Shown here: in pieces, positions 1 to 64,000 of the stretch
Layout of the letters: each line of letters starts with the position of its first letter
Position numbering within the stretch: position 1 is the first letter of the stretch
Source of the DNA: Nitrospirota bacterium
GTDB lineage: Bacteria; Nitrospirota; UBA9217
Length of the DNA: 64,000 nt
Assembly: GCA_963740085.1 (NCBI GenBank)
Contig: CAVUCU010000004.1
Location: 192,001 to 256,000, forward strand
Direction: 5' to 3'
The notes under the pieces: model-generated
What the model was told of the DNA's origin: nothing
Databases searched by the model: none
The model's input: the letters and a program-made list of their open reading frames with translations, nothing else
Position numbers and translations under genes: made by a program

Positions 1-94
1 AGTTGCCGTAGCTGCAGCCGGAAATGGCCAGGAGACAGGATGCGAGGATGAGGATAAGTCGATGGAGCGCGGAGCTGAGACCATGATGAGACAT
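1..94 (-). CDS. 5' end of a putative lipoprotein, runs off the window edge
   Basis: Manual translation MSHHGLSSALHRLILILASCLLAISGCSYGN; hydrophobic stretch and lipobox-like ISGC; AAGGAG upstream; directly downstream of the helicase. Confidence 0.6.
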   Translation of the reverse strand, partial: MSHHGLSSALHRLILILASCLLAISGCSYGN

Positions 95-129
95 CTCGGG
101 TTACGATCTCCTTTGCAAGAGTCGGTTTG

Positions 130-1386
130 TCACCGTCTGCCTCTCGACTGGGAACGGCGCTGACCGGAGGGGCGAGAGGACGTCTGACGGACCTGACGGG
201 CCTTGTCTGCAGTGAGTTTTTCTTCTGCCGTTCTTCTGATCTCCCGGACGTACATGCTGTCTGCCGCCCAATCCACCGGGATCTTCTGCCCGATAAACTG
301 CTCGATCTCTTCAAGAGAATACACGTATTCTTCGTCCGCGAGGCTGACCGCCTTGCCGTTCAAACCGGCGCGGCCTGTGCGGCCGATGCGATGCACATAG
401 TCCTCGGCATCCTGGGGGAGATCGTAGTTGATCACGTGGGTCACGCTTTCGACGTGGATGCCCCGGCTCGCCACATCAGTGGCCACGAGGATGGGGAGCT
501 TGCCCTCCTTGAAATCCGCCAGTATCCGGAGCCGTTTTTTCTGCTCTATTTCGCCGGTTATCGCCTGTGCCTTCCAGTTGTTACGGTTCAGTCGCTCGAC
601 AACCATTTCGGCCGCGCGCCGGGTGTTCACGAATATGATCGCGCGGTCCGGCGCCTCCTTCTTGAGGATGCCGAGCAGGAGGGGTATCTTCTCATGCTTT
701 CCAACGTGGTAAAGTACCTGTTCCACCTGCTCAACCGTGACCTTTTCCGGCGTGATCGAGATCTTTTCAGGAAGGTTCATGTGCTCGTAGGCGAGCTCCA
801 TTACGCGGTAGGAGAGCGTGGCGGAGAAGAGCATGGATTGCCGCTTGGTGTAGGGCTGCATCTTCTTGATGATAAAACGCAGATCGTCGATGAACCCCAT
901 GTCGAACATGCGGTCCGCCTCGTCGATGACCAGGTAGCGCGTCTTCTTGAGGCTGTACACATGCTGCTTATAGTAGTCGATGAGCCTGCCAGGCGTTCCG
1001 ACAAGCACGTCGACGCCTTTCCTGAGCGTGTCCATCTGTTTCTGGTAGTCGATGCCGCCGTACACGGCGAGAAGGCGGAAGCCGGTGAATTTTCCGAGCC
1101 GTGCGGCTTCATGGTAGATCTGGTCGGCGAGCTCGCGCGTGGGTGCGATGATCAATGCCTGGGGAGAGTCCGCAAGGTCCACTGCGGGATTTTTGATCAT
1201 GCGGGAAAAAAGCGAGATGAGAAAGGCCGCGGTCTTTCCCGTGCCGGTTTGCGCCTGAGCAGCAACGTCTTCTCCGCGCAGAGCCCGCGGGATCACCGCT
1301 TCCTGTACCGGTGTGCATATGGTAAATCCTATATGCTCGATCCCTTGTTTAACTTCATAGGGTACGTCCAATTCGTTAAAGTTCAT
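130..1386 (-). CDS. DEAD-box ATP-dependent RNA helicase (RhlB/RhlE-like)
   Basis: Q motif, AQTGTGKT, PTRELA, TPGR, DEAD, SAT and HRIGRTGRAG motifs. Confidence 0.95.
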   Translation of the reverse strand: MNFNELDVPYEVKQGIEHIGFTICTPVQEAVIPRALRGEDVAAQAQTGTGKTAAFLISLFSRMIKNPAVDLADSPQALIIAPTRELADQIYHEAARLGKFTGFRLLAVYGGIDYQKQMDTLRKGVDVLVGTPGRLIDYYKQHVYSLKKTRYLVIDEADRMFDMGFIDDLRFIIKKMQPYTKRQSMLFSATLSYRVMELAYEHMNLPEKISITPEKVTVEQVEQVLYHVGKHEKIPLLLGILKKEAPDRAIIFVNTRRAAEMVVERLNRNNWKAQAITGEIEQKKRLRILADFKEGKLPILVATDVASRGIHVESVTHVINYDLPQDAEDYVHRIGRTGRAGLNGKAVSLADEEYVYSLEEIEQFIGQKIPVDWAADSMYVREIRRTAEEKLTADKARQVRQTSSRPSGQRRSQSRGRR

Positions 1387-1865
1387 GCATCTCCCATCTC
1401 GGTCGCGGACATTTTGTCAACGAATTATCCCATGCAGTATACCATAAACAGCGTCACGAGAGAAAGGGAAATTATGAAAGATCCTCATCATGAGCTTCTC
1501 ACTGTTTAACCGGATGGACTTATTGACGGCATTCCTTTTTCGAAAAACAGGTCACCGGATGATCGAGGATTTCGTTACTCCTGTATCCTTGCGAGGGACG
1601 ACACGGCATATTGCGGTCACCGTGAAGAAGAAGAGCGGTTGTTTACGCGGTAAATATCCTTAAGGAATCAAGATTGGGATCGTGAAACGTTTTTTTTCTC
1701 CGTCTCGTGATATTTTTCAGCGCAGAGTCTGCGCTGAATGCAAAACCATTTAAAATGGTATTTTAGCCGTTTATACTAGTTAATATGGTGTTAATATTTT
1801 ATATGTGGATTTAACTGTTGATAAATTGTCTAACATACGGAAACATAATTTCTTTTATTTTCTTG

Positions 1866-1900
1866 TTGACAAAACATACACTCTTATAGTATATTTTGTC
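1866..1900 (+). promoter_or_regulatory. sigma70-type promoter overlapped by an inverted-repeat operator
   Basis: TTGACA (1866-1871), 18 nt, TATATT (1890-1895); arms GACAAAACATAC (1868-1879) and GTATATTTTGTC (1889-1900) are 11/12 complementary; GAGGTG RBS before GTG 1918. Confidence 0.7.
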
Positions 1901-1917
1901 TACGAGGTGAATAAAAC

Positions 1918-2484
1918 GTGCTGACAAAACTCTTCTCTTCGACCAGAGCGGAGCTTTTAGGCCTGTTCTTTAATAATCCTGATGATCGCTTCTATTTGAG
2001 AGAGATAGCGCGCCATATCGGAAAAGATGCGGCGGGGATTAAACGGGAGCTCGACAAGCTGGTAAAAATAGGGCTTCTGGCAATAGAGAAACGAGGCGTT
2101 CAGAAGTACTATTTCGCAAATAAGAACTCTCCAATCTTCTCGGAGATGAAAGGGCTGATCTTTAAAACCACGGGAGTGCAGGGTGCCATGAAGACCTCGC
2201 TTTCCCGACTGAAAGGGGTCAAGACGGCATTTATCTACGGGTCCTATGCCAAGGGGGCTGAAAAAGAGGACAGCAACATTAACCTCATGGTTGTCGGCCA
2301 GGCGAACATCACGGAACTAAACGATATGGTCATGGGTCTTGAGGAGAAGTTGAAACGGGACATTGATTACCTTGTCTTCGATGAACAGGAATATAAAAAG
2401 CGCAAGGAGTTAAGGGATCCCTTTATTCGGGAATTATTGAAGGGTAAAAAGATTTTCCTGATAGGTAAGGAAGATGAACTATAA
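1918..2484 (+). CDS. Winged-helix + minimal nucleotidyltransferase (MNT) protein with degenerate active site
   Basis: N-terminal wHTH (YLREIAR...IKRELDKL); MNT motif reads FIYGSYAKG...DSNINL instead of SDID. Confidence 0.85.
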   Translation: MLTKLFSSTRAELLGLFFNNPDDRFYLREIARHIGKDAAGIKRELDKLVKIGLLAIEKRGVQKYYFANKNSPIFSEMKGLIFKTTGVQGAMKTSLSRLKGVKTAFIYGSYAKGAEKEDSNINLMVVGQANITELNDMVMGLEEKLKRDIDYLVFDEQEYKKRKELRDPFIRELLKGKKIFLIGKEDEL

Positions 2485-2959
2485 AGAGCTCAAAGAAATG
2501 GGGATTGTCGAGGAGCGTACCGCTGATATCGCCGAGGTCATCGCCCTGGTGACAAGGGCGGAACGGGACCTGGCAACGAGCAGGGTCTTGTATGATAAAG
2601 ATGAAGAGTGGGCTTTTGCGGCCGCTTACCAGGCCATGGCCCGTTCAGGAAAGGCGCTTATCCTGTCTGAGGGATTGAGAACCAGGGGTGTCCGCGGCAG
2701 GGATGCTCAAAAGACCGTGGTGACGGCAGCGGGCGTCATCCTGGGCGAACAGTACAAGAGTCTGATCAATAAATTCGACCGAATGAGAAGGAAGTATCAG
2801 AGCTTTGTCGAGGATGCCGGCAGGATCATCTCACGATACGAGGCGGGGCAGGCGATCAAGGACGCAGAAGAATTTATTGCCCTCGTGAACGGACGGATCC
2901 GCGAGAAGTATTCACAGATGTCACTGCTGAATGATGTTCCTCAGCTTGTTTCAAGATAA
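2474..2959 (+). CDS. HEPN-domain protein with degenerate RNase motif
   Basis: AERDL...WAFAAAYQAM pattern typical of MNT-associated HEPN; FDRMRRKYQSFVED lacks the Rx4-6H signature; overlaps the MNT gene. Confidence 0.75.
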   Translation: MNYKELKEMGIVEERTADIAEVIALVTRAERDLATSRVLYDKDEEWAFAAAYQAMARSGKALILSEGLRTRGVRGRDAQKTVVTAAGVILGEQYKSLINKFDRMRRKYQSFVEDAGRIISRYEAGQAIKDAEEFIALVNGRIREKYSQMSLLNDVPQLVSR

Positions 2960-3007
2960 GGCCGCTTGGGTCAAAAACGCGGTATGCCGAAAGGGGGTGG
3001 GCAAATA

Positions 3008-3073
3008 ATGGCAGCTAAGAAGAAAGCAGCTAAGAAGAAAGCGACCAAGAAGAAAGCAACCAAGAAGAAGTAG
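3008..3073 (+). CDS. 21-aa Lys/Ala-rich micro-protein MAAKKKAAKKKATKKKATKKK
   Basis: AAGGGGGTG RBS upstream, ATG...TAG, 15-nt coding periodicity with synonymous variation; too short for the ORF track. Confidence 0.7.
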   Translation: MAAKKKAAKKKATKKKATKKK

Positions 3074-3083
3074 CTTTTTTTGA

Positions 3084-3125
3084 AGTCCCTGGAGTGGGAC
3101 TGCCGGGGGCATGAATGCCCCCGGC
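3084..3125 (+). other. Two stem-loops between the micro-ORFs
   Basis: AGTCCC-TGGAGT-GGGACT and GCCGGGGGCA-TGAA-TGCCCCCGGC. Confidence 0.5.
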
Positions 3126-3221
3126 GTATTTACTGCAAGCGATTGTGCTGCCGGCATGTCCGGCCTCATGCATCTTTTTATAATGGGTCGATTTCCTGCG
3201 AGTGAAAGGGGGTGAAAATCC

Positions 3222-3281
3222 ATGGCTGCAAAGAAGAAGGCCCCGGCAAAGAAGGCGAAAAAGACGACCAAAAAGAAATAA
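3222..3281 (+). CDS. 19-aa Lys/Ala-rich micro-protein MAAKKKAPAKKAKKTTKKK
   Basis: Same AAGGGGGTG RBS and same MAAKKKA start as 3008-3073 with different codons; ATG...TAA. Confidence 0.7.
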   Translation: MAAKKKAPAKKAKKTTKKK

Positions 3282-3324
3282 GGTGATAGATGGAGATTCA
3301 TTATTATTAATGATTGAAACTCTG

Positions 3325-3355
3325 CCACGAAGAAAATCTTCGTGGTTTTGTTTTT
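3325..3355 (+). terminator. Rho-independent terminator
   Basis: CCACGAAGA-AAA-TCTTCGTGG followed by TTTTGTTTTT. Confidence 0.75.
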
Positions 3356-3893
3356 CCACAAGAAGACGAGCATGTTTTCCTTTATTAAAACAGATGCAAT
3401 ATATACTGACACTGTTCTGTCCCTCACCCCCTCGTCATTGCGGCTCGACTGAGCGAGTCGAAATCTCAATGCAGCGTTATTCTCTCCCCGGTGGCGAGAG
3501 GGGAATTCCGCAGGAACGCAGCAATTATTGCTGATCTCATTAAAAGTCATGATCGAGCGCCGGGACACGGAGAATGCCCTTTGAAACAATATGGATTTTT
3601 TCTGCGCCCTCCGGGCCTCTGCGGTAAAATTTGACTCATTGCGAATGGAGCCGTTATTCTTTTTTCTATTATTTCCTTTGTAATAGGTCCGGGATGGGCG
3701 CATCGGCCGGGGATGAAACTAAGAGGGACATTTACACATGGAAGCCCCGGATTTATCATGGGATAAAAACGGATGAAAAAAGAGTCAATATTCGTTATAA
3801 TCCGTCAGCCAAAGGGTAAACTGCATTCCCGGAATAAAGACGACCTTATCCGGGTCTTCTCTGCGTTAATCCGCGGCAATTTCTTTTTAACTC

Positions 3894-4232
3894 ATGACGG
3901 TATCAATGCGTAAACGCAACTATTTAAAGACAGAGCGGAGTTCCCGGAGAGCCCGTTGGAAAGCGCCCCTTATTGCCGCAGGCGTTCTCCTCGTGCTCTA
4001 CTTTCTGGTCACGCGCGTCATGGGTGAGATGGGAGTGGTAAAATACTATCGGATGAAGGCTCAATACACCGCACTGACGAATGATATCGCCAAACTCAAG
4101 CAGGACAACGGCAAACTCAGGAAGGAAGTCTTCTCTCTCAAAAGCGATTCCGCCTATCTCGAAAGGGTGGCCCGTGATAAACTGGGGCTTGCGCGTCCGG
4201 GAGAGATAGTGTACTATTACGGTGAACCGTGA
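3894..4232 (+). CDS. ftsB: Septum formation initiator FtsB/DivIC
   Basis: Single TM, coiled coil, YLERVARDKLGLARPGEIVY signature. Confidence 0.85.
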   Translation: MTVSMRKRNYLKTERSSRRARWKAPLIAAGVLLVLYFLVTRVMGEMGVVKYYRMKAQYTALTNDIAKLKQDNGKLRKEVFSLKSDSAYLERVARDKLGLARPGEIVYYYGEP

Positions 4233-4377
4233 GAGTTGCAAATCCGAATTTCTCATCCCCAAAATTCCAACCGCAGGACCGGAATTCAAATGATGAAATC
4301 TGTTTTCTGCCCGGTTCGTCGGGATGTTGAACGCTGGGAACCTTGGACTACTCATTTGACTTCGTCTGTATGTATCT

Positions 4378-6582
4378 ATGTCTGACCATCCTCTCTATAT
4401 AGCCTTCGTCTGGCACATGCACCAGCCTTACTATAAGGACGACAACACAGGTTCCTATATCCTGCCCTGGGTGCGATTGCACGGAATCAAGGACTACTAC
4501 GACATGCCGGCCCTTCTGAACGATTTCCCCGATATTCACCAGACGTTCAATCTTGTTCCTTCCCTGCTCAAGCAGATTCAGGACTATGTGGAGAATAATG
4601 CCCGGGACAAGTCTCTTAGCCTGACGCTCAAGCCGGCCTCGGAACTTGATCAAGACGATAAAATGTATCTGCTGAGGAACTTTTTCATGGCAAACTGGGA
4701 CACCATGATCAGGCCTTATCCCGCCTACTGGCAGCTGCTCGACCGCAGGGGCTACAGTGTTTCACCGAATGACCTAATAAACGCTACTCGCTACTACACC
4801 ACCCGGGACTATCTCGATCTCCAGGTCTGGTTCAATCTCACCTGGTTCGATCCGCTTTTTATTAACAAAGACCCGTTCCTCAAGGGGTTGGTGAAGAAGG
4901 GATCGGGCTTCACCGAGAATGAGAAGGCGCTTCTCATCCAGAAGCAGCATGAGGTCATGGCGCTCATCATCCCCGAGTACAGGCGGCTCGCCGGGATCGG
5001 CAGGATAGAGCTTACGACCACACCCTTTTATCACCCGATCCTGCCGCTCCTCTACGACACTGATCTTGCGAAGGCCGCAATTCCCGATATTCATCTCCCG
5101 GTCAACCGTTTTTCGCATCCTGAGGACGCCAAGGTCCAGATCGACAGGGCGATGGCCTACCACGAGAAGCTCTTCGGTTCAAGGCCCAGGGGCATGTGGC
5201 CTTCCGAGGGCGCGGTGGCCGAGGAAATCGTGCCGCTCCTTGCCGACGCAGGGATCCAGTGGATCGGCACGGACGAGGGAGTGCTTGCCCGTTCGCTCGG
5301 CATCCACATCGATCGCGATTTCGACGGCGTCATGAAAAATCCAGAGGTGCTTTACAAACCCTACCGTGTGGGCAAAGGCGATAAACGCCTTTCCATCGTG
5401 TTTCGGGACCACACCCTCTCCGACCTTATTGGTTTTGTGTATTCCAAATGGGACACCAAGAACGCTGTTCATGATCTGGTCGATCGCCTGCATCGCGTGC
5501 GACGCGGACTTTCTGACGGGCCACACCTGGTCTCGATCATTCTGGACGGCGAGAACGCATGGGAATATTACCAGAATGACGGCAGGGATTTCTTCCTCAG
5601 GCTCTATGAACGGCTCAGCGGCGAGCAGGGTCTCCGGTGCGTGACTGTCGGAGAATACCTCAAGTTGAATCCCGCACAGACGAACATTGAACATCTCCAT
5701 GCAGGCTCGTGGATCAATGCGAATTATCGCATCTGGATCGGTCACGAGGAGGACAACCGGGCATGGGACCTCCTCACGCAAACGCGTGAGGCGCTGACGG
5801 AGTATGCGTCCCGGGACGGCGATGCGGACAGGATCTCGAGGGCATGGGAGGAGATCTACATCGCTGAAGGGAGCGACTGGTGCTGGTGGTACGGCGACGA
5901 CCACTTCTCCGAGAACGATGAGGAGTTTGACCTTCTCTATAGAACACATTTAATGAACGTTTACCGCATCCTCGGCCTTGATGTACCCGACGAACTTCAG
6001 ATATCGATCCTTCGCGAGGACAGGCAGGCGCTGCCGACGGTGGAGCTTACAGCATTTATCACGCCGACCATCGACGGCCAGATCACGAATTACTTTGAAT
6101 GGCTGCCCGCGGGTTTCTATGATGTGAGCCAGGGAGGAGGGGCCATGCACCGCGGTGCGTCCATTATTACGCACATCTACTACGGCTTCGACCTCAAAAA
6201 CATGTTCATACGCCTCGACCCGAGCGGAGATCTCAGGGAAGAAAAGGTCGCCGATCTGGCGTTCTTCGTCAATTTTCTGGATCCCAAGGGCTTTGACGTG
6301 GAAATGCGTGTTGTTCCGCACGATCGACGGGTCAGCGCAGCGCTTTCCCGCGGTCAGAGCGGCGCCCGGCGCCAGATCGCCGTGATACACACCGTTGCCG
6401 CGAACGAGATCATTGAACTCGCCGTGCCCTTCGACCTGCTCGGTGTAAAGCCGAACGATGAGATACATTTTTTTGTCACGGTTGAGCGCTCGGGTTCGGA
6501 GGTGGAAAAGTGGCCTTCCCGCGGGTATATCCAGTTCAAGGTACCGACCGACGATTTCGAGGCGACGATGTGGCAGGTGTAG
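4378..6582 (+). CDS. Glycoside hydrolase family 57 (amylopullulanase-like)
   Basis: WHMHQP, HPILPLL, GMWPSE, LDGENAWE and AEGSDWCWW motifs. Confidence 0.92.
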   Translation: MSDHPLYIAFVWHMHQPYYKDDNTGSYILPWVRLHGIKDYYDMPALLNDFPDIHQTFNLVPSLLKQIQDYVENNARDKSLSLTLKPASELDQDDKMYLLRNFFMANWDTMIRPYPAYWQLLDRRGYSVSPNDLINATRYYTTRDYLDLQVWFNLTWFDPLFINKDPFLKGLVKKGSGFTENEKALLIQKQHEVMALIIPEYRRLAGIGRIELTTTPFYHPILPLLYDTDLAKAAIPDIHLPVNRFSHPEDAKVQIDRAMAYHEKLFGSRPRGMWPSEGAVAEEIVPLLADAGIQWIGTDEGVLARSLGIHIDRDFDGVMKNPEVLYKPYRVGKGDKRLSIVFRDHTLSDLIGFVYSKWDTKNAVHDLVDRLHRVRRGLSDGPHLVSIILDGENAWEYYQNDGRDFFLRLYERLSGEQGLRCVTVGEYLKLNPAQTNIEHLHAGSWINANYRIWIGHEEDNRAWDLLTQTREALTEYASRDGDADRISRAWEEIYIAEGSDWCWWYGDDHFSENDEEFDLLYRTHLMNVYRILGLDVPDELQISILREDRQALPTVELTAFITPTIDGQITNYFEWLPAGFYDVSQGGGAMHRGASIITHIYYGFDLKNMFIRLDPSGDLREEKVADLAFFVNFLDPKGFDVEMRVVPHDRRVSAALSRGQSGARRQIAVIHTVAANEIIELAVPFDLLGVKPNDEIHFFVTVERSGSEVEKWPSRGYIQFKVPTDDFEATMWQV

Positions 6583-6817
6583 TCGTCAGGAACGGCACGG
6601 GGATCGCACAAGACAAACGCAGCATTTGAACCTGTTACGCGCTTGCCCCTCAACCCCGCGTCACTGGTCAGGAACAGTCCTCATCCTTTCCCGTGAGGAG
6701 AGGCGGGTCCCGCAGGAATTCGCGGGAACACGGGCCCGACCTTTCAATGATGACCTTTCCCTCTGCAATGGAATGCCAACAGGAACGGGCTCCCGTCACC
6801 GTAATCCGTTTTAATAA

Positions 6818-6846
6818 TTGACTTCCACCACTCACCTTGTTAATAT
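6818..6846 (+). promoter_or_regulatory. sigma70 promoter of the T2SS-like operon
   Basis: TTGACT-17 nt-TAATAT with TG at the extended -10 position. Confidence 0.6.
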
Positions 6847-6854
6847 ACGCATTA

Positions 6855-7781
6855 ATGTTAGGAGTTTTTGCGAGAAAGCCCCGGCTGGGGATCGAGATAA
6901 CTGCCACGGCGGTGAGGGTTGCGGTGTTATCGGGTTTCGGTGCGAACCTTTCCGTATTGTTTACGAAGACGGTTGATGTCCCTGACGGGGTGGTGAGCGA
7001 GGCTTACGCATCACTGAACGTTGTCGACCGGTCACGTTTGAGCGCCGTGCTGCAGGAGGGACTGAACGGTGTGCCGGCAGGCATCCGCCGGGCCGGCTTG
7101 AGCCTTCCTGACAGTGTGTTCCGCGTACAGATGATCGAATTCGATGAGCTTCCGGGAAAGGACGAGGACCGGCAACGGCTGATCCACTGGCGGCTCGAGA
7201 AGGGGGCCGCCTTTGATATTGCCGATACGGTCCTCCGGTATCAGGTACGCGGACGGCAGGACAACGGGTTCACCGTACTGTCCTGTGTTGCCAAGCAGTC
7301 CGTGATCGCGCAGTATGAGACGCTCTTTACCGAACTGGGACTTGAGCCATGGGCCATTGGTCCTTCGTCATTTTATACCTTCAGCTTTTATTCTTCGTAT
7401 CTCGCGAAAAAATCCGCAGTCTCGGCACTGACTCACCTTTCCAAGGATTCCTTTGCTACGATCATTATGGAACATGGCGGGGTGAGGTTTTACCGTTACA
7501 AGGACGTGAAGCGGACCAGCACGGAGGATATCCGCGATAAACTCATGCGGGAGATCGACGATTCGCTCCATTTCTATGCCCATATGGACCGCTTGCAGCA
7601 GTCCGAGGTCAAGGACCTCTATCTCACCGGTGAGTCCGATGTGTCCGCTGATCTGGTCGGAGCTCTCAGGACCGTGATGTCGCTCAACGTGGAGGTGCTT
7701 TCGCCCGCAGATTCCGCCCTGCCCGGTGTAAACATCGGACCGGAGATGACCGCAGCGTTGGGCGCCGGGAGCGCTCCATGA
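6855..7781 (+). CDS. PilM/GspL-like actin-fold assembly protein
   Basis: LGIEIT start motif, LSLPD, LYLTGE; first gene of an M-N-O-P-secretin run. Confidence 0.8.
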   Translation: MLGVFARKPRLGIEITATAVRVAVLSGFGANLSVLFTKTVDVPDGVVSEAYASLNVVDRSRLSAVLQEGLNGVPAGIRRAGLSLPDSVFRVQMIEFDELPGKDEDRQRLIHWRLEKGAAFDIADTVLRYQVRGRQDNGFTVLSCVAKQSVIAQYETLFTELGLEPWAIGPSSFYTFSFYSSYLAKKSAVSALTHLSKDSFATIIMEHGGVRFYRYKDVKRTSTEDIRDKLMREIDDSLHFYAHMDRLQQSEVKDLYLTGESDVSADLVGALRTVMSLNVEVLSPADSALPGVNIGPEMTAALGAGSAP

Positions 7782-8323
7782 TCACGATCAACTTTGCGAG
7801 CAGGAATTACCGGCTTATCGAGCGGATCCGTTTCGGGCTGACCGTGGGGAGCATCCTCCTGATCGCGATAACGGTTGGAATGCTCTGGCTCTGCCTCTCC
7901 CTTCGCGCGAACATTTCTTCCATGGATAGAAAACTGGAGGAGCTTAAGGCGGCGGACGAACGGTTGCGGCCCGCGCTATTGGAGCGCGAACGGCTCGTAA
8001 AGGACCTGTCCGCCATGTCCGGCCTCATGGACGCGAGAAAAATTTCATGGACACGACTCCTGACGAGCGTTGAGGCTTCCGTGCCGGTGGGTGTTGCGCT
8101 CAAGCACGTGGAATTCGAGCCCAAGGACTCCACCCTGACACTGAACGGCAAGGCGCGGTCCCCTGAGTCGCTGCGCAATCTGGTTGTGGCGATGGAAAAG
8201 TCCTCGTCGTTCAAAGATCCATTTCTCAAACACCAGTCTCTGGAAAAGGGGAATATCTCATTCAATGTGGTTGCCGTCTATCGGGAAGACAGAAGTCGCG
8301 CCGTGGCTCAGGGAAAACGGTAA
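7778..8323 (+). CDS. PilN-like protein
   Basis: INFA start, TM, coiled coil, SWTRLL..VE..VP.GV PilN pattern; ATGA overlap. Confidence 0.8.
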   Translation: MITINFASRNYRLIERIRFGLTVGSILLIAITVGMLWLCLSLRANISSMDRKLEELKAADERLRPALLERERLVKDLSAMSGLMDARKISWTRLLTSVEASVPVGVALKHVEFEPKDSTLTLNGKARSPESLRNLVVAMEKSSSFKDPFLKHQSLEKGNISFNVVAVYREDRSRAVAQGKR

Positions 8324-8810
8324 GCAGCTAAGGACGTATGCGGTCGTATTCGCTGTCCTTGCCTGCATCAACCTGGCGCTGTATTTTTTTCTCATTGCTC
8401 CTTCTTCAGCCCGGCTGAAGGCAGGGGAGGGAAAGTTTGCCGAACTCAGGATGCGGCATGCCTCCGCCGTGTTGTTCAATGATCAGAAACCGCTGTTTGC
8501 CGATCTCCTGAACGGGATACCGGCGCAAAAAGACATGCCTCTGCTCGTAAAGGAACTTGAGCAGAAGGCGAAGAGACTGAACCTGGCCGTGGCCGCGGTC
8601 AATTACGACATCCCGCGGCGTGAGAGCGGGGAACTCGCCATGCTGTCATTTTCATTTCCCGTTGAGGGCAGGTATCCTGACATCAAACGATTCATCTACG
8701 AGGTGGAGACTTCCGGCCGGCTCATCGGGATACAGGACGTGGACCTGGCGTCGGACAAGGGAAGGATAAAGCTGCAGATGAAACTGATGACGTATGTGAG
8801 AGGGAACTAA
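8265..8810 (+). CDS. PilO/GspM-like protein (start uncertain)
   Basis: TM then FPVEGRYPDIKRFIYEVE PilO-like motif. Confidence 0.75.
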   Translation: MWLPSIGKTEVAPWLRENGKQLRTYAVVFAVLACINLALYFFLIAPSSARLKAGEGKFAELRMRHASAVLFNDQKPLFADLLNGIPAQKDMPLLVKELEQKAKRLNLAVAAVNYDIPRRESGELAMLSFSFPVEGRYPDIKRFIYEVETSGRLIGIQDVDLASDKGRIKLQMKLMTYVRGN

Positions 8811-8820
8811 GGCGTATCCG

Positions 8821-9453
8821 ATGAAGCTCACAAAGGCTCAGCAACAGATAGTCCTTGCCGCGCTGATTGCGCTGCTCGTGCTCATCAACGGATACTCTTA
8901 TCTGGCCGGACAGAAGCCGAAGACCGTGCCGCTCACGTACACGCGCGGGGCTACGGCCGTCTCCCCGGTCCGGCAGGGGACGTCTTCCCGGGTGGCAGGC
9001 GCGGACCCCTTGAACATCTTTCTGGAGCGGCGAAGGGAAAAATTCCCGGGTGTGGTCCGCTATATTTTCCAGATGCAGAACCCGGCCCCCAAACCGGTGG
9101 CGTCTCATAAAAAGGCGCCTCCGGTGCACGTGAAAACGCCGGAAGAGCTTGCCGCCGAGGCGGCCCAGGCGGCCGCACAGGCGGCCAGGGCTGCTGCTGA
9201 GGCGGCGGCCCAGGCGGCCCGGGCGGACCTGATGAAGTTCCAGTTGGTCGGATATCTGACCGAGAAGGAGAGCACGCTCTTCCTGTCCAAGGAGGGAGAG
9301 CTGTTCATCGTGAAGAAAGGGAGCAAGCTTCTCAAGAGCTATAAGGTCAAGGAGACGGGCAAGAATTTCGTGATCCTGCTCGACACCATTACCGGCGTCG
9401 AGGTGCAGTTGGAACTTCCGGGCGGAGAGATGCAGCCTCAACAGAACCGCTGA
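8821..9453 (+). CDS. PilP/GspC-like accessory protein
   Basis: N-terminal TM, Ala-rich linker, C-terminal beta domain (GYL...LFL...ELFIVKKG); position before the secretin. Confidence 0.6.
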   Translation: MKLTKAQQQIVLAALIALLVLINGYSYLAGQKPKTVPLTYTRGATAVSPVRQGTSSRVAGADPLNIFLERRREKFPGVVRYIFQMQNPAPKPVASHKKAPPVHVKTPEELAAEAAQAAAQAARAAAEAAAQAARADLMKFQLVGYLTEKESTLFLSKEGELFIVKKGSKLLKSYKVKETGKNFVILLDTITGVEVQLELPGGEMQPQQNR

Positions 9454-9582
9454 CACCGAAGAGGGATCATTCATTTCCTGTCTTCCCCGTGCATTTTTGC
9501 TCTCCGTTTTTCCCTACTAATAGGTGATGTGTCGGTTACGGTGTATCCCGTTCGGGGCAACCCGTGTGAGGTGAGGAGGAGG

Positions 9583-11943
9583 ATGATGAAAAGGATTGTA
9601 CTGTTGCTTATGACCGTTTTTCTGTCAGCGACGTTCATGAGTTGCGCCGGCTCTCAGGCGTTCCAGCGTGGCGAGCGTTATGCTCACAGCGACGAGTGGG
9701 ACCTCGCAGTAAAGGAATACCGGGAGGCCAACCATCGGAATCCACGAGACATCGAATACCGCTCAGCCCTGCTCAGGGCAGAGGAGACGGCCGCGAACCA
9801 TCACTACAAAAAGGCGCGCAGTTTCGTGAAGGAGCGAAAGCTTGACCAGGCGATAACCGAGCTCCAGCAGGCCATCTACCTGAACCCGACCAATGTCGCT
9901 ATTCAGAGCGCACTCAGGTCCGTCCTCGATATGAAACAGGCGGAAGAGCACTACCGCGCATCGCTTACCTTCACCGAGCTGGGGCGGCTTGGAGAAGCCG
10001 TGAATGAACTGAACCAGGCGGTGGAACTCGATCCTGATAACATGAAATACCATGATTCCCTCGAGAAGCTCCGGAAAGAGAAGACCGAGGTAGAGCCCGA
10101 AGAAGCTCTCACCCTTGCTTCGGAAAAACCCATTTCGCTGAACTTCAAGAACACGAACATTAAAGATGTCTTCGAGTTCCTGTCCAAGCTGTCTGGCATC
10201 AACATCCTGTTCGATGACGAAGTGAAGGCCCAGCCGGTGACGGTTTTCGTCAAGGACGTGTCGTTCCAGTATGCCCTGAACCTGCTGCTCTCGACGAACA
10301 AGCTCTTCATGAAGAAGGTCAGCGCTGACACTATCATTATCATCCCCAAGAACAAGGCAAAGTCCGACCAGTATGAGGACCTTATGGTCAGGACCTTCTA
10401 CATCAACAACGCAAAGGCGAAAGAGATCGTCAACCTGCTCCGGACCATGCTCGACATTAAAAAAGTGTATGTGAACGAGGTGCTGAATGCGCTTACGGTT
10501 CGCGATACCCCTGAAAAGCTGAAACTCGTGGAAAAGGTGATCGCCGCGAACGACCTCAAGGAGGCGGAGATCATTCTTGACGTCGAGATCCTTGAGATCT
10601 CACGGACCAATGCGCTGAAATACGGGTGGAACTTCACACCCGGCGGCCTTTCCGCCACCGCAGCGGTCCAGAGCACAGCGCCCACGACTGCCGGCAACAG
10701 CGGCGGCATAGCGCTGAGCGAGCTCAGGAACCTGACAAAGGATAACATCTTCGTAACGCTTCCCGGCCTGGTCGTGAACCTGATCAAACAGGATTCCGAT
10801 GCCCAGACCCTTGCGAACCCGCGGGTGCGCGTGTTAAATAATAAAAAAGCTACGTTCCATGTCGGTGAGAGGATACCGATACAGACCTCCATCGCGCAGA
10901 CATCAGCCGTGGTGGGGTATCTGCCGACGTCGACCTTCGATTACAAGGATGTGGGCATCAAACTCAACATCGAACCGACGGTCCATCTCAACAATACGGT
11001 TACGCTTAATTTGAAGCTGGAGATCAGCACGCTCGGAGACGCCTTGAATTTCGGCAATGGACAGGTACAGTACAAGTTCGGCACCCGGACAACAGAGACG
11101 ATCATCAATCTGAGGGACGGCGAGACCGTGATCATCGGGGGGCTCATCAAGGACGAGGAGCGAAAGAGCAGGTTTAAGATCCCGATCCTCGGAGACATTC
11201 CGCTCCTGGGCAAACTCTTCGCCTCGGCGGACGACGGTACGATCAAGACAGACATCCTCATGTCCATTACGCCGAACATCGTTCGCGGTATGGAACTTCC
11301 GGACAAGGATTCCCAGGCATTCTGGTCGGGAACAGAACGCGACTATGATACGAAACCGCTCTTCGTCAGTGATGGCAAGAGCTCCAAACGATCGGCCAAG
11401 TCGCTCGATAAAGCGGCGGTGCTCGATTCCCTGGCAAAGAGGGAAGCGGTTGCGCCACCGCCATCCGGCGAGACGGCCAAGCCGGTTTCAGCGCCATCCG
11501 CGACAACGGGCCAGCCTCTCACCACGTCCGCGGCCATTATAGAGATCAGGCCCACGGAGGCTTCGGTCAGCATCGGCCAGGAGACCCGGTTCGAATTGCT
11601 CGCAGGGAACATAAAAGATCTTTACGGGGCGATCGTAACGCTTACGTACGACCCCAAGGTCGTCGAGTTCAAGACGGCGAGCGAAGGTCCAATCCTTAAA
11701 AAAGACGGCCAGCAGACCTCGTTCCTGTTCTCAAACAACATAAAGGGAGGAACCGTTGACATCTACATGACCCGCATAGGTGATGTCGGCGGTGTTCAAG
11801 GCGCTGGAAGTCTGGGCACGCTTGTATTTCAGGCGAAAGCAGGAGGGACGACAGAACTGACGATGAAGGGCGTGAAATTGACGAATTTCAACCGGGAGCA
11901 GATCAAGACCGAGCTGAAAGGCGCAAAGGTGGTCGTGAAATAG
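9583..11943 (+). CDS. Lipoprotein secretin (GspD/PulQ-like): TPRs, N-domains, secretin core, C-terminal cohesin-like domain
   Basis: Lipobox-like FMSC; TPRs; LANPRVRV, DVGIKLNIEP and IPILGDIPLLGKLF; tail LYGAIVTLTYDPKVV...GSLGTLVFQAK. Confidence 0.9.
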   Translation: MMKRIVLLLMTVFLSATFMSCAGSQAFQRGERYAHSDEWDLAVKEYREANHRNPRDIEYRSALLRAEETAANHHYKKARSFVKERKLDQAITELQQAIYLNPTNVAIQSALRSVLDMKQAEEHYRASLTFTELGRLGEAVNELNQAVELDPDNMKYHDSLEKLRKEKTEVEPEEALTLASEKPISLNFKNTNIKDVFEFLSKLSGINILFDDEVKAQPVTVFVKDVSFQYALNLLLSTNKLFMKKVSADTIIIIPKNKAKSDQYEDLMVRTFYINNAKAKEIVNLLRTMLDIKKVYVNEVLNALTVRDTPEKLKLVEKVIAANDLKEAEIILDVEILEISRTNALKYGWNFTPGGLSATAAVQSTAPTTAGNSGGIALSELRNLTKDNIFVTLPGLVVNLIKQDSDAQTLANPRVRVLNNKKATFHVGERIPIQTSIAQTSAVVGYLPTSTFDYKDVGIKLNIEPTVHLNNTVTLNLKLEISTLGDALNFGNGQVQYKFGTRTTETIINLRDGETVIIGGLIKDEERKSRFKIPILGDIPLLGKLFASADDGTIKTDILMSITPNIVRGMELPDKDSQAFWSGTERDYDTKPLFVSDGKSSKRSAKSLDKAAVLDSLAKREAVAPPPSGETAKPVSAPSATTGQPLTTSAAIIEIRPTEASVSIGQETRFELLAGNIKDLYGAIVTLTYDPKVVEFKTASEGPILKKDGQQTSFLFSNNIKGGTVDIYMTRIGDVGGVQGAGSLGTLVFQAKAGGTTELTMKGVKLTNFNREQIKTELKGAKVVVK

Positions 11944-12058
11944 AGACAAGCATCGAGCACCGGATTACAAGCTCAGATACGTGTTCAATGACCCAGGTTC
12001 AAACAGCGGCCAAAACGCGCTCGAAGATTAATCATTGAGAGATTTGGGATTTCATGCC

Positions 12059-12542
12059 ATGCACAAGGGGATTACCCTTATTGAACTTCTCGTGGTCATC
12101 GTGATCGTCGGTATTCTCGCCTCGGCGGCAATGCCGTTTTCGCGTATGGCCATTAAGCGGACAAGAGAGATCGAGCTCAGACAAAATATCAGGGCCCTGC
12201 GCACGGCGATCGACGAATTCAAGAAGGACTGTGATACGAGGAAGCTTTCGGCGGTCGAAGGCTACTGCAAGCCCGAACAATTCAACTACCCGGAGTCCCT
12301 TGAGCAGTTGACGGAACCGCTGAGGTTGGCAGGCGCCGCTGACACGACCAAGAAATACCTTCGCAGGATACCCCGGGACCCCATGACCCCGCTCGAAGCA
12401 CCGGACAAACCGAACAACTGGGGGCTGCGCTCATACGGCGACGAGCCGGACTCCCGTGATTGGGGCGGCGGAAACGTGTATGACATCTATTCAAAGAGCG
12501 ATAAGGTGTCCCTGGACGGGATCGACATACAATACATGGTGA
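12059..12542 (+). CDS. GspG-like pseudopilin (+1 frameshift near 12521; restored C-terminus LDG-STYNTW)
   Basis: G|ITLIELL prepilin site, YLRRIPRDP; the alternate frame matches the paralog's LDGTAYNTW end. Confidence 0.85.
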
Positions 12543-12558
12543 TTATGTGAGAAGAGAG

Positions 12559-13008
12559 ATGACGGACGACAGAGGGAAGATTGCTGCAGAGAAAGGTTCA
12601 GACCGATCGGGGGGATTCACGCTCATAGAGCTCATGATCGTGGTTGCGATCATGGGGGTCCTTCTTTCCATTGCCGCGCCGAACCTCAAGCAAGCCGTTG
12701 TAAGGGCGCGGGAGGCCGTTCTCAGGGAGGATCTGTTCCAGATCAGAGAGGCTATTGATCAGTATTATGCCGACAACGACAGGTACCCCGCAGCGCTCAG
12801 CGACCTTGTCAACGCGCAGGAAAAGGCCAAGAGCTATCTGCGCGCCATACCCAAAGACCCCTTTACGACCGCCGAGGACTGGATCACCGTCACGCTGGAG
12901 GGCAGCGGGGACAGCAGCGGGGACAGCAGCGGGGAGTCCGGCATATTTGACGTACACAGCGCCAGCCCGCTCGTCGCATTGGACGGCACTGCGTACAATA
13001 CCTGGTGA
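12559..13008 (+). CDS. GspG/OxpG-like pseudopilin
   Basis: G|FTLIELM prepilin site, AREAVLREDL...YP..L.DLV, YLRAIPKDP; short SGDS repeat. Confidence 0.88.
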   Translation: MTDDRGKIAAEKGSDRSGGFTLIELMIVVAIMGVLLSIAAPNLKQAVVRAREAVLREDLFQIREAIDQYYADNDRYPAALSDLVNAQEKAKSYLRAIPKDPFTTAEDWITVTLEGSGDSSGDSSGESGIFDVHSASPLVALDGTAYNTW

Positions 13009-13141
13009 ATGTGCACCAGAGAGCAAAATCGCCGTTTCAATAAAGATCACCGATCTCCGCCCGGCGATGATACGAGCGTTACCATGGAGATGATACCCTT
13101 CCCGTTCTGGCTGCCATAACTCACCGTGATGATACATTAGG

Positions 13142-13170
13142 CCTTCCGTCTCTCGGAAGGACTTTTTTTT
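13142..13170 (+). terminator. Rho-independent terminator
   Basis: CCTTCCG-TCTCT-CGGAAGG followed by a T run. Confidence 0.7.
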
Positions 13171-13202
13171 GTTCATGCCTCTTCGTGTTTCTGAAAAAAA
13201 GC

Positions 13203-13231
13203 TTGCAACAGCTCAATAAAATCAGTAATAT
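13203..13231 (+). promoter_or_regulatory. sigma70 promoter of DUF502-glmU-glmS
   Basis: TTGCAA-17 nt-TAATAT, 6 nt before GTG 13238. Confidence 0.55.
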
Positions 13232-13237
13232 AACGAC

Positions 13238-13873
13238 GTGAAAAAATTAAGAGATTCCTTTAAAAAATATTTTATCACCGGTCTGCTTGTGATCATCCCG
13301 ATCTGGGCGACGTACTATGTGCTGTCCGGCATGCTCAGGATCATTGACAACATGCTCGGTGACCTGCCGGAGTATCTTTTGGGCCTGAAGTTCCCGGGCC
13401 TCGGGATAATCACCCTGATCCTCTTCGTGCTTCTGGTCGGCATCCTCTCCGCGAACTATATCGGCAAAAATGTGGTCCTCTACGGTGAAACACTCATGCA
13501 GCGGGTCCCGCTCGTGCGGGGTGTCTATTCCACGATGAAAAAGATCATGGGTACTTTTTCCATGAAGCATAATTTTCACGGTGTCGCGCTTGTCGAGTAC
13601 CCGCGCAAGGGTTGCTACAGCGTGGGGTTCATGACCGGCGACATACAGGGGGAGTCACTGGGGCTGGCAGGCAGGTTTATCACGGTCTTTGTCCCCACCA
13701 CTCCGAACCCCACGGCGGGATTTCTCCTTATTCTTCCCGAGGCAGAGGTCAGACGCCTCGACATGACCGTAGAACAGGGCATGAAATTCATCGTATCTGT
13801 CGGGCTTGTATCAATGAGCGATATTCAGGCCGGTAAACTGAAACACTCGGAGATCGGAGAGTCTCGATCATGA
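13238..13873 (+). CDS. DUF502 family membrane protein
   Basis: FITGLLV.IP, RVPLVRGVY, VEYPRKG and VFVPTTPNPTAGF motifs. Confidence 0.9.
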   Translation: MKKLRDSFKKYFITGLLVIIPIWATYYVLSGMLRIIDNMLGDLPEYLLGLKFPGLGIITLILFVLLVGILSANYIGKNVVLYGETLMQRVPLVRGVYSTMKKIMGTFSMKHNFHGVALVEYPRKGCYSVGFMTGDIQGESLGLAGRFITVFVPTTPNPTAGFLLILPEAEVRRLDMTVEQGMKFIVSVGLVSMSDIQAGKLKHSEIGESRS

Positions 13874-15277
13874 AGCCAACAGTAACAGTGGTCATTCTTG
13901 CCGCGGGACTGGGCACGCGTATGAAGTCCGATCTGGCAAAGGCGCTCCATCCGCTGGCAGGCCGTCCGCTCGTGCAGTATGTCCTGGAGGCCGCCGCGGG
14001 CGTGGGACCGGAAAAGATCGTGCTCGTGCTCGGACATCAGGCAGACAAGGTGCGGAGCGTGGTAGGAGGATTGCGCCTGGAGATCGTGCTTCAAGCCGAG
14101 CAGCTCGGCACCGGCCACGCCGTTCAACAGGCCGGGGAGGCGATTTCCAGGGGGACCGGGCCGGTCCTCGTTCTCTGCGCCGATACGCCGCTGGTCACCA
14201 CGAAAACGCTGCAGGACCTCATCGAACTTCATCGGAAGTCCCGTGCAGCGATGACATTCATCACGACGACGCTGGCCGACCCCTTTGGATACGGCAGGGT
14301 GGTGCGCGGAAAAACGGGGGTCATGCGCGTAGTCGAAGAAAAAGACGCCACCGCACCGCAGAAGAAAATTCAGGAAGTGAACGCGGGTATCTACTGCTTT
14401 GACCGGAAGTTCCTTCTTTCTTCACTCACGCTCCTCGGCAAGAACAATGCTCAAAAAGAGTACTATCTTCCCGACATCGTAGAACTTGCGAGAAAGAAAA
14501 AACTGCGCGTTTCGGCGTTTCGCTGTGGAGATCCGAATGAGATCATGGGCGTGAATTCCCGGTTCGATCTGAGCCAGGCCGAAGCGATCGTGAGACGACG
14601 GATCAACCGCCAATGGATGCTCGAAGGCGTTACCATGCCTGATCCGGAAACGGTCTTCGTCGGGAACGAGGTCCGTCTGGGGCGGGATGTTGTTCTCTAC
14701 CCCAACACAAGGATCGAGGGAACGACCAGGATCGGCCCGGCCTGTGTCATCTATCCGGGGTCGAGGATCGTTGACAGCGTGATCGCGGACAACGTGACCG
14801 TAAAGGACAGCTCGGTGATCGAGGAGAGCGATATCGCCGCTGGCGCAGTCGTGGGACCCTTCGCGCATTTACGTCCCGGTTCTAAGATCGGAGCGCGGGC
14901 CAAGATCGGGAACTTCGTTGAAGTGAAGAAATCGACCATCGGCGATGGAAGCAAGGCGAGCCACCTCTCGTATATCGGGGATACGACCGTGGGCCGGGAC
15001 GTGAACATCGGAGCAGGCGTGATCATTTGCAATTATGATGGATACGTCTAAATATCCCACGGTGATCGGGGACAACGTGTTCGTGGGCAGCGATTCTCAA
15101 CTTGTGGCGCCGGTCAACATCGGGCGCGGCGCGCTTATCGCCGCCGGCTCGACGATCACCCGAGACGTGCCGGCTGACGCGCTTGCCATCAGCCGCGTCC
15201 CTCAGGACACCCGGGAAGGGTTTGCGAGCCGAAGAAGACGATTGAAACAAAAAAGCAAAACAATAATTGAAAATTGA
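13870..15277 (+). CDS. glmU: Bifunctional UDP-GlcNAc pyrophosphorylase/acetyltransferase (+1 frameshift near 15049)
   Basis: [11 protein letters not shown], hexapeptide repeats; NYDG continues as [15 protein letters not shown] in the +1 frame. Confidence 0.92.
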
Positions 15278-15360
15278 CGGATTGGAAATTGGAAAATGAA
15301 GGCATATAATTTATGGCTTTTCAATTTAAAATTTCGCAATTTGCAATTTTCAATTTGAAA
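15264..15360. repeat. Heptamer-periodic inverted repeat
   Basis: AAATTGA/AAATTGG units facing CAATTTA/CAATTTG/CAATTTT units. Confidence 0.65.
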
Positions 15361-15378
15361 TGGAGCGTGAGCGAACTT

Positions 15379-17209
15379 ATGTGCGGAATTATCGGATATA
15401 TCGGGAAAGAACCGGCAGTCCCCATCCTGATCGAGGGGCTCAAGAAACTTGAGTACCGGGGATACGACTCATCCGGTGTTGCCGTGCTTCAGGACGGGAA
15501 GATCGTGCTGCGCAGGGCGGTGGGCAAGCTGCAAAACCTGGAGACGCTGCTCAGGACGGAAACACTGAGCGGCAGCATCGGAGTTGGCCATGTCCGCTGG
15601 GCCACGCACGGGAGGCCGTCTGAAGAGAACGCGCATCCCCATCGCGCGGGCGGCACCGTGGTGGTCCACAACGGCATAATCGAGAACTACCTGGCGCTGA
15701 AGCAGAAGCTTTCTGCGCAGGGGTGTGTGTTTAAGTCAGAGACGGACACTGAAGTGATAGCCCATCTGATCGACAGCATCGTCCAAAAGGGGCTGTCCCT
15801 TGAAGACGCGGTGCGCGAGGCGGCCCGGCATCTGGAAGGCGCCTACGCGATCGCAGTGATCGATGAGCGAAATCCCGAGGTCGTGATCGGCGCGCGCAAG
15901 GGAAGCCCCCTTGTGGTAGGGCTCGGCCAGGGAGAATTCTTTCTCGCCTCCGATATCCCTGCGATCCTGCACCGAACCCGGGATGTGCTGTTCCTGAACG
16001 ACGATGAAATGGCGATCCTGTCCAATGAGGGAGTAAAGATCACCGATCTCAAGGGCGCGGAAATCCAGCGGGAGATCACCCGCGTGATGTGGAACCCGGT
16101 CATGGCAGAGAAGGGCGGTTACCGCCACTTCATGCTCAAGGAGATCTACGAACAGCCGCGCGCCATCATGGATACCATCCGGGGCAGATTTTCGCAGGAA
16201 ACGGGGACCATTCATCTCGAAGAGATCGGCCTTGCACACGAGCGGCTTCTCAGGGTAAAGAAAAATATTCATTGTCGCATGCGGCACGTCGTGGCATGCG
16301 GCGCTGGTTGGCAAGTACATGTTCGAGGAGCTCGCATCCATCCCGACCGAAGTCGATATCGCCTCCGAATTCCGCTACCGCAGCCCGCTGGTCGGCAAGG
16401 ATGACCTTTTCATCGCCATCACCCAGTCCGGCGAGACTGCCGATACGCTCGCGGCTATGCGCGAGGCAAAGAAGCGCGGCGCTACCGTCATTACAATCTG
16501 TAATGTCGTGGGCTCCACGGCGAGCCGCGAGGCTGATGGCGTGGTGTATACCCACGCGGGGCCCGAGATCGGGGTGGCTTCGACCAAGGCCTTTACCGCC
16601 CAGCTTGCGGCGCTCTACCTCTTCGGACTTTTTTTCGCATCGCTGCGAGGCAAACTGTCGGTTGATGAGATAAAACAGCGGCTCACCGATCTGGTGCACA
16701 TTCCCTCTCTGGTGGAACGCTGTCTTGAAGGGGATGCCGAGATCGAGGGGATCGCAAAACACTACTTCAAGTCCAGCGACTTTCTCTATCTCGGGCGGGG
16801 CCCCAACTTTCCCGTGGCGCTCGAGGGAGCGCTCAAACTGAAGGAGATCTCATACATCCACGCGGAAGGTTATCCCGCGGGTGAAATGAAGCACGGGCCG
16901 ATCGCCCTCATCGACGAGAACATGCCTGTTGTGGTGCTCGCGGGCAAGAACGGCGTATACGACAAGATCCTGTCGAATATTGAAGAGGTGAAGGCCAGGG
17001 GCGGGATCGTGATCGGGGTCATAACCGAGGGAGACAGGGAGATCATAAAGAAGATCAACCATTCGATACCAGTGCCGGCGACCAACCAGCTGCTCATGCC
17101 GATCCTCCTGACCATACCGCTTCAACTTCTGGCGTATCACGTCGCGGTGCTGCGCGGCGCGGATGTGGACCAGCCGAGGAACCTGGCAAAGAGCGTAACA
17201 GTGGAGTGA
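15379..17209 (+). CDS. glmS: Glutamine-fructose-6-phosphate transaminase (+1 frameshift in the A run near 16265)
   Basis: [22 protein letters not shown] (+1 frame), [11 protein letters not shown]. Confidence 0.93.
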
Positions 17210-17223
17210 CGGCGGACTGGAGT

Positions 17224-17336
17224 GATTGCAAAATGCAAAAGGTAAAATGCAAAGTGCAAAATGGGGAGGCTTGTTCCAATTCTGAATATAAAATTTCGAA
17301 TTTCAGTTTCCAATTTGACATTCGCATAATTTGACT
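17224..17336. repeat. Heptamer-periodic inverted repeat
   Basis: AAAATGC/AAAGTGC units facing AATTTCG/AATTTCA/AATTTGA units. Confidence 0.6.
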
Positions 17337-17340
17337 TACT

Positions 17341-19568
17341 ATGGATTATCTTGACAATTTGAACCCTCCTCAGCTCGAGGCGGTCCTGTATGGAGATGGG
17401 CCGCTGCTGATCCTTGCGGGCGCCGGGAGTGGAAAGACGCGGGTGATCACGTGCCGGATCGCACACCTGATCCGCGAGCGGGGCGTTGACGCCGGAAATA
17501 TCCTCGCGGTCACATTCACGAACAAGGCTGCCAACGAGATGAGGGGGCGGGTGGAGCGGATGCTTGATGTCCCGCTTAACCGGCTCTGGATCAGCACGTT
17601 CCATTCGGCCTGTGTCAGGATCCTGCGGCAGCACATTGACCGTCTGGGGTATAAGCGGTCGTTCGTGATCTACGACGAGACCGATCGTTCATCCTTGATC
17701 AGGGCCTGCATGGCCGATCTGCGGATCGACACCGAGCAGTACCAGCCGCGGGCGATCGGAGCCCGCATCAGCGCCCTCAAGAACAATCTGACCGATGCAG
17801 AGCAATTCGAAAAAGCGAGCGCTCATTTCGGGTTTGAGGAGGCCGTTTCACGGACGTACTCGCTGTATCAGGAGCAGCTCAGAGGATCAAACGGCCTTGA
17901 CTTCGACGACCTGCTCATGCTGAGCGTAAGGCTTTTTGAACAGCATCAGGATGTGCTCGGTTACTATCAGGGTCTGTTTCACCATATCCTGATCGATGAA
18001 TATCAGGATACGAACCATGCCCAGTACCGGCTTGTCCGGCTTTTAACCATGCGGCGAATAGAATCTCTGCGTCGTGGGGGACGACGACCAGAGCATTTAC
18101 AAGTTTCGCGGCGCCGATATCGCGAATATCCTGAATTTTGAAAAGGATTATCCTGCTGCAAAGGTCATCAAGCTCGAACAGAACTACCGCTCCACCGGAA
18201 ACATCCTTGGCGCGGCAGGCGCGGTGGTTGCGCGAAACCTCGGCAGAAAACCAAAGGAGCTCTGGACCCAAAAGCCCGGCGGCGACAAGATCCTCTGCTA
18301 CAAGGCCATCGACGAGAAGGACGAGGCCCGTTTCATCTGCCGGACCATCCAGCAGGAAGTGGACGAAGGCCGAAGCCTGCGCCAGATCGCGGTGCTCTAT
18401 CGCACGAACGCCCAGTCACGCGCTCTCGAAGACGCGCTGCGCAATTGGGGAACGCCGTACCGGATCTTCGGCGGCCTGCGGTTCTACGATCGCAAAGAGA
18501 TCAAGGACATCATCGCCTATTTGCGGGTGCTGCAGAATCCCGCGGACATTGTCAGCCTGCGAAGGATCATCAATGTCCCTGCGCGCGGCATCGGCGATAC
18601 CACGGTGGACAAACTGGAGCGCGCGGCAGCGGCAGCCGGGGTGTCATTGTATCAGGCCGCACGGGATGCGGATACCACCGATATCACTCCGGCGGCGAAG
18701 AAAAAGCTCCGGGCGTTCGTCGTCATGATGGACCGGATGCGAGATGATCTCGGGACGATGACGCTCACGGAGCTGGTCAGGAGGGTAATCCTCGAAGCCG
18801 GATATGGCGCGGCGCTCGATCAGGAGAAAACCATTGAGTCCCGCATCAGGCTTGAGAACCTGAACGAGCTCATGACTGCAACCGAGGACTTCCAGGAACA
18901 GAACCACGATGGATCGTTGCCGGCTTTTTTGGACCAGGTGGCGCTTATCACCGATCTGGAACAGCAGACCGCGGTTGATGGCAAGCGCGTAAACACCGAT
19001 ACAGTGACGCTCATGACCCTGCATAATGCCAAGGGTCTTGAGTTCGCACTGGTGTTCCTTGCCGGCATGGAAGAGGGGTTGTTCCCTCATTCCCGGTCAG
19101 CCGAGAGCGAGGAAGAGCTTGAAGAAGAACGCCGGCTCTGCTATGTCGGCATCACCCGGGCCAAGGAACGGCTGATCCTCACTCACGCCGTGGAGCGCAG
19201 GCTCTACGGTTATCCGCAGGCCAATCTCGTTTCGCGGTTTGTCCAGGAGATCCCGGAGCGAGGCAATGGACTTTGCGGGCATTGAACGATCAACACTCTC
19301 TGTATCGCGGGACCGCGCTCCATGGAACGCTGCTTTGTACGGCACTGCCCCGGTCGCACACGAGTTGATCCCCTCGTCTCCTCCGTCGCCGAAATCCGGT
19401 GTCGCCGGATCTTACTACAAAGGGGCGGTAGTGAAGCATGCCAAGTTCGGACTTGGCACGATACAGCGGTCCGAGGGAGAGGGAGACGACCTGAAGATAA
19501 GCGTGAGCTTTCCCGGGTATGGAGTAAAGACGCTGGCGGTGAAGTTCGCAAAATTGGAAGTAGTTTAA
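17341..19568 (+). CDS. pcrA: UvrD/PcrA DNA helicase (two +1 frameshifts near 18060 and 19256)
   Basis: AGAGSGKT, DEYQD, VGDDDQSIY, LEQNYRST, EERRLCYVGITRAK and C-terminal VKHAKFG.G Tudor-like domain across three frames. Confidence 0.9.
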
Positions 19569-19611
19569 ATGCAGGAGTCAGTAGTCAGGTGACAGGGGTC
19601 AGGAGCAACGA

Positions 19612-19899
19612 ATGAAGATCACAAAACAGGAAGTCGAACACGTGGCGAAGCTTGCCCGGCTGGAGCTTTCGGAACAGGAAAAAGAGAAACTCACTGATCA
19701 GCTTTCGAACATTCTTACCTATGTCGAGAAACTGAACGAGCTTGATACCACTGGTGTGGAACCCACGTCCCATGTTCTTGATATCAACAACGTGATGCGC
19801 GACGATGCAGTGGAAGAGAGCTTGACCCAGGAGAGGGCGCTGGCTAATGCCCCGGAAAAGGCCGCAGGGCATTACAAGGTGCCGAAGATCATTGAATAG
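19612..19899 (+). CDS. gatC: Asp/Glu-tRNA amidotransferase subunit C
   Basis: VEHVAKLARL...VPKII. Confidence 0.95.
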   Translation: MKITKQEVEHVAKLARLELSEQEKEKLTDQLSNILTYVEKLNELDTTGVEPTSHVLDINNVMRDDAVEESLTQERALANAPEKAAGHYKVPKIIE

Positions 19900-19994
19900 C
19901 GCATTACGTCGGGATGAGTGAGAGTCGAGAGGAGTAAGGAGTGAAGTGCTTTTTCTGAACCCTGAATCCTGCCCCCTGTTATTAAAGGAGAACC

Positions 19995-20372
19995 ATGTTC
20001 AGATTGATGCTTCGTTCAAAGATTCACCGCGCAACCGTGACGGACGCGAACCTTGAGTACGAAGGCAGCCTGACCGTCGACCCCATCCTTCTCGAGGCTG
20101 CCGACATGCTTCCCTACGAGCAGGTGCGGGTTTCGAACCTCAATAACGGAGAACGCTTCGAGACGTACCTTATCCCGGGCAAGCGTGGTTCGGGAGATAT
20201 GTGCCTGAACGGGCCGACGGCACGGAAAGGCGCGAAAGGAGACAAGATCATCGTCTTCTGTTACGAATATTATAATGAGCAGGAGCTCAAGGCCTTCAAA
20301 CCGAATATTGTGTCGGTGGATGAACGGAACAACATCGTTTCCGTCGGCCATACCATTAAGGCCAAGGAGTAA
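19995..20372 (+). CDS. panD: Aspartate 1-decarboxylase
   Basis: [13 protein letters not shown] autocleavage site, [11 protein letters not shown]. Confidence 0.95.
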
Positions 20373-20374
20373 GC

Positions 20375-21835
20375 ATGGAGTTATACGACCTCACCATTCA
20401 TGAACTGCAGGACATGCTGAAGAAGGGCGAGACCACCGCCAGTACCGTGACCGAGTCCGTTCTGGACAGGATACGGTCCGTCGACGACAAGGTCAAGGCA
20501 TACATCTCCGTGACCGGTCGAGCTTTGGCGCTGGCCGAGGCCGCTGAGGCCGACACCCGGAGAAAATCCGGGAACACCGCAGCGCTCCTCGGCATTCCCC
20601 TCGCGATCAAAGACAACATGTGCACCGAGGGGATCAAGACGACCTGCGCTTCGAAAATTCTTGCTAATTTCATACCGCCCTATGACGCAACCGTGGTCCG
20701 AAAGCTGAAGCAAGCCGGGTCCCTGATCTGCGGCAAACCGAACATGGATGAATTTGCAATGGGATCTTCGACCGAGAACTCGGGCTTTTTCGTTACCAGG
20801 AATCCCTGGAATCTCGAACATATTCCCGGAGGTTCGAGTGGAGGATCTGCCGCCGCCGTGGCGGCGGGCGAGTGTATCGCGGCGCTCGGTTCGGACACGG
20901 GCGGGTCAATCCGACAGCCGGCCGCGTGCTGCGGGGTCGTGGGACTCAAACCGACCTACGGGCGGGTGTCCCGGTACGGTCTCGTGGCATTCGCGTCATC
21001 GCTCGACCAGATCGGCCCTATCGCCAAAGACGTGACGGATGCGGCGATCCTCATGAACATCATCGCCGGGCATGATCCCCGGGATTCCACCTCCGCGAAC
21101 ATCGCGGTGCCGGATTTTACCCTGGCGCTCAAAAGGGACGTCACGGGGATGAAGGTCGGCATTCCGAGGGAATATTTCATCGAGGGCATGGACCCCGAGG
21201 TGGACCAGGCAGTGCGGGACGCGGTAAAGACGTTGGAAGGACTCGGCGCTACGGTCAAGGAAGTCACGCTTCCGCATACCGCTTATGCCGTGGCGACCTA
21301 CTATATCCTCGCGACATCCGAGGCAAGCTCGAACCTCGCACGCTACGACGGCGTGAAATACGGGGTCCGCGCTGAAGGCGCAAAGGACCTTCTCGATATG
21401 TATATGAAGTCGCGCAGCCAGGGATTCGGACCGGAGGTCAAGCGCAGGATCATGCTCGGGACCTACGCGCTTTCAGCCGGATATTACGACGCCTACTATA
21501 AAAAAGGCCAGCAGGCGAGGACGCTCATCAAACGCGATTTCGACGAGGCATTCAAGTCCGTGGACATCATTGCCACGCCCACTGCGCCGACCGCGGCGTT
21601 CAAGATCGGCGAGAAGTCGGCTGATCCTCTCCAGATGTACCTGTCGGACATCTTCACGATCAGCGTGAATCTGGCGGGCATCCCGGGGATCTCGATACCC
21701 TGCGGGTTCACGAAGAACAATCTCCCCGTCGGGCTTCAGCTGCTGGGACGGCATTTTGATGAGGAGTCTGTCCTGCATGCGTCATTCGCGTATGAACAGG
21801 CGACGGAGTGGCACATGCGAAGGGCGAAGCTTTGA
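20375..21835 (+). CDS. gatA: Asp/Glu-tRNA amidotransferase subunit A
   Basis: Amidase signature [27 protein letters not shown]. Confidence 0.96.
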
Positions 21836-21840
21836 TTTTT

Positions 21841-21935
21841 ACCACAGAGACACTGAGGACACGGAGAAATACAGAGGAGCAGCAGGTGGGAATATCAAAG
21901 GATGTTTTTGCTCCGTGTCTCTGTGCCTCCGTGGT
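21841..21935. repeat. 9-mer-periodic inverted-repeat hairpin
   Basis: ACCACAGAG-ACACTGAGG-ACACGGAG ... CTCCGTGT-CTCTGTGC-CTCCGTGGT. Confidence 0.7.
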
Positions 21936-21959
21936 GGAATTTTCTGAAAGGATGTTGCA

Positions 21960-23396
21960 ATGAAATACGAGTCGGTCATCGGTCTGGAAGTGCATGCACA
22001 GCTCCAGACCAATACGAAAATATTCTGCGGATGCGAGACAAAATTCGGCGAGGAGGCGAACACGAGGACGTGCCCGGTCTGCATCGGCATGCCCGGGGTG
22101 TTGCCGGTATTGAACGGGAAGGCCGTGGAATACGCGGTCAAGACGGGTCTTGCCACTCACAGCACCATCAGCACGTTCAGCCGGTTCGCGCGAAAGAACT
22201 ATTTCTACCCCGACCTCCCCAAGGGCTACCAGATATCCCAGTACGAATTGCCGATCTGTGAGCATGGGTATGTCGAGATCGTCGTCGATGGAGCGGTCAA
22301 GCGCATCGGGCTTACGCGCATCCATCTCGAAGAGGATGCCGGGAAGAACCTTCATCAGGCCGAGAGCGGGGCGAGTCTTGTGGACCTGAACCGCGCGGGC
22401 ACGCCGCTGATGGAGATCGTGTCCGAACCGGATATCCGGACGCCGGAAGAAGCGTCCGAATATCTTCAGAAACTCCGCGCGATCCTGCGTTACATCGAGG
22501 TCTCGGACGCCGACATGGAGAAGGGGAACTTCCGGTGCGATGCCAACGTCTCGATCCGTCCGGTCGGCGCAAAGGAATTCGGAACCCGGGCGGAGATCAA
22601 GAACGTAAACTCCTTCAAGTTCGTGCAGAAGGCGATCGAATACGAGATCAAACGGCAGGCACAGATCCTTGATGAAGGGGGCAGGGTGGTGCAGGAGACC
22701 CGGCTCTTCGACTCGAACAAGGGGGTCACCTTCTCGATGCGAAGCAAGGAGGAGGCGCACGATTATCGCTATTTCCCGGAGCCCGATCTCGTGCCGGTTG
22801 TCGTTTCCCGGGCCGCGATCGAAGAGATCCGCAAGACGATACCGGAACTGCCTGATGCGCGTCGCGGGCGGTTTGTCAAAGAATATCATTTGCCGGAGTA
22901 TGATGCGGACATGCTGACCCAGTCACGCGCAATGGCCGGCTATTTTGAAGATACGGTAAAAATCACCGGCGGGAATCACGCAAAAGAAGTATCTAATTGG
23001 ATATTGGGTGAGCATTTAAGATTGCTCAATATGGACAATAGAGATATCAGTAATTCTCCCGTGACGCCTTCCATGAGCGCAGGCGTCATCGATCTAATAA
23101 TAAAGGGAACGATAAGCAATAAGATAGCCAAGACTGTTTTCGAGGAGATGTACAAGAGTGGTAAGGATGCCTGGTCGGTCGTGCAGGAGAAAGGTCTCCT
23201 CCAGGTGTCCGACACCGGTGCCATCGATACGATCATCGATGAGGTGATCAAAGCGAACCCCGCGCAGTACGCCGACTACAAGGCAGGCAAGGATAAGCTT
23301 TTCACTTTTTTCGTGGGGCAGGTGATGAAGGCCAGCAAGGGCAAGGCTAATCCGGATAAGGTGAATCAGCTGCTCAAAAAGAAACTGAGCGAATGA
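21960..23396 (+). CDS. gatB: Asp/Glu-tRNA amidotransferase subunit B
   Basis: [34 protein letters not shown]. Confidence 0.96.
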
Positions 23397-23447
23397 AGGG
23401 TTCCAAAAGAGTGAATCCAAAATAAAAATTTACAGGGGGATTTTGAG

Positions 23448-24140
23448 ATGCTTGAATCAATTCACAAACACATGAGCTGGATAATGTGGGCCATCGTGGT
23501 CCTGATCACCGTGACCTTTCTTTTCTTCGGGATCTATCCATCTGATATCGGCGGCAGGTCGGTAGCAAAGGTCGACGGGGACGTGATCACTGCCGATGAA
23601 CTCAACAGGGTATATCAGACCATGTATGATAATTATAAGCAGCTGCTCAAGGACCAGTTCAACGCGTCATTTGCCAAAACCCTGAAGTCGCAGGCCCTGC
23701 AGGAACTGATCGGGGGAAAACTGCTTGTTCAGGAGGCCGAACGCATCGGTCTGCGGGTCAGCGATCAGGAGCTTCAGAACGCGATCATGAAGACGCCTTC
23801 CTTTATCAGGGACGGCAGGTTCGATAAGAAAATCTATGAACGCATCCTCGATCAGATCAATATGAAGCCGGCCGCTTTTGAGGCAAGCCAGCGGGAGTTC
23901 CTGCTCAGGCAGAAACTGGAGCGGCTCGTGAGAGACAGTGTCATGGTAACTGACGCTGAACTGGCCGCTGCCTATCGGCAGAAATATCCCAAGGCAAAGC
24001 CCGGCGATTTCGAGAAGAACAGGGAAACATTCAAAGAGACGCTCCTTGCGGAAAAGCAGAGAGACGAGATGACTGCGTATCTGAGGGGGATCCAGAGCAG
24101 GACGCCGATCAAGATCTACGATAAAGCTGCTTCATTATAA
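23448..24140 (+). CDS. SurA N-terminal-domain chaperone (PpiD-like, no PPIase domain)
   Basis: TM, VAKVDG..I, GLRVSDQEL...F..DGRFD. Confidence 0.8.
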   Translation: MLESIHKHMSWIMWAIVVLITVTFLFFGIYPSDIGGRSVAKVDGDVITADELNRVYQTMYDNYKQLLKDQFNASFAKTLKSQALQELIGGKLLVQEAERIGLRVSDQELQNAIMKTPSFIRDGRFDKKIYERILDQINMKPAAFEASQREFLLRQKLERLVRDSVMVTDAELAAAYRQKYPKAKPGDFEKNRETFKETLLAEKQRDEMTAYLRGIQSRTPIKIYDKAASL

Positions 24141-24243
24141 GGTGCGGCATTTGAGGGGGCCGGAGGGTTGGATGGCCGGGGGGCGTGAACGCCTTCTCAG
24201 CGTCTGACCCTCCCTTCCGCAGACATTTAAATCATCTCCCCGC

Positions 24244-24972
24244 TCAAATATTCGAATTCCATTCCAGGTCTCCTGTCACTTCCCATTGAATGAAATTTCT
24301 GATCTTCAGCAGGGCGTCTTCCCGGATGTCGACAAAACGAAGACCCATGCCCGGTTCACACTCGAACTGGGTGCCGAGCGGCAGGGCGCGGACCACTTTC
24401 GCAGAGAGTTCTATCGTCTCGGTATCATGGGGGAGCGTAAACTTGATATGAATGAGCGAGTCTTCCGGCAGCGGTTGCAGAGTACGAAGATACATCCCGC
24501 TTTCCGACAGATTCACACTGGCCAGCACATTTTCCGGCGTTCCTTCCGTTATTTCCACGTGTACGCGCATCTTGACGGTGACGCGCGGTGTCGTCCTCGG
24601 CTGTCCGCTGAGACGCGCCATCACCCCGTACATGATCGCCAGGTCCAGTGGTTTCGTCAGTACGGCCGAGCAGCCCCTGTCCAGCAGCTTCTGGTTGATC
24701 CCTGGATCATCATCGGTTATAAAAACGACCAGAGGCAGGTCTTTCAGTTCAGGGTCGGACCTGAGCAGGGTGATGGCGGTATATAATTCAGGTTCCGCCA
24801 CGTCTCCGTCAAAAAGGATCAGATCGAAGGGCTCCTTCCGGGCAATGCGGATCCCTTCATCCGGGGTCGCGGCAAGGACGGGGGAGAACCAGATACGGTT
24901 CATGAGAATGCCCAAATACATCTGACCTGCGGCAGTATGGCAGATTATGAGGACCTGTTTTTTTTCAGACAT
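24244..24972 (-). CDS. Receiver-like + PilZ domain protein
   Basis: DLILFD...KP receiver fold; PilZ RTTPR and NLSESG, GMGLRF. Confidence 0.85.
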   Translation of the reverse strand: MSEKKQVLIICHTAAGQMYLGILMNRIWFSPVLAATPDEGIRIARKEPFDLILFDGDVAEPELYTAITLLRSDPELKDLPLVVFITDDDPGINQKLLDRGCSAVLTKPLDLAIMYGVMARLSGQPRTTPRVTVKMRVHVEITEGTPENVLASVNLSESGMYLRTLQPLPEDSLIHIKFTLPHDTETIELSAKVVRALPLGTQFECEPGMGLRFVDIREDALLKIRNFIQWEVTGDLEWNSNI

Positions 24973-25033
24973 GAACTGCTCCCTTCGGCGCATGGGTAAT
25001 CAGCCTAGATTAAACCATGGATGGGTACTGATG

Positions 25034-26428
25034 TCAACCTTTCAAATCGGCAAGTTCCGCTAAAAGCAGGATAAGACTGCGGCAGCCTTTTTCCCAATCA
25101 GAGATCAGCAGGCTTTCGTTTTCCGAATGGGCAGCGGAGCCGGGATCGCCGACCCCGAAGAGCAGGGCAGGCGCGCCGCCGAGCGCATCGGTGATGGTCC
25201 GGACAAACGGGATCGATCCGCCGGCGCCAACCACCGCGGGCGTTTCTCCATAGCCTTTTTCGAGTGCCCTCCGCGCTGCTATAAATGCGGGACCGGTCGT
25301 ATCTGTTCTCCACCACCGGGAGGGCGTCTCGGGCTCGATCGTGACGTGTACACCCCAGGGCGCTTGTTTCAGCAGATGTTCTTTGAGCAGTCCCAGTGTT
25401 TCGTCGGGGTCCATATCGGGAACCGTGCGGATGCCGACACGCGCCCAGGCCGCGTCGTTGATGATGTTTGCCGCCTGTTTGCGGCTGCTGGCTTCGATCG
25501 CATTGACGGAGATGGACGGTTGATGCCACATTTTATCATATACCGATCGTTCGTTGCCGATGATCCGCACACCTTCAAGGAGCTTCGCCTGTTCCCGGTA
25601 TGTTGATTCCGCAAAGGGAAGGTTGTTCAGGTCCGCTTGTTCCTGCGGAGACCGGGCGCGCACCTTGTCTACTATCCCGGCGATTGCGGGTTTCCCCTGG
25701 TCGTCCACGAGGGACGCAAGCATTTTTGAGAGGGCGAGCACCGGATCGGGCAGCGGGCCGCCCCAGGTGCCTGAATGGACGCTTGATAAAAGCGAGCGAA
25801 CCTCCACGTTCACGGTCACGATGCCCCGGAGCGACGCGGTGAGTGAAGGAATGCCGCTGTCGAAATTCTCGCTGTCGGCGATCAGGACCACATCTGCGGA
25901 CAAAAGCCCCCGGTGTCTCTCAATCAGCTTGTTCAGATTCGTTGACCCCACCTCTTCTTCTCCTTCGATCAGGACCTTGACGTTGATCGGCAGGCTGTTG
26001 CCAGCAGCGAGGCTGGACGCTATTGCAGCGGCGTACATCACCACGCCCCCTTTGTCGTCTGATACACCCCGACCATAGAGCCTTCCCTCCCGCTCCGATG
26101 GTTCGAAGGGCGGTGTGGTCCAGAGTTTTTCACGGCCGACGGGCTGGACGTCGTAGTGGGCGTACAGGAGGATGGTGGGTTTGCCCGGGGCGCCGATCCA
26201 TTGACCGAACACGGCGGGAGAACCGGCGCCCGAATCGAGGATGCGCACGTCCGCAAGGCCGCATTTCATCAGGAGCGCCCTGACAACCTCGGAGCAGCGC
26301 TTCAGCGGCGCCGGGTCGAATCCGGGGAAACTGATGCTGGGAATGCGAACGAGGTCTTTGAGGTCGTTCAGATGTTCCGGGGCATGAACCTTAAAATGTT
26401 CCAGTGCAGCTGCAGGGAAATTATCCAT
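25034..26428 (-). CDS. M20 family metallo-dipeptidase
   Basis: YAHYDVQP, GRGVSDDKG, EGEEEVGS, AHSENE; start uncertain. Confidence 0.9.
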   Translation of the reverse strand: MDNFPAAALEHFKVHAPEHLNDLKDLVRIPSISFPGFDPAPLKRCSEVVRALLMKCGLADVRILDSGAGSPAVFGQWIGAPGKPTILLYAHYDVQPVGREKLWTTPPFEPSEREGRLYGRGVSDDKGGVVMYAAAIASSLAAGNSLPINVKVLIEGEEEVGSTNLNKLIERHRGLLSADVVLIADSENFDSGIPSLTASLRGIVTVNVEVRSLLSSVHSGTWGGPLPDPVLALSKMLASLVDDQGKPAIAGIVDKVRARSPQEQADLNNLPFAESTYREQAKLLEGVRIIGNERSVYDKMWHQPSISVNAIEASSRKQAANIINDAAWARVGIRTVPDMDPDETLGLLKEHLLKQAPWGVHVTIEPETPSRWWRTDTTGPAFIAARRALEKGYGETPAVVGAGGSIPFVRTITDALGGAPALLFGVGDPGSAAHSENESLLISDWEKGCRSLILLLAELADLKG

Positions 26429-26636
26429 ATCCAGAGCAACCCTTCGTAAGCAAACTGACGCCGTGATCATGAGTTTCCGAACACGCCAACGATGACATTA
26501 TACCGGACAGGAATGTGTTGTCAACGGATGTTTGAACCCGGCATGCCGGATGTCTGATAAACGATGCGTTGACGAAATCGGAAAATCACGCTATACTCAG
26601 CGGCAATCGGTCATCAGGAAGCGGAGGGGTCATCGC

Positions 26637-26903
26637 ATGGAACGGAAGGCGCCGAATTCTTCCCGGGGTTATCAAAAGAAGATCCACAAAAACATCCGGC
26701 TGCCGTTCCCCTCTGAAAAAAAAGCTCACGATTATTCATCAGCGATCGCAAAGAAGATACCTCTTGTCATGGACGCGTTATCGAGAGCAGACAGCGGCGT
26801 TGTGCAGAAGTTCATCGAAGACAAGAGGCGGGGAAAAATCGTTTCGCTCTTGTTGTGCAGGACAAGTCGGTCACCATTCTTCCGTAAAATGCATCGTGAT
26901 TGA
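26637..26903 (+). CDS. Possible small hypothetical protein
   Basis: GGAGGGG RBS before ATG; no recognised motif. Confidence 0.25.
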   Translation: MERKAPNSSRGYQKKIHKNIRLPFPSEKKAHDYSSAIAKKIPLVMDALSRADSGVVQKFIEDKRRGKIVSLLLCRTSRSPFFRKMHRD

Positions 26904-27080
26904 TCTATCCTCATTCGGAATTGTGTGTCCTGCATCTATTCAGCAAGCGATGTCGTTTTAGCCGTGTTTTCTACTTTGAACCCCGACCTTTGACCCGTGA
27001 CCCTCTGGAGTTAAATTAAGGTTGCTTCTTCAACGGATTTATGACGGCGTTATCTTGTCAAACGCACTGAAGAGAAAGAG

Positions 27081-27713
27081 TTGCTCATCATGCCTGTTTG
27101 GATCATTACCGTACAGTGGCTTTCCCGCTCTATTCTGGTGCTGCTGTTCATCCTGTCGATGTGGTCCGTGGCAACCATGCTCCGTTGTTCACGCCTGCTG
27201 AAAAAGGCCGGTGGATCGTCCGGGGGAGCAAAGAACGAAATGGAGAAGACATCGCAGTGGATTGAAACACGCCAATGGGCCCCCTTTAAGGAATGGGCGT
27301 CGCAGGGGGACACGCTCCATGCCGGCACCGCGCGCGTGATGTTACAGACGGCCTCGAACGAACCATCCCAGGTCGATCGGGCGGTCAAGAGCTATCTCAG
27401 CCTGGAGCGCAGCCGTCTCGAGGAAGGCCTCACCATCCTGGCGACGCTCGGATCGAACGCTCCCTTTATCGGTCTTTTCGGCACCGTACTTGGTATCATT
27501 CAATCCTTCGGCGCGTTGGGCGCCCACCGGACCGATGCAGCCGACATCATGGTCGGTATCTCGGAGGCCCTGGTAGCGACCGCGCTCGGGCTTTTCGTGG
27601 CCATCCCCGCTGTTGTCGCGTTCAATGTCTTTTCAAGGAGGCTGAAGGGCATCATCGTCAAGGCCGAGGCGCTCAAGGATCTCTATCTTTCCAGGATACA
27701 GGGAGGTCAATGA
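27081..27713 (+). CDS. exbB: MotA/TolQ/ExbB proton channel
   Basis: LATLGSNAPFIGLFGTVLGI and GISEALVATALGL. Confidence 0.9.
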   Translation: MLIMPVWIITVQWLSRSILVLLFILSMWSVATMLRCSRLLKKAGGSSGGAKNEMEKTSQWIETRQWAPFKEWASQGDTLHAGTARVMLQTASNEPSQVDRAVKSYLSLERSRLEEGLTILATLGSNAPFIGLFGTVLGIIQSFGALGAHRTDAADIMVGISEALVATALGLFVAIPAVVAFNVFSRRLKGIIVKAEALKDLYLSRIQGGQ

Positions 27714-28135
27714 TCATGGCATCCGACCTTTATTCATCGAACACAGAGGACGACAACGCGCCGATATCGTCCATCAACGTAACGCCATTTGTCGATGTCG
27801 TCCTGGTGCTGCTTGTCATCTTCATGGTTACGGCGCCTTTATTGATGCAGGACAGCATCGGCATCCATCTTCCCAAGGCGTCAAGTGCGGACAAGAAACT
27901 TACTTCAAAGATGGGGGTAGCGGTCACCAGGCAGGGACAGATCCTGCTGAACGGCGTACTTGCTTCTCCGGAAGCGATCTCCGCTCGCGTCAAAGAGGCA
28001 CTGGCAAAGGACCCCGAGACCCAGGCGCTTATCAGCGCGGACGGGGATGCACGACATGCCGATGTCGTTCGCGCGATCGATCTTATCAAATCAGCGGGGA
28101 TGAACCGTTTTGCAATCCAGATCGAAAAACAATAG
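27710..28135 (+). CDS. exbD: ExbD/TolR protein
   Basis: INVTPFVDVVLVLLVIFMVTAP; ATGA overlap with exbB. Confidence 0.9.
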   Translation: MIMASDLYSSNTEDDNAPISSINVTPFVDVVLVLLVIFMVTAPLLMQDSIGIHLPKASSADKKLTSKMGVAVTRQGQILLNGVLASPEAISARVKEALAKDPETQALISADGDARHADVVRAIDLIKSAGMNRFAIQIEKQ

Positions 28136-28760
28136 CTCATTTACTCTTGATGACCCGTGGATCGTATCTTCGGCCCTCCACGGGATTGTACTCATCTCGA
28201 TCGCTGCGGTGATTCTTCTCGGACATCATCGGAAGCCGGTCGAAGTGGATATCCAGATACTGGAGACGCCGAAGGTCGCCCAGATGCCGATCCGCGTGAT
28301 TGAGCCGAAGGTCCAGCCGCAAAAAACACAGGGCCGTGAAGTGTTCGGCATCAGCCCCAGGTCGGTGACGTCTGAGGAGCAGGGGGAAGACGTAAAAGTC
28401 GGGAACACCGTTGCCAAGGCCCCTGATCAGGAACAATTGAAACCCGGTGATTCTGACCTGCTTCCCGTTCCCTCGGAAGAGTATCTGGTCACGAGCATGC
28501 CGGAGTTGAAGTCCGACGTTCGGGTTCCCTATCCTCCTGAAGCTCGAAAGCGGGGGGTCCAGGGCGCCGTGATCATGAACCTGCTGATCGATGATACGGG
28601 AAAAGTCCGTGAAGTCTCTCTGATCGAGGGCCCCGATGCGGAACTGAACGCGGCAGCAATGACAGCGGCCCGGGGTTTTCAATTCACCCCTGCAATGATC
28701 CAGAAAAAACCGGTGGCCGTGCGCATTCGCTACATCTATAGATTTGTTTTGGAACGTTAA
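28110..28760 (+). CDS. tonB: TonB energy transducer (start uncertain)
   Basis: TM with S..LH, YPPEARKRGVQG, FTPA...PV C-domain. Confidence 0.85.
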   Translation: MQSRSKNNSSFTLDDPWIVSSALHGIVLISIAAVILLGHHRKPVEVDIQILETPKVAQMPIRVIEPKVQPQKTQGREVFGISPRSVTSEEQGEDVKVGNTVAKAPDQEQLKPGDSDLLPVPSEEYLVTSMPELKSDVRVPYPPEARKRGVQGAVIMNLLIDDTGKVREVSLIEGPDAELNAAAMTAARGFQFTPAMIQKKPVAVRIRYIYRFVLER

Positions 28761-28775
28761 CTGGAGCATACACCC

Positions 28776-31184
28776 ATGGACCACTCATTGCGCCGAAACA
28801 TGCGCAGGGCTTCGCTTCTCCCGGCGCGCATTGCAGGCCTGTTGAGCATTTCCTTTCTTGTCGTCTGTCTCGCTCATTCCAACGGCTCAGCGGAAGAACC
28901 TCACCTCGCCGTCCCTCTATCCGAGCTGAGCTCAACGCTTAGCTCAACACTGATCACGACACTTACGCCGACAGTTGCTCCAACAGTGAAGGTCACCGGC
29001 TCCCTCCTTGAACGAGGGACGAAACGGCCGCTTGCAGAGGTTAACATCTACTGTTTTCCCGCGTCGCATCCTGAAAGCCCGGTTAAGAGCACGACGGACA
29101 GGGCCGGTGCATTTACGATCGAAGTCCCGGAAGGAAGAATGAAATGGGTCATATCGGCCTCTGGTTACAATCGCCTGGAACTTGAAGACGAACAGCAGGA
29201 CGGAGCAAAGATCAATCCGCGCATTTTTTATCTGGAAAAGAAAACCTATCTCGCGTATGAAACAACGGTATACGGAGAAACGGAAAAAAGAGACGATAAA
29301 ACCCGATCTCTTGATCAGGCGCAGTTTGCGACCGTCCCGGGCGCAAACGGCGATCCGGTCAAGGCTGTCCAGAATCTTCCGGGCGTGAACCGTCCGGGGG
29401 CGTTCAGCTCCCAGATCATCATTGAAGGATCCTCACCGAACGATACGCGCTATAACATTGATAATCAGCCTATCCCGATCATCTTTCATTTCGGAGGGCT
29501 TTCCTCGGTTGTCATGTCGGAGGCCGTGGACCACGTGGATTACCTTTCTGCAGGCTTCGGACCCGAGTTCGGTCAAACCATAGCCGGACTCGTAAATCTA
29601 ACGGTAAAAGATCCGCAAACAGACCGCAGACACGGCTTTATCTATGCCGACACCATGAATGCAGGCGGCATGGTGGAAGGCCCGATCAATGATCATTCTT
29701 CCTATTTGTTCGGGATAAGACAGAGCTATATCGGTTATGTGCTGCGGGCGGTGGTCGGCAAAGATAACAAGGATTTTAATTTAACGGCAGTCCCGGAGTT
29801 TCGGGATCTTATTTTTGAATACAAAAACCAGGTGTCGCCGGATGATACCTTTAAACTCGTCACGGTCGGGTCGCAGGATACCTTTGCATTTCTGCTGAAG
29901 CATCCCGTGGACCAGGACCCCGCCATTCGGGGGAATTTCAAGCTTGATACGAAGTTTTTCCGTATCATTCCCGAGTGGACTCACCGTTTCAGCCCGGAAG
30001 CCGTCGGCCGCTTCAGTCTCGGCATGGGCAAGGACTGGGTGCTGTTCGATCTCGGGGACTATTATGTTCATAACGATCAAACGTCCCTGAGCGGCAGGGC
30101 TGAAATCGAGAACCATATCGGCAATTCCTGGAAAAGTTATCTCGGCACGGATTTTCAGTACTACCGGACGACCGTCGAGTATCAGCTGCCGATCGTCTAC
30201 AGCCAGGGAGGTATCTCGAGTCCCGTCGGGTCAGGCAATCTCGCCGTTGTCTCGAAAAGCTATGATTCCGATTTTGCCGGACTGTATTGGAGAATCAATT
30301 ACCATGAGCAGGATTCACGGTGGACCTTCATTCCCGGTGTACGGGTGAGTTACTTTAACTTGACGAAAGAGGTCATGCCGGAGCCGCGGGTCGGTGTACG
30401 GTACGCCCTCGACCACGGCCTGACCCTGCGGGCCGCGTCCGGTCTCTACAACGAAGCCCCGCCGGTGCAGGACCTCGATAAGACCTACGGAAATCCCGAC
30501 CTCAAGTCTCAGCGGGCCGTTCACTATACGGCGGGGTTCGAGAAGGATTTCCGTGAAGGTTCGGCCACCGGCTGGTCCCTTTCGAACGATTTTTTCTACA
30601 AGCATGTATATGATCTCGTGGCGCGCACAACAGCCATGATCAACCCGTCGCGGCCGCAGTATTATGACAACTCCGGATACGGACATATCTACGGTCTTGA
30701 GTTCATGGGAAAGTATAAAGCTTCACAGTGGCAGGGTTGGATTGCCTACACACTTTCACGAAGCCGGAGAGGTGACGCACTCACGCCGGAAACCATATCT
30801 CAGTACGACCAGACGCATTTGCTCACGGCTGTAGCGGAAAGGGAGCTTGGGCGGAACTGGAAGCTCTCGGCCCGCGTGCGCTACACGACAGGCAATCCGT
30901 ACACTCCCATCGTCGGCGCCTCGTATGATGTCAATAATGATGTCTATGATCCGATCCGGGGCGACATCTATTCCCAGCGCATGGGCGCTTTTTTCCAGGC
31001 CGATGTGCGCGTCGACAAGAAATGGGTGTTCGACCGGTTGATCCTTACGGGCTACCTCGACGTAGAAAATATTACGAATCAGAAAAACCCGCAGGAGATC
31101 CGTTATTCGTATGACTATCGGCAATCGGAAAAGGTCACGGGGCTGCCGGTTTATCCGACGCTCGGCATCAAAGCGGAGTTTTGA
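28776..31184 (+). CDS. TonB-dependent outer-membrane receptor with N-terminal prealbumin-like extension
   Basis: Plug (VQNLPGV), beta-barrel strands, terminal F. Confidence 0.88.
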   Translation: MDHSLRRNMRRASLLPARIAGLLSISFLVVCLAHSNGSAEEPHLAVPLSELSSTLSSTLITTLTPTVAPTVKVTGSLLERGTKRPLAEVNIYCFPASHPESPVKSTTDRAGAFTIEVPEGRMKWVISASGYNRLELEDEQQDGAKINPRIFYLEKKTYLAYETTVYGETEKRDDKTRSLDQAQFATVPGANGDPVKAVQNLPGVNRPGAFSSQIIIEGSSPNDTRYNIDNQPIPIIFHFGGLSSVVMSEAVDHVDYLSAGFGPEFGQTIAGLVNLTVKDPQTDRRHGFIYADTMNAGGMVEGPINDHSSYLFGIRQSYIGYVLRAVVGKDNKDFNLTAVPEFRDLIFEYKNQVSPDDTFKLVTVGSQDTFAFLLKHPVDQDPAIRGNFKLDTKFFRIIPEWTHRFSPEAVGRFSLGMGKDWVLFDLGDYYVHNDQTSLSGRAEIENHIGNSWKSYLGTDFQYYRTTVEYQLPIVYSQGGISSPVGSGNLAVVSKSYDSDFAGLYWRINYHEQDSRWTFIPGVRVSYFNLTKEVMPEPRVGVRYALDHGLTLRAASGLYNEAPPVQDLDKTYGNPDLKSQRAVHYTAGFEKDFREGSATGWSLSNDFFYKHVYDLVARTTAMINPSRPQYYDNSGYGHIYGLEFMGKYKASQWQGWIAYTLSRSRRGDALTPETISQYDQTHLLTAVAERELGRNWKLSARVRYTTGNPYTPIVGASYDVNNDVYDPIRGDIYSQRMGAFFQADVRVDKKWVFDRLILTGYLDVENITNQKNPQEIRYSYDYRQSEKVTGLPVYPTLGIKAEF

Positions 31185-31204
31185 TCACTACGGGGAGAGC
31201 CGAT

Positions 31205-32074
31205 ATGAAGAAGCAGATATCACGATTTATACTTGCGCTTATCGTGGCGTCCGTGACGACGCAATGCGGCAATACCAATGACCTGCCGAAGTATCAGACA
31301 CTCGGTGATCTGCGCATTTTGACGATCCTCGTGGACAAACCCGAGGCCAACCCCGGAGAGTTGGTTACCTTCACGCCGGTCCTGAGCGATATCAACGGTC
31401 AGGGACGGACGATCGATTTTGCGGTCCAGGCGTGCATCGATCCCGGCGTGGGCAATGGGGCGGACCCGACCTGCCCGAACCCCGATCCCGCAAGCATACA
31501 GACCGGAACCATCACGATCCCGGCTGGCGCAAGCCAAACATATACCGGTCCGGTTATGCCGTTCTCCCTGACCATGCCCGATGCAAACACCCTATTTGCC
31601 AATAGAAGCGTTGTGGACCAGTACAATGGAGTGATCTACCTTGTTCAGTATAATATCAGCATCCCGGATGGCCCGGCCATCAACGCCTTCTTGAGAGTCT
31701 TCGTATCGACCACGGCTAAAACGCAGAAGAACCAGAATCCATCGATCGCCTCAGTAGACCTCAACGACAGTCCCATTCCGGACACGATCCCGATGCCGGC
31801 TTCGGACTCGAATTTTCGCGCGATCTCGCCGGCAAGCTCCTCAGAGACCTACCAGGTCATGCAATTCGATGGGAGCCTCCTGACCCGGACAGAGGAAATG
31901 CTGAACACCTGGTTCGTTTCCGATGGCGAGTTTGATTTCAGCAGGACGATCGGCAGCATTGAGAATCTTTGGACCCCTCCGGGATCAAAACCGACGAGTC
32001 GCGGCGTGGTCATTCTTGTTGTCACCCGTGACGGACGGGGAGGATCTGCGTTTCAGAAAATTGAAATGAATTGA
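31205..32074 (+). CDS. Lipoprotein partner of the TonB-dependent receptor
   Basis: Signal peptide ending in Cys (TTQC), LRIL...PE, NQNP, VTRDGRGG. Confidence 0.7.
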   Translation: MKKQISRFILALIVASVTTQCGNTNDLPKYQTLGDLRILTILVDKPEANPGELVTFTPVLSDINGQGRTIDFAVQACIDPGVGNGADPTCPNPDPASIQTGTITIPAGASQTYTGPVMPFSLTMPDANTLFANRSVVDQYNGVIYLVQYNISIPDGPAINAFLRVFVSTTAKTQKNQNPSIASVDLNDSPIPDTIPMPASDSNFRAISPASSSETYQVMQFDGSLLTRTEEMLNTWFVSDGEFDFSRTIGSIENLWTPPGSKPTSRGVVILVVTRDGRGGSAFQKIEMN

Positions 32075-32154
32075 GGTGAACGCAGGCGAAAGGCGACGAA
32101 AAAGCAGCGCGCTGCTGCCACGTCGCGGATGCTTTTTTCAGCTTGTTCTTGAAA

Positions 32155-32670
32155 ATGGTCTTCTCGTACTATAAAAATCTATCACCTGCCCAAAAGCGCA
32201 TATATCAAAAGAGCGATGAGATTCAAGACATTCCGCTGCCCGATGCCAGGGCATTGCACCCGCTTATCTCGCGCCTGGCTTCGGCATTGGAGCATGAAGA
32301 CAAAGACCAGAGTGAGGAGATCTGCAGGGCGCTGGCAAAGGGTATGACAAACAGTCTCGGCGTTCCTCCGCTTCGTCTTAAGGTACTCGCTGTGCGGCCG
32401 TCCGCCGGATGGGGTGAACTGCATGGATTATATGAACTGGCAGAGGGCAGGGCTTCAGCAGTGATTTCCCTCTGGGTGCGTACGGCCAAGCACCGGCGGG
32501 TCGTTGCATTCCGCTCGTTCCTGCGCACGTTCCTTCACGAGCTTTGCCATCATTTGGATTATCATTTATACAACCTGCCCGACTCATATCATACCGAGGG
32601 GTTCTACAAACGGGAATCGAGCCTTTTCCATCAATTGATGCCGGAACCGTGTAGAAAATCGTTTGGGTGA
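32155..32670 (+). CDS. Small zincin/SprT-like protein
   Basis: TFLHELCHH.D and downstream HT.GF. Confidence 0.65.
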   Translation: MVFSYYKNLSPAQKRIYQKSDEIQDIPLPDARALHPLISRLASALEHEDKDQSEEICRALAKGMTNSLGVPPLRLKVLAVRPSAGWGELHGLYELAEGRASAVISLWVRTAKHRRVVAFRSFLRTFLHELCHHLDYHLYNLPDSYHTEGFYKRESSLFHQLMPEPCRKSFG

Positions 32671-32848
32671 CGAACCCTACCGGCTCATCGTCTCCGAGGC
32701 AAAAAAGCATAAGGTCAGCATGATCATCCCGGGCAGCCGCCACGGCCGAACAGGCCTTACGCGGCTCATGATGGGCAGCACAACGTCAAGGGTCATCGGT
32801 CACGCGCTGTGCAGGGTGATGGTCGTGCCCGTAAAGTGGAGGCATTAG
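32663..32848 (+). pseudogene. C-terminal fragment of a universal stress protein
   Basis: IV.EA...MII.GS.HGRTGL.RL.MGS...VI..A.C.V.VV without the N-terminal half. Confidence 0.65.
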
Positions 32849-33131
32849 ATTGACCAACAAGCGACGATATGATTAACTCAAAAAGCATATCGATTGACCG
32901 CGAGAGGGTAAAGAGACAGAACGGTGAACATCGACTGTGCTATCTCAAAAATGAGGTTCTGCGGAAGCGAATCTGGTCCACGGTTTTTCTTTGCGAAAGC
33001 CGGGCCTCCAGGAGAGAAAACAAGAGGCACCGGAACCCATGCCCGATGCCTCGTTATCTGATCGACCTGCTCAAAACGCCACACTGAACCCGGGACGCAC
33101 CCCAAGATATCCTTCCTGAAAACATAAACTG

Positions 33132-33665
33132 CTATGCAGCGTGCTCGATCTTTTCTTTTCCTTCGACGTACACCTTCTTGCCTTTTTCCACGGCCGCCGT
33201 TATCGCGCCTTTGCCTGCCCCGTAGAGGTCCTTACCCTTGTCAATGGCGGAAGCAACGTGCTCCCCCGTGTTCGAGGCGACCCGTTTCAGGTCTTTCCTG
33301 ATCTCGCTTCCCGATTTCGGCGCCAGCAGCAACGCGATGCCCGCCCCGATGATGCCGCTTGCCAGGATCGGCACGATGAGCGGGCGCTTCTCGCTGATTA
33401 TGAGCTCCAAGGGCTTTTCCTCCACGTACGCCTTCTTACCGGCTTCCGTGGCCTTGCTTACAAACTCTCTGCTTTCATCATAGAGGTCTTTGCCGATATC
33501 AATGGCCTGTGAGAAGCGGTTGGCGACCCGTTTCAGGTCTTTCCTTGTTTCTGCTCCAGATTTCGGTGCAAGCAAGAGTGCCACCCCCGCACCTACGGCA
33601 CTGCCTGCCAGAACTGTCATTAAGATTGATCCTTTTCCATTGGTGAGTTCATCTTTCATGATCAT
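33132..33665 (-). CDS. Tandem YtxH-domain protein
   Basis: Two copies of GAG(V/I)ALLLAPKSG.E.RKDLKRVA. Confidence 0.85.
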   Translation of the reverse strand: MIMKDELTNGKGSILMTVLAGSAVGAGVALLLAPKSGAETRKDLKRVANRFSQAIDIGKDLYDESREFVSKATEAGKKAYVEEKPLELIISEKRPLIVPILASGIIGAGIALLLAPKSGSEIRKDLKRVASNTGEHVASAIDKGKDLYGAGKGAITAAVEKGKKVYVEGKEKIEHAA

Positions 33666-34116
33666 TGCTCCTTTCTTTAGTCATTTTCTCAAAAGGCGTG
33701 AAAACTTCTTATTCAAAGTATAGCACTCTTTTCGGCAGATAAAAAAGATATGGACGAAAATCTGCTAAAATAGTGCAAAGAGAGAGGACGGTTTTTGACC
33801 GTCCTTTTTATTGATCGCCGGAGAGCCGCTATGATATAATAGATTCATCTGGTAAGAAACTCTTCCCGAGATCCGCATCTGTTTATTTACTGAAAATAAA
33901 TACGGAGTGTGATCTTCACTGCGTGAAAGGAAGTGACGAGATGGTATCTTTTCACATCCTTTGAGGCACCGGGCGATACGGTATCGGCTTCTTGAAAAGC
34001 GGTCTTTTAAGGATGGGATACAAGATGGTCGAAGGTCCCTTCTCAAGAACCCGGGATACGCGAATTGTTCAGGTGTTCCGTGGACGGATGAAAACGAATA
34101 AAAAGGAGGCACCAAA

Positions 34117-35071
34117 ATGAAAAGGTTCCTTTTGGGGATGATTCTTCCCGGTGTTGGCAGTTGTCGTTCCTCTTCCGGCAATCGCAGAGGTAAATATAAG
34201 TATTGGAATTCCTTTGCCGCCACCCATCGTATTTGCGGCACCGCCGGAAGTGATCGTGATGCCTGATACGGACTATGTATACGTTGTTCCTGACGTGGAT
34301 GCAGACATGTTTTTCTGGGGTGGCTGGTGGTGGCGTCCCTGGGAAGGTCGCTGGTACCGCTCACATTATTATAACCGGGGTTGGGTTTATTATAACAATG
34401 TGCCAAGTTTTTATTTTGATGTCGACCCGGGTTGGAGAGGATACTACAGAGAGCATAATTGGTACGGACACCGGTGGAACTATGAACGTATTCCCACCAG
34501 ACGACTTCAGCAGAACTGGAAGGGCTGGCGTGATGACCGGTATTGGGACAGGCAGAGAACCTGGGGTGTCCAGGGCTATCAACCTCGACCGCAACAACAG
34601 ATGCGGGAACTAAGACATCAAAGGCAAGAGCAATATCAACGACGGCCAGAGGTCCAGCGACATCGGCAACAGATTCAACAGCAACAAAGACAACCTGAGG
34701 TTCAGAAACCACGAGGTCAGCAACAAAGACAACCTGAGGTTCAGAAACCACGAGGTCAGCAACAAAGACAACCTGAGGTTCAGAAACCACACGGTCAACA
34801 AGAAAGACGACCTCAGGTACAGCATCAACAACAGCAACATCCTCAAACACAGGTTCAGCCGACAGAGAAAGGGCAGACGGTCAGACCGCAAGGCGGTCCC
34901 TTGGGCCGGGGTGAGAAGCGGCAGGTTCAGCCCGCAGAGAAAGGAAGGCCCAAAGGCGGTCCTGCTCAAAAGGGAGAGAGAAAACAAGGCAAGCCCGAGA
35001 AAAAAATAAAGTCCGCAGGATCTGAAGAACGACGCGAATCAAGAGACGAGAAGCGGCCTGCGGAGCGGTAA
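34117..35071 (+). CDS. Secreted Trp/Tyr-rich protein with Gln-rich disordered tail (+1 frameshift near 34147 in the signal peptide)
   Basis: AAGGAGG RBS + ATG 34117; VNISIGIPLPPP; FFWGGWWWRPWEGRWYRS. Confidence 0.7.
34681..34797 (+). repeat. 39-bp coding tandem repeat x3 (QQRQPEVQKPRGQ)
   Basis: GCAACAAAGACAACCTGAGGTTCAGAAACCACGAGGTCA at 34681, 34720 and 34759 (third copy diverges at its end). Confidence 0.9.
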
Positions 35072-35172
35072 GAAAGGTCGGGAAAAACAGGAGAGAGAAG
35101 AACGATATATGCAGGAAGAACGTTTTGGACCTATTGGATTCTACGCCGTAAAGCTGCCGCAGAAGGCGCACC

Positions 35173-36465
35173 ATGAAGAAGTCTAGTCTGCGTGTACTGG
35201 CGATCGAAGACAGCATCGACGACGCTGATCTTGTGAGGATCATGCTGAACAGGGTGCAGGATCCCGTCTTCACCGTTGTCAATGCCCAACGGCTGGACGA
35301 AGGGATTACGTACCTGCGAGAGCAGACCTTCGACGTTGTCCTGCTGGATCTCGGGCTTCCGGATAGCGCAGGGATTGACGCCGTCAGGGAGATCAGAAAC
35401 GTATGTCCTGAGGTCCCGCTCATCGTTCTCTCCGGCCTGGATGATGATGAGTTTGCCCTAAAAGCGCTCCAGATGGATGTCCAGGATTACTTGACCAAGG
35501 GACAGATCGACGGCAATCTTTTGGTACGCTCCATTCGTTACGCCCGGGAGCGGAAAAGGGCAGTTACGGAGCTGCAAGCCAGCGAATCGCGCTTTCGCAG
35601 CTTAAGCGAGAGTGGCGTTATCGGAATCGCGTATTTCGATATCGACGGGCGGATCAGCGATGCGAATGACACCTTCCTCTCAATGATCAGATACAGCCGG
35701 GAGGAGCTCGAAAAGGGTCTTGTGCGCTGGGACAGTCTCCTGCCCCCGGAGTGGTTGCCGCATATGCTCAAGGTTGCCCAGGCGTTCACGACAACGGGAC
35801 GCATCGCGCCTTATGAAACGGAATACCTTGGCCGGGACGGTTCGAGGTTTTGGGGACTTTTCGGCGCGGCAAGAATTGCGGGGACTGCGGACGGAATCGC
35901 CTTCATGGTTGATATTACCGAGCGAAAAAAGTTGGAAGAGGATATCCGGCACATGGCCAATCATGACGCCATGACGGGCCTGCCGAACAGGCGGCTTTTC
36001 ATGGAGATCATCCGCTATGGGGTTGAGGAGGCGCGCAGAAATCGGAAAAAAATGGGTCTCCTGTTTCTGGACCTTGACCGCTTCAAGGGGGTCAATGACA
36101 CTTTCGGTCACGAGGCCGGTGACGATCTGCTCAAAACGGTTGCTGAACGGCTCAGGTTCGCGGTCAGAAGGGTAGACGCTGTTGCACGGATAGGAGGAGA
36201 CGAGTTCAGTATCCTTCTCACCGACATCCTCTGTCCGGAAGACGCAATTGAAATTGTACGGAAGATCCTGGTGGCCTTGCGGGATAAATGCGTCATCGGT
36301 GGGCGGGAATTCCATATCACGACGAGCATAGGCATCAGCATCTATCCCGACGACAGCGACGATATCGATACTCTCTTCCGTTATGCGGACATCGCCCTGT
36401 ACCGCGCAAAAGACCAGGGCCGGAATACATTCGCGTTCTACGACCCGGACATAACGGCGCGCTGA
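35173..36465 (+). CDS. REC-PAS-GGDEF diguanylate cyclase
   Basis: LLDLGLPD receiver, PAS, TGLPNR, RxxD I-site (RRVD), GGDEF. Confidence 0.93.
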   Translation: MKKSSLRVLAIEDSIDDADLVRIMLNRVQDPVFTVVNAQRLDEGITYLREQTFDVVLLDLGLPDSAGIDAVREIRNVCPEVPLIVLSGLDDDEFALKALQMDVQDYLTKGQIDGNLLVRSIRYARERKRAVTELQASESRFRSLSESGVIGIAYFDIDGRISDANDTFLSMIRYSREELEKGLVRWDSLLPPEWLPHMLKVAQAFTTTGRIAPYETEYLGRDGSRFWGLFGAARIAGTADGIAFMVDITERKKLEEDIRHMANHDAMTGLPNRRLFMEIIRYGVEEARRNRKKMGLLFLDLDRFKGVNDTFGHEAGDDLLKTVAERLRFAVRRVDAVARIGGDEFSILLTDILCPEDAIEIVRKILVALRDKCVIGGREFHITTSIGISIYPDDSDDIDTLFRYADIALYRAKDQGRNTFAFYDPDITAR

Positions 36466-36777
36466 TCATTGGGAATCCGGGGGAGACGTTGAATCGATTT
36501 CCCGCAAGTTTCGCAGGAACCAATTTATTACAGCTACTTATAGGCGTCAGATTGAGAAGCTTTACCGTCTGCACGTTGGGTCGATCCCGCATTTTATATG
36601 AAATTTATATTAAATGTAACTTGACGAATAGTGTCCTGCGGAGATACTATTACAGCATATCGATTCATACGTTATGCCCATATCCATGGGGGCAACCGGT
36701 AACCAAACGGCTGGTTCAGAGGCTGATAAAAAAAGAGAAACTCGTAGGAGAAACGCTTTGAAAACTGGGAGGACACT

Positions 36778-38514
36778 ATGGATAAGATTCTGAGAATAGA
36801 TGTTGGAGCCAATGGTGGCCCCAAGGCGACAGCGGTACCGGTTGGTGAATACGCGGGGCTTGGCGGCAGGGCATTGACATCGGCGATCGTTTCAAAAGAG
36901 GTTCCGCCGCTCTGCCATCCCCTGGGCGGCGAGAACAAGCTGGTCATCGCACCCGGCCTCCTGAGCGGGTCCGCGGGCGCCCAGTCGGGCCGGATCTCGG
37001 TCGGCTGCAAGAGCCCCCTGACCGGCGGCATCAAGGAGTCGAACTCCGGAGGACAGGCGTCGCAGGTACTGGCCAAGCTCGGGTATAATGCCATTGTGCT
37101 CGAAGGGAAGCCTTCGAGCGACGACCTCTACAAGGTCTTCATCAATAAGGACGGGGTCAAGATCATCAAGGATAACAGCCTCAAGATGCTCCCCAATTAC
37201 GACCTGATCGCCAAGATGAAAGCTGAATACGGCGACAAGGCGGCATGTATTTCGATCGGTCCTGCCGGGGAGATGAAGATGGCTGCTGCCACGGTTGCCT
37301 TTACCGATATAGAGCAGCGGCCGACCCGCCATGCCGGTCGCGGCGGAGTGGGAGCGGTCATGGGCGCCAAGAACATCAAGGTCATTGTCCTCGATTCAAC
37401 CGGCATGCCGGTACGGGCGCCCAAGGACCCGGAGAAATTCAAAGATGCGAACAAGCGGTTCGTCGATGGACTGAAGAAGCACCCGGTCACCGGCCAGGGC
37501 CTTCCGGCATTCGGCACCAACGTGCTGACGAACATCCTGAACGAGGTGGGCGGATACCCCACCTATAACTTCAAGCAGGGCCGGTTCGACGGCGCCTCGA
37601 AGATCAGCGGTGAGACTCAGGCGGAAACCGAAACAAAGCGAGGGGGACTCGCGACCCACGGCTGCCACACTGGTTGCGTCATCCAGTGCTCGGGTACGTA
37701 CAACGACAAGGACGGCCATTATCTCACCAAACAGCCGGAGTACGAGACCATCTGGGCCCACGGCGGGAACTGCGGCATCAGTGACCTGGACAAGATCGCC
37801 ATGCTCGACTTCCTCGATGACAACTACGGCGTAGACACGATCGAGATGGGCGCGACGATCGCCGTCGCGATGGATGCCGGTCTCGCCAAGTTCGGCGACG
37901 CGGATGCGGCCATCAATCTCGTGAAGGAGGTCGGCAAGGGCACGCCCCTCGGCAGGATCCTCGGCAACGGTGCCGGCATGACCGGCAAGGCCTTCGGCGT
38001 CGAACGGGTGCCGGTGGTCAAGAACCAGGCGATGCCGGCCTACGATCCCCGTGCGGTACAGGGCATCGGCGTCACCTATGCGACCAGCCCGATGGGCGCG
38101 GACCATACAGCGGGATACGCGGTGGCCCAGAACGTCCTGAAGGTGGGCGGCGATGTGAACGCGCTTAAGCCCGAAGGGCAGGTGGACCTTTCGCGAAACC
38201 TCCAGATCGCGACAGCGGCGATCGACTCCACGGGAATGTGCCTCTTTATCGCCTTTGCGATCCTCGACCAACCCGAGACCTTCCAGGCGATGCTTGACAT
38301 GCTGAGCGCCTTCTACGGAATTAATATGACAGCCGACGGCGTTACCGAGCTGGGGAAGAAGGTCTTGAAGATGGAAAGGGACTTCAATGCCCGGGCAGGT
38401 TTCACCGCTCAGGATGACCGGCTGCCCAGCTACTTCAAGACGGAAAAGCTTGCGCCGCACAACGTTACCTTCGGGGTGAAGGACGAGGATCTGGACAAGG
38501 TCTTTAACTGGTAG
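36778..38514 (+). CDS. aor: Aldehyde:ferredoxin oxidoreductase (tungsten AOR family)
   Basis: KSPLTGGIKESNSGG, GRGGVGAVMG, CHTGCVIQC, PEYET, GADHTAG. Confidence 0.92.
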   Translation: MDKILRIDVGANGGPKATAVPVGEYAGLGGRALTSAIVSKEVPPLCHPLGGENKLVIAPGLLSGSAGAQSGRISVGCKSPLTGGIKESNSGGQASQVLAKLGYNAIVLEGKPSSDDLYKVFINKDGVKIIKDNSLKMLPNYDLIAKMKAEYGDKAACISIGPAGEMKMAAATVAFTDIEQRPTRHAGRGGVGAVMGAKNIKVIVLDSTGMPVRAPKDPEKFKDANKRFVDGLKKHPVTGQGLPAFGTNVLTNILNEVGGYPTYNFKQGRFDGASKISGETQAETETKRGGLATHGCHTGCVIQCSGTYNDKDGHYLTKQPEYETIWAHGGNCGISDLDKIAMLDFLDDNYGVDTIEMGATIAVAMDAGLAKFGDADAAINLVKEVGKGTPLGRILGNGAGMTGKAFGVERVPVVKNQAMPAYDPRAVQGIGVTYATSPMGADHTAGYAVAQNVLKVGGDVNALKPEGQVDLSRNLQIATAAIDSTGMCLFIAFAILDQPETFQAMLDMLSAFYGINMTADGVTELGKKVLKMERDFNARAGFTAQDDRLPSYFKTEKLAPHNVTFGVKDEDLDKVFNW

Positions 38515-38536
38515 CGGAAATTTCAGGATTCAATCC

Positions 38537-38567
38537 AAGGAGAGACGCGGGTCTCTCCTTTTTTATT
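38537..38567 (+). terminator. Rho-independent terminator after aor
   Basis: AAGGAGAGAC-GCGG-GTCTCTCCTT followed by TTTTATT. Confidence 0.8.
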
Positions 38568-38647
38568 GCTGTTCCGGGCAGCGGGGGAGGGGCTCGTCAT
38601 GCGCGCCCTGTGTCCAAACCATACTTTGAGATGTGCAGTGAGGTGAT

Positions 38648-39286
38648 ATGAACGTGACCGGCAGGCATTCGGATGAATCCGAACCGTATCCTCATCTTGC
38701 ATTCGTCGTGACTGAACCTCTGGTCTCGAACTTTTTTCTGCTGCTCCAGCAGGGAGTAATGATCTGGTCCCGCACCGGCTGCAGCGTTGAGGCGTTCCTG
38801 CGGGATGAGCTCAAGGCCTCCCCGGAGATGATCGGGAAGATCCAGTCCATCGTGCTTGATGGAAAGCCGGTAGACGACATCCGCGCGGCCGTGCTTCACG
38901 ACGGTTCGACGCTGGCGCTCTCGGCTGCCATGCCCGGATTGGTAGGCGCCACCCTCAGGCGGGGAGGGGCGTATTCCTCGCTACGCAGCGCGATCACCTA
39001 CCACGAAACAGGGAACGCATGCACGCCCGGCGAGGGATGGATGAACATAAAGCTCTTTAATCTCCTGATGGCGGAGCTGGGGCCGAATCTCCTGCGAAAG
39101 GGTGTTCTCCTCGTGACAACGGATCTGCTTGATCTTCTGACTGAGCGAGGCGGGGCGTTACGGCAGGGAGGCAGCATCACCCTGAACAACAAACCTGTCG
39201 ATATCATGATGCTGAGGGGTAACGCAGAGTTGGGAAGTGCAGGCAAGGTATTTCTTTCCGTCTCGTCCGGGTCGACAGCAGTGTGA
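38648..39286 (+). CDS. Hypothetical protein next to AOR
   Basis: GAGGTG RBS; LDGKPVDD...LALSAAMPGLVG segment. Confidence 0.65.
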   Translation: MNVTGRHSDESEPYPHLAFVVTEPLVSNFFLLLQQGVMIWSRTGCSVEAFLRDELKASPEMIGKIQSIVLDGKPVDDIRAAVLHDGSTLALSAAMPGLVGATLRRGGAYSSLRSAITYHETGNACTPGEGWMNIKLFNLLMAELGPNLLRKGVLLVTTDLLDLLTERGGALRQGGSITLNNKPVDIMMLRGNAELGSAGKVFLSVSSGSTAV

Positions 39287-39295
39287 CTGCCGAGG

Positions 39296-39520
39296 CTAAC
39301 CTCCGGCGATGGGCGGGAAGAGGGCGATTTCGTCTTTGTCTTTCAGGATATGATCCGCGGGACGATGCTCCCCGTTGACGATCCTGAGAAGCCGGATCGT
39401 TCCAGGGAGGTGAAGGGAACGCACTACGTCATCGACGGTCGTGCCTTCGGGAAACGCGGCAACCTGTTCATCGGGGCCAAATTGGCGCAAGGATGCAAAA
39501 AGCCTGATCGTAACGTTCAT
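39296..39520 (-). CDS. MoaD/ThiS sulfur carrier
   Basis: RLFASLR...VNG...FPPIAGG C-terminal diglycine. Confidence 0.9.
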   Translation of the reverse strand: MNVTIRLFASLRQFGPDEQVAAFPEGTTVDDVVRSLHLPGTIRLLRIVNGEHRPADHILKDKDEIALFPPIAGG

Positions 39521-39649
39521 CGTAATAACAGTATACCAGACATCCCGGGGCTGCTGGATCGAATTTGAAGCGTATTGTCAAAACGTACACGACGATCGCA
39601 TGATACAATAAAGGAAAAGGTTGGGAAGCATCCGGAAGGAGGGGATCAT

Positions 39650-40159
39650 ATGACGGACACAGCGGACCGAAACGCCGTAAGGGGGGGCAGCGCCGGCTGT
39701 CTTGACATCTCACTTCAGGGCAAAGCATCGCTGATACGGGCGAGCGACGGACGGGAGATCCCCTTTGCCAGGGCGATCCTGACAATTCGCAATATCTGCA
39801 AAGCCGAGCTCATCAACGTCGTACCCCACGCCACGCTCGGCCAGGAGGGCGGAACAGTCCAGGATGTCACCAGTTCTTTCTCTCATTCGGCACCCGCTTC
39901 TATTCCCCCGGAAGGGGAGGTCAGCTGGGACGTCTATGACCTTCTGCTTCCTGCGCACCCCGGGACGGCCAGCAAGGTCCACATGTTCGGGTATCGGGCG
40001 GCGCTGAACTGGAGATTCGATCTTTCCGTCTGGGTAGAATACCGCGTATCGGGCTCCTCCGAAGCTGTTCAGACTCCAATCTCACGATGGGCATTGCGGT
40101 GGACGGTCGTAAATCCCGCGACCGGGGCTGTCGATGTTGCCATTGAAAGCGGAAAGTGA
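39650..40159 (+). CDS. Hypothetical protein
   Basis: AAGGAGGGG RBS + ATG; no motif recognised. Confidence 0.55.
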   Translation: MTDTADRNAVRGGSAGCLDISLQGKASLIRASDGREIPFARAILTIRNICKAELINVVPHATLGQEGGTVQDVTSSFSHSAPASIPPEGEVSWDVYDLLLPAHPGTASKVHMFGYRAALNWRFDLSVWVEYRVSGSSEAVQTPISRWALRWTVVNPATGAVDVAIESGK

Positions 40160-40205
40160 GGAACACCCGGTTCACGGTGTAAAAGGGCCGGGTATCCTTC
40201 GAACA

Positions 40206-40802
40206 TCAGTTCCCGCTTTTCTTTACGAGCCTGAAGCCGATATCCGTACCCATTTTCATACCATAGCCGAGAGTGATATTCAGTATGCCCAGCGGCTCGA
40301 GGTAGCGAGCGGACTTCAGCGGCCCCGCGTCCACGGAATCGAATCCTATTCCCTCTGCAAGCTTTCGTACCAAGCCCTTGCTGTTGGCATCGTCACCAGC
40401 AACCAGGGCGGTCAGACGCTCTCCCCGTAACCTGCCCGTGCTCATATTCTGGGCAAATACGGTATTGAACGCTTTGACCACGCTGGCCTTCGGCACCAGC
40501 TTTTGCAGTTCTTCTGCTTCAGACGTCGTGAAGCCGATCGCAAGCTCGAACGACGGGGTCAGAACGTTGCTCACATCCACGACGGGCTTGCCGTCGAGTG
40601 CGCTTCCTATGGTCCTGGCGATCTCCGCGTGGGCTCCCCAGGGCACGGCAAGAATTACCACGTCGGCCCACACTGACACTTCGCGCGGCGATTCCTTGGG
40701 GTCCGTGGACCCGAAACGGATTTCATTCCCGGCACGCCGCAATCCCTCGGCGAGCGCCTTCCCTACATTGCCTTTTCCAATGATCGCGATCTTCGTTGAC
40801 AT
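40206..40802 (-). CDS. NADPH-dependent F420 reductase-like / NAD(P)-binding oxidoreductase
   Basis: IIGKGNVG, ILAVPW, VVKAFNT, DAGPL..ARYLE. Confidence 0.85.
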   Translation of the reverse strand: MSTKIAIIGKGNVGKALAEGLRRAGNEIRFGSTDPKESPREVSVWADVVILAVPWGAHAEIARTIGSALDGKPVVDVSNVLTPSFELAIGFTTSEAEELQKLVPKASVVKAFNTVFAQNMSTGRLRGERLTALVAGDDANSKGLVRKLAEGIGFDSVDAGPLKSARYLEPLGILNITLGYGMKMGTDIGFRLVKKSGN

Positions 40803-40888
40803 GACTTTCCTCCTTACATCGAAATATGAGCCATCCGCTGATCGTCACTCAGAATAGTCCGATTACAGCGTTCATCGGCCATCCCAGG

Positions 40889-41293
40889 CTAGAGTCCTAT
40901 GGTCTTTTGAGCCACATTCCCGGATTGCGAATATGTTGACGTGTTTAAGGAAGAGACGGAAGTTGCCGGCTTATTTGGCGACAAGTGGATATTTTGCAAT
41001 GGCTGTTCGAGGGATCGCTTATTATCAGATACAGGTTCTATTTTTAGAGGATGGATCGCAAGAAACATCTGCCAGAATACAAACAGTGCCCCGGGAAGCG
41101 CAAGAATTGCGGCAAGTCTGCTCCAGAAAATTGCCCTGGAAAATTGAGATGAGATCCTGCTTTCTGCTGATTTTTCTCTTTTGGACAATTCAGATAGTGC
41201 GCGTGAATAAAATTCATGATCTTCCGTGTATTTGGTAAGGCAAGAATTCAATTCAGCGTTAGACTTTTTAGAAAAAACCGGATCGTAGTCCAT
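40889..41293 (-). CDS. AT-rich hypothetical single-TM protein
   Basis: GGAGG RBS; one hydrophobic segment; lower GC than flanks. Confidence 0.5.
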   Translation of the reverse strand: MDYDPVFSKKSNAELNSCLTKYTEDHEFYSRALSELSKREKSAESRISSQFSRAIFWSRLAAILALPGALFVFWQMFLAIHPLKIEPVSDNKRSLEQPLQNIHLSPNKPATSVSSLNTSTYSQSGNVAQKTIGL

Positions 41294-41381
41294 GCGCGGT
41301 CCTCCCTCTAAGCCAATTTAAGATAAACGATCTCGAACATAAGATCAGGTCCTGTTGCGTCAGGGCATCGCCGCCCGGTCA

Positions 41382-42365
41382 TTATACATAGTCACCCCGC
41401 TTAACCAGTCCGATGACCGGTTCTCCTCTGAGAAACCTCTTCACGTTTTCGACGGCCCGGCGGGTCCCGTCGTCATTGATGCCGGCTACCATGGCGGAAT
41501 TATGCGGAGAGCCGAGGACATTGGGAAGAGAGAAAAAGGGAAAGTTGGTCCTGAATTCTCCGGATCCGAACGGCTCTATCCACCAGACGTCGAGACCTGC
41601 CTGGAAGCGGGGGTGGCTCCTGAGGTGTTCGTAAAGCGCACCTTCGTCAATGATGCCTCCTCTTGCCACATTGATGAGGATCGCATCCGGCTTCATCCAG
41701 TCCAGTTCCCGTTTTCCGATCAGTCCCCGCGTTGACTTCATGAGCGGAAGAGAGATGGTCACGACATCCGATGACGAGAGGACATGTTTCAGATCATTCA
41801 ATGTGCCGATGAACTCCACGGGTTCGTCGGTCCTTCCGCTGGTGTTCACGGCATAGATTTGAAGACCGAGCCCGCGCATCAGGCGAGCTGTCGCGCGGCC
41901 GATGCCGCCGAACCCAAGGACCCCGCATACAGATCCGGACAGCATTCGGTTCAGCATGGACTGATGGAACTCACCGCGGGCCAGATTTAGGTGTTCCCGC
42001 ACCAGGTTCTTGGACAGGGCAAGCGCCATGGCGAGGACATGCTCGGCCATGGGGTCCGCGTAAGCACCGACGTTGCTCGTGAGGACGATGTCGCTGCGAA
42101 GCTCATGGAAAGGCAGATGGTCGGCGCCCGCGGAAAGAAGCTGGATCATTTTGACCTTGCGGAGCAGACCGGGGCCGGCGGGGAACAGCTCTTTCGGCAG
42201 ATTCCAAGACAGGAGCACATCGGCATCAATGAGTGTCTGCTCCCTGAGCCCTGTGGGCATTTCCGCGAGAAAGGAAAGCCGCGCATCGCTCCCCACGAGT
42301 TCCTTGAGAAGACCGCGCCTCGCTTCGCCTACGCCATACGTCACAATAATGTGGGGTTTCTCCAT
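41382..42365 (-). CDS. D-2-hydroxyacid dehydrogenase family
   Basis: GFGGIG, INVARG, GLDVW, SPHNS. Confidence 0.9.
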   Translation of the reverse strand: MEKPHIIVTYGVGEARRGLLKELVGSDARLSFLAEMPTGLREQTLIDADVLLSWNLPKELFPAGPGLLRKVKMIQLLSAGADHLPFHELRSDIVLTSNVGAYADPMAEHVLAMALALSKNLVREHLNLARGEFHQSMLNRMLSGSVCGVLGFGGIGRATARLMRGLGLQIYAVNTSGRTDEPVEFIGTLNDLKHVLSSSDVVTISLPLMKSTRGLIGKRELDWMKPDAILINVARGGIIDEGALYEHLRSHPRFQAGLDVWWIEPFGSGEFRTNFPFFSLPNVLGSPHNSAMVAGINDDGTRRAVENVKRFLRGEPVIGLVKRGDYV

Positions 42366-42623
42366 CTCAGTTCACTTCACTTTTAACAGGCAGCAATTTC
42401 GCGAAGTCGTCTTCGCATTATTACGAGGACATTCCCATCAGTTGTTCAGTCATTGCAAAAAATGCACGCTCTTGGATACTAGTATAGTATATTTCTTCAT
42501 TGAGGGGGGGATAACGTATGTTTTATGTGCGTGCTGCAACCTTCTTGACAATGGCCATGATGGCGATAAAATTATGACATCCGTGACTTGCGGTTTTAAT
42601 TACAGGAATTAAGAAACCGGGTA

Positions 42624-43202
42624 GTGATCATGCATTCAAAGAATGCTATTCCCCTGCGAAGGGAAAAATCCGCAATACCTGCGATCGTTGTTTTCACGGT
42701 AGGACATTCTTCCAGGAGCATCGAAGAGTTTATCCATCTGCTGAAGGCAAATGGCATTCGCCGACTTGTAGATGTCCGCACAGTTCCCCGTTCCCGCCAT
42801 AATCCGCAGTTTAACCGTGAGACATTGAGCAAATTTCTTCGCAACCGGCGTATTAACTACCGGCACATGAAGGCCCTCGGCGGGTTTCGGCACGCCCGGA
42901 CCGATTCGATCAACAGTGGCTGGCGTAACGCTTCTTTCCGGGGTTTTGCCGATTACATGCAGACCCTGGAATTCGAGGATGCCTTGAACAAATTAATTGA
43001 GCTTGCTGTTCAGAAGCCCACAGCGATCATGTGCGCCGAAGCAGTGCCCTGGCGATGCCACCGCTCCCTGATCAGCGATGCTCTTACCGCGCGCGGCATT
43101 GAGGTGCGGGATATCTTCAGCGATAAGAATGTCAGACTGCATACAATGACGCCCATGGCCCGGGTACGCGGGGGGACAATAATCTATCCCGAAAGTGAGT
43201 AA
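42624..43202 (+). CDS. DUF488 family protein
   Basis: TVGHS, LVDVR..P.S, MCAEAVPWRCHR. Confidence 0.9.
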   Translation: MIMHSKNAIPLRREKSAIPAIVVFTVGHSSRSIEEFIHLLKANGIRRLVDVRTVPRSRHNPQFNRETLSKFLRNRRINYRHMKALGGFRHARTDSINSGWRNASFRGFADYMQTLEFEDALNKLIELAVQKPTAIMCAEAVPWRCHRSLISDALTARGIEVRDIFSDKNVRLHTMTPMARVRGGTIIYPESE

Positions 43203-43445
43203 AGAAAAGGTGAAGAGGTTCAGGAGCTGATTTTTTAAAAATATCTTTTTTATGAATAGATACAACGGCTCACCGCATGCTGCTTCCCCGTGAACGGGGG
43301 GCTTATTCAATAAAATCATTATAAAGTATTACGCCGATCTGATGTTCTTATGCCACTACTTGAACTTTAACATATTTGCGCTATAGTAAGAATAATGTAA
43401 TGATCGTTTCTTGGAATGCATTCAACAATTTTTTAACTACTCAGG

Positions 43446-43543
43446 TTGGCCGCAAAAGAACACAAAGAACTCAAAGAAAAAACATAAGTCATGTACTTTA
43501 GTTTTAAATTCTCTCTGCGTTCCTTGCGCTCTTTTGCGGCTAA
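43446..43543. repeat. 9-mer-periodic inverted-repeat hairpin
   Basis: TTGGCCGCAAAAGAACACAAAGAACTCAAAG ... CTGCGTTCCTTGCGCTCTTTTGCGGCTAA. Confidence 0.7.
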
Positions 43544-43693
43544 CAGGTTTTGACCTGAGTAGATACAATTTATTTTATTAAAGAACTTCAGGTCGTTATC
43601 CTTGTCCCTATCACGCTGCTCTGTAAGCATTCATTTACAGCGCAAATTTACGAATTGAAACCGAGGACGCAAAGAACGAGAAAGGAGCAGATC

Positions 43694-44890
43694 ATGAAGA
43701 ATGGCATTTTCACCCGAAGGGATTTTTTGAAGACCGCCGGAGCATTAACCGCGATGACCGCCATAGGTGAGATACCGGCAGGTCTCCTTGCCGCGGTTAG
43801 CCGGAGACCACTGGCAAAATTTCCCGAGAAAACAGATTTGATACTGCTGACCTCACGCCCGCCGCAGCTCGAAACACCCTTCTCCTATTTCAACGAACTC
43901 ATCACGCCGAACGAGGCGGTCTTTGTCCGGTGGCATATATCCGGCATCCCCACGTCTGTTGACATGCTCCAGTGGCGGCTCACGGTCGGAGGCAACACGG
44001 AGAAGGAACTCCAGCTCTCCATGGAAGACCTCAGGAAGTTCGAGCGCGTTACCTACACGGCGGTCATCCAGTGCGCGGGCAACAGCAGGAGCTTCTTCGA
44101 CCCCCGGGTTGCAGGAGGGCAGTGGGAGAACGGGGCCATGGGGAACGTCACCTGGACCGGCGCCAGGCTGAAGGACATCCTGAACGCGGCGGGGATCAAG
44201 GCCGGTTCCGTGGATGTCTCTTTCGATGGCCTCGACAAACCGCCGTTGCCCTCGGTCCCTGACTTCGTCAAGAGCCTGCCGCTGGATAAGGCGATGGACG
44301 AGGACATTATCGTGGCCTACGAGCAGAACGGAAAGCCGCTCCCCATGCTGAATGGGTTCCCGGCCCGGCTCATCGTGCCCGGCTGGTATGCCACCTACTG
44401 GGTCAAGGCGCTCAGCTCCATTACCGTTCTTCCTTCGAAGTTCGAAGGGTTCTGGGTGAAGACCGCTTACCGCATCCCGGACAATCCCTGCGGCTGTCTT
44501 CCGCCCGGAGGAAAGCCGGACAAGACGATACCCGTTCACCGCATGACGACTCGCTCGTTCATCGTCACTCCCGCGGACGGCGCGTCGCTCAAGGCGAACA
44601 GGCCCGTGGAGATCAGGGGGATCGCTTTCTCCGGGGGATACGGGATCAGGGATGTGATCGTCTCGACAGACAACGGCAGGACCTGGAAAGAGGCCATGCT
44701 CGGGAAAGACATGGGCAAATATTCCTGGATCCAGTGGACCTGCTCGTGGAAGCCCGGGAAGGCCGGAAGGTACACGCTCCACGTCAAGGCCACGAACAGT
44801 ATCGGCGAATCGCAGGCCGGTGTGGGACTGTGGAACCCTGCAGGGTATCTCCGGAACAAGATCGAGAAGGTCGACGTTGTCGTCAGATAG
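43694..44890 (+). CDS. Tat-exported sulfite-oxidase-family molybdoenzyme (SorA/SorT-like)
   Basis: TRRDFLK Tat motif, FVRWH, QCAGNSR, NGFPARL.VPGWY. Confidence 0.9.
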   Translation: MKNGIFTRRDFLKTAGALTAMTAIGEIPAGLLAAVSRRPLAKFPEKTDLILLTSRPPQLETPFSYFNELITPNEAVFVRWHISGIPTSVDMLQWRLTVGGNTEKELQLSMEDLRKFERVTYTAVIQCAGNSRSFFDPRVAGGQWENGAMGNVTWTGARLKDILNAAGIKAGSVDVSFDGLDKPPLPSVPDFVKSLPLDKAMDEDIIVAYEQNGKPLPMLNGFPARLIVPGWYATYWVKALSSITVLPSKFEGFWVKTAYRIPDNPCGCLPPGGKPDKTIPVHRMTTRSFIVTPADGASLKANRPVEIRGIAFSGGYGIRDVIVSTDNGRTWKEAMLGKDMGKYSWIQWTCSWKPGKAGRYTLHVKATNSIGESQAGVGLWNPAGYLRNKIEKVDVVVR

Positions 44891-44896
44891 GAGGAA

Positions 44897-45259
44897 GTGA
44901 TGAACAATCGAGTAATGTTCATGAGTGCAGTGTGCGCAGTGTTCGCGATAGCGCTGTCATGCGGGACCGCCTTTGCAGAGAACCCGGAAACGGTTTCTTC
45001 AGGGAACAGCAGCGTCAAATCCATCGACATTCCCGTCATCCGGGTCGACCTGAAACAGGGCCCCGGCATGGATAAAACATCGACCCTGTGCAACATCTGC
45101 CACAGCGTCGACTATATCACCATGCAGCCGCCCTTTTCCCGCGCGCAGTGGACGGGATCGGTGAACAAGATGATCAAGGTCATGGGTGCTCCGATAAATG
45201 AAGAGGACGCGAAGACGATCATCGAATACCTCTCAACGTACTACGGAAACGGAAAGTAG
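44897..45259 (+). CDS. Monoheme cytochrome c (SorB-like)
   Basis: Signal peptide, CNICHSVDYI..QP, W...V.KM. Confidence 0.85.
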   Translation: MMNNRVMFMSAVCAVFAIALSCGTAFAENPETVSSGNSSVKSIDIPVIRVDLKQGPGMDKTSTLCNICHSVDYITMQPPFSRAQWTGSVNKMIKVMGAPINEEDAKTIIEYLSTYYGNGK

Positions 45260-45469
45260 GCGAACGGTCCGCCTCGGCCCGTACTATTTTGACGATCACC
45301 CGATGGAGATGACGATAATCTTGGAAGGGCATGATCTGCCGCGGAGACACGTTGAAATGCACCTTGAAAATACCAGGGATTTTCTCCGCGTCTCTGCGGT
45401 AAAAAAATGCCTTTACGCGATTGTTGCAAAGTAAATGGGAAAACACGTTGTCGATAACGGAGGTGCCGC

Positions 45470-45922
45470 ATGATCAGCCTTGATATCAACGGAAAGTCCT
45501 ACCAGGTCAAAGTCGATCCCGATGTGCCGCTGCTCTGGGTCATCCGGGAGCGGCTCCAACTCACGGGCACGAAGTTCGGGTGCGGCATCGGCATGTGCGG
45601 ATCGTGCACCGTGCACATCGACGGCAAGGCCCAACGGTCCTGCCAGATCCCGGTCGGAAGCGTGCAGGGCAAAAAGATCACGACCATCGAGGGACTGCCG
45701 GAGAACCATCCCGTGAAGAGGGCCTGGGTGCAGGAGCAGGTTCCGCAGTGCGGGTACTGCCAGCCGGGGCAGATCATGCAGGCCGCGGCCCTTCTCGCTG
45801 AAGACCCCCGGCCGACCGACGCCAGCATCAACGAACATATGAACGGCAATCTCTGCCGCTGCGGCACGTATCCGAAGATACGGAGCGCCATCCGGCTCGC
45901 GTCGAAGGGAGGCAAAAAATGA
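45470..45922 (+). CDS. (2Fe-2S) subunit, IorA/CoxS family
   Basis: GCG.G.CG.CTV, QCGYCQ, CRCGTY. Confidence 0.93.
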
Positions 45923-48205
45923 AGCTCGATCTTACGCGCAGACAGTTCCTGAAGATCGCAGGCACCGGCCTTGCTATTGCCGTGGTAGAGACATCGGATG
46001 GGTTCCGTCTTCTTTCAGCGGCACAGGCAGCGGAGGAGACCATCAGTTTCCATCCGAGTGCCTGGGTCAAGATCCTGCCGACCAACACCGTTATCGTGGT
46101 GGTGAACAAGTCTGAGATGGGGCAGGGCGTATACACGTCGCTGCCCATGCTCGTTGCCGACGAACTCGACGCGGACTGGAAGAACGTGACCCTGGAGGTC
46201 GCGCCCGCGGGCGATGCCTTCAAGGACCCGGTCTGGGGCAGCCAGTCCACAGGCGGAAGCTCGAGCATCCGCCACATGTCCGAGCCTCTCAGGAAAGCGG
46301 GAGCTGCGGCCCGGGAAATGCTTGTTGCTGCTGCTGCCCGCGGGTGGAACGTCCCGGTCAAGGAGTGCAGCGTTGAACTTGGCAGGGTCCGTCACGCGCG
46401 GAGCAGCCGGACGATTTCATACGGGAAACTGGTGAATGAGGCCGCAAAGCTCGACGTGCCGCAGAATCCCGTACTCAAGAAGGAAAGCCAGTTCCGGTAC
46501 ATCGGAAAGGATATTCCCCGGCTTGACATACACGACAAGGTGAACGGTCAGGCGCGGTTCGGCATAGATTCCTTCGTACCCGGCATGCTCTACGCGGCGA
46601 TCGCCCGGCCGAAGGCCTATGGTGCGGAACTCGCCTCATCCCAAAAAGATGCGGCTTTGGCCGTGCCCGGTGTACGCGCAGTCGTACCGATCCCGTCCGG
46701 CATGGCTGTACTGGCCGATACCATCGATGGGGCCTGGAAGGGGCGGGATGCACTCAAGCCGGACTGGCAGAACGGGAAATATCCGGGCCTCAGCACGGTG
46801 TCGCTGCAGAAGGATTACCTGGGCAGGCTTGACACAGCCGGCATCGTGGCGCGTAATGACGGCGACGCAAAGTCAGTAATAGAAGGCGCCGCCAGGAAGG
46901 TTGAGGCAGTGTACGAGCTTCCGTATCTTGCCCATGCCACCATGGAACCCATGAACTGCGCGGTCCATGTGCGGGCTGACGGCTGCGACATCTGGGCGCC
47001 GACACAGAACCAGTCAGGAGTGTTGGCCACTGCCGCAGGCGATCACCGGTCTGAAGCCTGAACAGATATTTGTTCATACCACGCTCCTTGGAGGCGGTTT
47101 CGGCAGGCGGTTCGAGCGGGACTTCATGGAGGAGGCGCTCCTCCTATCGAAGTCCGCGGGTAAGCCGGTCAAGGTTGTCTGGACGCGGGAAGAGGACACC
47201 CAGAATGATTTCTACCGTCCGATGAACGCGACCAGGATCACGGCAGCGCTCGACGCAGAGGGCCGGGCAGCAGCCTGGTCGCACACGATCGTCTGTCCAT
47301 CGATCTTTGCCCGCGTGTTTCCGCAGATGGTGAAGAACGGGATCGACAACGCCGCCGTGGAGGGCGTGGAGAATTTGGAGTATGAGGTCCCGAACGTGCA
47401 CGTTGAGTACGTGCGGTTTGACACGCCGGTGCCCGTGGGCTTCTGGCGTTCGGTGGGGAGTTCGCACAATGGTTTTACGGTGGAGAGCTTCGTTGACGAG
47501 CTCGCTGACGCGGCGAAGAAGGACCCCCTTGACTTCAGACTGGGCTTGCTTAAAAAGCACCCGCGGGCTGCGCGCGTGCTCCAGGTGGCGGCGGAAAAGG
47601 CCGGCTGGAGCAAACCGCCTGCAAAGGGACAGGCGCGCGGCATCGCCTACCACCTCTCCTTCGGTAGCTACGTAGCGGAAGTTGCTGAGGTGTCCGTTGA
47701 TCCAAAGAGCGGGGTGATCACGGTCCACAAAGTGACCTGCGCGGTGGACTGCGGCCCGGTCGTGAATCCCGCGATCATCAAGGCCCAGATGATGGGAGGC
47801 ATCACCATGGGTCTGTCCGCGGCTCTCAAGGAACAGATAGAGTTCGCAAACGGGGGCGTCAAGTCCGAGAACTTCGCGGATTATGAACTTCTCAGGATGA
47901 GCGAAGCGCCGGACGTGGACGTTCATATTGTCAAGAGTGGTGAAGCCCTGGGCGGCATCGGCGAGCCGGGTGTTCCGCCCCTTGCGCCGGCGGTCGCAAA
48001 CGCAGTGTTCAAGGCAACAGGCGCCCGGTTAAGACGGCTGCCCATGAATCCCGTGACCGTGCTCGCAGCGATGAAGAAGCGGGTAGAATTGCAAGGAACC
48101 GTTAAGTTCAGATACTATCCGCAGATTTCGCAGATTACACAGATTAAGTCAGAGCTGAATTGGTTTTTAAATCTGTCGTTCTCTATCTGCGAAATCTGCG
48201 GATGA
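45919..48205 (+). CDS. Tat-exported xanthine-dehydrogenase-family Mo subunit, IorB-like (+1 frameshift near 47036; true stop possibly TAG 48086)
   Basis: TRRQFLK, SEMGQG, HATMEP, GGGFGRR, GIGEPG. Confidence 0.88.
48117..48203. repeat. 9-mer-periodic hairpin with perfect 19-bp arms
   Basis: ATCCGCAGATTTCGCAGAT (48117-48135) / ATCTGCGAAATCTGCGGAT (48185-48203). Confidence 0.8.
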
Positions 48206-48227
48206 AATGGTTTTGTTGAGGTGATTC

Positions 48228-49073
48228 ATGCAGATCTATGAAGAAGTGTTGAGGCTCAAACAACAGGGCAGGTCCTCTGCGATCGCTACGATCGTTGAGT
48301 GTCGGGGATCATCGCCGCAGAAGCAGGGTGCCAAGATGCTTGTGCGCGACGATGGTTCGATCATGGGCACCCTTGGCGGCGGATGCATGGAAGCCGATGT
48401 GGTGCAGGCGGCAATGATGACCATGAAGAACGGCGAGCCCATGACCCTGCCCTTCGAGCTTACGGAGCGCGAGGGCGGGCTTGTGTGCGGCGGCACGGTG
48501 CTGGTCTACATCGAACCGGTCCTGCTCGATCCGCACCTGGTGATCCTCGGCGCCGGTCATGTGGGCAGGACGCTTGCGAAATTGGCGCGCTTTACGGGTT
48601 TTCGGGTGACCGTGGTCGACGACCGCGCGGAGTTCGCAAATCAGGAGAATATCCCCGATGCGAACGATCTGGTCGTCCACGAGTTCGAGCGGGCCTTTGA
48701 ACGCGTTCCGGTCGAGAGCGGGACGTTCATCGTCGTTGCCACCCGCGGGCACAACCACGATCTCGACGCGGTCAAGGCCGCGCTCAGGACACCCGCGTTC
48801 TACATCGGCCTGCTCGGCAGCAAGCGCAAGAAGGCACTGCTCCGGCGGTCGCTTGCGGACAGCGGCTTCTCCCCGGCGGACATCGATCGGGTCGTTATCC
48901 CCGTGGGCATGGAGATCAATTCAGTTACGCCCGAGGAGATCGCGGTGAGCATCATGGCGCAGATCGTTCAGAGAAGGAGAGAAAATGGCGCCACGCGTGG
49001 CTGCCCTGCTTCTTGCGGCGGGAGCTTCCAGGAGAATGGGGACACAGAAGCAGCTCCTGCTGCTCGGCGATAG
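48228..49073 (+). CDS. xdhC: XdhC/CoxI Moco-insertion chaperone
   Basis: GSSP...GAKM, GTLGGGC, CGG, GAGHVG, YIGLLGS, TPEEIAVSI. Confidence 0.9.
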   Translation: MQIYEEVLRLKQQGRSSAIATIVECRGSSPQKQGAKMLVRDDGSIMGTLGGGCMEADVVQAAMMTMKNGEPMTLPFELTEREGGLVCGGTVLVYIEPVLLDPHLVILGAGHVGRTLAKLARFTGFRVTVVDDRAEFANQENIPDANDLVVHEFERAFERVPVESGTFIVVATRGHNHDLDAVKAALRTPAFYIGLLGSKRKKALLRRSLADSGFSPADIDRVVIPVGMEINSVTPEEIAVSIMAQIVQRRRENGATRGCPASCGGSFQENGDTEAAPAARR

Positions 49074-49587
49074 ACCCGTCATTAGACGGTGCGCCGACAC
49101 GATCTTCGCCTCGGGTATTCAGGATATTGTGGTCGTGGTCAATGGGAAAGGCGAAAGGGCCGTCGAAGCCCTCTCCGGCCTGCCGGTGAAGATCGTCCGG
49201 AACGATGCGGCCGACAGCCAGATGGCTGATTCAGTACGCATCGGGGTCCGGGCGCTCGACGATCTTTTTTCAGGGGTACTCATCTGCCTGTCCGATCACC
49301 CGCTCGTCGATCCGGAGACGTTCCGGACCGTCATACAGGCCCATTACCGGGGACCCGACAGGATCATCATTCCGTGCCACGAGGGGAGGCGCGGACATCC
49401 AGCGCTCTTTTCATGGACAATTCTGAACGAGGTCCTCTCAGGCGGCACGTTGCGCGATATCATTGGGAAAGACGAACGCAGGGTCCAGCCGATCGAAGTG
49501 GATGACGAAGGAGTCCTGCTGGACATGGACACGGACGAGGATTATCAAAAGGCCCGGGAGATGTTTGCCAGACAACCGGGTTTGTGA
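48985..49587 (+). CDS. mocA: Molybdenum cofactor cytidylyltransferase (MocA-like)
   Basis: LLAAGASRRMG..K.LL, DHP, GHP, DMDT; context next to xdhC. Confidence 0.8.
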   Translation: MAPRVAALLLAAGASRRMGTQKQLLLLGDRPVIRRCADTIFASGIQDIVVVVNGKGERAVEALSGLPVKIVRNDAADSQMADSVRIGVRALDDLFSGVLICLSDHPLVDPETFRTVIQAHYRGPDRIIIPCHEGRRGHPALFSWTILNEVLSGGTLRDIIGKDERRVQPIEVDDEGVLLDMDTDEDYQKAREMFARQPGL

Positions 49588-49603
49588 GAGCGAGGAGACG
49601 ACT

Positions 49604-50727
49604 ATGTGCGATAGCGGTGATTTCCGCGAAGGGGCCTCCGTTACCAGGACCGTGCCGCTCGCGGAGGCGGTGGGATTGGTGCTGGCCCACGATGTGACGG
49701 AGATACGCAGGGGTGAGTTCAAGGGCCGGGCATTCAGGAAAGGCCACATCGTCCGGAGCGATGATATTCATCGCCTCCAGCAGATCGGCAAGGAGCACCT
49801 CTATGTCCTGACCATCGGTGCTGACGAGATGCACGAGGATGATGCCGCGCTGACGCTCGCCCGCGCCCTGATCGGCGATGGTGTTGCGATGCCGGAGGAA
49901 CCGAAGGAAGGCAAGGTAAGGCTGGTCGCTGCCAGGGACGGATTGCTGACGATCGACCGGGATGCCCTTCTGCAATTCAACCTGCTCGGCGACGTTATCT
50001 GTAGTACGCTGCACAACAATACAGTGGTGAGAAAAGACCGGGTCATTGCCGAGACAAAGGCTGTTCCGCTTGTGGTGAAGCGAACGGTCATCGACCAGGC
50101 AGTGTCCCTGGCCGGGAGTGGTGTTGTCACGGTGAAGGAGATCAGGAAACCGAAGGCAGGCGTCGTGATCACCGGCAACGAGGTTTACCACGGAAGGATA
50201 CAGGACAGTTTCGCGCCGGTCATTGCAAAAAAGATCGAGGCCTTCGGCGGCGAGATCATCGGCACGTATCTTGCCCCCGATGACAGGGAGATCATTCAGC
50301 GGCGTCTGCGGGAACTGCTGGACGCGGGCGCCGACCTTCTGATCACCACAGGCGGCATGTCCGTTGACCCTGACGATGTGACGCGGTTCGCCATCCGCGA
50401 CCTCGGAGCGACGGAGCTCACCTACGGTTCACCCGTCCTGCCGGGCGCGATGTTTATGGTGGGGTACCTTGAGAAAGCACGGTAGTTCGGAGTTTGGAGT
50501 TCGGAGTGAAAACCCAAAACATCCGAACTCAAAGCTCAGGGCCGATCCCCATTCTGGGGATCCCCGCGTGCGGGATGTATCACAAAACAACTGTCCTCGA
50601 TCTTATCCTTCCGAGGGTGCTTGCCGGTGAACGGATCGGCAGAAGAGAACTCGCAGAACTGGGACACGGAGGGCTCTGTCTCCATTGTACTTCGTGTCAG
50701 TATCCGGTCTGTCCATTCGGAAAGTGA
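49604..50727 (+). CDS. MoeA-related molybdopterin-binding protein, interrupted at about 50475-50540 by a repeat insertion/frameshift
   Basis: LAHDVT, ITGNEV, TGGMSVDPDD, PVLPGAM; PILGIPAC...GGLC..C..C.YP.CPFGK lies in another frame. Confidence 0.75.
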
Positions 50728-50781
50728 CGAGCTCGGCGCAAATTATAAGAAGTCGGAATATGTCGACTCGAACCCTCGTTC

Positions 50782-50887
50782 GTCATTCCGAAGAAGCGAA
50801 GCGACTGTGGAATCTTGCGCAGGGCAGCTCCGAGAAATGTCTTTACTCGAATGAATAACCAGGATTTCTCGCTTCGCTCGAAATGAC
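50782..50887. repeat. REP-like palindromic element
   Basis: GTCATTCCGAAGAAGCGAAGCGA...GGAATCT and GATTTCTCGCTTCGCTCGAAATGAC. Confidence 0.65.
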
Positions 50888-50965
50888 AGCACGAGCGATT
50901 TCGGACTTTTTACGAATGCATCAAGGATGTCAAACTACAGGAGAGACAACAATAGGAGGCCCGCG

Positions 50966-52033
50966 ATGAACGGCACAAGGAACATCATAGTACAGTATGG
51001 TAAGAAAAGCATATGGACCATTGCTGCATTCACCGCCGTGGCCTTATGTGCAACGGCCCTCTTTGCCGCTAACCCGGACGAAGAGTTGATGAACAGGGCC
51101 AAATCCATACTCGGCCCGCTCCCTGCGTCAATGCCCTCCCGGGACAATCTTATCACCCCCGAGAAGGTCAAGCTGGGAAACGTACTTTTTTGGGAACCGA
51201 GGATATCCGTTGACGGAACGATAAGCTGTGCCAAGTGCCACCCTATGGGTCTTTACGCCGTCGACGGCCTCCGAAAGTCGGTGGGGAATCACTGCAAGGA
51301 AAATCCCAGAAATGATCCGACCATCTTTAACGCAGCGTCTCAGATCTCGGAGCACTGGATCGGCAACAGAACGAGTGTAGAGGACCAGGCAAAACAGGCC
51401 CTCGTTGGACCACCATCGTATGGCATGCCGAGCTATGAGTCTGTTGAGAAGATCCTCAAGGGGATACCAGGGTATGTAGAGATGTTCAAACAGGCTTTTC
51501 CCGGAGAGAAAGACCCTGTAACCGCGGACAACTTCGCGAAGGCCGTCGGCGCCTTTGAACGGACGCTCGTGACACCGTCAGCCTTCGATGATTTCATGAA
51601 AGGCAATACCGCAGCGCTTACGAACCAGCAGAAACGGGGACTACAGATCTTTCTCGGTGCGGGGTGCGCTACATGCCATTTCAGCCCCTATCTGGGCGGT
51701 CAGATGAACCAGAAGTTCGGTCTTTTCGAGCCATATGAGAAATACACAAAAAGCAAGCCGGTAGATGAAGGAAGATTCGTGGTCACGAAAAGTCCTTCGG
51801 ACAAATATGTGTTCAAGGTCCCGGTACTCAGGAATGTAGCGGAAACCCCTCCGTATTTCCACGACGGGTCCGTGGATAAGTTGGAGGACGCGGTCGTGAT
51901 CATGGCCAAGATCCAGCTCGCGAAGGACCTCACCAAAGATGAGGCGGGAGATATCGTGGCCTTTCTCAAGTCACTGACCGGGACGATCCCCGAGGCAGCG
52001 CTTAAGGTGCCGATTCTGCCGCCGGTAGATTGA
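50966..52033 (+). CDS. Diheme cytochrome c peroxidase (CcpA/MauG family)
   Basis: CAKCH, CATCH, FKVP.LRNV..TPPYFHDG; signal peptide. Confidence 0.92.
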   Translation: MNGTRNIIVQYGKKSIWTIAAFTAVALCATALFAANPDEELMNRAKSILGPLPASMPSRDNLITPEKVKLGNVLFWEPRISVDGTISCAKCHPMGLYAVDGLRKSVGNHCKENPRNDPTIFNAASQISEHWIGNRTSVEDQAKQALVGPPSYGMPSYESVEKILKGIPGYVEMFKQAFPGEKDPVTADNFAKAVGAFERTLVTPSAFDDFMKGNTAALTNQQKRGLQIFLGAGCATCHFSPYLGGQMNQKFGLFEPYEKYTKSKPVDEGRFVVTKSPSDKYVFKVPVLRNVAETPPYFHDGSVDKLEDAVVIMAKIQLAKDLTKDEAGDIVAFLKSLTGTIPEAALKVPILPPVD

Positions 52034-52373
52034 TCGATCATTCTTTCCGCAATTGTCTTGACAGAATCCGGGACCGATGTTATATACACGGGTCCCAGTG
52101 CGCCAACACTGTCGGACAAGCGGAGAATAGCATAACATAATGAAAGTTGAAGGGAGAGTAGTGACTCCATAGCCCTTGGGCAACTATGCCTTGCGGCAAA
52201 AGCACTCGGAATTTTCCTTTATTTCACTACGCTCAAGATAAAAAAACTGAATACCCAGGTAGAAAAGACCTGCTATGTTAAAATGGACTGTTCAAAAAGG
52301 GCTGGTGCCCAGATCTTGTGCCCACTGTCAGGTTAACCAATTGAATATTAAATAACTCGCATGATTATTTTTT

Positions 52374-52389
52374 CGGCACAGGTCTTGCT
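52374..52389 (+). promoter_or_regulatory. sigma54 (-24/-12) promoter
   Basis: CGGCAC-AGGTC-TTGCT: GG at 52375-6, 10 nt, GC at 52387-8; AT-rich flank; about 90 nt before ATG 52478. Confidence 0.75.
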
Positions 52390-52477
52390 ATCTCTGACAC
52401 AAGTATTATTTTGTTGATTGTTAGTCTTGTATCATAAATAACGATAATTAGATATTCGATAGTAAAAGGGGGAGCGT

Positions 52478-55400
52478 ATGAGTGTAAGAAAACCATGCTC
52501 ATCACCATTTGGGATATTTCAGAGATCCGTATTGATCGTCGGTTTCCTGTCCGGTATTTTCCTCGGGACTAATGTCCAGGCATTTACCGTGAACGTGATC
52601 GACGACACGGGCAGCTCCGTTCCGAACTACGAATGGACCGTGCAGGAAGACAATACCTATGATGCCGTCGCAAATGTCGGGATCAAGGGCAATCCGAACA
52701 CGCTCTCGACATCGATCCATAAAAGCCATGCCCATGTGCTGGCTGTGGGTTCCACATCAACGGTCGACCTTCCCTCAACGAACCGCTATTATATTTCAGC
52801 GAAGGCCCCGGGATACACGCTGAATGGCGACATGGTAAAGGTGGGCCAGTCGAGCGTCACGATCCTTCTTCACAAAAACCCGATACCCATGGCACAGGTC
52901 AGCGTGCTTGTCTTCGAAGACAATGCGCCGATCAACGGCGCTCCCGATATACCGGGTGAGAGGTCTTTGCCGAATTTCAAGATCTATATCTATGACCAAG
53001 CCGGCCAGATGTCGACCGACGGCTTCGGAAACCCCATCGGGACCACGTATGACCTCAATACCGGAGATACCATAACGATAGGCGCAGGGTATGTGATTAC
53101 GACGACGGCCGGCGACGGCACGACCGGCAACGCACTGATCCCAAACCTCGCGCCGGGTAAATACGGGATCCGGGCCGTACCGAATGACGGAAGACCCTGG
53201 GTTCAGACGGCAACCATAGAAGGTACGCCCGGGATCGATACATGGGTCATGGCCGGGGAGCCGCCGTATAATACGGAAGCCGGCTTTTTCGGGGTCCATG
53301 CGTTTATCGGGTTCGTACTGCCGACCTCTTATTATCAAGGGATCGGGGACAGCACGACAAATCAGTTCCGGGCATTATTGCCCGGCGAAACAGCGGGAGC
53401 GATCACCGGTCAGGTCATGATCAATCATATGAACCGGCCGCCGCTTCAAGCAGGCCTTGTCCCGAGTATTCCCGTTCCGGAGGCCTATGTGGGGCTGACC
53501 GATGCGGGAAACGGCAACACGCAGGTCTACGCCGCAAAATGCAATCCCGATTCTACCTTTACCATTGCCAATGTACCCCCCGGCACGTACACGTTGACCA
53601 TGTGGGACTTTCCTCTTGATATGGTCATGGATTTCCGTACCGTCGTCATTCCGCCAACCGGCGGGACCGCGGATCTGGGGCAGATCCCGGTTGTTGCGTG
53701 GTTCGGCAGGTATGAGGGAAGCATCTTCAACGACGTCAACAAGAACGGCGTACGGGACCCTGGAGAAGCGGCGATCCCGAACCAGCTCGTCGATATTCGG
53801 TTCCGTGACGGTTCTATCTATTGGGCCAACACGACCGATTCCAGCGGAGAATTCTTGAATAGTGAGGTGTTCCCTTTCTTTAAATATATTATTGCCGAGA
53901 GTGATTATACGCGGTTCAAACCCACAGGCGCCACCGTGTATGTGGACAAGGGGGGGCCCATGTCTTCACCCTGGCCGAATCCGCTCTACCCGCTTCTGGA
54001 AACCCGCACCGATACCGGTCCCTTCCCTTTTCTTCTCGAGGGGATGATGCTGTACAACGGCAGTAACTCCAAGATCGACTGGGGCAGGGTGCCCTATGCA
54101 CCCGGCGAGAACGGCGGCATTGTCGGTGTTGCCTACCTCGCAACAACCCGTGCCCAGGCCGACCCGAGGCTTTCCGTTGCCGAACCATGGGAGCCGGGCA
54201 TTCCCGACGTAACGATAAATCTCTACAAAGTGACCGGCTATGACAGTAACGGGAAACCGATCACGCAGGGCCCGATCAATACCTACCAGACCGACTCCTG
54301 GGATAAGAATCTTCCGACGGGCTGTAAATCCGCAATGCAGGCAGCGGGACTTTCGCTCAATCCACTGGGAATCCCGATGGATACCTACATAGACTGCGCA
54401 GAGACCATTCCTTTCTGGAACCAGACCAAACCCGCCGTGTTCGACGGAGGTTATGCATTCTCCACCGACGCGCAGGGGAACCAGCTTCCTGCCGGCGAAT
54501 ATGTTGTTGAGATGATCATTCCTCCGGGCTATATCCTCGAGAAGGAAGAGGACGTGAACGCGATCGTGTCGGGAGACACGTACACCCCCTCGGTGCCGCA
54601 ACCGGCGCTTCTCCCGGCAGAGTGCGTCGGGGCAGACCATCTGGTACCCGCTTTTCACAGCTCAGACAGCGGCCCGAACGGCATTCCCCAGGGCAGCCCG
54701 ATCGATGTTTCAAGTCCGGTGTTTCCCTTTGTTGGGCAAATTAGGCCTCTTTGCGACAAAAAGCTTGTCCGGCTTGCAGACGGACAGAACGCGGCAGCGG
54801 ATTTTCATATCTGGACGCGTGTGCCGCCGGCGGGCAGGATCGTGGGGCTCGTGACCGATGACCTTACCCCGGAGTTCCGCAGGGGCAGTCCGAGGCTCAA
54901 CGACGTCATCGGCATACCATTCCTTCCTATATCTTTCCAGGACTATACCGGACACGAAGTGGCGCGTACGTATTCCGATGAGTGGGGTCAGTACAATGTC
55001 CTCGTCCCTTCAACCTATTCGGTCAATGTTCCGTTGCCGACGGGTGTAAGCCCGAATATAGTGCAGATCTTTGTGAACCATCGGGGGTTCGATCCGTCGC
55101 ATCCCGATCCGTACTTTAATCCCGGCTACCCGGTTGTCGAGGTCCATATGGACGTCTGGCCCGGGAAAACGACCTATGCGGATACGCCTCTCATCCCCAT
55201 CCGTCCGAATTTCAGCGCCCTTGATTGCGATCTTCCTGACAAGACGCCGATCGTGTTCGAAGTGAACGGGCCTGCAGGCGGGCCCTGGGTAGAAACAACA
55301 CCGGGAACAATCACGATCACTTCAGTGGGCAAGCAATTGTTAAGCGACACGAGCACCAGGGACTACGGCTTCGGAAGTTCCGCGGGAAATGTCTTTGCCA

Positions 55401-57616
55401 CTCCTGTCGGCAACCCTGTGGACAGCATGTCGACCCTGAAGCTTCAGATATCGAGCTGGGCGGATGGAGCGATCACGTTGACCGGAAAGCTCGAGGACGG
55501 CGTAACGCCTCTTCAGAACGGCGACTACCAGCTGACGATCAGACGTGACGACAGCCGCCGGATGAGCATAGCTGCTGCGACGCTCCATGTGGGTGTTCCG
55601 GCGAGCAAGGTCAAACATGTTGCGACCGGCACCGGCGCTATCCAGGCAGCTATCGACAGCGCCGCTGACGGCGACCTGATCCTGATCGCGCCCGGACTCT
55701 ATCCGGAGAACATCATCATGTACAAGAACGTGAAGCTCCAGGGATACGGCGCGGCCTCCACGGTCATCAATGCAGGCTACTTTACACCGGACAAGCAGAC
55801 TGCCTGGCTCGCGCTGCTCAACAGCATCACGAGCGCTCAGTCCAGCACATTTTACATCATCCCCGGAGAACAACCGGACTTCTTCCTTGAGCAGGGCTCG
55901 GGCATCCTGGTGCTCGCGAGAGAGGGAGACTTTACCCAGCTTGATCCGGCCAGAATAGACGGATTGCAGTTCACTGGCGCAAATCTCGGCGGAGGCATCT
56001 TTGTCAACGGGTTCGGCCATTATCTGCAGATCACGAACAATAAAATTACCGCCAACCAGGGGACCGTGGGCGGAGGCATCCGGATCGGGAGTCCGTCGCT
56101 CGTCAGCCCGGGTGATCAGGCGGGCTCGAGTTTCTACGAAAGCTCACATAACGACAACATCACCATCAGCAACAACCTGATCATAACCAACGGGTCCAAC
56201 GGCCAGACGATCGCGAGCGGAGGCGGCATTGGTCTGTTCACCGGCTCCGACAATTATGTGGTGAGCGACAGCTGGATCTGCGGCAATTACTCGGCCCTTG
56301 CCGGAGCTGCAATAGGGCAGCAGGGATTGAGCGACCATGGCCTGATCAGGAACAATTCGATCATCTTCAACCAGTCCTTTGACGAAGGCGGCGGGATCTT
56401 CCTGTCCGGAGAAACGCCGATCGCCGGCCTCGTATCGAACGCCACGGCAACGCGAGTGCTTCCTTCGCCCCTCCTGCTGTCCGCGGGAGCGGGAAACGCC
56501 GTGATCACCGGCAACCTGATCCAGGGGAACAACGGCGGCAATATGGGCGGCGGCATCACGCTCTTCAACTACAACGGTCTGGATGTTCTTTCCAATCCGA
56601 CGGATACGGCGGCATGGTACAAGACGGAGATCTACAACAACCTGATCGTCAACAACATTTCCGGCGCATACGGGGCCGGGATCGCGCTCTTCAATGCGCT
56701 CGACACGACCATCGTGAACAACACGATCTCAAATAACGACTCCACGGCCACAAGCGAGTTTGCCTTCGGTATCGTTCCCAACCCGGCGGGACTGGTGGAT
56801 CTCTTCCTGCCGCCCACAGCCATCACAGGGCCGATGCCCGCTGGCATAGGTATCCAGCCCATCAGCGCCGATCTGGTCTCGGCGATGTCTGCCACGGTCG
56901 CTTCCGGTTACGGCGCATTCGGCGGCACCATAACACCGGTTCTGGTCAATAATATCGTCACCAACAATTTCTCCTACTTCTGGAACGGGTACGACCCGCA
57001 AAACAGCCTGTCTGCCCTCACACTCTCCGGTGTATGGGACATGGGGGTATTCGGCGTACCAACGGCAAAGCTGAACCCCCGGTTCTCGCTGCTCACGAAT
57101 GCAACGGGATATGATCCTTCCAATATCTCCGGGGACCCGAAGTTCATGACCAGCTACAGGAACAACCTCAATGCCGCACAGGGAGGGGCGACCCTGGGCA
57201 ATTTCGTGAGCATCATCTATACTCCCATGACGCTTGTCGGCAACTATCACATCCAGCGAGTTTCACCGGCACTGGATTCCGGCGATTCGACCGCTCTCAG
57301 CACCTGGTATCCTTACCTGAGCCTTGATATCGATACGGAACCACGGCCCATGGGCTATACCGTTCCTGCGAAGCCGGACATGGGCGCTGATGAATTGAAC
57401 TCGAAAGGGGACGTCAATTGCGACGGCGGTGTGACCGCGCAGGACGCCCTGCTGGCGCTCCGGTACGTCGTGGATAATACGCAAACGCTGGCATGCCCGC
57501 AGAATGCCGACGCGGCTCCGCTGACGCCCACGGGCAAGCCGATCGGAAACGGAGTAACGAATCTGAGCGATGTGCTCGCTATTCTGATGCGAGCAACGAA
57601 TCTAGTGATATGGTAG
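52478..57616 (+). CDS. Large secreted protein: SdrD-B/Cna-like and IPT domains, right-handed beta-helix, C-terminal dockerin-like module
   Basis: Signal peptide; FNDVNKNGVRDPGE; IQAAID.A..GD.I.IAPG.Y.EN; repeated GGGI/NN.I; GDVNCDGGVTAQDALLALR...GNGVTNLSDVLAIL. Confidence 0.85.
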   Translation: MSVRKPCSSPFGIFQRSVLIVGFLSGIFLGTNVQAFTVNVIDDTGSSVPNYEWTVQEDNTYDAVANVGIKGNPNTLSTSIHKSHAHVLAVGSTSTVDLPSTNRYYISAKAPGYTLNGDMVKVGQSSVTILLHKNPIPMAQVSVLVFEDNAPINGAPDIPGERSLPNFKIYIYDQAGQMSTDGFGNPIGTTYDLNTGDTITIGAGYVITTTAGDGTTGNALIPNLAPGKYGIRAVPNDGRPWVQTATIEGTPGIDTWVMAGEPPYNTEAGFFGVHAFIGFVLPTSYYQGIGDSTTNQFRALLPGETAGAITGQVMINHMNRPPLQAGLVPSIPVPEAYVGLTDAGNGNTQVYAAKCNPDSTFTIANVPPGTYTLTMWDFPLDMVMDFRTVVIPPTGGTADLGQIPVVAWFGRYEGSIFNDVNKNGVRDPGEAAIPNQLVDIRFRDGSIYWANTTDSSGEFLNSEVFPFFKYIIAESDYTRFKPTGATVYVDKGGPMSSPWPNPLYPLLETRTDTGPFPFLLEGMMLYNGSNSKIDWGRVPYAPGENGGIVGVAYLATTRAQADPRLSVAEPWEPGIPDVTINLYKVTGYDSNGKPITQGPINTYQTDSWDKNLPTGCKSAMQAAGLSLNPLGIPMDTYIDCAETIPFWNQTKPAVFDGGYAFSTDAQGNQLPAGEYVVEMIIPPGYILEKEEDVNAIVSGDTYTPSVPQPALLPAECVGADHLVPAFHSSDSGPNGIPQGSPIDVSSPVFPFVGQIRPLCDKKLVRLADGQNAAADFHIWTRVPPAGRIVGLVTDDLTPEFRRGSPRLNDVIGIPFLPISFQDYTGHEVARTYSDEWGQYNVLVPSTYSVNVPLPTGVSPNIVQIFVNHRGFDPSHPDPYFNPGYPVVEVHMDVWPGKTTYADTPLIPIRPNFSALDCDLPDKTPIVFEVNGPAGGPWVETTPGTITITSVGKQLLSDTSTRDYGFGSSAGNVFATPVGNPVDSMSTLKLQISSWADGAITLTGKLEDGVTPLQNGDYQLTIRRDDSRRMSIAAATLHVGVPASKVKHVATGTGAIQAAIDSAADGDLILIAPGLYPENIIMYKNVKLQGYGAASTVINAGYFTPDKQTAWLALLNSITSAQSSTFYIIPGEQPDFFLEQGSGILVLAREGDFTQLDPARIDGLQFTGANLGGGIFVNGFGHYLQITNNKITANQGTVGGGIRIGSPSLVSPGDQAGSSFYESSHNDNITISNNLIITNGSNGQTIASGGGIGLFTGSDNYVVSDSWICGNYSALAGAAIGQQGLSDHGLIRNNSIIFNQSFDEGGGIFLSGETPIAGLVSNATATRVLPSPLLLSAGAGNAVITGNLIQGNNGGNMGGGITLFNYNGLDVLSNPTDTAAWYKTEIYNNLIVNNISGAYGAGIALFNALDTTIVNNTISNNDSTATSEFAFGIVPNPAGLVDLFLPPTAITGPMPAGIGIQPISADLVSAMSATVASGYGAFGGTITPVLVNNIVTNNFSYFWNGYDPQNSLSALTLSGVWDMGVFGVPTAKLNPRFSLLTNATGYDPSNISGDPKFMTSYRNNLNAAQGGATLGNFVSIIYTPMTLVGNYHIQRVSPALDSGDSTALSTWYPYLSLDIDTEPRPMGYTVPAKPDMGADELNSKGDVNCDGGVTAQDALLALRYVVDNTQTLACPQNADAAPLTPTGKPIGNGVTNLSDVLAILMRATNLVIW

Positions 57617-57681
57617 GCCGCGCGATCGGGCCATCCACCGGCTGTGCGCATCCCGCCGGGATTAACAAAGGGAGGATTTCC

Positions 57682-58980
57682 ATGCGAATAAAATCTCGTA
57701 TCATTTACACGGGTCTTGTCCTTCTGCTTCTGGGTGTGGCCATCCCCGCGTGGGCGGCCTCGGTACAGGTGCAGTACCCCTGCGATATCGATAATCAGCC
57801 GACCGGGAATTTCCCCGGTCCCGAGGATGTCGACTGGAATGGCGATGGCATTATCGACATGCTGGTGTCCAACGGAACGGCCACAGCCTCATGCCCTGCG
57901 ACACTCAAATACATGAGACTTGGCGGGACTGACGGATATTGCCGGATGGCCGACGGGCTCGATCTGTATTCTTTCGGATTCATTGATCTGACAGGCATGC
58001 CGGAAGACACCGTTCTGGATCAGGGATTAAATCACGCCAATATTCCCGCGCCGACGATCGTCATGAACGAAGGTGACGAGGTTTATCTCAACCTGTCGAA
58101 CCTGGGGATGCTCCTTCGTCCTGATCTGTTCGATCCGCACACGGTCCACTTTCACGGGTTCCCGAATGCCGCGACGGTCTTCGACGGCGAACCCATGGCG
58201 AGCTTCGGCGTCAGGCCGACTTCCACCATTACCTATTACTACCATCCCGTGGATCCGGGCACCTACATGTACCATTGTCATCAGGAAGCCACGGAACACA
58301 TGGAGATGGGCATGCTCGGGAACCTTGTGGTACGCCCCGCGCAGAACGGGACTTCCTATATCTACAGCGGCCAGACCTATACGAAGTTTGCTTACAACGA
58401 CAGAGACGGCCGCACGGGATATGATGTAGAGGCGATGATCAAGTACTCTGACATGGACCCCATATTTCATCAGCGGGACGAAATCTTCCAGCCGCCGCGC
58501 TTTGCCGAATTCGAGGCGCGCTATTTTTTACTGAACGGCCGGGGATATCCCGATACCGTCAATACCGGGGAGATCACGAACGGCACGAATAATTACGCTG
58601 CCCAGAAGATGAATTCCAAGATCACGATCAACCGGACGGCTCCTAGTGGCCAGCGGACCATACTCATCAGACTCATCAATCTTTCGGTCCAGCATTTCAC
58701 GAACGTAGAGGCCCCCGGGTTGGGTATTAAAATTATCGCCAAATGCGCGAGGCTTTTGCGCGGTCCGAACCCGACGGACGGCACAGGGCCGGGAGCGGGC
58801 AACGATACAAGCTACTATGTCACTTCCGCGCTTGTGGGACCGGGAGAGTCGATCGATCTCCTCATCGATACGAACGGTGTGGCCGCCGGGACGTATTATC
58901 TCTTTTCGCGAAATCTGGACCAATTGAACAACGATCTGATGGACCGCGGCGGAGTAATGACGGAAATCACCATTATCTGA
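57682..58980 (+). CDS. Two-domain multicopper-oxidase-like protein A (copper ligands only in domain 1)
   Basis: Signal peptide; HTVHFHG; YMYHCHQEATEHMEMGM; LNGRGYPDT. Confidence 0.9.
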   Translation: MRIKSRIIYTGLVLLLLGVAIPAWAASVQVQYPCDIDNQPTGNFPGPEDVDWNGDGIIDMLVSNGTATASCPATLKYMRLGGTDGYCRMADGLDLYSFGFIDLTGMPEDTVLDQGLNHANIPAPTIVMNEGDEVYLNLSNLGMLLRPDLFDPHTVHFHGFPNAATVFDGEPMASFGVRPTSTITYYYHPVDPGTYMYHCHQEATEHMEMGMLGNLVVRPAQNGTSYIYSGQTYTKFAYNDRDGRTGYDVEAMIKYSDMDPIFHQRDEIFQPPRFAEFEARYFLLNGRGYPDTVNTGEITNGTNNYAAQKMNSKITINRTAPSGQRTILIRLINLSVQHFTNVEAPGLGIKIIAKCARLLRGPNPTDGTGPGAGNDTSYYVTSALVGPGESIDLLIDTNGVAAGTYYLFSRNLDQLNNDLMDRGGVMTEITII

Positions 58981-59015
58981 TCCAAGATGCGAGTATCGTC
59001 TGAACGGAGGCAATC

Positions 59016-60495
59016 ATGATGCTGTTTAAGGATATTTTAAGAATTCTGCTGCTGATCATAGGTCTTGCGGTCATCCCGCTGTCACAGGCGGACGCCAAGG
59101 TCCACGGACTGAGCGGTACGTCGCCGACCCCTGTATTCAACTTCATTGCCTCGGCGGCACATATCACCACGCCGGATGGCGGCAGCCTCCTGTTCTGGGG
59201 GTTCGGCGACGCTTCGGCGGGCATACCCCAGTATCCGGGCCCGACTTTGATCGTGAATGAAGGGGATACGGTCACCATCAACCTGACCAATAACCTGGCC
59301 GAGCCTGTATCAATGACTTTCCCCGGACTCGATGTCACCTCGCACGAGGCGCCTCTCTTTCCCATGGGCGACCGGACGATGCTCAATTCCGTGGTCTCCG
59401 AGGCTGCGCCGAACGGCGGTACCCGGACCTACACATTCACGGCAAGCAGACCCGGCACGTTTTACTATCAGAGCGGCTCCAATCAGCCGATCCAACTGCG
59501 CATGGGACTCTTCGGCGCCATCGTTGTGCGTCCGGCCCAAAATGGAACGGCAATGACCATCAACGGCAATGATTACCGGTTCCTTCGGGGACTCTATACA
59601 TTGGCCACGGGCACAACCGGAACCGGCGTCACCAAGACGTTCACCCAGTTCGCCTACGATGACGGCGATGGTTCGACAGGATATGACCGGGAATACCTTT
59701 TTCTTTTCAGCGATATGGACCCGGCGTTTCACAGCTGGATGGAATTCGGCGGCGCTTACGATATCAGCAAGTGGAAGGCCAATTACTGGTTCATCAACGG
59801 CCGCTGCGCACCGGATACCATGGATATGCCGAATGTCGCGAATCTGCCGAACCAGCCTTATAATGCTCAGCCTTTCATGCACCCCGGCGAAGTGATCCTG
59901 ATCAGGTATGTCGCCATGGGCAGGGACTTGCACCCCCTTCACACGCACGCCAATCATGTGCGGGTCGTTGCTACTGACGGGAATCTGCTGAGCACAGCGG
60001 CTACGGGCACGACCGGCGCCGATCTGTCCTGGCTGACATTTACCCTTACCCAGTTCCCGGGAAAAACGCTTTGACGGCACTTTCACCTGGACCGGCAGTG
60101 AACTCAACTGGGACATATACGGCCACAAACCCGGCGACCCCCTGGAACCTTACGAGTACCTTGCCGACCACGGCAAACAGTTTACGCCGAACCTGCCGCC
60201 CATCAATGACACGAACGGACAGCCCGTATCCCAGGGTCTGGCGCCTGCGCAGGCATTTCCTGTGCTTCAAGCGTCAATCGAGACCATCATAGGGGGGCTC
60301 TTCTGGAGCGGCAGCCCCTATCTGGGGTCTTCGGCGCCGGTCGTACCCGGGGAGGGCGGATTCAACCCCTTTAACGGCTACTTCTATATGTGGCACAGCC
60401 ACGCTGAGCGGGAAATAACGAACAACGATATTTTCCCGGGAGGGATGCTTACCATGCTGGGCATCCTGCCATGGTCGGCACCCATATCCGAATAA
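59016..60495 (+). CDS. Two-domain multicopper-oxidase-like protein B (His ligands only in domain 2; +1 frameshift near 60069)
   Basis: Signal peptide; PGPTLIVNEGD; HPLHTHANH; +1 frame open from FDGTFTWTG through YMWHSHAERE to stop 60495. Confidence 0.85.
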
Positions 60496-60507
60496 CGGAG
60501 GTCGTGA

Positions 60508-61749
60508 ATGATGAATAAGACAAACCTGAAGATAATCTGTATGACCTTCCTGCTTATCGCCGGCGTTGCTGTCATGGCGGATGTGTCGTCGGCAGCGACC
60601 TACACTCTCCGGGCCGATAGGGCGAATCTCACCATGCCCGATGGTACGGTAGTCCCTGTCTGGGGATTTGCCGATGACGTCGCAGGAGCCGGTACGGGTA
60701 CGGTAATGGTCCCGGGCCCCCAGTTGATCGTTCCCGCATTGGACACGACGCTGACGATCAATCTGACGAACAACCTGCCGGTGCCCATTTCTGTGGACAT
60801 CCCGGGTCAACGGTATCCGAACGGCGCGACCCCGACCTATGTAGATGACGGGAAAGGCAATCGGGTAATGTCCTTCACGAATCACATCGCCGCGAATGGA
60901 GGAACAGCGTCACTCACCTTCGCAAACCTCAGACCCGGCGTATTTCTGTATGAGAGCGGCACCAATCCTGCCATGGAGATACCCATGGGACTTTATGGGT
61001 CGCTGATAGTACGCCCGCCTACCGCGGGTCAGGCATACGAACTCAATCCTCCATACAATGTGGACTCAACCTTTGCCAACGAGGCGGTTATTCTGCTGAG
61101 CGAGATAGACCCTCGATTCAACGACTATGTCGATGTCAATGGCACGACAGTCGACGCCGCGAACAAGATCAACTATTCGATAAGCTATGCCCCGATGTAT
61201 TTTCTCATCAACGGGAAGGCTTATCCGCAGACCTCGGACATCTCGGTTCCTCATGGGCAGCGGACGCTCCTGCGCCTTTTGAACGCCAGCGGGCGCAACG
61301 TCATGCCCACGTTCCAGGGAGAGGTTCCCACGGTCATTGCCGAGGACGGCTATTTGCTTAATTACCCCAGGCGCGAATTTGCACCCTCCCTGACCGCGGG
61401 CAAGACACTGGACATTATTTCGGCGCCGAGCGCAACAGGGTATCATGCTTTCTATGATCGTCGTCTGGGCATGTCAAACGCAGGTGTTTATCCCGGCGGC
61501 ATGATCACCTTTCTCGGGGACTTGAACTGCAGCCCGTTAAAAGGAGACGTGAACGGAGACGGCAGAATATCACCTATCGACGCTTTGACTGTCCTCCGTG
61601 CATTTGTCGGGGGAACGACCAATACACTTCCTGCCGGCGCCGATGTCTCTCTCGATCCCGCTTCAGGACTTCCCTGCGGGAATGGGACGATCGATCTGGT
61701 CGACGTCCTTATGCTGCTTCAAAAGGCTACAGGGTTCAACCCTTATTGA
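60508..61749 (+). CDS. Two-domain cupredoxin protein C without copper ligands, with C-terminal dockerin-like module
   Basis: VPGPQLIV, LYESGT...MGLYG.LIVRP, LINGKAYP; GDVNGDGRISPIDALTVLR...GNGTIDLVDVLMLL. Confidence 0.85.
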   Translation: MMNKTNLKIICMTFLLIAGVAVMADVSSAATYTLRADRANLTMPDGTVVPVWGFADDVAGAGTGTVMVPGPQLIVPALDTTLTINLTNNLPVPISVDIPGQRYPNGATPTYVDDGKGNRVMSFTNHIAANGGTASLTFANLRPGVFLYESGTNPAMEIPMGLYGSLIVRPPTAGQAYELNPPYNVDSTFANEAVILLSEIDPRFNDYVDVNGTTVDAANKINYSISYAPMYFLINGKAYPQTSDISVPHGQRTLLRLLNASGRNVMPTFQGEVPTVIAEDGYLLNYPRREFAPSLTAGKTLDIISAPSATGYHAFYDRRLGMSNAGVYPGGMITFLGDLNCSPLKGDVNGDGRISPIDALTVLRAFVGGTTNTLPAGADVSLDPASGLPCGNGTIDLVDVLMLLQKATGFNPY

Positions 61750-61777
61750 CCGGGAGAACGGGGAGTCGGGTGCGTTG

Positions 61778-62269
61778 ATGAGGGATCAAAGGGAGCAAAC
61801 AGGGTCTTTGAAAGAGGCCGTGAAAAACCGACCGGTTTTAATTGCCGCGGGACTCATGATGATTGTGGGTCTGATCACCCAGAGCGGCTGCGTGAGAGTA
61901 AAACCCGTTGATCAGGATACAACTCATCAGCTGACTCCTGCGGAATCTGCGGGCATCGAGATCGTGAGGATCCATCCCTCAGTGGGTGGGCAGATGCTTG
62001 ATCTTCGATATCGCCTGATCGATGTGGAAAAGGCGAAACGCGCCATGAACCGGCAGGCAAAGATCTATCTAATTGATCAGGCAAGCGGTACGAAACTTCC
62101 GATCCCAAACATGGCAAAGGTCGGCAAACTGCTGCAGCGACCGGAACAGACCGGGGGAGACAAGATATTCTGGGTCTTTTTCAGCAATCCCGGGGGCATG
62201 GTCAAGACGGGAGCAAAGGTAACTCTGGTGATCGATGAGATCCGCATCAAGGATATCGTTGTTCAGTAA
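61778..62269 (+). CDS. Putative lipoprotein in the copper-oxidase operon (start uncertain)
   Basis: Hydrophobic stretch + QSGC; MLDLRYRLID.EKA...KVG.L.Q. Confidence 0.7.
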   Translation: MRDQREQTGSLKEAVKNRPVLIAAGLMMIVGLITQSGCVRVKPVDQDTTHQLTPAESAGIEIVRIHPSVGGQMLDLRYRLIDVEKAKRAMNRQAKIYLIDQASGTKLPIPNMAKVGKLLQRPEQTGGDKIFWVFFSNPGGMVKTGAKVTLVIDEIRIKDIVVQ

Positions 62270-63890
62270 TCGCAGTACCTTGAGCCGCAGATTGATCGTC
62301 GCGGTCGCATGCATGGCGGTCTTCTTCTCACCTGGGGCCAATGCATGGTGCGGGGAAATTGCTCAAGAGCTTCTTAAAGAAATAGAAAGCAATGGTCCAA
62401 TCCATGAGTATGCGGTCATTATCAAATTGAGGGGCGTCGTCGGCTACCAGTCGCTCAAGGCATCTGTCGAACAGATGGCTCGCCACGAGCGGGTAAAAAA
62501 AGTGGTCCAGGAAATCAAGGCTGCGACCGACAGATCGCAGCAGAATTTGCGGTCGCATCTCGTCAACCAGGAAACGCTTGGCAAGGTAAGGAACGTAAAG
62601 CACTTCTGGATAGTCAACGGAATAGCCGTAACAGCAACGCCGGAGGCCATAAAAGAACTGGCGTCGCGGGCTGATGTTGAGGAAATTGTGCCGGACAGGA
62701 TCATCACCCTCGGCGCACCGGCCGTTGCTTCCAGCGCGGCTCCTGCTGGATGGAACCTGGACAGGATCGGGGTCCATCCTCTCTGGAACGCGGGATACAC
62801 AGGGCAGGGCGTAGTGGTCGCCACCATGGATACGGGAGTTGATATCAATCAACCTGAACTTGCATCGAAATGGCGTGGAGGAGTGAACAGCTGGTTCGAT
62901 CCCAGCGGAGAACACGGGACCCCCGCTGATGTGAGCGGCCACGGGACCCAGACCATGGGCATCATATTGGCGGGGAATACAGTGGACCATCTCATCGGTG
63001 TTGCTCCTGATGCTAAATGGATTGCGGCCAAGATATTTAATGATGCAGGTGTATCTTTTTCCAGCATCACGCATCAGGCATTTCAGTGGGTCCTCGACCC
63101 TGACGGAGACCCGAATACGAACGACGCTCCCGATATTGTTAACTGCTCCTGGGACCTGAGCAGCAGCGGGACTGTCACCGTTGTGAACCTGGAGTTCCAG
63201 CCTGACGTTCAGGCACTTCAGGCAGCAGGCATTGCGGTCGTCTTTTCAGCGGGCAATGCCGGGCCGCTTTCAAATACTTCGGTCAGTCCGGCGAACTATC
63301 CGGAATCGTTCTCGGTTGGAATGACGGACAGTACGGACATGATAGACCCGCGGAGCAGCAGAGGGCCGTCGGCATTCGACGGAACATCTCTCTATCCGAC
63401 GGTGGTTGCCCCCGGGGCCGGTGTTACGACGACTGACCTCTGGTTCGGCTCAGCGGACCTGAGCACCGTAACGGTGAACGGGTCATCATTTTCCGCTCCC
63501 CACGTTGCGGGCGCAATGGCGCTGCTGCTGTCAAGCAACCCGACCCTGACTGCCGGGCAGATGGAGGACGCGATAAAGCCGACTGCCTGGGACCTCGGAA
63601 CTACGGGGCCTGACAATGATTATGGGTACGGATTTCTGGATGTAGAACGGGCGGCAAGACAATTGAATATTCTGCAGCCGGGCTCAGTCGGTGATGTGGA
63701 CGGCAACGGAGCGCTGGATCTGAATGACGTTTTAATTGATTTAAGGGCGGCGGTCGGGTTTCCGACGAGCACTGTTGAAATGGACAGGATCAAAGCCAGA
63801 GGTGATGTATATCCTCCCGGCGCGCCGGATAATATGATCACGCCGGCGGACGCGCTGACGCTTCTCCGCATGTACGTGGGGGCACACTAA
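62235..63890 (+). CDS. S8 subtilase with propeptide and C-terminal dockerin-like module (start uncertain)
   Basis: MDTG, HGTQTMG, AGN, GSSFSAPHVAG; GDVDGNGALDLNDVLIDLR...GDVYP...DNMITPADALTLLR. Confidence 0.9.
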   Translation: MRSASRISLFSNRSTLSRRLIVAVACMAVFFSPGANAWCGEIAQELLKEIESNGPIHEYAVIIKLRGVVGYQSLKASVEQMARHERVKKVVQEIKAATDRSQQNLRSHLVNQETLGKVRNVKHFWIVNGIAVTATPEAIKELASRADVEEIVPDRIITLGAPAVASSAAPAGWNLDRIGVHPLWNAGYTGQGVVVATMDTGVDINQPELASKWRGGVNSWFDPSGEHGTPADVSGHGTQTMGIILAGNTVDHLIGVAPDAKWIAAKIFNDAGVSFSSITHQAFQWVLDPDGDPNTNDAPDIVNCSWDLSSSGTVTVVNLEFQPDVQALQAAGIAVVFSAGNAGPLSNTSVSPANYPESFSVGMTDSTDMIDPRSSRGPSAFDGTSLYPTVVAPGAGVTTTDLWFGSADLSTVTVNGSSFSAPHVAGAMALLLSSNPTLTAGQMEDAIKPTAWDLGTTGPDNDYGYGFLDVERAARQLNILQPGSVGDVDGNGALDLNDVLIDLRAAVGFPTSTVEMDRIKARGDVYPPGAPDNMITPADALTLLRMYVGAH

Positions 63891-63975
63891 GGGAATGATC
63901 CGTTGAAACGGTTAGTCTGCAAAACTGTTAAATGAGCAAATAAAATAATTTATCGCGATGAAGGAGGAACATCAA

Positions 63976-64000
63976 ATGAAAAAGAGATTCAGTGTTTACG
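63976..64000 (+). CDS. Start of the next operon gene (MKKRFSVY...), truncated by the window
   Basis: AAGGAGG RBS + ATG, basic N-terminus. Confidence 0.55.

Follow-up and report, generated by a model that had tools for sequence, protein, structure and literature searches.

Conserved oligolysine micro-genes behind a dead MNT-HEPN pair in Nitrospirota, candidate free-standing histone-tail-like polycations

Background

Linker histone H1 combines a winged-helix globular domain with a Lys-rich tail. Bacterial proteins of tail-like composition are known: Hc2/HctB and other H1-like proteins (PF07382 HC2; histone_lik_HC2, hist_H1_lk_Burk) consist of Lys/Ala/Thr/Pro pentamer-type repeats and vary in size with repeat number, Hc2 being reported to range from 165 to 237 aa through differing numbers of lysine-rich pentamers (PMC2848022). 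AlgP of Pseudomonas aeruginosa, a histone-H1-like protein with a KPAA-repeat tail of 154 aa on a larger protein, is reported to bind polyanions (DNA, polyphosphate granules), to associate with the granules and to space them (PMC9239181).

The locus described here lies in a stretch of 64,000 nucleotides (the window; contig CAVUCU010000004.1, positions 192,001 to 256,000) from the 3.46-Mb genome of an uncultured member of Nitrospirota. Its two micro-genes, A and B, encode peptides of the same H1-tail-like character. They differ from Hc2/HctB in being only 19-21 aa long, in being arranged as two or three separately translated genes that lack a globular or N-terminal part, and in being tied to a gene for a winged-helix/MNT protein; the short ORF A matches no model. 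In contrast to the tail of AlgP, the tail-like peptide stands alone. Whereas the winged-helix module and the Lys/Ala/Pro/Thr tail of linker histone H1 are encoded together, the corresponding parts would here be separate polypeptides made from neighbouring genes. This resemblance is drawn as an analogy and does not imply that the winged helix and the globular domain of H1 are homologous.

The genes upstream resemble HepT-MntA type VII toxin-antitoxin (TA) systems in their MNT-then-HEPN order, overlapping ends, MNT fold and HEPN domain. The catalytic motif of the Pol-beta superfamily, to which MNT domains are compared below, is GS...DxD, and that of HEPN RNases is Rx4-6H. Unlike in HepT-MntA, the DxD motif is here replaced by N-I-N, the HEPN protein has no His, an ArsR-type winged helix is fused N-terminally to the MNT domain, the gene is mostly single-copy and polycation genes follow. 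A further comparison is with the tiny basic ribosomal proteins bTHX, bS22, bL37 and bL36, which are routinely missed by annotation. A length of 20-35 aa, a very basic character, a strong Shine-Dalgarno (SD) sequence and the usual lack of annotation are common to both groups, but the peptides described here have a pure K/A/T/P composition, no sequence or structure match and no ribosomal context.

A search of full-text literature found no paper on oligolysine micro-genes or on Nitrospirota H1-like proteins. The small ORF treated in a preprint on AbiV (10.1101/2024.05.05.592566) is unrelated. Bacterial histone-H1-like polycations as such are already known; what appears to be new is the extreme shortness, the multiple separately translated copies and the phylum-wide link to a domesticated antitoxin.

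Results

Two oligolysine micro-genes and their signals

The original prediction described a 21-aa and a 19-aa ORF made almost only of K, A and T, sharing a ribosome binding site and a MAAKKKA start. Translation of the window reproduced both with identical coordinates. The features of the unit are as follows.

2961-2983, + strand: hairpin 5' of the SD of ORF A, GCCGC / GCGGT; 5 pairs, 100% paired in 47 sequences; stem invariant, loop variable
2989-2999, + strand: SD of ORF A, GAAAGGGGGTG; invariant in aligned relatives; 8 nt before the ATG
3008-3073, + strand: micro-gene A, 21 aa, net charge +12; predicted translation MAAKKKAAKKKATKKKATKKK, then stop
3084-3101, + strand: hairpin 1 behind ORF A; 6 pairs, 77.5% of cells paired, 1 pair changed on both sides
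3101-3126, + strand: hairpin 2, GC-rich; 10 pairs, 93% paired, compensatory changes at 5 pairs; followed by a short T-tract (TATTT)
3204-3214, + strand: SD of ORF B, GAAAGGGGGTG; conserved in the 12-genome alignment; 7 nt before the ATG
3222-3281, + strand: micro-gene B, 19 aa, net charge +10; predicted translation MAAKKKAPAKKAKKTTKKK, then stop; conserved core KKAPAKKAKK
3324-3356, + strand: intrinsic terminator closing the unit; 10-pair stem (3324-3346) and T-run TTTGTTTTTC, both invariant in 12 genomes

ORF A contains 12 K, 6 A and 2 T in 21 residues, ORF B 10 K, 5 A, 2 T and 1 P in 19, and their common opening MAAKKKA is written with different synonymous codons. As had been remarked, the ORF track misses both: the listing has a floor of 20 aa, so that B is unlisted, and A appears only within a 35-aa frame with a TTG start. 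A genome-wide script looking for short ATG frames with at least 35% K and a visible SD returned only four: A and B themselves, another copy (the third) on contig C5, and an ORF on contig C1.

The 3' tail of the 16S rRNA of the source genome reads GGATCACCTCCTTTCT and pairs with both SD sites over 11 bases, including one G.U pair; by this measure the two sites would be about the strongest the organism could make. The window has three copies of the 9-mer AAGGGGGTG, where 0.46 would be expected, and the whole genome has 28.

The predicted hairpins between A and B and the intrinsic terminator behind B were likewise found, at 3084-3101 and 3101-3126 and at 3324-3356. Hairpin 2 is a candidate partial terminator or stabiliser. 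The idea that its CCCCC arm acts as a translational switch by SD/anti-SD pairing was rejected as not general: at the one locus read from another family (G036, f11) some 40 nt separate the two ORFs and contain no hairpin. In 51 loci of other families the predicted fold of the 45 nt ahead of the SD was compared with that of mononucleotide shuffles and was the more stable (median z -2.0; z < -2 in 25 of the 51), and the hairpins there occupy the same position with quite different sequences. Rfam, searched over the unit at E <= 10, gave no family, the best match scoring 21.7 bits against a cut-off of 45 (E 2.7). Beyond the terminator, about 530 nt (3357-3893) hold no long conserved frame before ftsB (3894-4232), and this stretch is unconserved in the 12-genome alignment.

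Conservation and coding selection within the family

The 401-nt unit was matched in all 24 other genomes of the same family, in 15 of them over nearly its full length with 67-91% identity. An alignment of 12 genomes showed little or no variation in the SDs, starts, stops, hairpin stems and terminator; the spacer from hairpin 2 to the SD of B varies freely in length and cannot be aligned, and the sequence past the terminator is unrelated. Relatives' loci were also collected by a scan with the HEPN protein, one genome per species. It gave 48 loci, of which 47 are titled Nitrospirota, Nitrospirae, Nitrospiria or Nitrospiraceae and one (L044) Betaproteobacteria.

ORF A is kept in 47 of 47 assessable loci; the remaining locus (L021) ends 67 nt past HEPN and is unassessable. 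ORF B is kept in 44 of 46; of the other two, L038 has a variant of 17 aa and L059 a form whose tail diverges, and the sequence of L041 breaks off too early. At two loci a second copy of A is present in addition to A and B. Frame, ribosome binding site and linkage, whose conservation in relatives the original prediction had named as one of its tests, are conserved in these loci.

Within length classes the variable sites fall mostly in third codon positions; in the 18-aa B there are 4, 1 and 17 at positions 1, 2 and 3. Mean pN/pS is 0.00-0.17 overall (A 0.00-0.16, B 0.06-0.17). GCN codons take all four third bases and AAR codons change only at the third base, while length differences inside the ORFs consist of whole codons, in multiples of three. 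The third-position changes and the in-frame indels indicate that the A and B peptides are under selection. Constraint on a purine tract in the RNA was considered and rejected, since it would not produce the codon periodicity seen. Many relatives lack the in-frame ATG that lies further upstream, at 2984, and the start of A is therefore placed at 3008. Because the whole unit of about 400 nt is conserved in relatives, A and B lie far beyond chance, and we take them as real conserved genes whose peptides, presumably translated, are under purifying selection.

The upstream genes and their promoter

1866-1895, + strand: sigma-70-like operon promoter TTGACA-18-TATATT; 11/12 matches; both hexamers invariant or nearly so in 46 aligned upstream regions
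1868-1900, unstranded: inverted repeat GACAAA ... TTTGTC around the promoter spacer and -10; both arms invariant or at least 90% conserved in 46 sequences
1918-2484, + strand: winged-helix and MNT-antitoxin-fold protein, 188 aa, GTG start; Pfam Polbeta 1.9e-8 and HTH families
2474-2959, + strand: HEPN-domain protein, 161 aa; overlaps the upstream gene by 11 nt; Pfam PF05168 5e-9

The 188-aa protein, known to databases only as 'predicted nucleotidyltransferase', 'transcriptional regulator with HTH' or 'hypothetical', carries a winged helix of ArsR/SmtB type at its N-terminus and a nucleotidyltransferase domain at its C-terminus. The best Foldseek matches of its AlphaFold model (pLDDT 85.7) were MntA antitoxins, 7bxo_E (E 1.8e-4), 8xeo_B and 8xeh (HEPN-MNT complex), and those of the N-domain were SmtB/SqrR/HlyU repressors. 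An MNT fold thus adjoins a HEPN gene, as in type VII systems, but the catalytic GS...DxD of those systems is absent: the place of the motif reads GSYAKGAEKEDSNIN, the dyad being N-I-N in the window's protein and N-[IV]-N in all the close relatives scanned. The proteins of other families mostly have one acidic residue or none in the dyad; D/E-I-D/E is kept in variants that are assigned, by their counts, to family f2. The HEPN protein of the window contains no histidine and so no Rx4-6H motif. The Rx4H place reads RMRRKY, or RMRRKH in three relatives, and R-x(4-6)-H is absent anywhere in 37 of 56 HEPN loci. The earlier description of the two genes as a dead MNT-HEPN pair is, on these motifs, a fair one.

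The inverted repeat at 1868-1900 is a candidate operator for the winged-helix protein, and a promoter with such a flanking repeat is what would be expected of an autoregulated antitoxin-type operon. A further invariant box (1815-1835, TGTTGATAAATTGTCTAAC), about 50 nt upstream of the promoter, repeats the words GTTGAYAAA and TTGTC found in the inverted repeat around the promoter and may be a second operator.

A polycation family across Nitrospirota

A counterpart of the 188-aa protein was found in 129 of 301 sampled Nitrospirota genomes, with 35-61% identity outside the source family. The DNA behind the counterpart gene was taken from 70 loci (69 genomes, 17 other families), 69 of which could be assessed. 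In 65 of the 69 our script found a Lys-rich ORF with an SD starting at most 260 nt behind the stop of the winged-helix/MNT gene, or of the HEPN gene where one is present; under a relaxed inspection the count rises to 67, the ORFs of L073 and L135 having failed the script's filter. The 260-nt search behind the winged-helix/MNT gene detected no Lys-rich ORF in L123 and in L077, the latter a paralogue with HEPN. These counts overstate the number of independent observations, the loci being kin; the arrangement was seen in 16 of the 17 families sampled. The ORFs lie about 30-130 nt behind the preceding gene.

Among the sampled families, a HEPN gene beside the winged-helix/MNT gene is confined to the family of the source genome and three others, plus the paralogous locus L077; therefore the conserved pair is that of the winged-helix/MNT gene and the polycation gene. 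The four-gene module put forward originally stands as a conserved unit in the source family, but the phylum-wide partner of the micro-genes is the winged-helix/MNT gene and not the MNT-HEPN pair. The further proposal that the peptides are ligands of this pair does not fare well. Both proteins are basic (pI 9.5 for the 188-aa protein, 9.1 for HEPN), which makes electrostatic binding of a +10 or +12 peptide unlikely, and a role of MNT and HEPN as acidic chaperones of the peptides was rejected for the same property.

The polycation ORFs start with MA[AT]KK behind the SD GAAAGG[GA]GGTGA and occur one, two or three per locus. Their lengths form a continuous series, 13-108 aa by the script and up to 138 aa overall, with 13-28 aa in many families. 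The long forms are Lys/Ala/Thr/Pro repeat proteins of AKKTT type. When ten of them were compared with Pfam HC2, one passed (46.7 against a cut-off of 40 bits), six matched below the cut-off and three did not match; the NCBIfam Hc2 and Burkholderia H1-like models matched long forms below their cut-offs (38.4 against 135 and 37.3 against 80). The resemblance of the long forms to Hc2 is for the most part one of composition. The label 'histone-tail-like', which the original prediction gave to A and B, is nevertheless apt, their positional counterparts growing continuously to 138-aa repeats that match Hc2 models. As far as position and sequence can tell, A and B are the short end of a Nitrospirota histone-H1-tail-like family, split into separately translated pieces. 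No fusion of a winged-helix/MNT protein to a Lys tail was found; the search, which is weak evidence, gave one 375-aa mis-called frame without a Lys tail.

In families f2 and f6 (L061, L062, L071-L076) the Lys-rich peptides end in cysteine, e.g. ...KKGKC and ...KKKKC, and those of f2 start with GTG or TTG.

Database comparisons

ORF A gave no match in Pfam, NCBIfam or PDB at E up to 10; the protein searches need at least 20 aa, one more than ORF B has, and these negatives concern ORF A. ORF A thus did not reach the curated cut-off of the Hc2 family models (PF07382, NF038052), and no known small ribosomal protein was recognised by sequence or by solved-ribosome chain. The Lys/Ala/Pro/Thr low-complexity composition of the Hc2 family is found in both A and B. 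Exact look-ups in a collection of 15 billion proteins showed that A is absent from it, and so are the most frequent variant of A, the third copy, two peptides from a single other family and ten counterparts of 54-138 aa.

Transcription

Metatranscriptome contigs at least 85% like the window (4 runs from 4 studies) cover MNT, HEPN, A with its hairpins, and B. Of these contigs, one spans 2915-3115 and differs from the window at two positions, a second runs from HEPN into A (2798-3079) and a third covers 3233-3358. These are assembled contigs from relatives, silent on level, ends and strand and open to DNA carry-over; they fit co-transcription of HEPN and A. In each of the four RNA runs summed contig depth peaked in the bins over ORF A, but this depth is inflated by Lys-rich contigs of other organisms, cannot rank genes and is given no weight; nor does the lack of cover over 3375-3575 count as evidence. 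ORF A showed no sigma-70-like promoter of its own, and ORF B showed none that is conserved. Conserved bases at the 3' end of HEPN were considered as a promoter of ORF A and rejected, since they change at third codon positions and the coding of HEPN accounts for their conservation. If hairpin 2 were an efficient terminator, B would need a promoter of its own, and none was found.

Discussion

The reading that we favour, with a probability of roughly 0.6, is that A and B are translated, that their products are free-standing oligolysine polycations binding to DNA or to another polyanion, and that both genes are under the control of an autoregulated operon derived from a dead antitoxin. The promoter at 1866-1895 would drive the operon, of which the micro-genes would be the last cistrons. 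Its first product, a winged helix fused to a catalytically dead MNT domain and followed in the source family by a dead HEPN partner, most likely binds the inverted repeat on its own promoter, here perhaps together with HEPN, and so would set the dose of polycation. The hairpin before each SD, the 11-nt SD itself and the hairpins and terminator behind could delimit small, stable and strongly translated mRNA segments; through such differential stability much peptide might be made from little regulator. The +12 and +10 peptides would then bind polyanions electrostatically. Chromosomal DNA is ranked first as the target by analogy with Hc2 and AlgP, and polyphosphate follows as a real alternative because AlgP is reported to associate with polyphosphate granules (PMC9239181); RNA and ribosomes would come after.

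A stronger version, which we regard as speculative and probably not correct as it stands, would see a two-part linker-histone-like system in which the dead-MNT winged-helix protein and free oligolysine tails supplied in trans by 13-28-codon genes act jointly on the nucleoid, the whole descending from a domesticated HEPN-MNT operon whose toxin slot was taken by the polycation gene.

Several other explanations have to be weighed against the favoured reading. One of them, unlikely on balance and yet to be reckoned with, is that the polycations have a target other than the chromosome, coating polyphosphate granules or RNA or acting as small basic proteins associated with the ribosome. The reported association of AlgP, an H1-like protein with a KPAA-repeat tail, with polyphosphate granules (PMC9239181) gives the first variant a precedent, and the very strong SD fits an abundant product. 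The ribosomal variant can appeal to the ease with which tiny basic ribosomal proteins escape annotation. It has to contend with the absence of a match of ORF A to any PDB chain, ribosomal or other, or to any family model, and with a context that is never ribosomal, a winged-helix DNA-binding gene being present in 65-67 of the 69 loci. Small ribosomal proteins, moreover, usually contain Arg and aromatic residues, and the peptides have neither. An improbable explanation is that the module still works in the manner of a TA system, the polycation being the harmful partner in the place of HEPN and the winged-helix/MNT protein its antidote or repressor. In families without HEPN the Lys-rich ORF does lie 32-130 nt behind the MNT-like gene, which is the toxin slot; the MNT domain folds like MntA antitoxins, an operator-like repeat is conserved on the operon promoter, and over-production of histone-H1-like proteins such as chlamydial Hc1 is toxic to bacteria. 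The gene, however, is mostly single-copy and its identity to the window's protein tracks taxonomy, which fits a housekeeping gene and not a mobile TA system. The loss of the MNT catalytic dyad also speaks against it, and direct neutralisation of the polycation is unlikely with both proteins basic.

We give very little credence to the ORFs being regulatory, whether as lysyl-tRNA-sensing leader peptides of Lys codons or as purine tracts at the RNA level that control termination at the hairpins. A hairpin with a T-tract does follow each ORF, but no sequence or gene is conserved past the second terminator, and the next gene on the same strand is ftsB, about 530 nt on. Nor does the arrangement at the f11 locus (see above), the lack of an Rfam match or the presence of 60-138-aa proteins in the same slot in other families agree with it, and what is kept is the peptide sequence (the core of B), not merely Lys content, variation being confined to third positions. 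Finally, A and B might be frames that arose by chance in a spacer that is structured but non-coding, or they might belong to a gene on the minus strand, where long frames are present (250 aa, 2951-3703; 109 aa, 3030-3359); low-complexity AAG repeats can also arise by slippage. The codon periodicity on the plus strand and the invariant SD, ATG and stop speak for ORFs on that strand. A minus-strand gene is excluded because the distance between the starts of A and B varies by non-multiples of three across an unalignable spacer, so that no frame spanning both is conserved. The comparative sequence data have, in our judgement, already refuted both forms of this explanation.

If the favoured reading is correct, bacterial H1-like polycations can shrink to 13-21 residues and yet stay under purifying selection across a phylum. 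They would form a gene class that is invisible to annotation pipelines, the exact peptides looked up being absent even from the 15-billion-protein collection. Their tie to one regulator derived from an inactivated MNT antitoxin offers, in one operon and one promoter repeat, a concrete handle on the organisation of DNA or polyphosphate in uncultured, environmentally important Nitrospirota, and the module would be an example of a TA operon recruited to a housekeeping role.

Other Lys-rich ORFs

The third copy found by the genome-wide script represents a third type of micro-gene, MACGKKCGTKKAVKKKATKKK (contig C5, 104581-104646, minus strand; L066 3082-3147). It has the same SD and two conserved cysteines (CGKKC) and is flanked by genes for a riboflavin kinase/FAD synthetase and for CbiX. 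Of 41 family genomes, 8 (counting the source genome) gave DNA matches to it, and each of the 8 loci keeps an intact ORF. The remaining ORF of the script, MAKSQQGSKKEVKKPKSKKK, is a 20-aa Lys/Ser-rich ORF with an SD (contig C1, 835654-835716, minus strand; L067) between genes for an FKBP-type isomerase and a WD40-repeat protein. On the same contig, near 1293091 on the minus strand, a 57-aa frame with a GTG start lies behind a AGAAAGGGGGTGA site. Lys-rich ORFs were also noticed in Nitrospirota genomes without an MNT-type gene: one of 37 aa (L064 3034-3147, minus strand) behind a HARE-HTH winged-helix gene, and one of 27 aa (L069 3049-3132, plus strand) standing alone in a spacer.

Follow-up and report, generated by a model that had tools for sequence, protein, structure and literature searches.

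A secretin encoded on a 64,000 bp window of a Nitrospirota genome (the whole stretch of DNA that was analysed) was found to end in a cohesin domain, and in both Nitrospirota and Geobacteraceae this cohesin was a standing, single-copy part of the Pul secretin. Its canonical binding-face strands were near-invariant in the genome's own family with or without dockerins, and the dockerins of the type encoded in the window are likely not its working ligand. Overall, the best explanation, which we hold to be a little better than even, is that the cohesin is a machine-internal grip and that the dockerin-tagged cargo is a separate module.

The secretin gene and the Pul-type operon

The secretin gene (9529 bp–11943 bp; all window features described here are on the forward strand) was identified by Pfam and by identity to Geobacteraceae secretins as an open reading frame of 804 amino acids from a GTG, although ATG 9583/9586, downstream of AGGAGG, was read as the likely start. 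The product was organised as a lipoprotein signal, TPR repeats, STN/N0, N3, the secretin barrel, a post-barrel segment, a linker and the cohesin. The lipoprotein signal peptide (9583 bp–9645 bp) had a lipobox cysteine at codon 9643–9645, at which we infer the secretin to be lipidated, and the TPR region (9664 bp–10053 bp; TPR_11 51.5 bits, TPR_2 42.8 bits) is possibly a fused pilotin. The barrel (10783 bp–11286 bp, residues 419–586) matched PF00263 with 145.7 bits. Column conservation in 108 homologues revealed an invariant FWSG motif in the post-barrel segment at the S-domain position (11287 bp–11445 bp), and a conserved stretch at 11407 bp–11445 bp whose sequence pattern suggests a helix, probably amphipathic. 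The Pro/Thr/Ala linker that the original prediction placed after the secretin core was found as a variable Pro/Thr/Ala/Ser segment (11446 bp–11535 bp) of 30 amino acids, 73% of them P/T/A/S, which was much longer in Geobacteraceae.

Upstream of the secretin were a PilM-like (PulM) gene (6837 bp–7781 bp; TIGR01175 E 5e-13, below cut-off, and a weak PilM_2 match), a PilN-like gene (7778 bp–8323 bp; PF05137, 35.6 bits), a PilO-like gene (8184 bp–8810 bp; PF04350, 38.5 bits), which probably begins downstream of the listed TTG, and a PilP-position gene (8821 bp–9453 bp) that matched no Pfam or NCBIfam family and whose position was kept in genomes G083, G005 and G251. Downstream were two pseudopilin genes, the first PulG-like (12035 bp–12550 bp; N_methyl, with a GspG-like match below cut-off) and the second OxpG/GspG-like (12547 bp–13008 bp; N_methyl and T2SSG in Pfam, and NCBIfam). 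The window locus had the gene order pulM-N-O-P-Q followed by two pseudopilins, and by this gene set the secretin is assigned the name PulQ and placed in an atypical type II secretion machine of the Geobacter 'Pul' type. Promoter, terminator and GC scans gave nothing beyond chance except a terminator-like hairpin at 13142 bp–13160 bp.

The secretin was 37–39% identical over approximately 600 amino acids to secretins in five Geobacteraceae genomes, the best matches scoring 374–405 bits versus ≤100 bits for other secretins in 5/5 genomes. These orthologous secretins likewise end in a cohesin. The Geobacteraceae Pul, like the window locus, has PilM/N/O/P-like genes in one operon with a lipoprotein secretin and two pseudopilins after it, and G251 and G271 had the same gene order. 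The window operon differed from that of Geobacteraceae in that it lacked pulE and pulF, as did the operons of G083 and G005; several GspE-like and four GspF-like genes were present elsewhere in the genome, none of which was assigned to Pul. A shorter linker and a much better conserved cohesin face also set the window's secretin apart from those of Geobacteraceae. The word 'cohesin' was absent from the searched supplements of the Geobacteraceae Pul literature. Homologues of the secretin already carry the database label 'cohesin domain-containing protein', and no paper on a secretin-cohesin fusion was found by title or abstract opening, a scope outside which Peer et al. 2009 and Mehta et al. 2006 fall.

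The N0, N3 and barrel domains are common to canonical GspD, PilQ and the window's secretin, but the latter scored below the cut-offs for both GspD (TIGR02517, 193.1 versus 351.35) and type IV pilus PilQ (TIGR02515, 156.5 versus 284.35), and differed from them in its N-terminal lipobox and TPRs and in the folded domain after the S-domain position. A canonical Gsp operon was also present in the genome.

Fold and location of the secretin cohesin

The domain after the linker (11536 bp–11940 bp), for which an all-beta, cohesin-like fold of approximately 135 amino acids had been proposed, was confirmed as a cohesin. Pfam Cohesin (PF00963, cut-off 24.1) matched with 31.8 bits when the 135-aa domain was searched alone (E 1.9e-7) and with 26.2 bits in the full-length secretin, and both motifs quoted for the domain were located, at 11620 bp–11664 bp and 11806 bp–11838 bp. 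An AlphaFold2 model (pLDDT 97.3) was nearly all beta. Foldseek analysis of the model gave as best match PDB 2xdh, a non-cellulosomal Archaeoglobus fulgidus cohesin (E 2.8e-12, TM 0.78, 16% identity), and every match listed was a cohesin or cohesin-containing entry. The Pfam score, the model and the Foldseek matches together show that the C-terminal domain of the secretin is a cohesin.

Type I cohesins had the same fold (TM up to 0.86). Compared to 2xdh and the type I/II cellulosomal cohesins, the secretin cohesin was only 13–18% identical, is fused to a pore, occurs singly per chain, is probably periplasmic and has a partner that is only putative. It also differed from a cellulosome-type scaffoldin, which is extracellular, has multiple cohesins and carries glycoside hydrolases, in that there was one cohesin per chain in a location that we infer to be periplasmic, and in that the cargo encoded in the window was a beta-helix protein, a cupredoxin and a subtilase.

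According to PMC6532946, only the top rim of solved secretins enters the outer membrane, the remainder being periplasmic, the S-domain at the C-terminus is bound to a pilotin in the periplasm, and secretin pentadecamers have been reported. By analogy, a flexible tether would suspend the cohesin outside the barrel, on the periplasmic side. The original prediction had suggested that the secretin ring could serve as a surface scaffold and retain dockerin-bearing enzymes after their secretion, and a ring of 12–15 subunits, each with a domain of genuine cohesin fold, would indeed be multivalent. As the known topology puts the C-terminus in the periplasm, such a scaffold is unlikely; lipoprotein cohesins already supply an anchor, and the scaffold fails the co-occurrence analysis below in the same way as the recruitment of cargo does. 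We therefore regard it as a very remote prospect.

Dockerin-like tails and their cargo

Three secreted proteins encoded in the window were predicted to end in dockerin-like modules, and this was borne out, as all three tails sit at exact C-termini and align to one another. They belong to a 1712-aa SdrD_B/beta-helix protein (52478 bp–57616 bp, tail at 57401 bp–57613 bp), a cupredoxin protein (60508 bp–61749 bp, tail at 61537 bp–61746 bp) and a subtilase (62235 bp–63890 bp, tail at 63684 bp–63887 bp); the proposed distance of approximately 40 kb between the secretin and dockerin loci was also correct (11943 bp to 52478 bp). The Pfam Dockerin_1 profile (PF00404, cut-off 22.9) recognised the cupredoxin tail (37.2 bits), fell just short on the beta-helix protein (22.0 bits) and had no match in the subtilase tail. 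In all three tails the first calcium loop was canonical and the second had an insertion.

The genome held six dockerins of the window type. PF00404 alone was too insensitive to be kept as the main test for dockerin presence, as it found dockerins in 2/53 genomes of the same family versus 22/53 with a purpose-built profile. A motif scan of the genome, with a pattern that also missed two known dockerins and the loop of the approximately 450-aa protein described below, found no further dockerin-type loops.

The dockerin cluster runs past the window, where its further genes encode a multicopper oxidase, a cytochrome c/periplasmic-binding (MofC-like) protein and SCO1/SenC. These neighbours resemble those of the ompB/mofA gene clusters described in PMC5566968; here, unlike there, dockerins are attached to the oxidases and the subtilase, and cohesin genes lie on either side of them.

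Cohesins and candidate cohesins encoded beside the dockerins

Next to the subtilase, just past the window end, was a lipoprotein gene (G000:C4:255958-256809, its lipoprotein domain at C4:256390-256806), followed, approximately 1 kb beyond the window, by a gene for a Pfam cohesin protein of approximately 450 amino acids (G000:C4:256837-258195) with an N-terminal cohesin and a single C-terminal EF-hand-like calcium loop. A lipoprotein gene came directly after the dockerin gene in 21/27 loci read by eye and, by a strict rule, in 26/50 non-Nitrospirota loci (background 8/1049).

Pfam Cohesin matched none of 15 adjacent lipoproteins. A main-type lipoprotein is encoded at C1:646531-646971. The model of the main type (L080; pLDDT 92.9) placed it with the cohesins: VIA ranks 1–22 were all cohesin entries (Z 9.8–7.3; rank 1 with rmsd 2.4 over 107 residues) and the first other fold had Z 6.5, with Foldseek alone giving E 1.3e-3 only. 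The lipoprotein beside the window's subtilase is of a second type, which had no Pfam match to cohesins and no hhalign match to the main type or to the secretin cohesin, and for which ESM Atlas gave weak phage matches under 0.9 only. No similarity emerged when profiles of the secretin cohesin and of both lipoprotein types were compared with one another. Complex prediction for the subtilase dockerin and the adjacent lipoprotein domain, run without folded controls, scored 0.18 and 0.10 against a mark of 0.32 and was given no weight in either direction.

In the Geobacteraceae-containing family of G251, the lipoprotein was present in 42/51 dockerin-positive and 0/18 dockerin-negative genomes by a profile built from Nitrospirota sequences only, and its copy number followed that of the dockerin (rho 0.86); the own-family lipoprotein table was partly circular. 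The similarity of dockerins was correlated with that of their neighbouring lipoproteins (rho 0.58, p 0.011, 10 loci) but not with that of the secretin cohesins in the same genomes (rho -0.13). The neighbouring cohesin genes track the dockerins by presence, by copy number and by sequence, with both the co-occurrence and the mirror tests inflated by the joint inheritance of adjacent genes.

Co-occurrence of the secretin cohesin and dockerins

In the genome's own family the secretin cohesin was present in 44/53 genomes and the dockerin in 22/53 (one broken). Both were found in 19 genomes, the dockerin only in three, the secretin cohesin only in 25 and neither in six, and there was no association (Fisher p 0.72, among kin genomes that are not independent and are mostly incomplete assemblies). 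Three other Nitrospirota families had the secretin cohesin in 8/9, 27/46 and 7/22 genomes; Pfam dockerins were found there in 0, 1 and 5 genomes, respectively, and the window-type dockerin in none. The loci checked from other Nitrospirota families were Pul secretins followed by pseudopilins in 5/5 cases, one of them split. When 200 genomes were sampled from the class of G322 (one of them unscored), 5/200 gave matches; two of these were secretins, and no Pfam dockerin was found in those two genomes. Physical linkage of the secretin and dockerin genes is not conserved, the distance being approximately 20 kb in G005 and G197, whereas in other genomes it exceeded 100 kb or the genes lay on different contigs.

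In contrast to the own family, an association was seen in the G251 family (48 genomes with both, three with dockerin only, nine with secretin cohesin only and nine with neither; p 1e-4). Assuming that the 48 matches are Pul secretins, the table was 48/0/9/2 (p 0.03). The dockerin-negative G313 and G320 had a Pul secretin without cohesin.

Taken with the cohesin fold and the periplasmic position, the G251-family association and the cohesin loss in these two genomes fit a mechanism in which periplasmic secretin cohesins weakly catch dockerin-tagged folded cargo and feed it to the pore, the cargo then moving to a lipoprotein cohesin and the dockerin being a modular type II secretion signal. The dockerin, moreover, forms the extreme C-terminus of large secreted proteins of widely differing kinds, with approximately 51% identity between Nitrospirota and Geobacteraceae, and some dockerins have no adjacent partner (a dockerin protein of approximately 900 amino acids beside multiheme cytochromes lacked an adjacent cohesin in four loci). 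Pul is needed for secretion of the multicopper oxidase OmpB in G. sulfurreducens, according to PMC3543383 (citing Mehta 2006), and 43/120 OmpB-family homologues end in a window-type dockerin. However, besides the missing own-family association, 25/44 genomes keep the cohesin without a window-type dockerin; G107 and G146 pair dockerin and lipoprotein, yet have only GspD- and PilQ-like secretins; and G258, G269 and G319 have dockerins with no Pul secretin match. No dockerin was present on the oxidases of OmpB size that lie beside MofC-like and SCO1-like genes in G271 and G263, of the Geobacteraceae-containing family, while the G271 secretin has the cohesin. In five dockerin-positive Geobacteraceae the face varies freely, with 38% identity in the domain versus 73% in the core. 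Direct recruitment is, on this evidence, quite improbable.

The approximately 450-aa protein could instead act as an adaptor, its C-terminal calcium-loop module (or another dockerin-like family missed by the profiles) being bound by the secretin cohesin and its own cohesin holding the cargo. In the G251 family its gene was usually approximately 6 kb downstream of the secretin, and the protein was present in 8/9 of the dockerin-positive genomes without a lipoprotein match. In the own family, however, it followed the dockerins (21/22 dockerin-positive versus 4/31 dockerin-negative genomes), and the motif scan above also counts against further dockerin-like partners. It was found in only 23/44 own-family genomes with the secretin cohesin, and therefore cannot explain the invariant face; as a universal partner it was rejected in this family. 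We think an adaptor of this kind improbable.

Type II secretion cargo selection is a long-standing open question. A combined mechanism, in which Pul reads a portable tag by means of a periplasmic cohesin collar that captures dockerin cargo directly or through the 450-aa adaptor before surface display by lipoprotein cohesins, is unlikely. Were it true, type II secretion would have a defined signal of modular form, and the way in which large oxidases, and the NHL-like proteins encoded in multiheme cytochrome clusters, arrive at and remain on the Geobacter surface would be accounted for. Since a cohesin on a secretin bears on cargo choice, it is worth testing even at low odds.

The binding face and its putative partner

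Identity to the query in strands 5 and 6 was 1.00 and 0.97 in 12 dockerin-positive genomes, and 0.99 and 0.91 in 15 dockerin-negative genomes. Over 108 homologues gathered by similarity to the secretin cohesin, twelve face positions inferred from strand alternation rather than coordinates had a mean majority frequency of 0.98, versus 0.72 at 16 other-sheet positions. This near-invariant face lies on strands 3/5/6/8, which we take to be the protein-binding strands of cohesins. Of the original interpretation, the cohesin and the dockerin-like tails stand, but the link between them is poorly supported, in view of the missing own-family association, a face equally conserved with and without dockerins, the dedicated cohesin genes that adjoin and track the dockerin genes, and the untagged OmpB-like oxidases of G271 and G263.

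AMIN domains anchor PilQ to peptidoglycan. A Pfam search found no AMIN or other wall-binding domain in the window's secretin, and a tethered periplasmic beta-sandwich that is retained regardless of dockerins might bind a non-protein envelope ligand such as peptidoglycan, anchoring the pore. The conserved positions fall on the protein-binding strands, however, with one aromatic residue only, and the structural neighbours listed were all cohesins; we give this possibility little weight.

In the favoured explanation, the ring of cohesins would grip a conserved protein element that travels with the machine, and the grip may help to assemble the ring or couple it to a PilMNOP or pseudopilin part. 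The first candidate partner, suggested by conservation, is the helix at 11407 bp–11445 bp of the same or a neighbouring subunit, an assignment that is possible though doubtful; the PilP-position protein and the pseudopilins would be the next candidates. The firmer result is that of two separable modules. One is the secretin appendage, previously undescribed, with a binding face under strong selection for a putative partner.

The other is the dockerin and lipoprotein-cohesin cassette. The tagged oxidases and protease would most likely plug into the cohesins encoded beside them, with the small lipoprotein as membrane anchor together with the secreted 450-aa protein; either Pul or the canonical Gsp system of the genome could export this cargo. 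The arrangement of dockerin cargo and adjacent single-cohesin lipoprotein can be likened to an anchor and plug, as in OlpA, OlpC and SdbA, which we take to be single-cohesin anchoring proteins of cellulosome producers and PDB entries of which were among the lipoprotein fold matches. It differs from these in its diderm hosts, its lipid anchor, its oxidase, protease and adhesin cargo and the lack of a Pfam Cohesin match in its lipoprotein. The cassette, whose probable role is to tether such cargo to the envelope, was widespread in Nitrospirota and Geobacteraceae and mostly missed by Pfam.

A cohesin domain at the C-terminus of a Pul-type secretin

The secretin ORF (9529–11943, forward strand) encodes a lipobox, TPR repeats, STN/N0 and N3 domains, a secretin barrel (residues 419–586) and a C-terminal cohesin (11536–11940, same strand). 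The cohesin-like domain of the original prediction was confirmed: it scored 31.8 bits against Pfam Cohesin alone and 26.2 bits within the protein (cut-off 24.1), its AlphaFold2 model from a 61-row alignment had a pLDDT of 97.3, and the Foldseek matches listed for this model were cohesin entries only (13–18% identity), the best among them being the non-cellulosomal cohesin 2xdh (E 2.8e-12, TM 0.78). In databases, homologues of the secretin carry the name general secretion pathway protein D or the name cohesin domain-containing protein, and those with a named source are mostly Nitrospirota (208 matches among 864 candidates, of which the best 120 were examined). A literature search on secretin, cohesin domain and type II secretion found no paper on the fusion; the cohesin-tipped secretin is real and is, as it appears, a so far undescribed variant of a known machine. 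In the metagenome proteins P0121, P0122, P0125, P0126 and P0128, domains with ~30% identity to the secretin cohesin occur in tandem, four or five per protein.

PilM-, PilN- and PilO-like genes and an unnamed gene lie upstream of the secretin gene, and two pseudopilin genes downstream. Each of 5 Geobacteraceae genomes contained one clear orthologue (374–405 bits; next secretins ≤100), also with a C-terminal cohesin, and in two genomes, G251 (Geomonas) and G271, GspF- and GspE-like genes open the operon. The window operon matches the Geobacteraceae Pul system, the name PulQ being assigned by gene set. According to PMC3543383, Geobacteraceae have Pul as their second type II system, which is required for secreting the multicopper oxidase OmpB and includes a 'secretin lipoprotein PulQ'. 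A canonical Gsp operon and two further loci of the PilMNOPQ type are present in the window's own genome, which gives exported cargo an alternative route.

In solved secretins the top rim alone enters the outer membrane, the remainder being periplasmic, and the C-terminal S-domain binds the pilotin (PMC6532946). An invariant FWSG motif after the barrel (segment 11287–11445) falls where secretins have their pilotin-binding S-domain helix; before the linker, this segment contains another conserved, probable helix. Since the cohesin starts ~83 residues beyond the S-domain position, it most likely sits in the periplasm by analogy with this topology. This position fits recruitment of dockerin-bearing enzymes but not their retention on a surface scaffold, the second role predicted, which is therefore disfavoured; that the secretin ring serves as such a scaffold is very improbable.

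In genomes G271 and G263, multicopper oxidases of 1305 and 1303 aa have MofC-like and SCO1-like neighbours, a neighbourhood described for ompB (PMC5566968). Neither of these OmpB-size oxidases has a C-terminal dockerin, although the G271 secretin carries the cohesin; if they are OmpB orthologues, Pul exports untagged cargo.

Dockerins and their co-occurrence with the secretin cohesin

The observation that three secreted proteins of the window have dockerin-like ends stands: the tails of an SdrD_B/beta-helix protein (57401–57613), a cupredoxin protein (61537–61746) and a subtilase (63684–63887) are exact C-termini and mutually alignable. Pfam bore this out in part, as one tail passed the cut-off, one was 0.9 bit short and one had no match. 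Between Nitrospirota and Geobacteraceae the dockerins are ~51% identical. The dockerin cluster runs on past the window end (L006, contig C4:255958–275000), with genes for a Big_1 lipoprotein, a 452-aa cohesin protein, SCO1/SenC and a MofC-like cytochrome c; it further includes a split OmpB/MofA-like oxidase, with a fourth dockerin at its end, and then a second lipoprotein. Elsewhere, locus L223 has an N-terminal dockerin and at L111/L124 a 117-aa tail follows the dockerin.

Both parts were looked for in the same 251 Nitrospirota genomes (≥85% complete). The secretin cohesin occurred in 95/251 (44/53 in the window's family) and a 31-row dockerin profile matched in 24/251 (22/53, one broken). 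Within this family 19 genomes had both, 3 the dockerin only, 25 the cohesin only and 6 neither (p 0.72, the kin not being independent). The three dockerin-only genomes belong to a single genus; G107 (89% complete) and G146 (99%) had GspD- and PilQ-like secretins only, and G122, also dockerin-only, had no secretin match and is uninformative. In three other families the secretin cohesin occurred in 8/9, 27/46 and 7/22 genomes, and Pfam dockerins in 0, 1 and 5; the 5 cohesin-secretin loci inspected there were Pul secretins followed by pseudopilins, one of them split. At E 0.05, no Pfam dockerin was found in G083, G241 or G054 (1–2 contigs, 99–100% complete), all with a secretin cohesin.

The predicted co-occurrence was thus absent from the window's family but present in the Geobacteraceae-containing family of G251 (69 genomes: 48 both, 3 dockerin only, 9 cohesin only, 9 neither; p 1e-4), which favours periplasmic capture of dockerin cargo. 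A recheck of 10 of the 12 genomes without a secretin cohesin gave no Pul secretin match in 8, including all 3 dockerin-positive ones. The other two, the dockerin-negative G313 and G320, had a Pul secretin without cohesin, a further point for capture; the secretin cohesin was intact in five dockerin-negative genomes checked.

Probable cohesin partners beside the dockerins

Directly past the window end, the subtilase gene is followed by a lipoprotein gene (C4:255958–256809) and then by that of the secreted 452-aa protein, whose Pfam cohesin scores 28.1 bits. A lipoprotein was the next gene after the dockerin in 21/27 loci read by eye. A scan of named genomes gave 80 dockerin loci, of which 9 were excluded because the dockerin was not C-terminal or the contig ended there. 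Among the remainder, a strict lipobox rule was satisfied downstream at 13/21 Nitrospirota and 26/50 other loci, against a background of 8/1049 long frames of the window's genome.

The main lipoprotein type had no Pfam Cohesin match. Its model (pLDDT 92.9) nevertheless gave cohesin entries in the top 22 rows of VIA (Z 9.8–7.3; next fold 6.5); support from Foldseek was weaker, its best match being 2xdh at E 1.3e-3. The lipoprotein beside the window subtilase is of a second type, for which profile comparison gave no link to cohesins; this type follows dockerin genes in the window's genome, in G179 and at 3/4 matches in G058. Two more dockerin proteins of the window's genome (L080:2531–7146 and L081:2867–5716, on contigs C1 and C4) are a 1337-aa multicopper oxidase followed by an intact main-type lipoprotein, and a protein whose downstream lipoprotein copy is interrupted by a stop. 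Locus L110 has a lipoprotein variant with two cohesin-type domains.

A lipoprotein of either type was present in 20/22 dockerin-positive versus 1/31 dockerin-negative genomes of the window's family, a partly circular comparison; the non-circular test in the G251 family gave 42/51 versus 0/18, with copy numbers of lipoprotein and dockerin correlated (rho 0.86). Similarity among the dockerins tracked similarity among the lipoproteins encoded next to them, with a rho of 0.58 (p 0.011) at 10 loci and 0.68 at 19 loci, but not that of the secretin cohesin (rho −0.13); joint inheritance of neighbouring genes inflates this comparison. The ~450-aa cohesin protein occurred in 21/22 dockerin-positive versus 4/31 negative genomes of the window's family. 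In the G251 family (for example L206:1127–2482) its usual place is ~6 kb downstream of the Pul secretin; at that place in six dockerin-negative genomes only its C-terminal part matched (frames of 203–296 aa), which suggests that its cohesin was lost.

The proposal that secretin cohesins dock dockerin enzymes is therefore unlikely, the window's family having no association and the dockerins having probable neighbouring partners of their own. Direct capture of tagged cargo would suit dockerins with no adjacent cohesin, as at 4/5 loci read of a conserved ~900-aa dockerin protein, and the 43/120 homologues of an oxidase of the window's genome that bear the dockerin, yet we regard it as improbable. 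The ~900–930-aa protein (L219–L222 in G264, G266, G271 and G275) is secreted, NHL-like by eye, has the same C-terminal dockerin and precedes cytochromes with 4 and 19–24 CxxCH motifs. An adaptor, or an undetected dockerin, as the route of the secretin cohesin seems slightly less probable still; for the adaptor speaks the ~450-aa cohesin family, present in 8 of the 9 dockerin-positive G251-family genomes without a lipoprotein match and usually encoded this near to the Pul secretin. The secretin may capture dockerin cargo weakly in the periplasm, either itself or by way of an adaptor, and dockerin capture as a portable secretion tag of Pul is doubtful.

A probable conserved partner of the secretin cohesin

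Strands 3, 5, 6 and 8 of the secretin cohesin form what we take to be the dockerin-binding face. Their 12 outward positions, assigned from strand alternation, had a mean majority frequency of 0.98 versus 0.72 for 16 positions of the other sheet, in 108 full-length homologues collected by similarity to this domain. Conservation of strands 5 and 6 was 1.00 and 0.97 in 12 dockerin-positive and 0.99 and 0.91 in 15 dockerin-negative genomes (G128 left out). Equal conservation with and without dockerins suggests that in the window's family this face has a conserved partner which window-type dockerins do not explain; these are quite probably not the working ligand. In five dockerin-positive Geobacteraceae the secretin cohesin was variable, with 38% identity versus 73% for the secretin core. 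Binding to the cell wall is about as improbable as an adaptor.

On balance we lean towards a tethered periplasmic grip, in which the secretin cohesin would hold a protein element of the Pul machine itself, the dockerin cassette being a separate anchoring device. The first candidate ligand would be the conserved helix at 11407–11445.

Other features of the window

Probable assembly frameshifts split or shorten housekeeping and other genes at 13870–19285, 45919–48205, 12035–12550 and 59016–60074, among them glmU, glmS, uvrD, a molybdoenzyme subunit, the tail of the first pseudopilin and one oxidase. An HTH-nucleotidyltransferase gene and the HEPN gene after it (1918–2959) are likely an MNT-HEPN toxin-antitoxin pair. 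ExbD, TonB, a TonB-dependent receptor and a probable lipoprotein without Pfam match are encoded at 27293–32074, and a secreted-type protein at 34151–35071, also without Pfam match, has a Trp/Tyr-rich region and tandem Gln/Pro repeats.

Follow-up and report, generated by a model that had tools for sequence, protein, structure and literature searches.

The stretch of DNA analysed here (64,000 nucleotides from a bacterium of the phylum Nitrospirota; hereafter the window) carries close to its end three consecutive genes for cupredoxin proteins, designated A, B and C, flanked by the genes of a large secreted protein, a small conserved protein and a subtilisin-like protease (Table 1). Multicopper-oxidase (MCO) cupredoxin domains (Pfam Cu-oxidase, Cu-oxidase_2 and Cu-oxidase_3) were identified in A, B and C, all three being best matched, among the solved structures searched by sequence, by the type C two-domain MCOs. 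The six cupredoxin domains sit on three separate genes and not on a single polypeptide, each product having its own signal peptide—a hydrophobic N-terminus followed by sites of the AWA/ADA/SSA type, without a twin arginine—as recognised by eye only. Both the coordinates and the gene content agree with the first-pass annotation, which had proposed three adjacent two-domain paralogs with signal peptides of their own; the cassette is, however, larger than the A-B-C set described there, as the large adhesin-like protein, the small anchored protein and the S8 protease belong to it as well.

Table 1 Features of the cassette, with positions counted from the first letter of the window
Feature	Position	Strand	Evidence
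Large secreted protein, 1712 aa	52478..57616	+	Pfam domains, homologues at related loci
Subunit A, 432 aa	57682..58980	+	Pfam, matches to solved MCOs, AlphaFold model
Subunit B	59016..60495	+	ORF 59016-60074, continuing in the +1 frame to 60495
A5 run with single-base insertion splitting B	60062..60066	+	Frame analysis, relative L016
Subunit C, 413 aa	60508..61749	+	Pfam, match to 2zwn
Small conserved protein, 163 aa	61778..62269	+	Homologues at related loci, predicted model
Subtilisin-like S8 protease	62235..63890	+	Pfam Peptidase_S8

The related loci used for comparison comprise 80 genome loci from many phyla, from which 81 rows of A, 79 of B and 74 of C were aligned. Subunit A consists of two cupredoxin domains, its copper ligands being found exclusively in domain 1 and domain 2 being without a ligand set. 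The type-1 ligands are H153, C199, H206 and the axial M211, and the histidines of the trinuclear cluster are H156, H158, H198 and H200; they are contained in the motifs HTVHFH (153-158) and HCH (198-200), the latter followed by H206 and M211. The first-pass annotation was right about the presence of the HCH...H...M pattern, its spacing being, however, HCHx5Hx4M with five and not four residues before the histidine. Both motifs are aligned by HMMER with the stretches HTIHWH and HCH...H...M of 3g5w (E 4e-13), and A as modelled by AlphaFold (pLDDT 77.8, pTM 0.80) could be superposed on entire chains of two-domain MCOs, with TM-scores by target of 0.72 (3g5w), 0.71 (2zwn) and 0.74 (7rab). None of the eight ligand columns varies across the 81 rows, and neither does the ExxE and methionine-rich loop around the type-1 histidine (HCHxEAxEHMxMGM); exactly two HxH motifs, both in domain 1, were counted in 75 of the rows. 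Among 120 database homologues of A, HCH...H...M is kept in all and HxxHxH in 119, the exception being a fragment of 241 residues; two further HxH motifs were found in none of the 120. It should be mentioned that copper nitrite reductases also match A (e.g. 9cck, E 1.4e-10); the NirK identity was nevertheless rejected for A, B and C, which score 36.3, 29.1 and 32.7 bits, respectively, with TIGR02376 against its cut-off of 296.3.

Concerning subunit B, it also possesses two cupredoxin domains, the second of which holds H309, H311, H460 and H462, plus H306, within the motifs HPLHTH (306-311) and HSH (460-462), aligned by HMMER with HAMHSH and FHDH of 2zwn (E 9.2e-10). In its domain 1, the type-1 and cluster ligands are replaced by Ser, Gly, Gln and Leu, with V/V/P and S/G at ligand columns. 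At the type-1 columns both B and C carry Ser, Gln and Leu, the cysteine column being occupied by Ser in 78/79 rows of B and 74/74 rows of C. Of the 79 rows of B, 77 contain H306, H309 and H311 and 73 contain H460 and H462, the remainder being gaps or one Phe; all five histidines are invariant in the 41 complete rows, and the number of HxH motifs equals two in 66/79 rows. Subunit C, matched by 2zwn across both of its cupredoxin domains (E 9.7e-6), contains no copper ligands at all, and the HxH motif is absent from 71 of its 74 rows. A relic single histidine at the column corresponding to H198 of A has been preserved in 40/79 rows of B and 22/74 rows of C. The division claimed beforehand—ligands confined to the first domain of A and the second domain of B, with none in C—is reflected by motifs at the expected places. 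The eight histidines in four HxH motifs, listed for the trinuclear cluster in the literature, where two-, three- and six-domain MCO classes are also named (PMC7036934), are complete only if A and B are combined, and no chain contains more than half of them.

The reading frame of B is broken in the window by one extra base in the A5 run. If this were a real mutation, the cassette would be dead in the source organism, its genes would be relics there and the organism would lack the enzyme, which appears rather unlikely to us: the broken frame, on which that reading draws, comes down to one base in a homopolymer, the skipping of which yields a 492-aa frame aligned end to end with the intact relatives. 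Both halves are 80-82% identical to the intact B of the nearest relative, without any further stops, and that relative (L016) has one base fewer at the A5 site and an intact B of 489 residues. Moreover, the A gene of the nearest relative exhibits a frame break itself, and other, hardly dispensable genes of the window are likewise split into overlapping frames—glmS-like (15313-17209), uvrD-like (17341-19285) and that for a molybdopterin-binding subunit (45919-48205)—all of which suggests that assemblies of this kind contain indel errors.

The two cupredoxin domains of C are succeeded by a dockerin, as the first-pass annotation had it, Dockerin_1 being found above the Pfam cut-off (residues 345-383, about nt 61540-61656, E 7.2e-7, 29.8 bits against 22.9). 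The tail of the large protein is 45% identical to this dockerin (E 1e-13), with 20.1 bits being below the Pfam cut-off, and the tail of the protease matches the dockerin repeats of C (E about 7e-6). Two cohesin-domain matches above the cut-off are present in the same genome, one in a 452-aa protein encoded approximately 1 kb downstream of the window and the other at the C-terminus of a secretin (window 9529-11943). The tails of C are lineage-specific and vary in step with that of the protease encoded nearby, and C evolves faster than the other two, with a mean pairwise identity of 0.41 compared with 0.57 for A and 0.54 for B. This faster evolution, the co-varying tails and the same-genome cohesin genes all agree with the view that C, devoid of ligands, serves for structure and targeting.

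As regards the partners, the large protein combines Ig-like/adhesin-like domains, a right-handed beta-helix and the dockerin-like C-terminal tail (Pfam SdrD_B, fn3_3, CarboxypepD_reg and Beta_helix) and has homologues at 73 of the 80 loci. At 12 of the 80 it forms an in-frame fusion with A, joined to the N-terminus of the latter by a junction that lacks a signal peptide, and in L047 and L150 it is fused behind C; L150 thus shows the order A, B, fusion of C with the large protein, small protein and protease. The small protein, with homologues at 59/80 loci, is composed of an N-terminal helix or lipoprotein-like anchor and an Ig-like beta-sandwich lacking conserved His, Cys and Met; its predicted model (pLDDT 84.5) gave no clear structural relative in the comparison. 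The protease (Peptidase_S8 at 2.8e-47), preserved at 44/80 loci, has an I9 propeptide in addition to its dockerin-like tail. Downstream of the window there are two SCO1/SenC genes and an ORF that weakly matches cytochrome c and overlaps another one with a periplasmic-binding domain, and the neighbourhood also encodes a protein with an FKBP_N domain. The setting of the cassette would thus be extracytoplasmic, as suggested by the Sec-type-looking signal peptides, the dockerin-like tails, the cohesin genes and the SCO1/SenC and cytochrome c genes.

The genes A, B and C follow each other in this order at 73 of the 80 loci, i.e. in all those long enough to judge, the remaining seven being cut by a contig end; the gaps between the genes are short (medians 23 and 19 nt). 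In two members of one family (G045 and G053), the large protein is fused to a C-like gene that is located some 15 kb off or on another contig. Among 19 more distant metagenome loci, A is positioned upstream of B in all 17 with room for it. In a sample of 301 genomes from the phylum of the window, 16 contain A, with B adjacent in 15 and A at the contig end in the sixteenth; none of the ten genomes with B in that sample lacks A. The co-occurrence on which the first-pass proposal depended is thus borne out, B standing beside A wherever there is room, and the ligand split has been conserved in the genome loci, the metagenome loci and the phylum sample alike. Because the same split is seen in every related locus examined, it goes far beyond chance and, as judged from the aligned sequences, is a family trait and not a peculiarity of one genome. 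All six domains are constrained (mean pairwise identity 0.46 to 0.65), and B and C are therefore not decaying copies. In the evolutionary tree, the A, B and C sequences fall into one group each (supports 100, 94 and 99, respectively), with parallel inner branching and with B and C as sister groups, which indicates that the triplication is old and that the set moves as a unit. Six database proteins read, from the protein records alone, as four-domain B-C fusions; a fused B-C frame was found in none of 51 metagenome loci retrieved with a B-C fusion protein.

The same arrangement is shared by hundreds of bacterial genomes, including many from iron-cycling groups: a relative of A is encoded in at least 562 candidate stretches of species-level genomes, thousands of metagenome proteins are to be added, and the hosts of the loci include Gallionella, Sideroxyarcus, Rhodoferax ferrireducens, Geobacter and Oryzomonas. 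Many hosts are anaerobes or microaerophiles, an odd fit with an enzyme reducing O2. With a family of this size, labelling A and B automatically as ordinary MCOs would be misleading on a wide scale.

Taking all this into account, A, B and C probably constitute an obligate heterotrimeric two-domain MCO that is held at the cell surface and has a single type-1 and a single trinuclear centre. The three proteins would be exported by the Sec pathway and would then assemble as a six-domain ring in the manner of the homotrimeric two-domain MCOs, in which the trinuclear cluster is located at the interface of two units according to the accessible part of PMC11761707. By homology to these enzymes, the eight histidines may be expected to converge where domain 1 of A faces domain 2 of B, so that only one of the three inter-subunit interfaces would have the full set and bind a trinuclear copper cluster. 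The single type-1 copper of A would lie beside this cluster, linked to it via the His-Cys-His triad, and electrons would pass from the type-1 site of A to the A/B cluster, where O2 would be reduced to water. Subunit C would close the ring and its tail would fix the enzyme to the surface, here by a dockerin suited for the cohesin proteins encoded nearby; the large adhesin-like beta-helix protein would be a working partner, covalently fused in some lineages, and copper would probably be delivered outside the cytoplasm by the downstream SCO1-type proteins. As to the substrate, Fe(II), dissolved or mineral-bound, seems most likely, with Mn(II) in second place, the iron reading following from the ExxE and Met-rich loop of A, the iron-cycling hosts and the greater abundance on magnetite of a cluster from Sideroxydans lithotrophicus ES-1 discussed below.

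The location of all ligands in A and B, the faster evolution of C, its variable anchoring tails and the separation of the C-like gene from A-B in G045 and G053 would also suit a catalytic hetero-oligomer of A and B alone, either a dimer or a ring such as A-B-B, with C as a separate surface adaptor. We regard this as improbable, since C has retained both cupredoxin domains, alignable over both with 2zwn, is present in 73/73 loci long enough to judge and has a tree mirroring those of A and B. Trimers are formed by the copper nitrite reductases. Known two-domain MCOs are described as trimeric, too, in the available portion of PMC13151041, so that a ring needs a third two-domain chain. Still less credible are separate homotrimers of A, B and C acting in sequence with new types of site (in A a type-1 copper and an incomplete type-2 or binuclear site, similar to that of nitrite reductases and formed by its four histidines, in B a His-lined site of another function), for even though copper nitrite reductases, which match A as well, share the fold with fewer interface histidines, and the ES-1 proteins are reported in part of PMC12016527 to be unequally abundant, A displays the MCO patterns HxxHxH and HCH and not that of nitrite reductases, the half that it lacks is supplied exactly, and without variation, by the next gene, and A and B were never found apart in the samples examined.

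Textbook MCOs are either monomers of three or six domains or homotrimers of two-domain chains. The preferred heterotrimer—a ring of three paralogs with the eight cluster histidines spread over two chains—would, if true, represent a fourth MCO architecture and a living example of the long-postulated stage between the homotrimeric two-domain and the single-cluster six-domain enzymes; any one of the genes expressed alone should then yield an inactive protein. It would also offer a testable model for clusters that iron-oxidation researchers have flagged but not explained, namely the three tandem copper proteins of Sideroxydans that rise on magnetite. Rather tentatively, and with considerable doubt about the whole, one could go further and see here an unrecognised, widespread MCO class: an obligate ABC heterotrimer with one cluster between two chains, derived from a homotrimer by stepwise loss of redundant sites and acting in many phyla as an adhesin-tethered, mineral-facing Fe(II)—and perhaps Mn(II)—oxidase that would pass mineral electrons to extracellular O2. 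Within that scenario, A would have split first from the ancestor of B and C, and B from C later, an order suggested by the sister-group position of B and C in the tree.

Among the known systems, the type C two-domain MCOs (the blue copper oxidase from Nitrosomonas europaea, 3g5w; the metagenomic laccase mgLAC, 2zwn; 3gdc; 7rab) are the closest ones, to A, B and C by sequence and to A by fold. In these enzymes, named within a type A/B/C scheme, each chain carries both halves of the histidine set and the homotrimer has three trinuclear clusters. The common features are the two cupredoxin domains, a type-1 site in domain 1 (here in A only), HxxHxH with HCHx5H in domain 1 and two HxH motifs in domain 2; unlike them, no chain of the present set has both halves, which would leave at most one cluster per ring and require three genes. 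Ceruloplasmin is a single polypeptide forming a six-domain ring with three type-1 sites and a single trinuclear cluster between its first and last domains. It may be likened to A-B-C by architecture alone, i.e. by the six-domain ring (predicted here) and the one cluster, but the latter comprises three polypeptides and one type-1 site. In the Mnx manganese oxidase, MnxG is a complete multi-domain MCO, MnxE and MnxF are small unrelated partners, and activity is confined to the complex. Mnx is hence also a multi-protein MCO complex, although it lacks a ring of paralogs among which the ligands are divided. The two-domain MCO trimer Nmar_1354 from Nitrosopumilus maritimus (9cck) has been described as an alpha-alpha-alpha-prime "heterotrimer"; its chains, however, originate from one gene, differ only by the loss of an extra cupredoxin domain and have a full cluster at each interface.

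The MofA/OmpB-type clusters (PMC5566968) contain similar accessory genes, i.e. a MofC-like pair of cytochrome c-like and periplasmic-binding ORFs, SCO1 and an FKBP_N protein, MofA and OmpB being, unlike A-B-C, single large MCO polypeptides; the three tandem MCOs of S. lithotrophicus ES-1 are not homologous to them according to He et al. (PMC5566968). This ES-1 cluster, Slit_1812-1818, comprises, as far as the accessible parts of two papers describe it (He et al. 2017, PMC5566968; AEM 2025, PMC12016527), three tandem extracellular cupredoxin/MCO genes, two with MCO motifs and a third without them, much larger and with adhesin-like and polysaccharide-lyase-like domains, as well as small hypothetical proteins, SCO1/SenC and a cytochrome. 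Within the same parts, both papers treat two of the proteins as canonical MCOs; "trimer", "heterotrimer" and "AlphaFold" do not occur in the portion of text available for the later one, and no split-heterotrimer reading of a published cluster of the ES-1 type was found in the literature. The available text of PMC12016527 reports the cluster proteins as more abundant on magnetite, with abundance percentiles of 79.3, 74.8 and 29.5 for the three in the late magnetite culture; a 1:1:1 ratio is not suggested by these values, but a percentile is no measure of stoichiometry, and the ES-1 cluster is matched by description alone. The 120 best homologues of an A protein from the Gallionellaceae include none bearing the name ES-1. 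By its description, nevertheless, the ES-1 cluster resembles the L150 variant with its C fused to the large protein, supplemented by the SCO1 and cytochrome c genes seen downstream of the window, and it is probably related to the A-B-C cassette.

The three neighbouring genes A, B and C (coordinates in the table below) encode proteins with multicopper oxidase (MCO) cupredoxin domains, B and C being 35% and 30% identical to A, respectively, and the three are paralogous to one another. Judged by eye, each N-terminus is a hydrophobic Sec-type leader with the twin arginine absent. Among solved structures, the type C two-domain MCOs 3g5w, 2zwn and 3gdc rank as the nearest to all three, with copper nitrite reductases next. 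Sequence searches detect domain 2 of A only weakly; it too is a cupredoxin domain at the usual position, since the AlphaFold model of A (pLDDT 77.8, pTM 0.80) superimposes on entire two-domain chains (TM by target: 3g5w 0.72, 2zwn 0.71, 7rab 0.74, 3gdc 0.72). Residues 345-383 of C match a type I dockerin (29.8 bits against a Pfam cut-off of 22.9).

Coordinates of the A-B-C cassette and of other features in the window and in L098, i.e. the 10 kb of the same genome past the window end
Feature	Position	Strand	Remarks
Nucleotidyltransferase (Polbeta) adjoining HEPN gene	window 1918-2959
Pilus or type II secretion-like cluster	window 6837-13008		PilN, PilO, two pseudopilins
Secretin with C-terminal cohesin (cohesin 2)	window 9529-11943		26.2 bits, cut-off 24.1
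glmS-like gene (GATase + SIS)	window 15313-16404 / 16319-17209		split, overlapping frames
uvrD-like helicase, N and C parts	window 17341-18141 / 18074-19285		split, overlapping frames
Molybdopterin-binding subunit	window 45919-47061 / 46967-48205		split, overlapping frames
Di-haem cytochrome c peroxidase	window 50927-52033		CCP_MauG, E 2.2e-41
Large protein	window 52478-57616		upstream of A; 1712 residues, adhesin-like; SdrD_B, fn3_3, CarboxypepD_reg, beta-helix; homologues in 73/80 best loci
A	window 57682-58980	+	432 aa; MCO cupredoxin domains (Pfam)
N-terminal extension of A	window 57763-57950	+	residues 28-90
B	window 59016, stop at 60074, on in +1 frame to 60495	+	MCO cupredoxin domains (Pfam)
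Insertion in domain 2 of B	window 60051-60332	+	residues 346-439
AAAAA run of the B break	window 60062-60066	+	one surplus base
C	window 60508-61749	+	413 aa; MCO cupredoxin domains (Pfam)
Small protein	window 61778-62269		homologues in 59/80 best loci
S8 protease	window 62235-63890		homologues in 44/80 best loci
Big_1 protein	L098 3-809
Cohesin protein (cohesin 1)	L098 837-2195		452 residues; about 1 kb past window end
SCO1/SenC, first	L098 2407-3111
ORF with weak cytochrome c match	L098 3039-4256		overlaps next ORF
ORF with weak periplasmic-binding domain	L098 4087-4815		overlaps cytochrome c ORF
SCO1/SenC, second	L098 4829-5407
Periplasmic-binding-domain protein	L098 5386-7086		566 residues
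FKBP_N-domain protein	L098 8666-9301

Concerning the copper ligands, A contains the motifs HTVHFH at 153-158 and HCHQEATEHMEMGM at 198-211, which HMMER aligns to the HTIHWH and HCH...H...M stretches of 3g5w; H153, C199, H206 and M211 are predicted to form the type-1 set, and H156, H158, H198 and H200 to be its cluster histidines. Read through the break in its frame, B has HPLHTH at 306-311 and HSH at 460-462, which align to HAMHSH and FHDH of 2zwn as well as to the same stretches of 3g5w and are predicted to supply the four domain-2 cluster histidines. The ligands in both proteins were assigned by reference to the copper-binding residues of the solved two-domain MCOs. Such histidine pairs are absent from A in its second domain, from B in its first and from C altogether. 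The motifs that the first-pass annotation had reported for A (HTVHFH, HCH) and B (HPLHTH, HSH) are thus all present and aligned to ligand stretches of solved MCOs, except that its spacing HCHx4Hx4M is one off, the actual arrangement in A being HCHx5Hx4M.

Two conserved segments may be described here. Mature A begins with an extension ahead of the first cupredoxin domain, exhibiting the motif Q-C-P, a calcium-loop-like D-x-N/D-G-D and another conserved Cys; both conserved Cys columns hold Tyr in the window's A, with Cys two and ten residues off, and the extension is of low confidence in the AlphaFold model. Domain 2 of B holds an insertion of about 95 residues, missing from A, C and the solved two-domain MCOs, with a mean identity of 0.57, W358, D366 and Y368 invariant, and H370, E380, D384 and H385 nearly so; it is possibly a substrate or partner contact.

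In a search for homologues of A across 5.8 billion proteins, 8000 candidates were scored, of which 5327 reached E 1e-5 or better. In the best 120, the HCH...H...M motif is kept throughout and HxxHxH in all but one, a fragment of 241 residues, while two further HxH motifs in the second half were found in none. A scan of one genome per species matched at least 593 stretches, at least 562 of them encoding an A relative, and the best 80 loci were examined. In 73 of these the order is A, B, C, all on one strand; the remaining seven are cut short by a contig end lying within A or B or just behind one of them. Their hosts cover Nitrospirota, Acidobacteriota, Verrucomicrobiota, Planctomycetota, Myxococcota, Bacteroidota and Hydrogenedentes, as well as Pseudomonadota (Gallionella, Sideroxyarcus, Rhodoferax ferrireducens, Thiobacillus, Sulfuricella, Methylocaldum, Thioploca and Steroidobacteraceae) and Thermodesulfobacteriota (Geobacter, Oryzomonas japonica, Desulfopila and Desulfobulbaceae).

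The ligand alignment comprises 81 A, 79 B and 74 C sequences, counting those of the window. In its 81 A rows, the eight ligand columns show no variation. For B, H306, H309 and H311 are found in 77 of 79 rows (two gaps), H460 in 73 (five gaps, one Phe) and H462 also in 73 (six gaps); a contig end truncates the gene in two or more of the gapped rows, and all five histidines are invariant in the 41 complete B sequences. The type-1 Cys column is occupied by Ser in 78 of 79 B rows and in every C row (74/74), the columns of H200, H206 and M211 by Gly, Gln and Leu almost throughout B and C, and those of the HxxHxH motif by Val, Val and Pro in B and C. Where A has H198, a relic His persists in 40 of the 79 B rows and in 22 of the 74 C rows. 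Exactly two HxH motifs are counted in 75 of 81 A rows and 66 of 79 B rows (five B rows with fewer include cut genes), and none in 71 of 74 C rows. A distant branch was sampled as 19 metagenome loci of at least 6 kb, fetched with P0126, a database protein reading as a B-C fusion; A lies directly upstream of B in all 17 loci with room for it, C is motif-free, and the A proteins, 28-41% identical to that of the window, carry HxxHxH and HCH. The division of ligands between A and B is a family trait. Of the three tests that the first-pass annotation had set for its heterotrimer interpretation, two lend it support, namely the co-occurrence of the three genes and the conservation of the split across homologous loci.

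The same association is seen in a sample selected without regard to the feature, an even draw of 301 genomes from the window's phylum (probably Nitrospirota, to go by the closest locus). With a threshold of E 1e-40, 16 of them have A and 10 have B, all ten being among the 16 and carrying B on the same strand 1-2 kb from A; in five further A-bearing genomes a weaker B-like gene immediately follows A, and in the sixteenth A occupies bases 30-866 of a contig. B without A was found in none of the 301. The cassette occurs in one of eight other genomes of the window's own genus, and the gene trees of A, B and C are at odds with taxonomy, which together indicate that it moves horizontally as a unit.

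Mean pairwise identities across loci are 0.57 for A, 0.54 for B and 0.41 for C. By domain they are 0.65 and 0.58 for A, 0.59 and 0.55-0.62 for B, and 0.48 and 0.46 for C, differences that in A and B are too small to point to the active interface; since the ligand-free domains retain such identities, they are under clear constraint, and B and C are not decaying copies. The identity matrices of the three proteins correlate (r 0.68-0.78), and the median gene gaps are 23 and 19 nt. A quick maximum-likelihood tree of 75 sequences recovers A, B and C as one group each (SH-aLRT 100, 94 and 99) with parallel inner branching, B and C being sisters with a support of 100. This topology suggests an order of events in which a complete two-domain enzyme would have duplicated, A then losing its domain-2 histidines and the ancestor of B and C its domain-1 sites; the intermediate, a ring in which two B/C chains accompanied one A, would already have had just one complete interface, and a second duplication would have freed C to lose its remaining sites.

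The break in the B frame consists of one surplus base in a run of five A, and skipping one base gives a protein of 492 residues. The nearest relative, locus L016, has one base fewer at exactly the equivalent position and an intact B gene of 489 residues, to which both halves of the window's B are 80-82% identical. Three other genes of the window, the glmS-like, uvrD-like and molybdopterin-binding ones, are likewise split into overlapping frames, which suggests assembly indel errors; of these three, only the uvrD junction has a homopolymer of at least five. L016 in turn shows a frame break in A, close to the N-terminus (~6890-7110), residues 1-43 and 38-431 lying in different frames. Because of the intact relative, the identity of both halves, the other split genes and the break in the A gene of L016, the B break is read as an assembly indel, and a real mutation is considered unlikely. 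A programmed frameshift was rejected, as it needs +1 at the A run, where the nearest relative is unbroken and no other locus is broken.

The cassette is larger than A-B-C and includes the large protein, the small protein and the S8 protease; upstream of the large protein, no gene common to the 80 best loci was found. In 13 of these loci the A frame runs more than 250 residues further upstream, and since 12 of the 13 have no signal-peptide-like stretch at the junction, the large protein is taken to be fused to mature A in 12 of 80. In L047, and in L150 from another family of the phylum, it is fused behind C instead; the order in L150 is A, B, a protein of 2418 residues, small protein and protease, residues 36-355 of the 2418-residue protein corresponding to C and residues 567-2179 to the large protein (E 5e-144). 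Together, these fusions argue that the large protein, A and C share one assembly. A B-C fusion is weakly suggested by six database proteins of 866-1295 residues that read as B then C. Full-length fusion clusters numbered two among 757 matches at E 1e-30 or better in 1.84 billion representatives, and the 51 metagenome loci that P0126 brought up contained no fused frame (none among the 53 matching ORFs of 32 short loci, and none in 19 long ones); in a trial MAFFT alignment the B and C homologues both fell on the same half of the fusion.

As for the functions of these partners, the large protein gave a NosD family match of 45 residues only (E 3e-5, far below the cut-off) and otherwise unnamed look-alike clusters. 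The small protein, considered as a candidate copper chaperone, has zero Pfam or NCBIfam matches, no conserved His, Cys or Met, and no Foldseek match of its model at E 0.001 or better; its best VIA-align Z is 6.9 (ScsB N-domain), with PCuAC-type chaperones at 5.2-5.8, all within the range of chance Ig-like matches. A sigma-54 activator gene upstream of the cassette in two loci (L068, 1-1005; L017, 3-1034) hints at sigma-54-dependent control in some lineages.

The tail of C is 45% identical to that of the large protein over 67 residues (E 1e-13) and matches that of the protease at E about 7e-6, and the three tails in the window are homologous dockerin-like modules. C and the protease of Gallionella share another kind of tail, Big_9/cadherin-like; the tail of C in Rhodoferax has DUF11 repeats, and the protease of Oryzomonas again a weak dockerin match. 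The unfused large proteins of loci L084 and L094 end with a run of Gly, then W-A-C-L-I-S and a hydrophobic stretch, which looks like a C-terminal sorting signal unlike the window's dockerin. Two cohesin matches above cut-off were found in the window's genome, one of them at the C-terminus of the secretin, a protein with TPR repeats belonging to the pilus or type II secretion-like cluster. A cohesin-ended secretin that could dock dockerin proteins at the outer membrane would be unusual; it may serve as exit and anchor for the MCO cassette.

The cassette goes on past the window end with the genes listed for L098, and Sec export together with SCO1-type proteins would fit copper loading and assembly outside the cytoplasm. 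The di-haem cytochrome c peroxidase gene lies directly upstream of the large protein and is not common to related loci. The nucleotidyltransferase and HEPN genes near the window start show the usual HEPN/MNT toxin-antitoxin layout.

We consider it probable that A, B and C assemble into a heterotrimer having a single type-1 centre and a single trinuclear one. Homology with the homotrimeric enzymes and the comparative pattern suggest the ring, its one cluster and an interface at which domain 1 of A meets domain 2 of B. Against a simple heterotrimer speak the C genes detached from A-B in two genomes, the many anaerobic hosts, and the unequal abundance percentiles (79.3, 74.8 and 29.5) given for late magnetite culture in PMC12016527 (AEM 2025) for the proteins of the ES-1 cluster, i.e. 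Slit_1812-1818 of Sideroxydans lithotrophicus ES-1. Such an A-B-C enzyme would be widespread and is directly testable. A one-electron donor would be oxidised at the type-1 copper of A, and O2 reduced at the A/B cluster.

Fe(II) is tentatively proposed as the main substrate, on indirect grounds: the type-1 loop motif, the iron-rich host range and the magnetite response of ES-1. The loop around the type-1 His of A reads HCHxEAxEHMxMGM, with E202, E205, M207, M209 and M211 invariant in all 81 rows, and ExxE is cited as iron-binding in OmpB by He et al. (2017; PMC5566968). The hosts of the best 80 loci are rich in iron oxidisers and iron reducers, and PMC12016527 gives a higher abundance of the ES-1 cluster with magnetite than with Fe(II)-citrate. 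Other possibilities are Mn(II), phenolic polymers or, for oxygen removal, electrons from the neighbouring cytochrome.

With regard to known systems, a paper on a heteromeric two-domain MCO was not found by title or abstract, most subscription journals lying outside the coverage, and the sole passage found with the word heterotrimer concerns MCO chains of one gene differing by proteolysis. No ES-1 names occur among the 120 best homologues listed for a Gallionellaceae A protein. The L098 genes resemble the MofB, MofC and copper-chaperone genes described beside other extracellular MCOs in PMC5566968, where the ES-1 cluster appears as three tandem MCO genes of unknown role. PMC12016527 presents it as three extracellular cupredoxin proteins, two with MCO motifs and termed canonical MCOs, and a third that is motif-free, much larger and endowed with adhesin-like and polysaccharide-lyase-like domains, accompanied by small hypothetical proteins, SCO1/SenC and a cytochrome; its main text is free of the terms trimer, heterotrimer and AlphaFold. 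The ES-1 cluster matches the A-B-C cassette by description only. The gene cluster is already in print, and its reading as one enzyme with ligands divided between chains is, as far as we could find, new.
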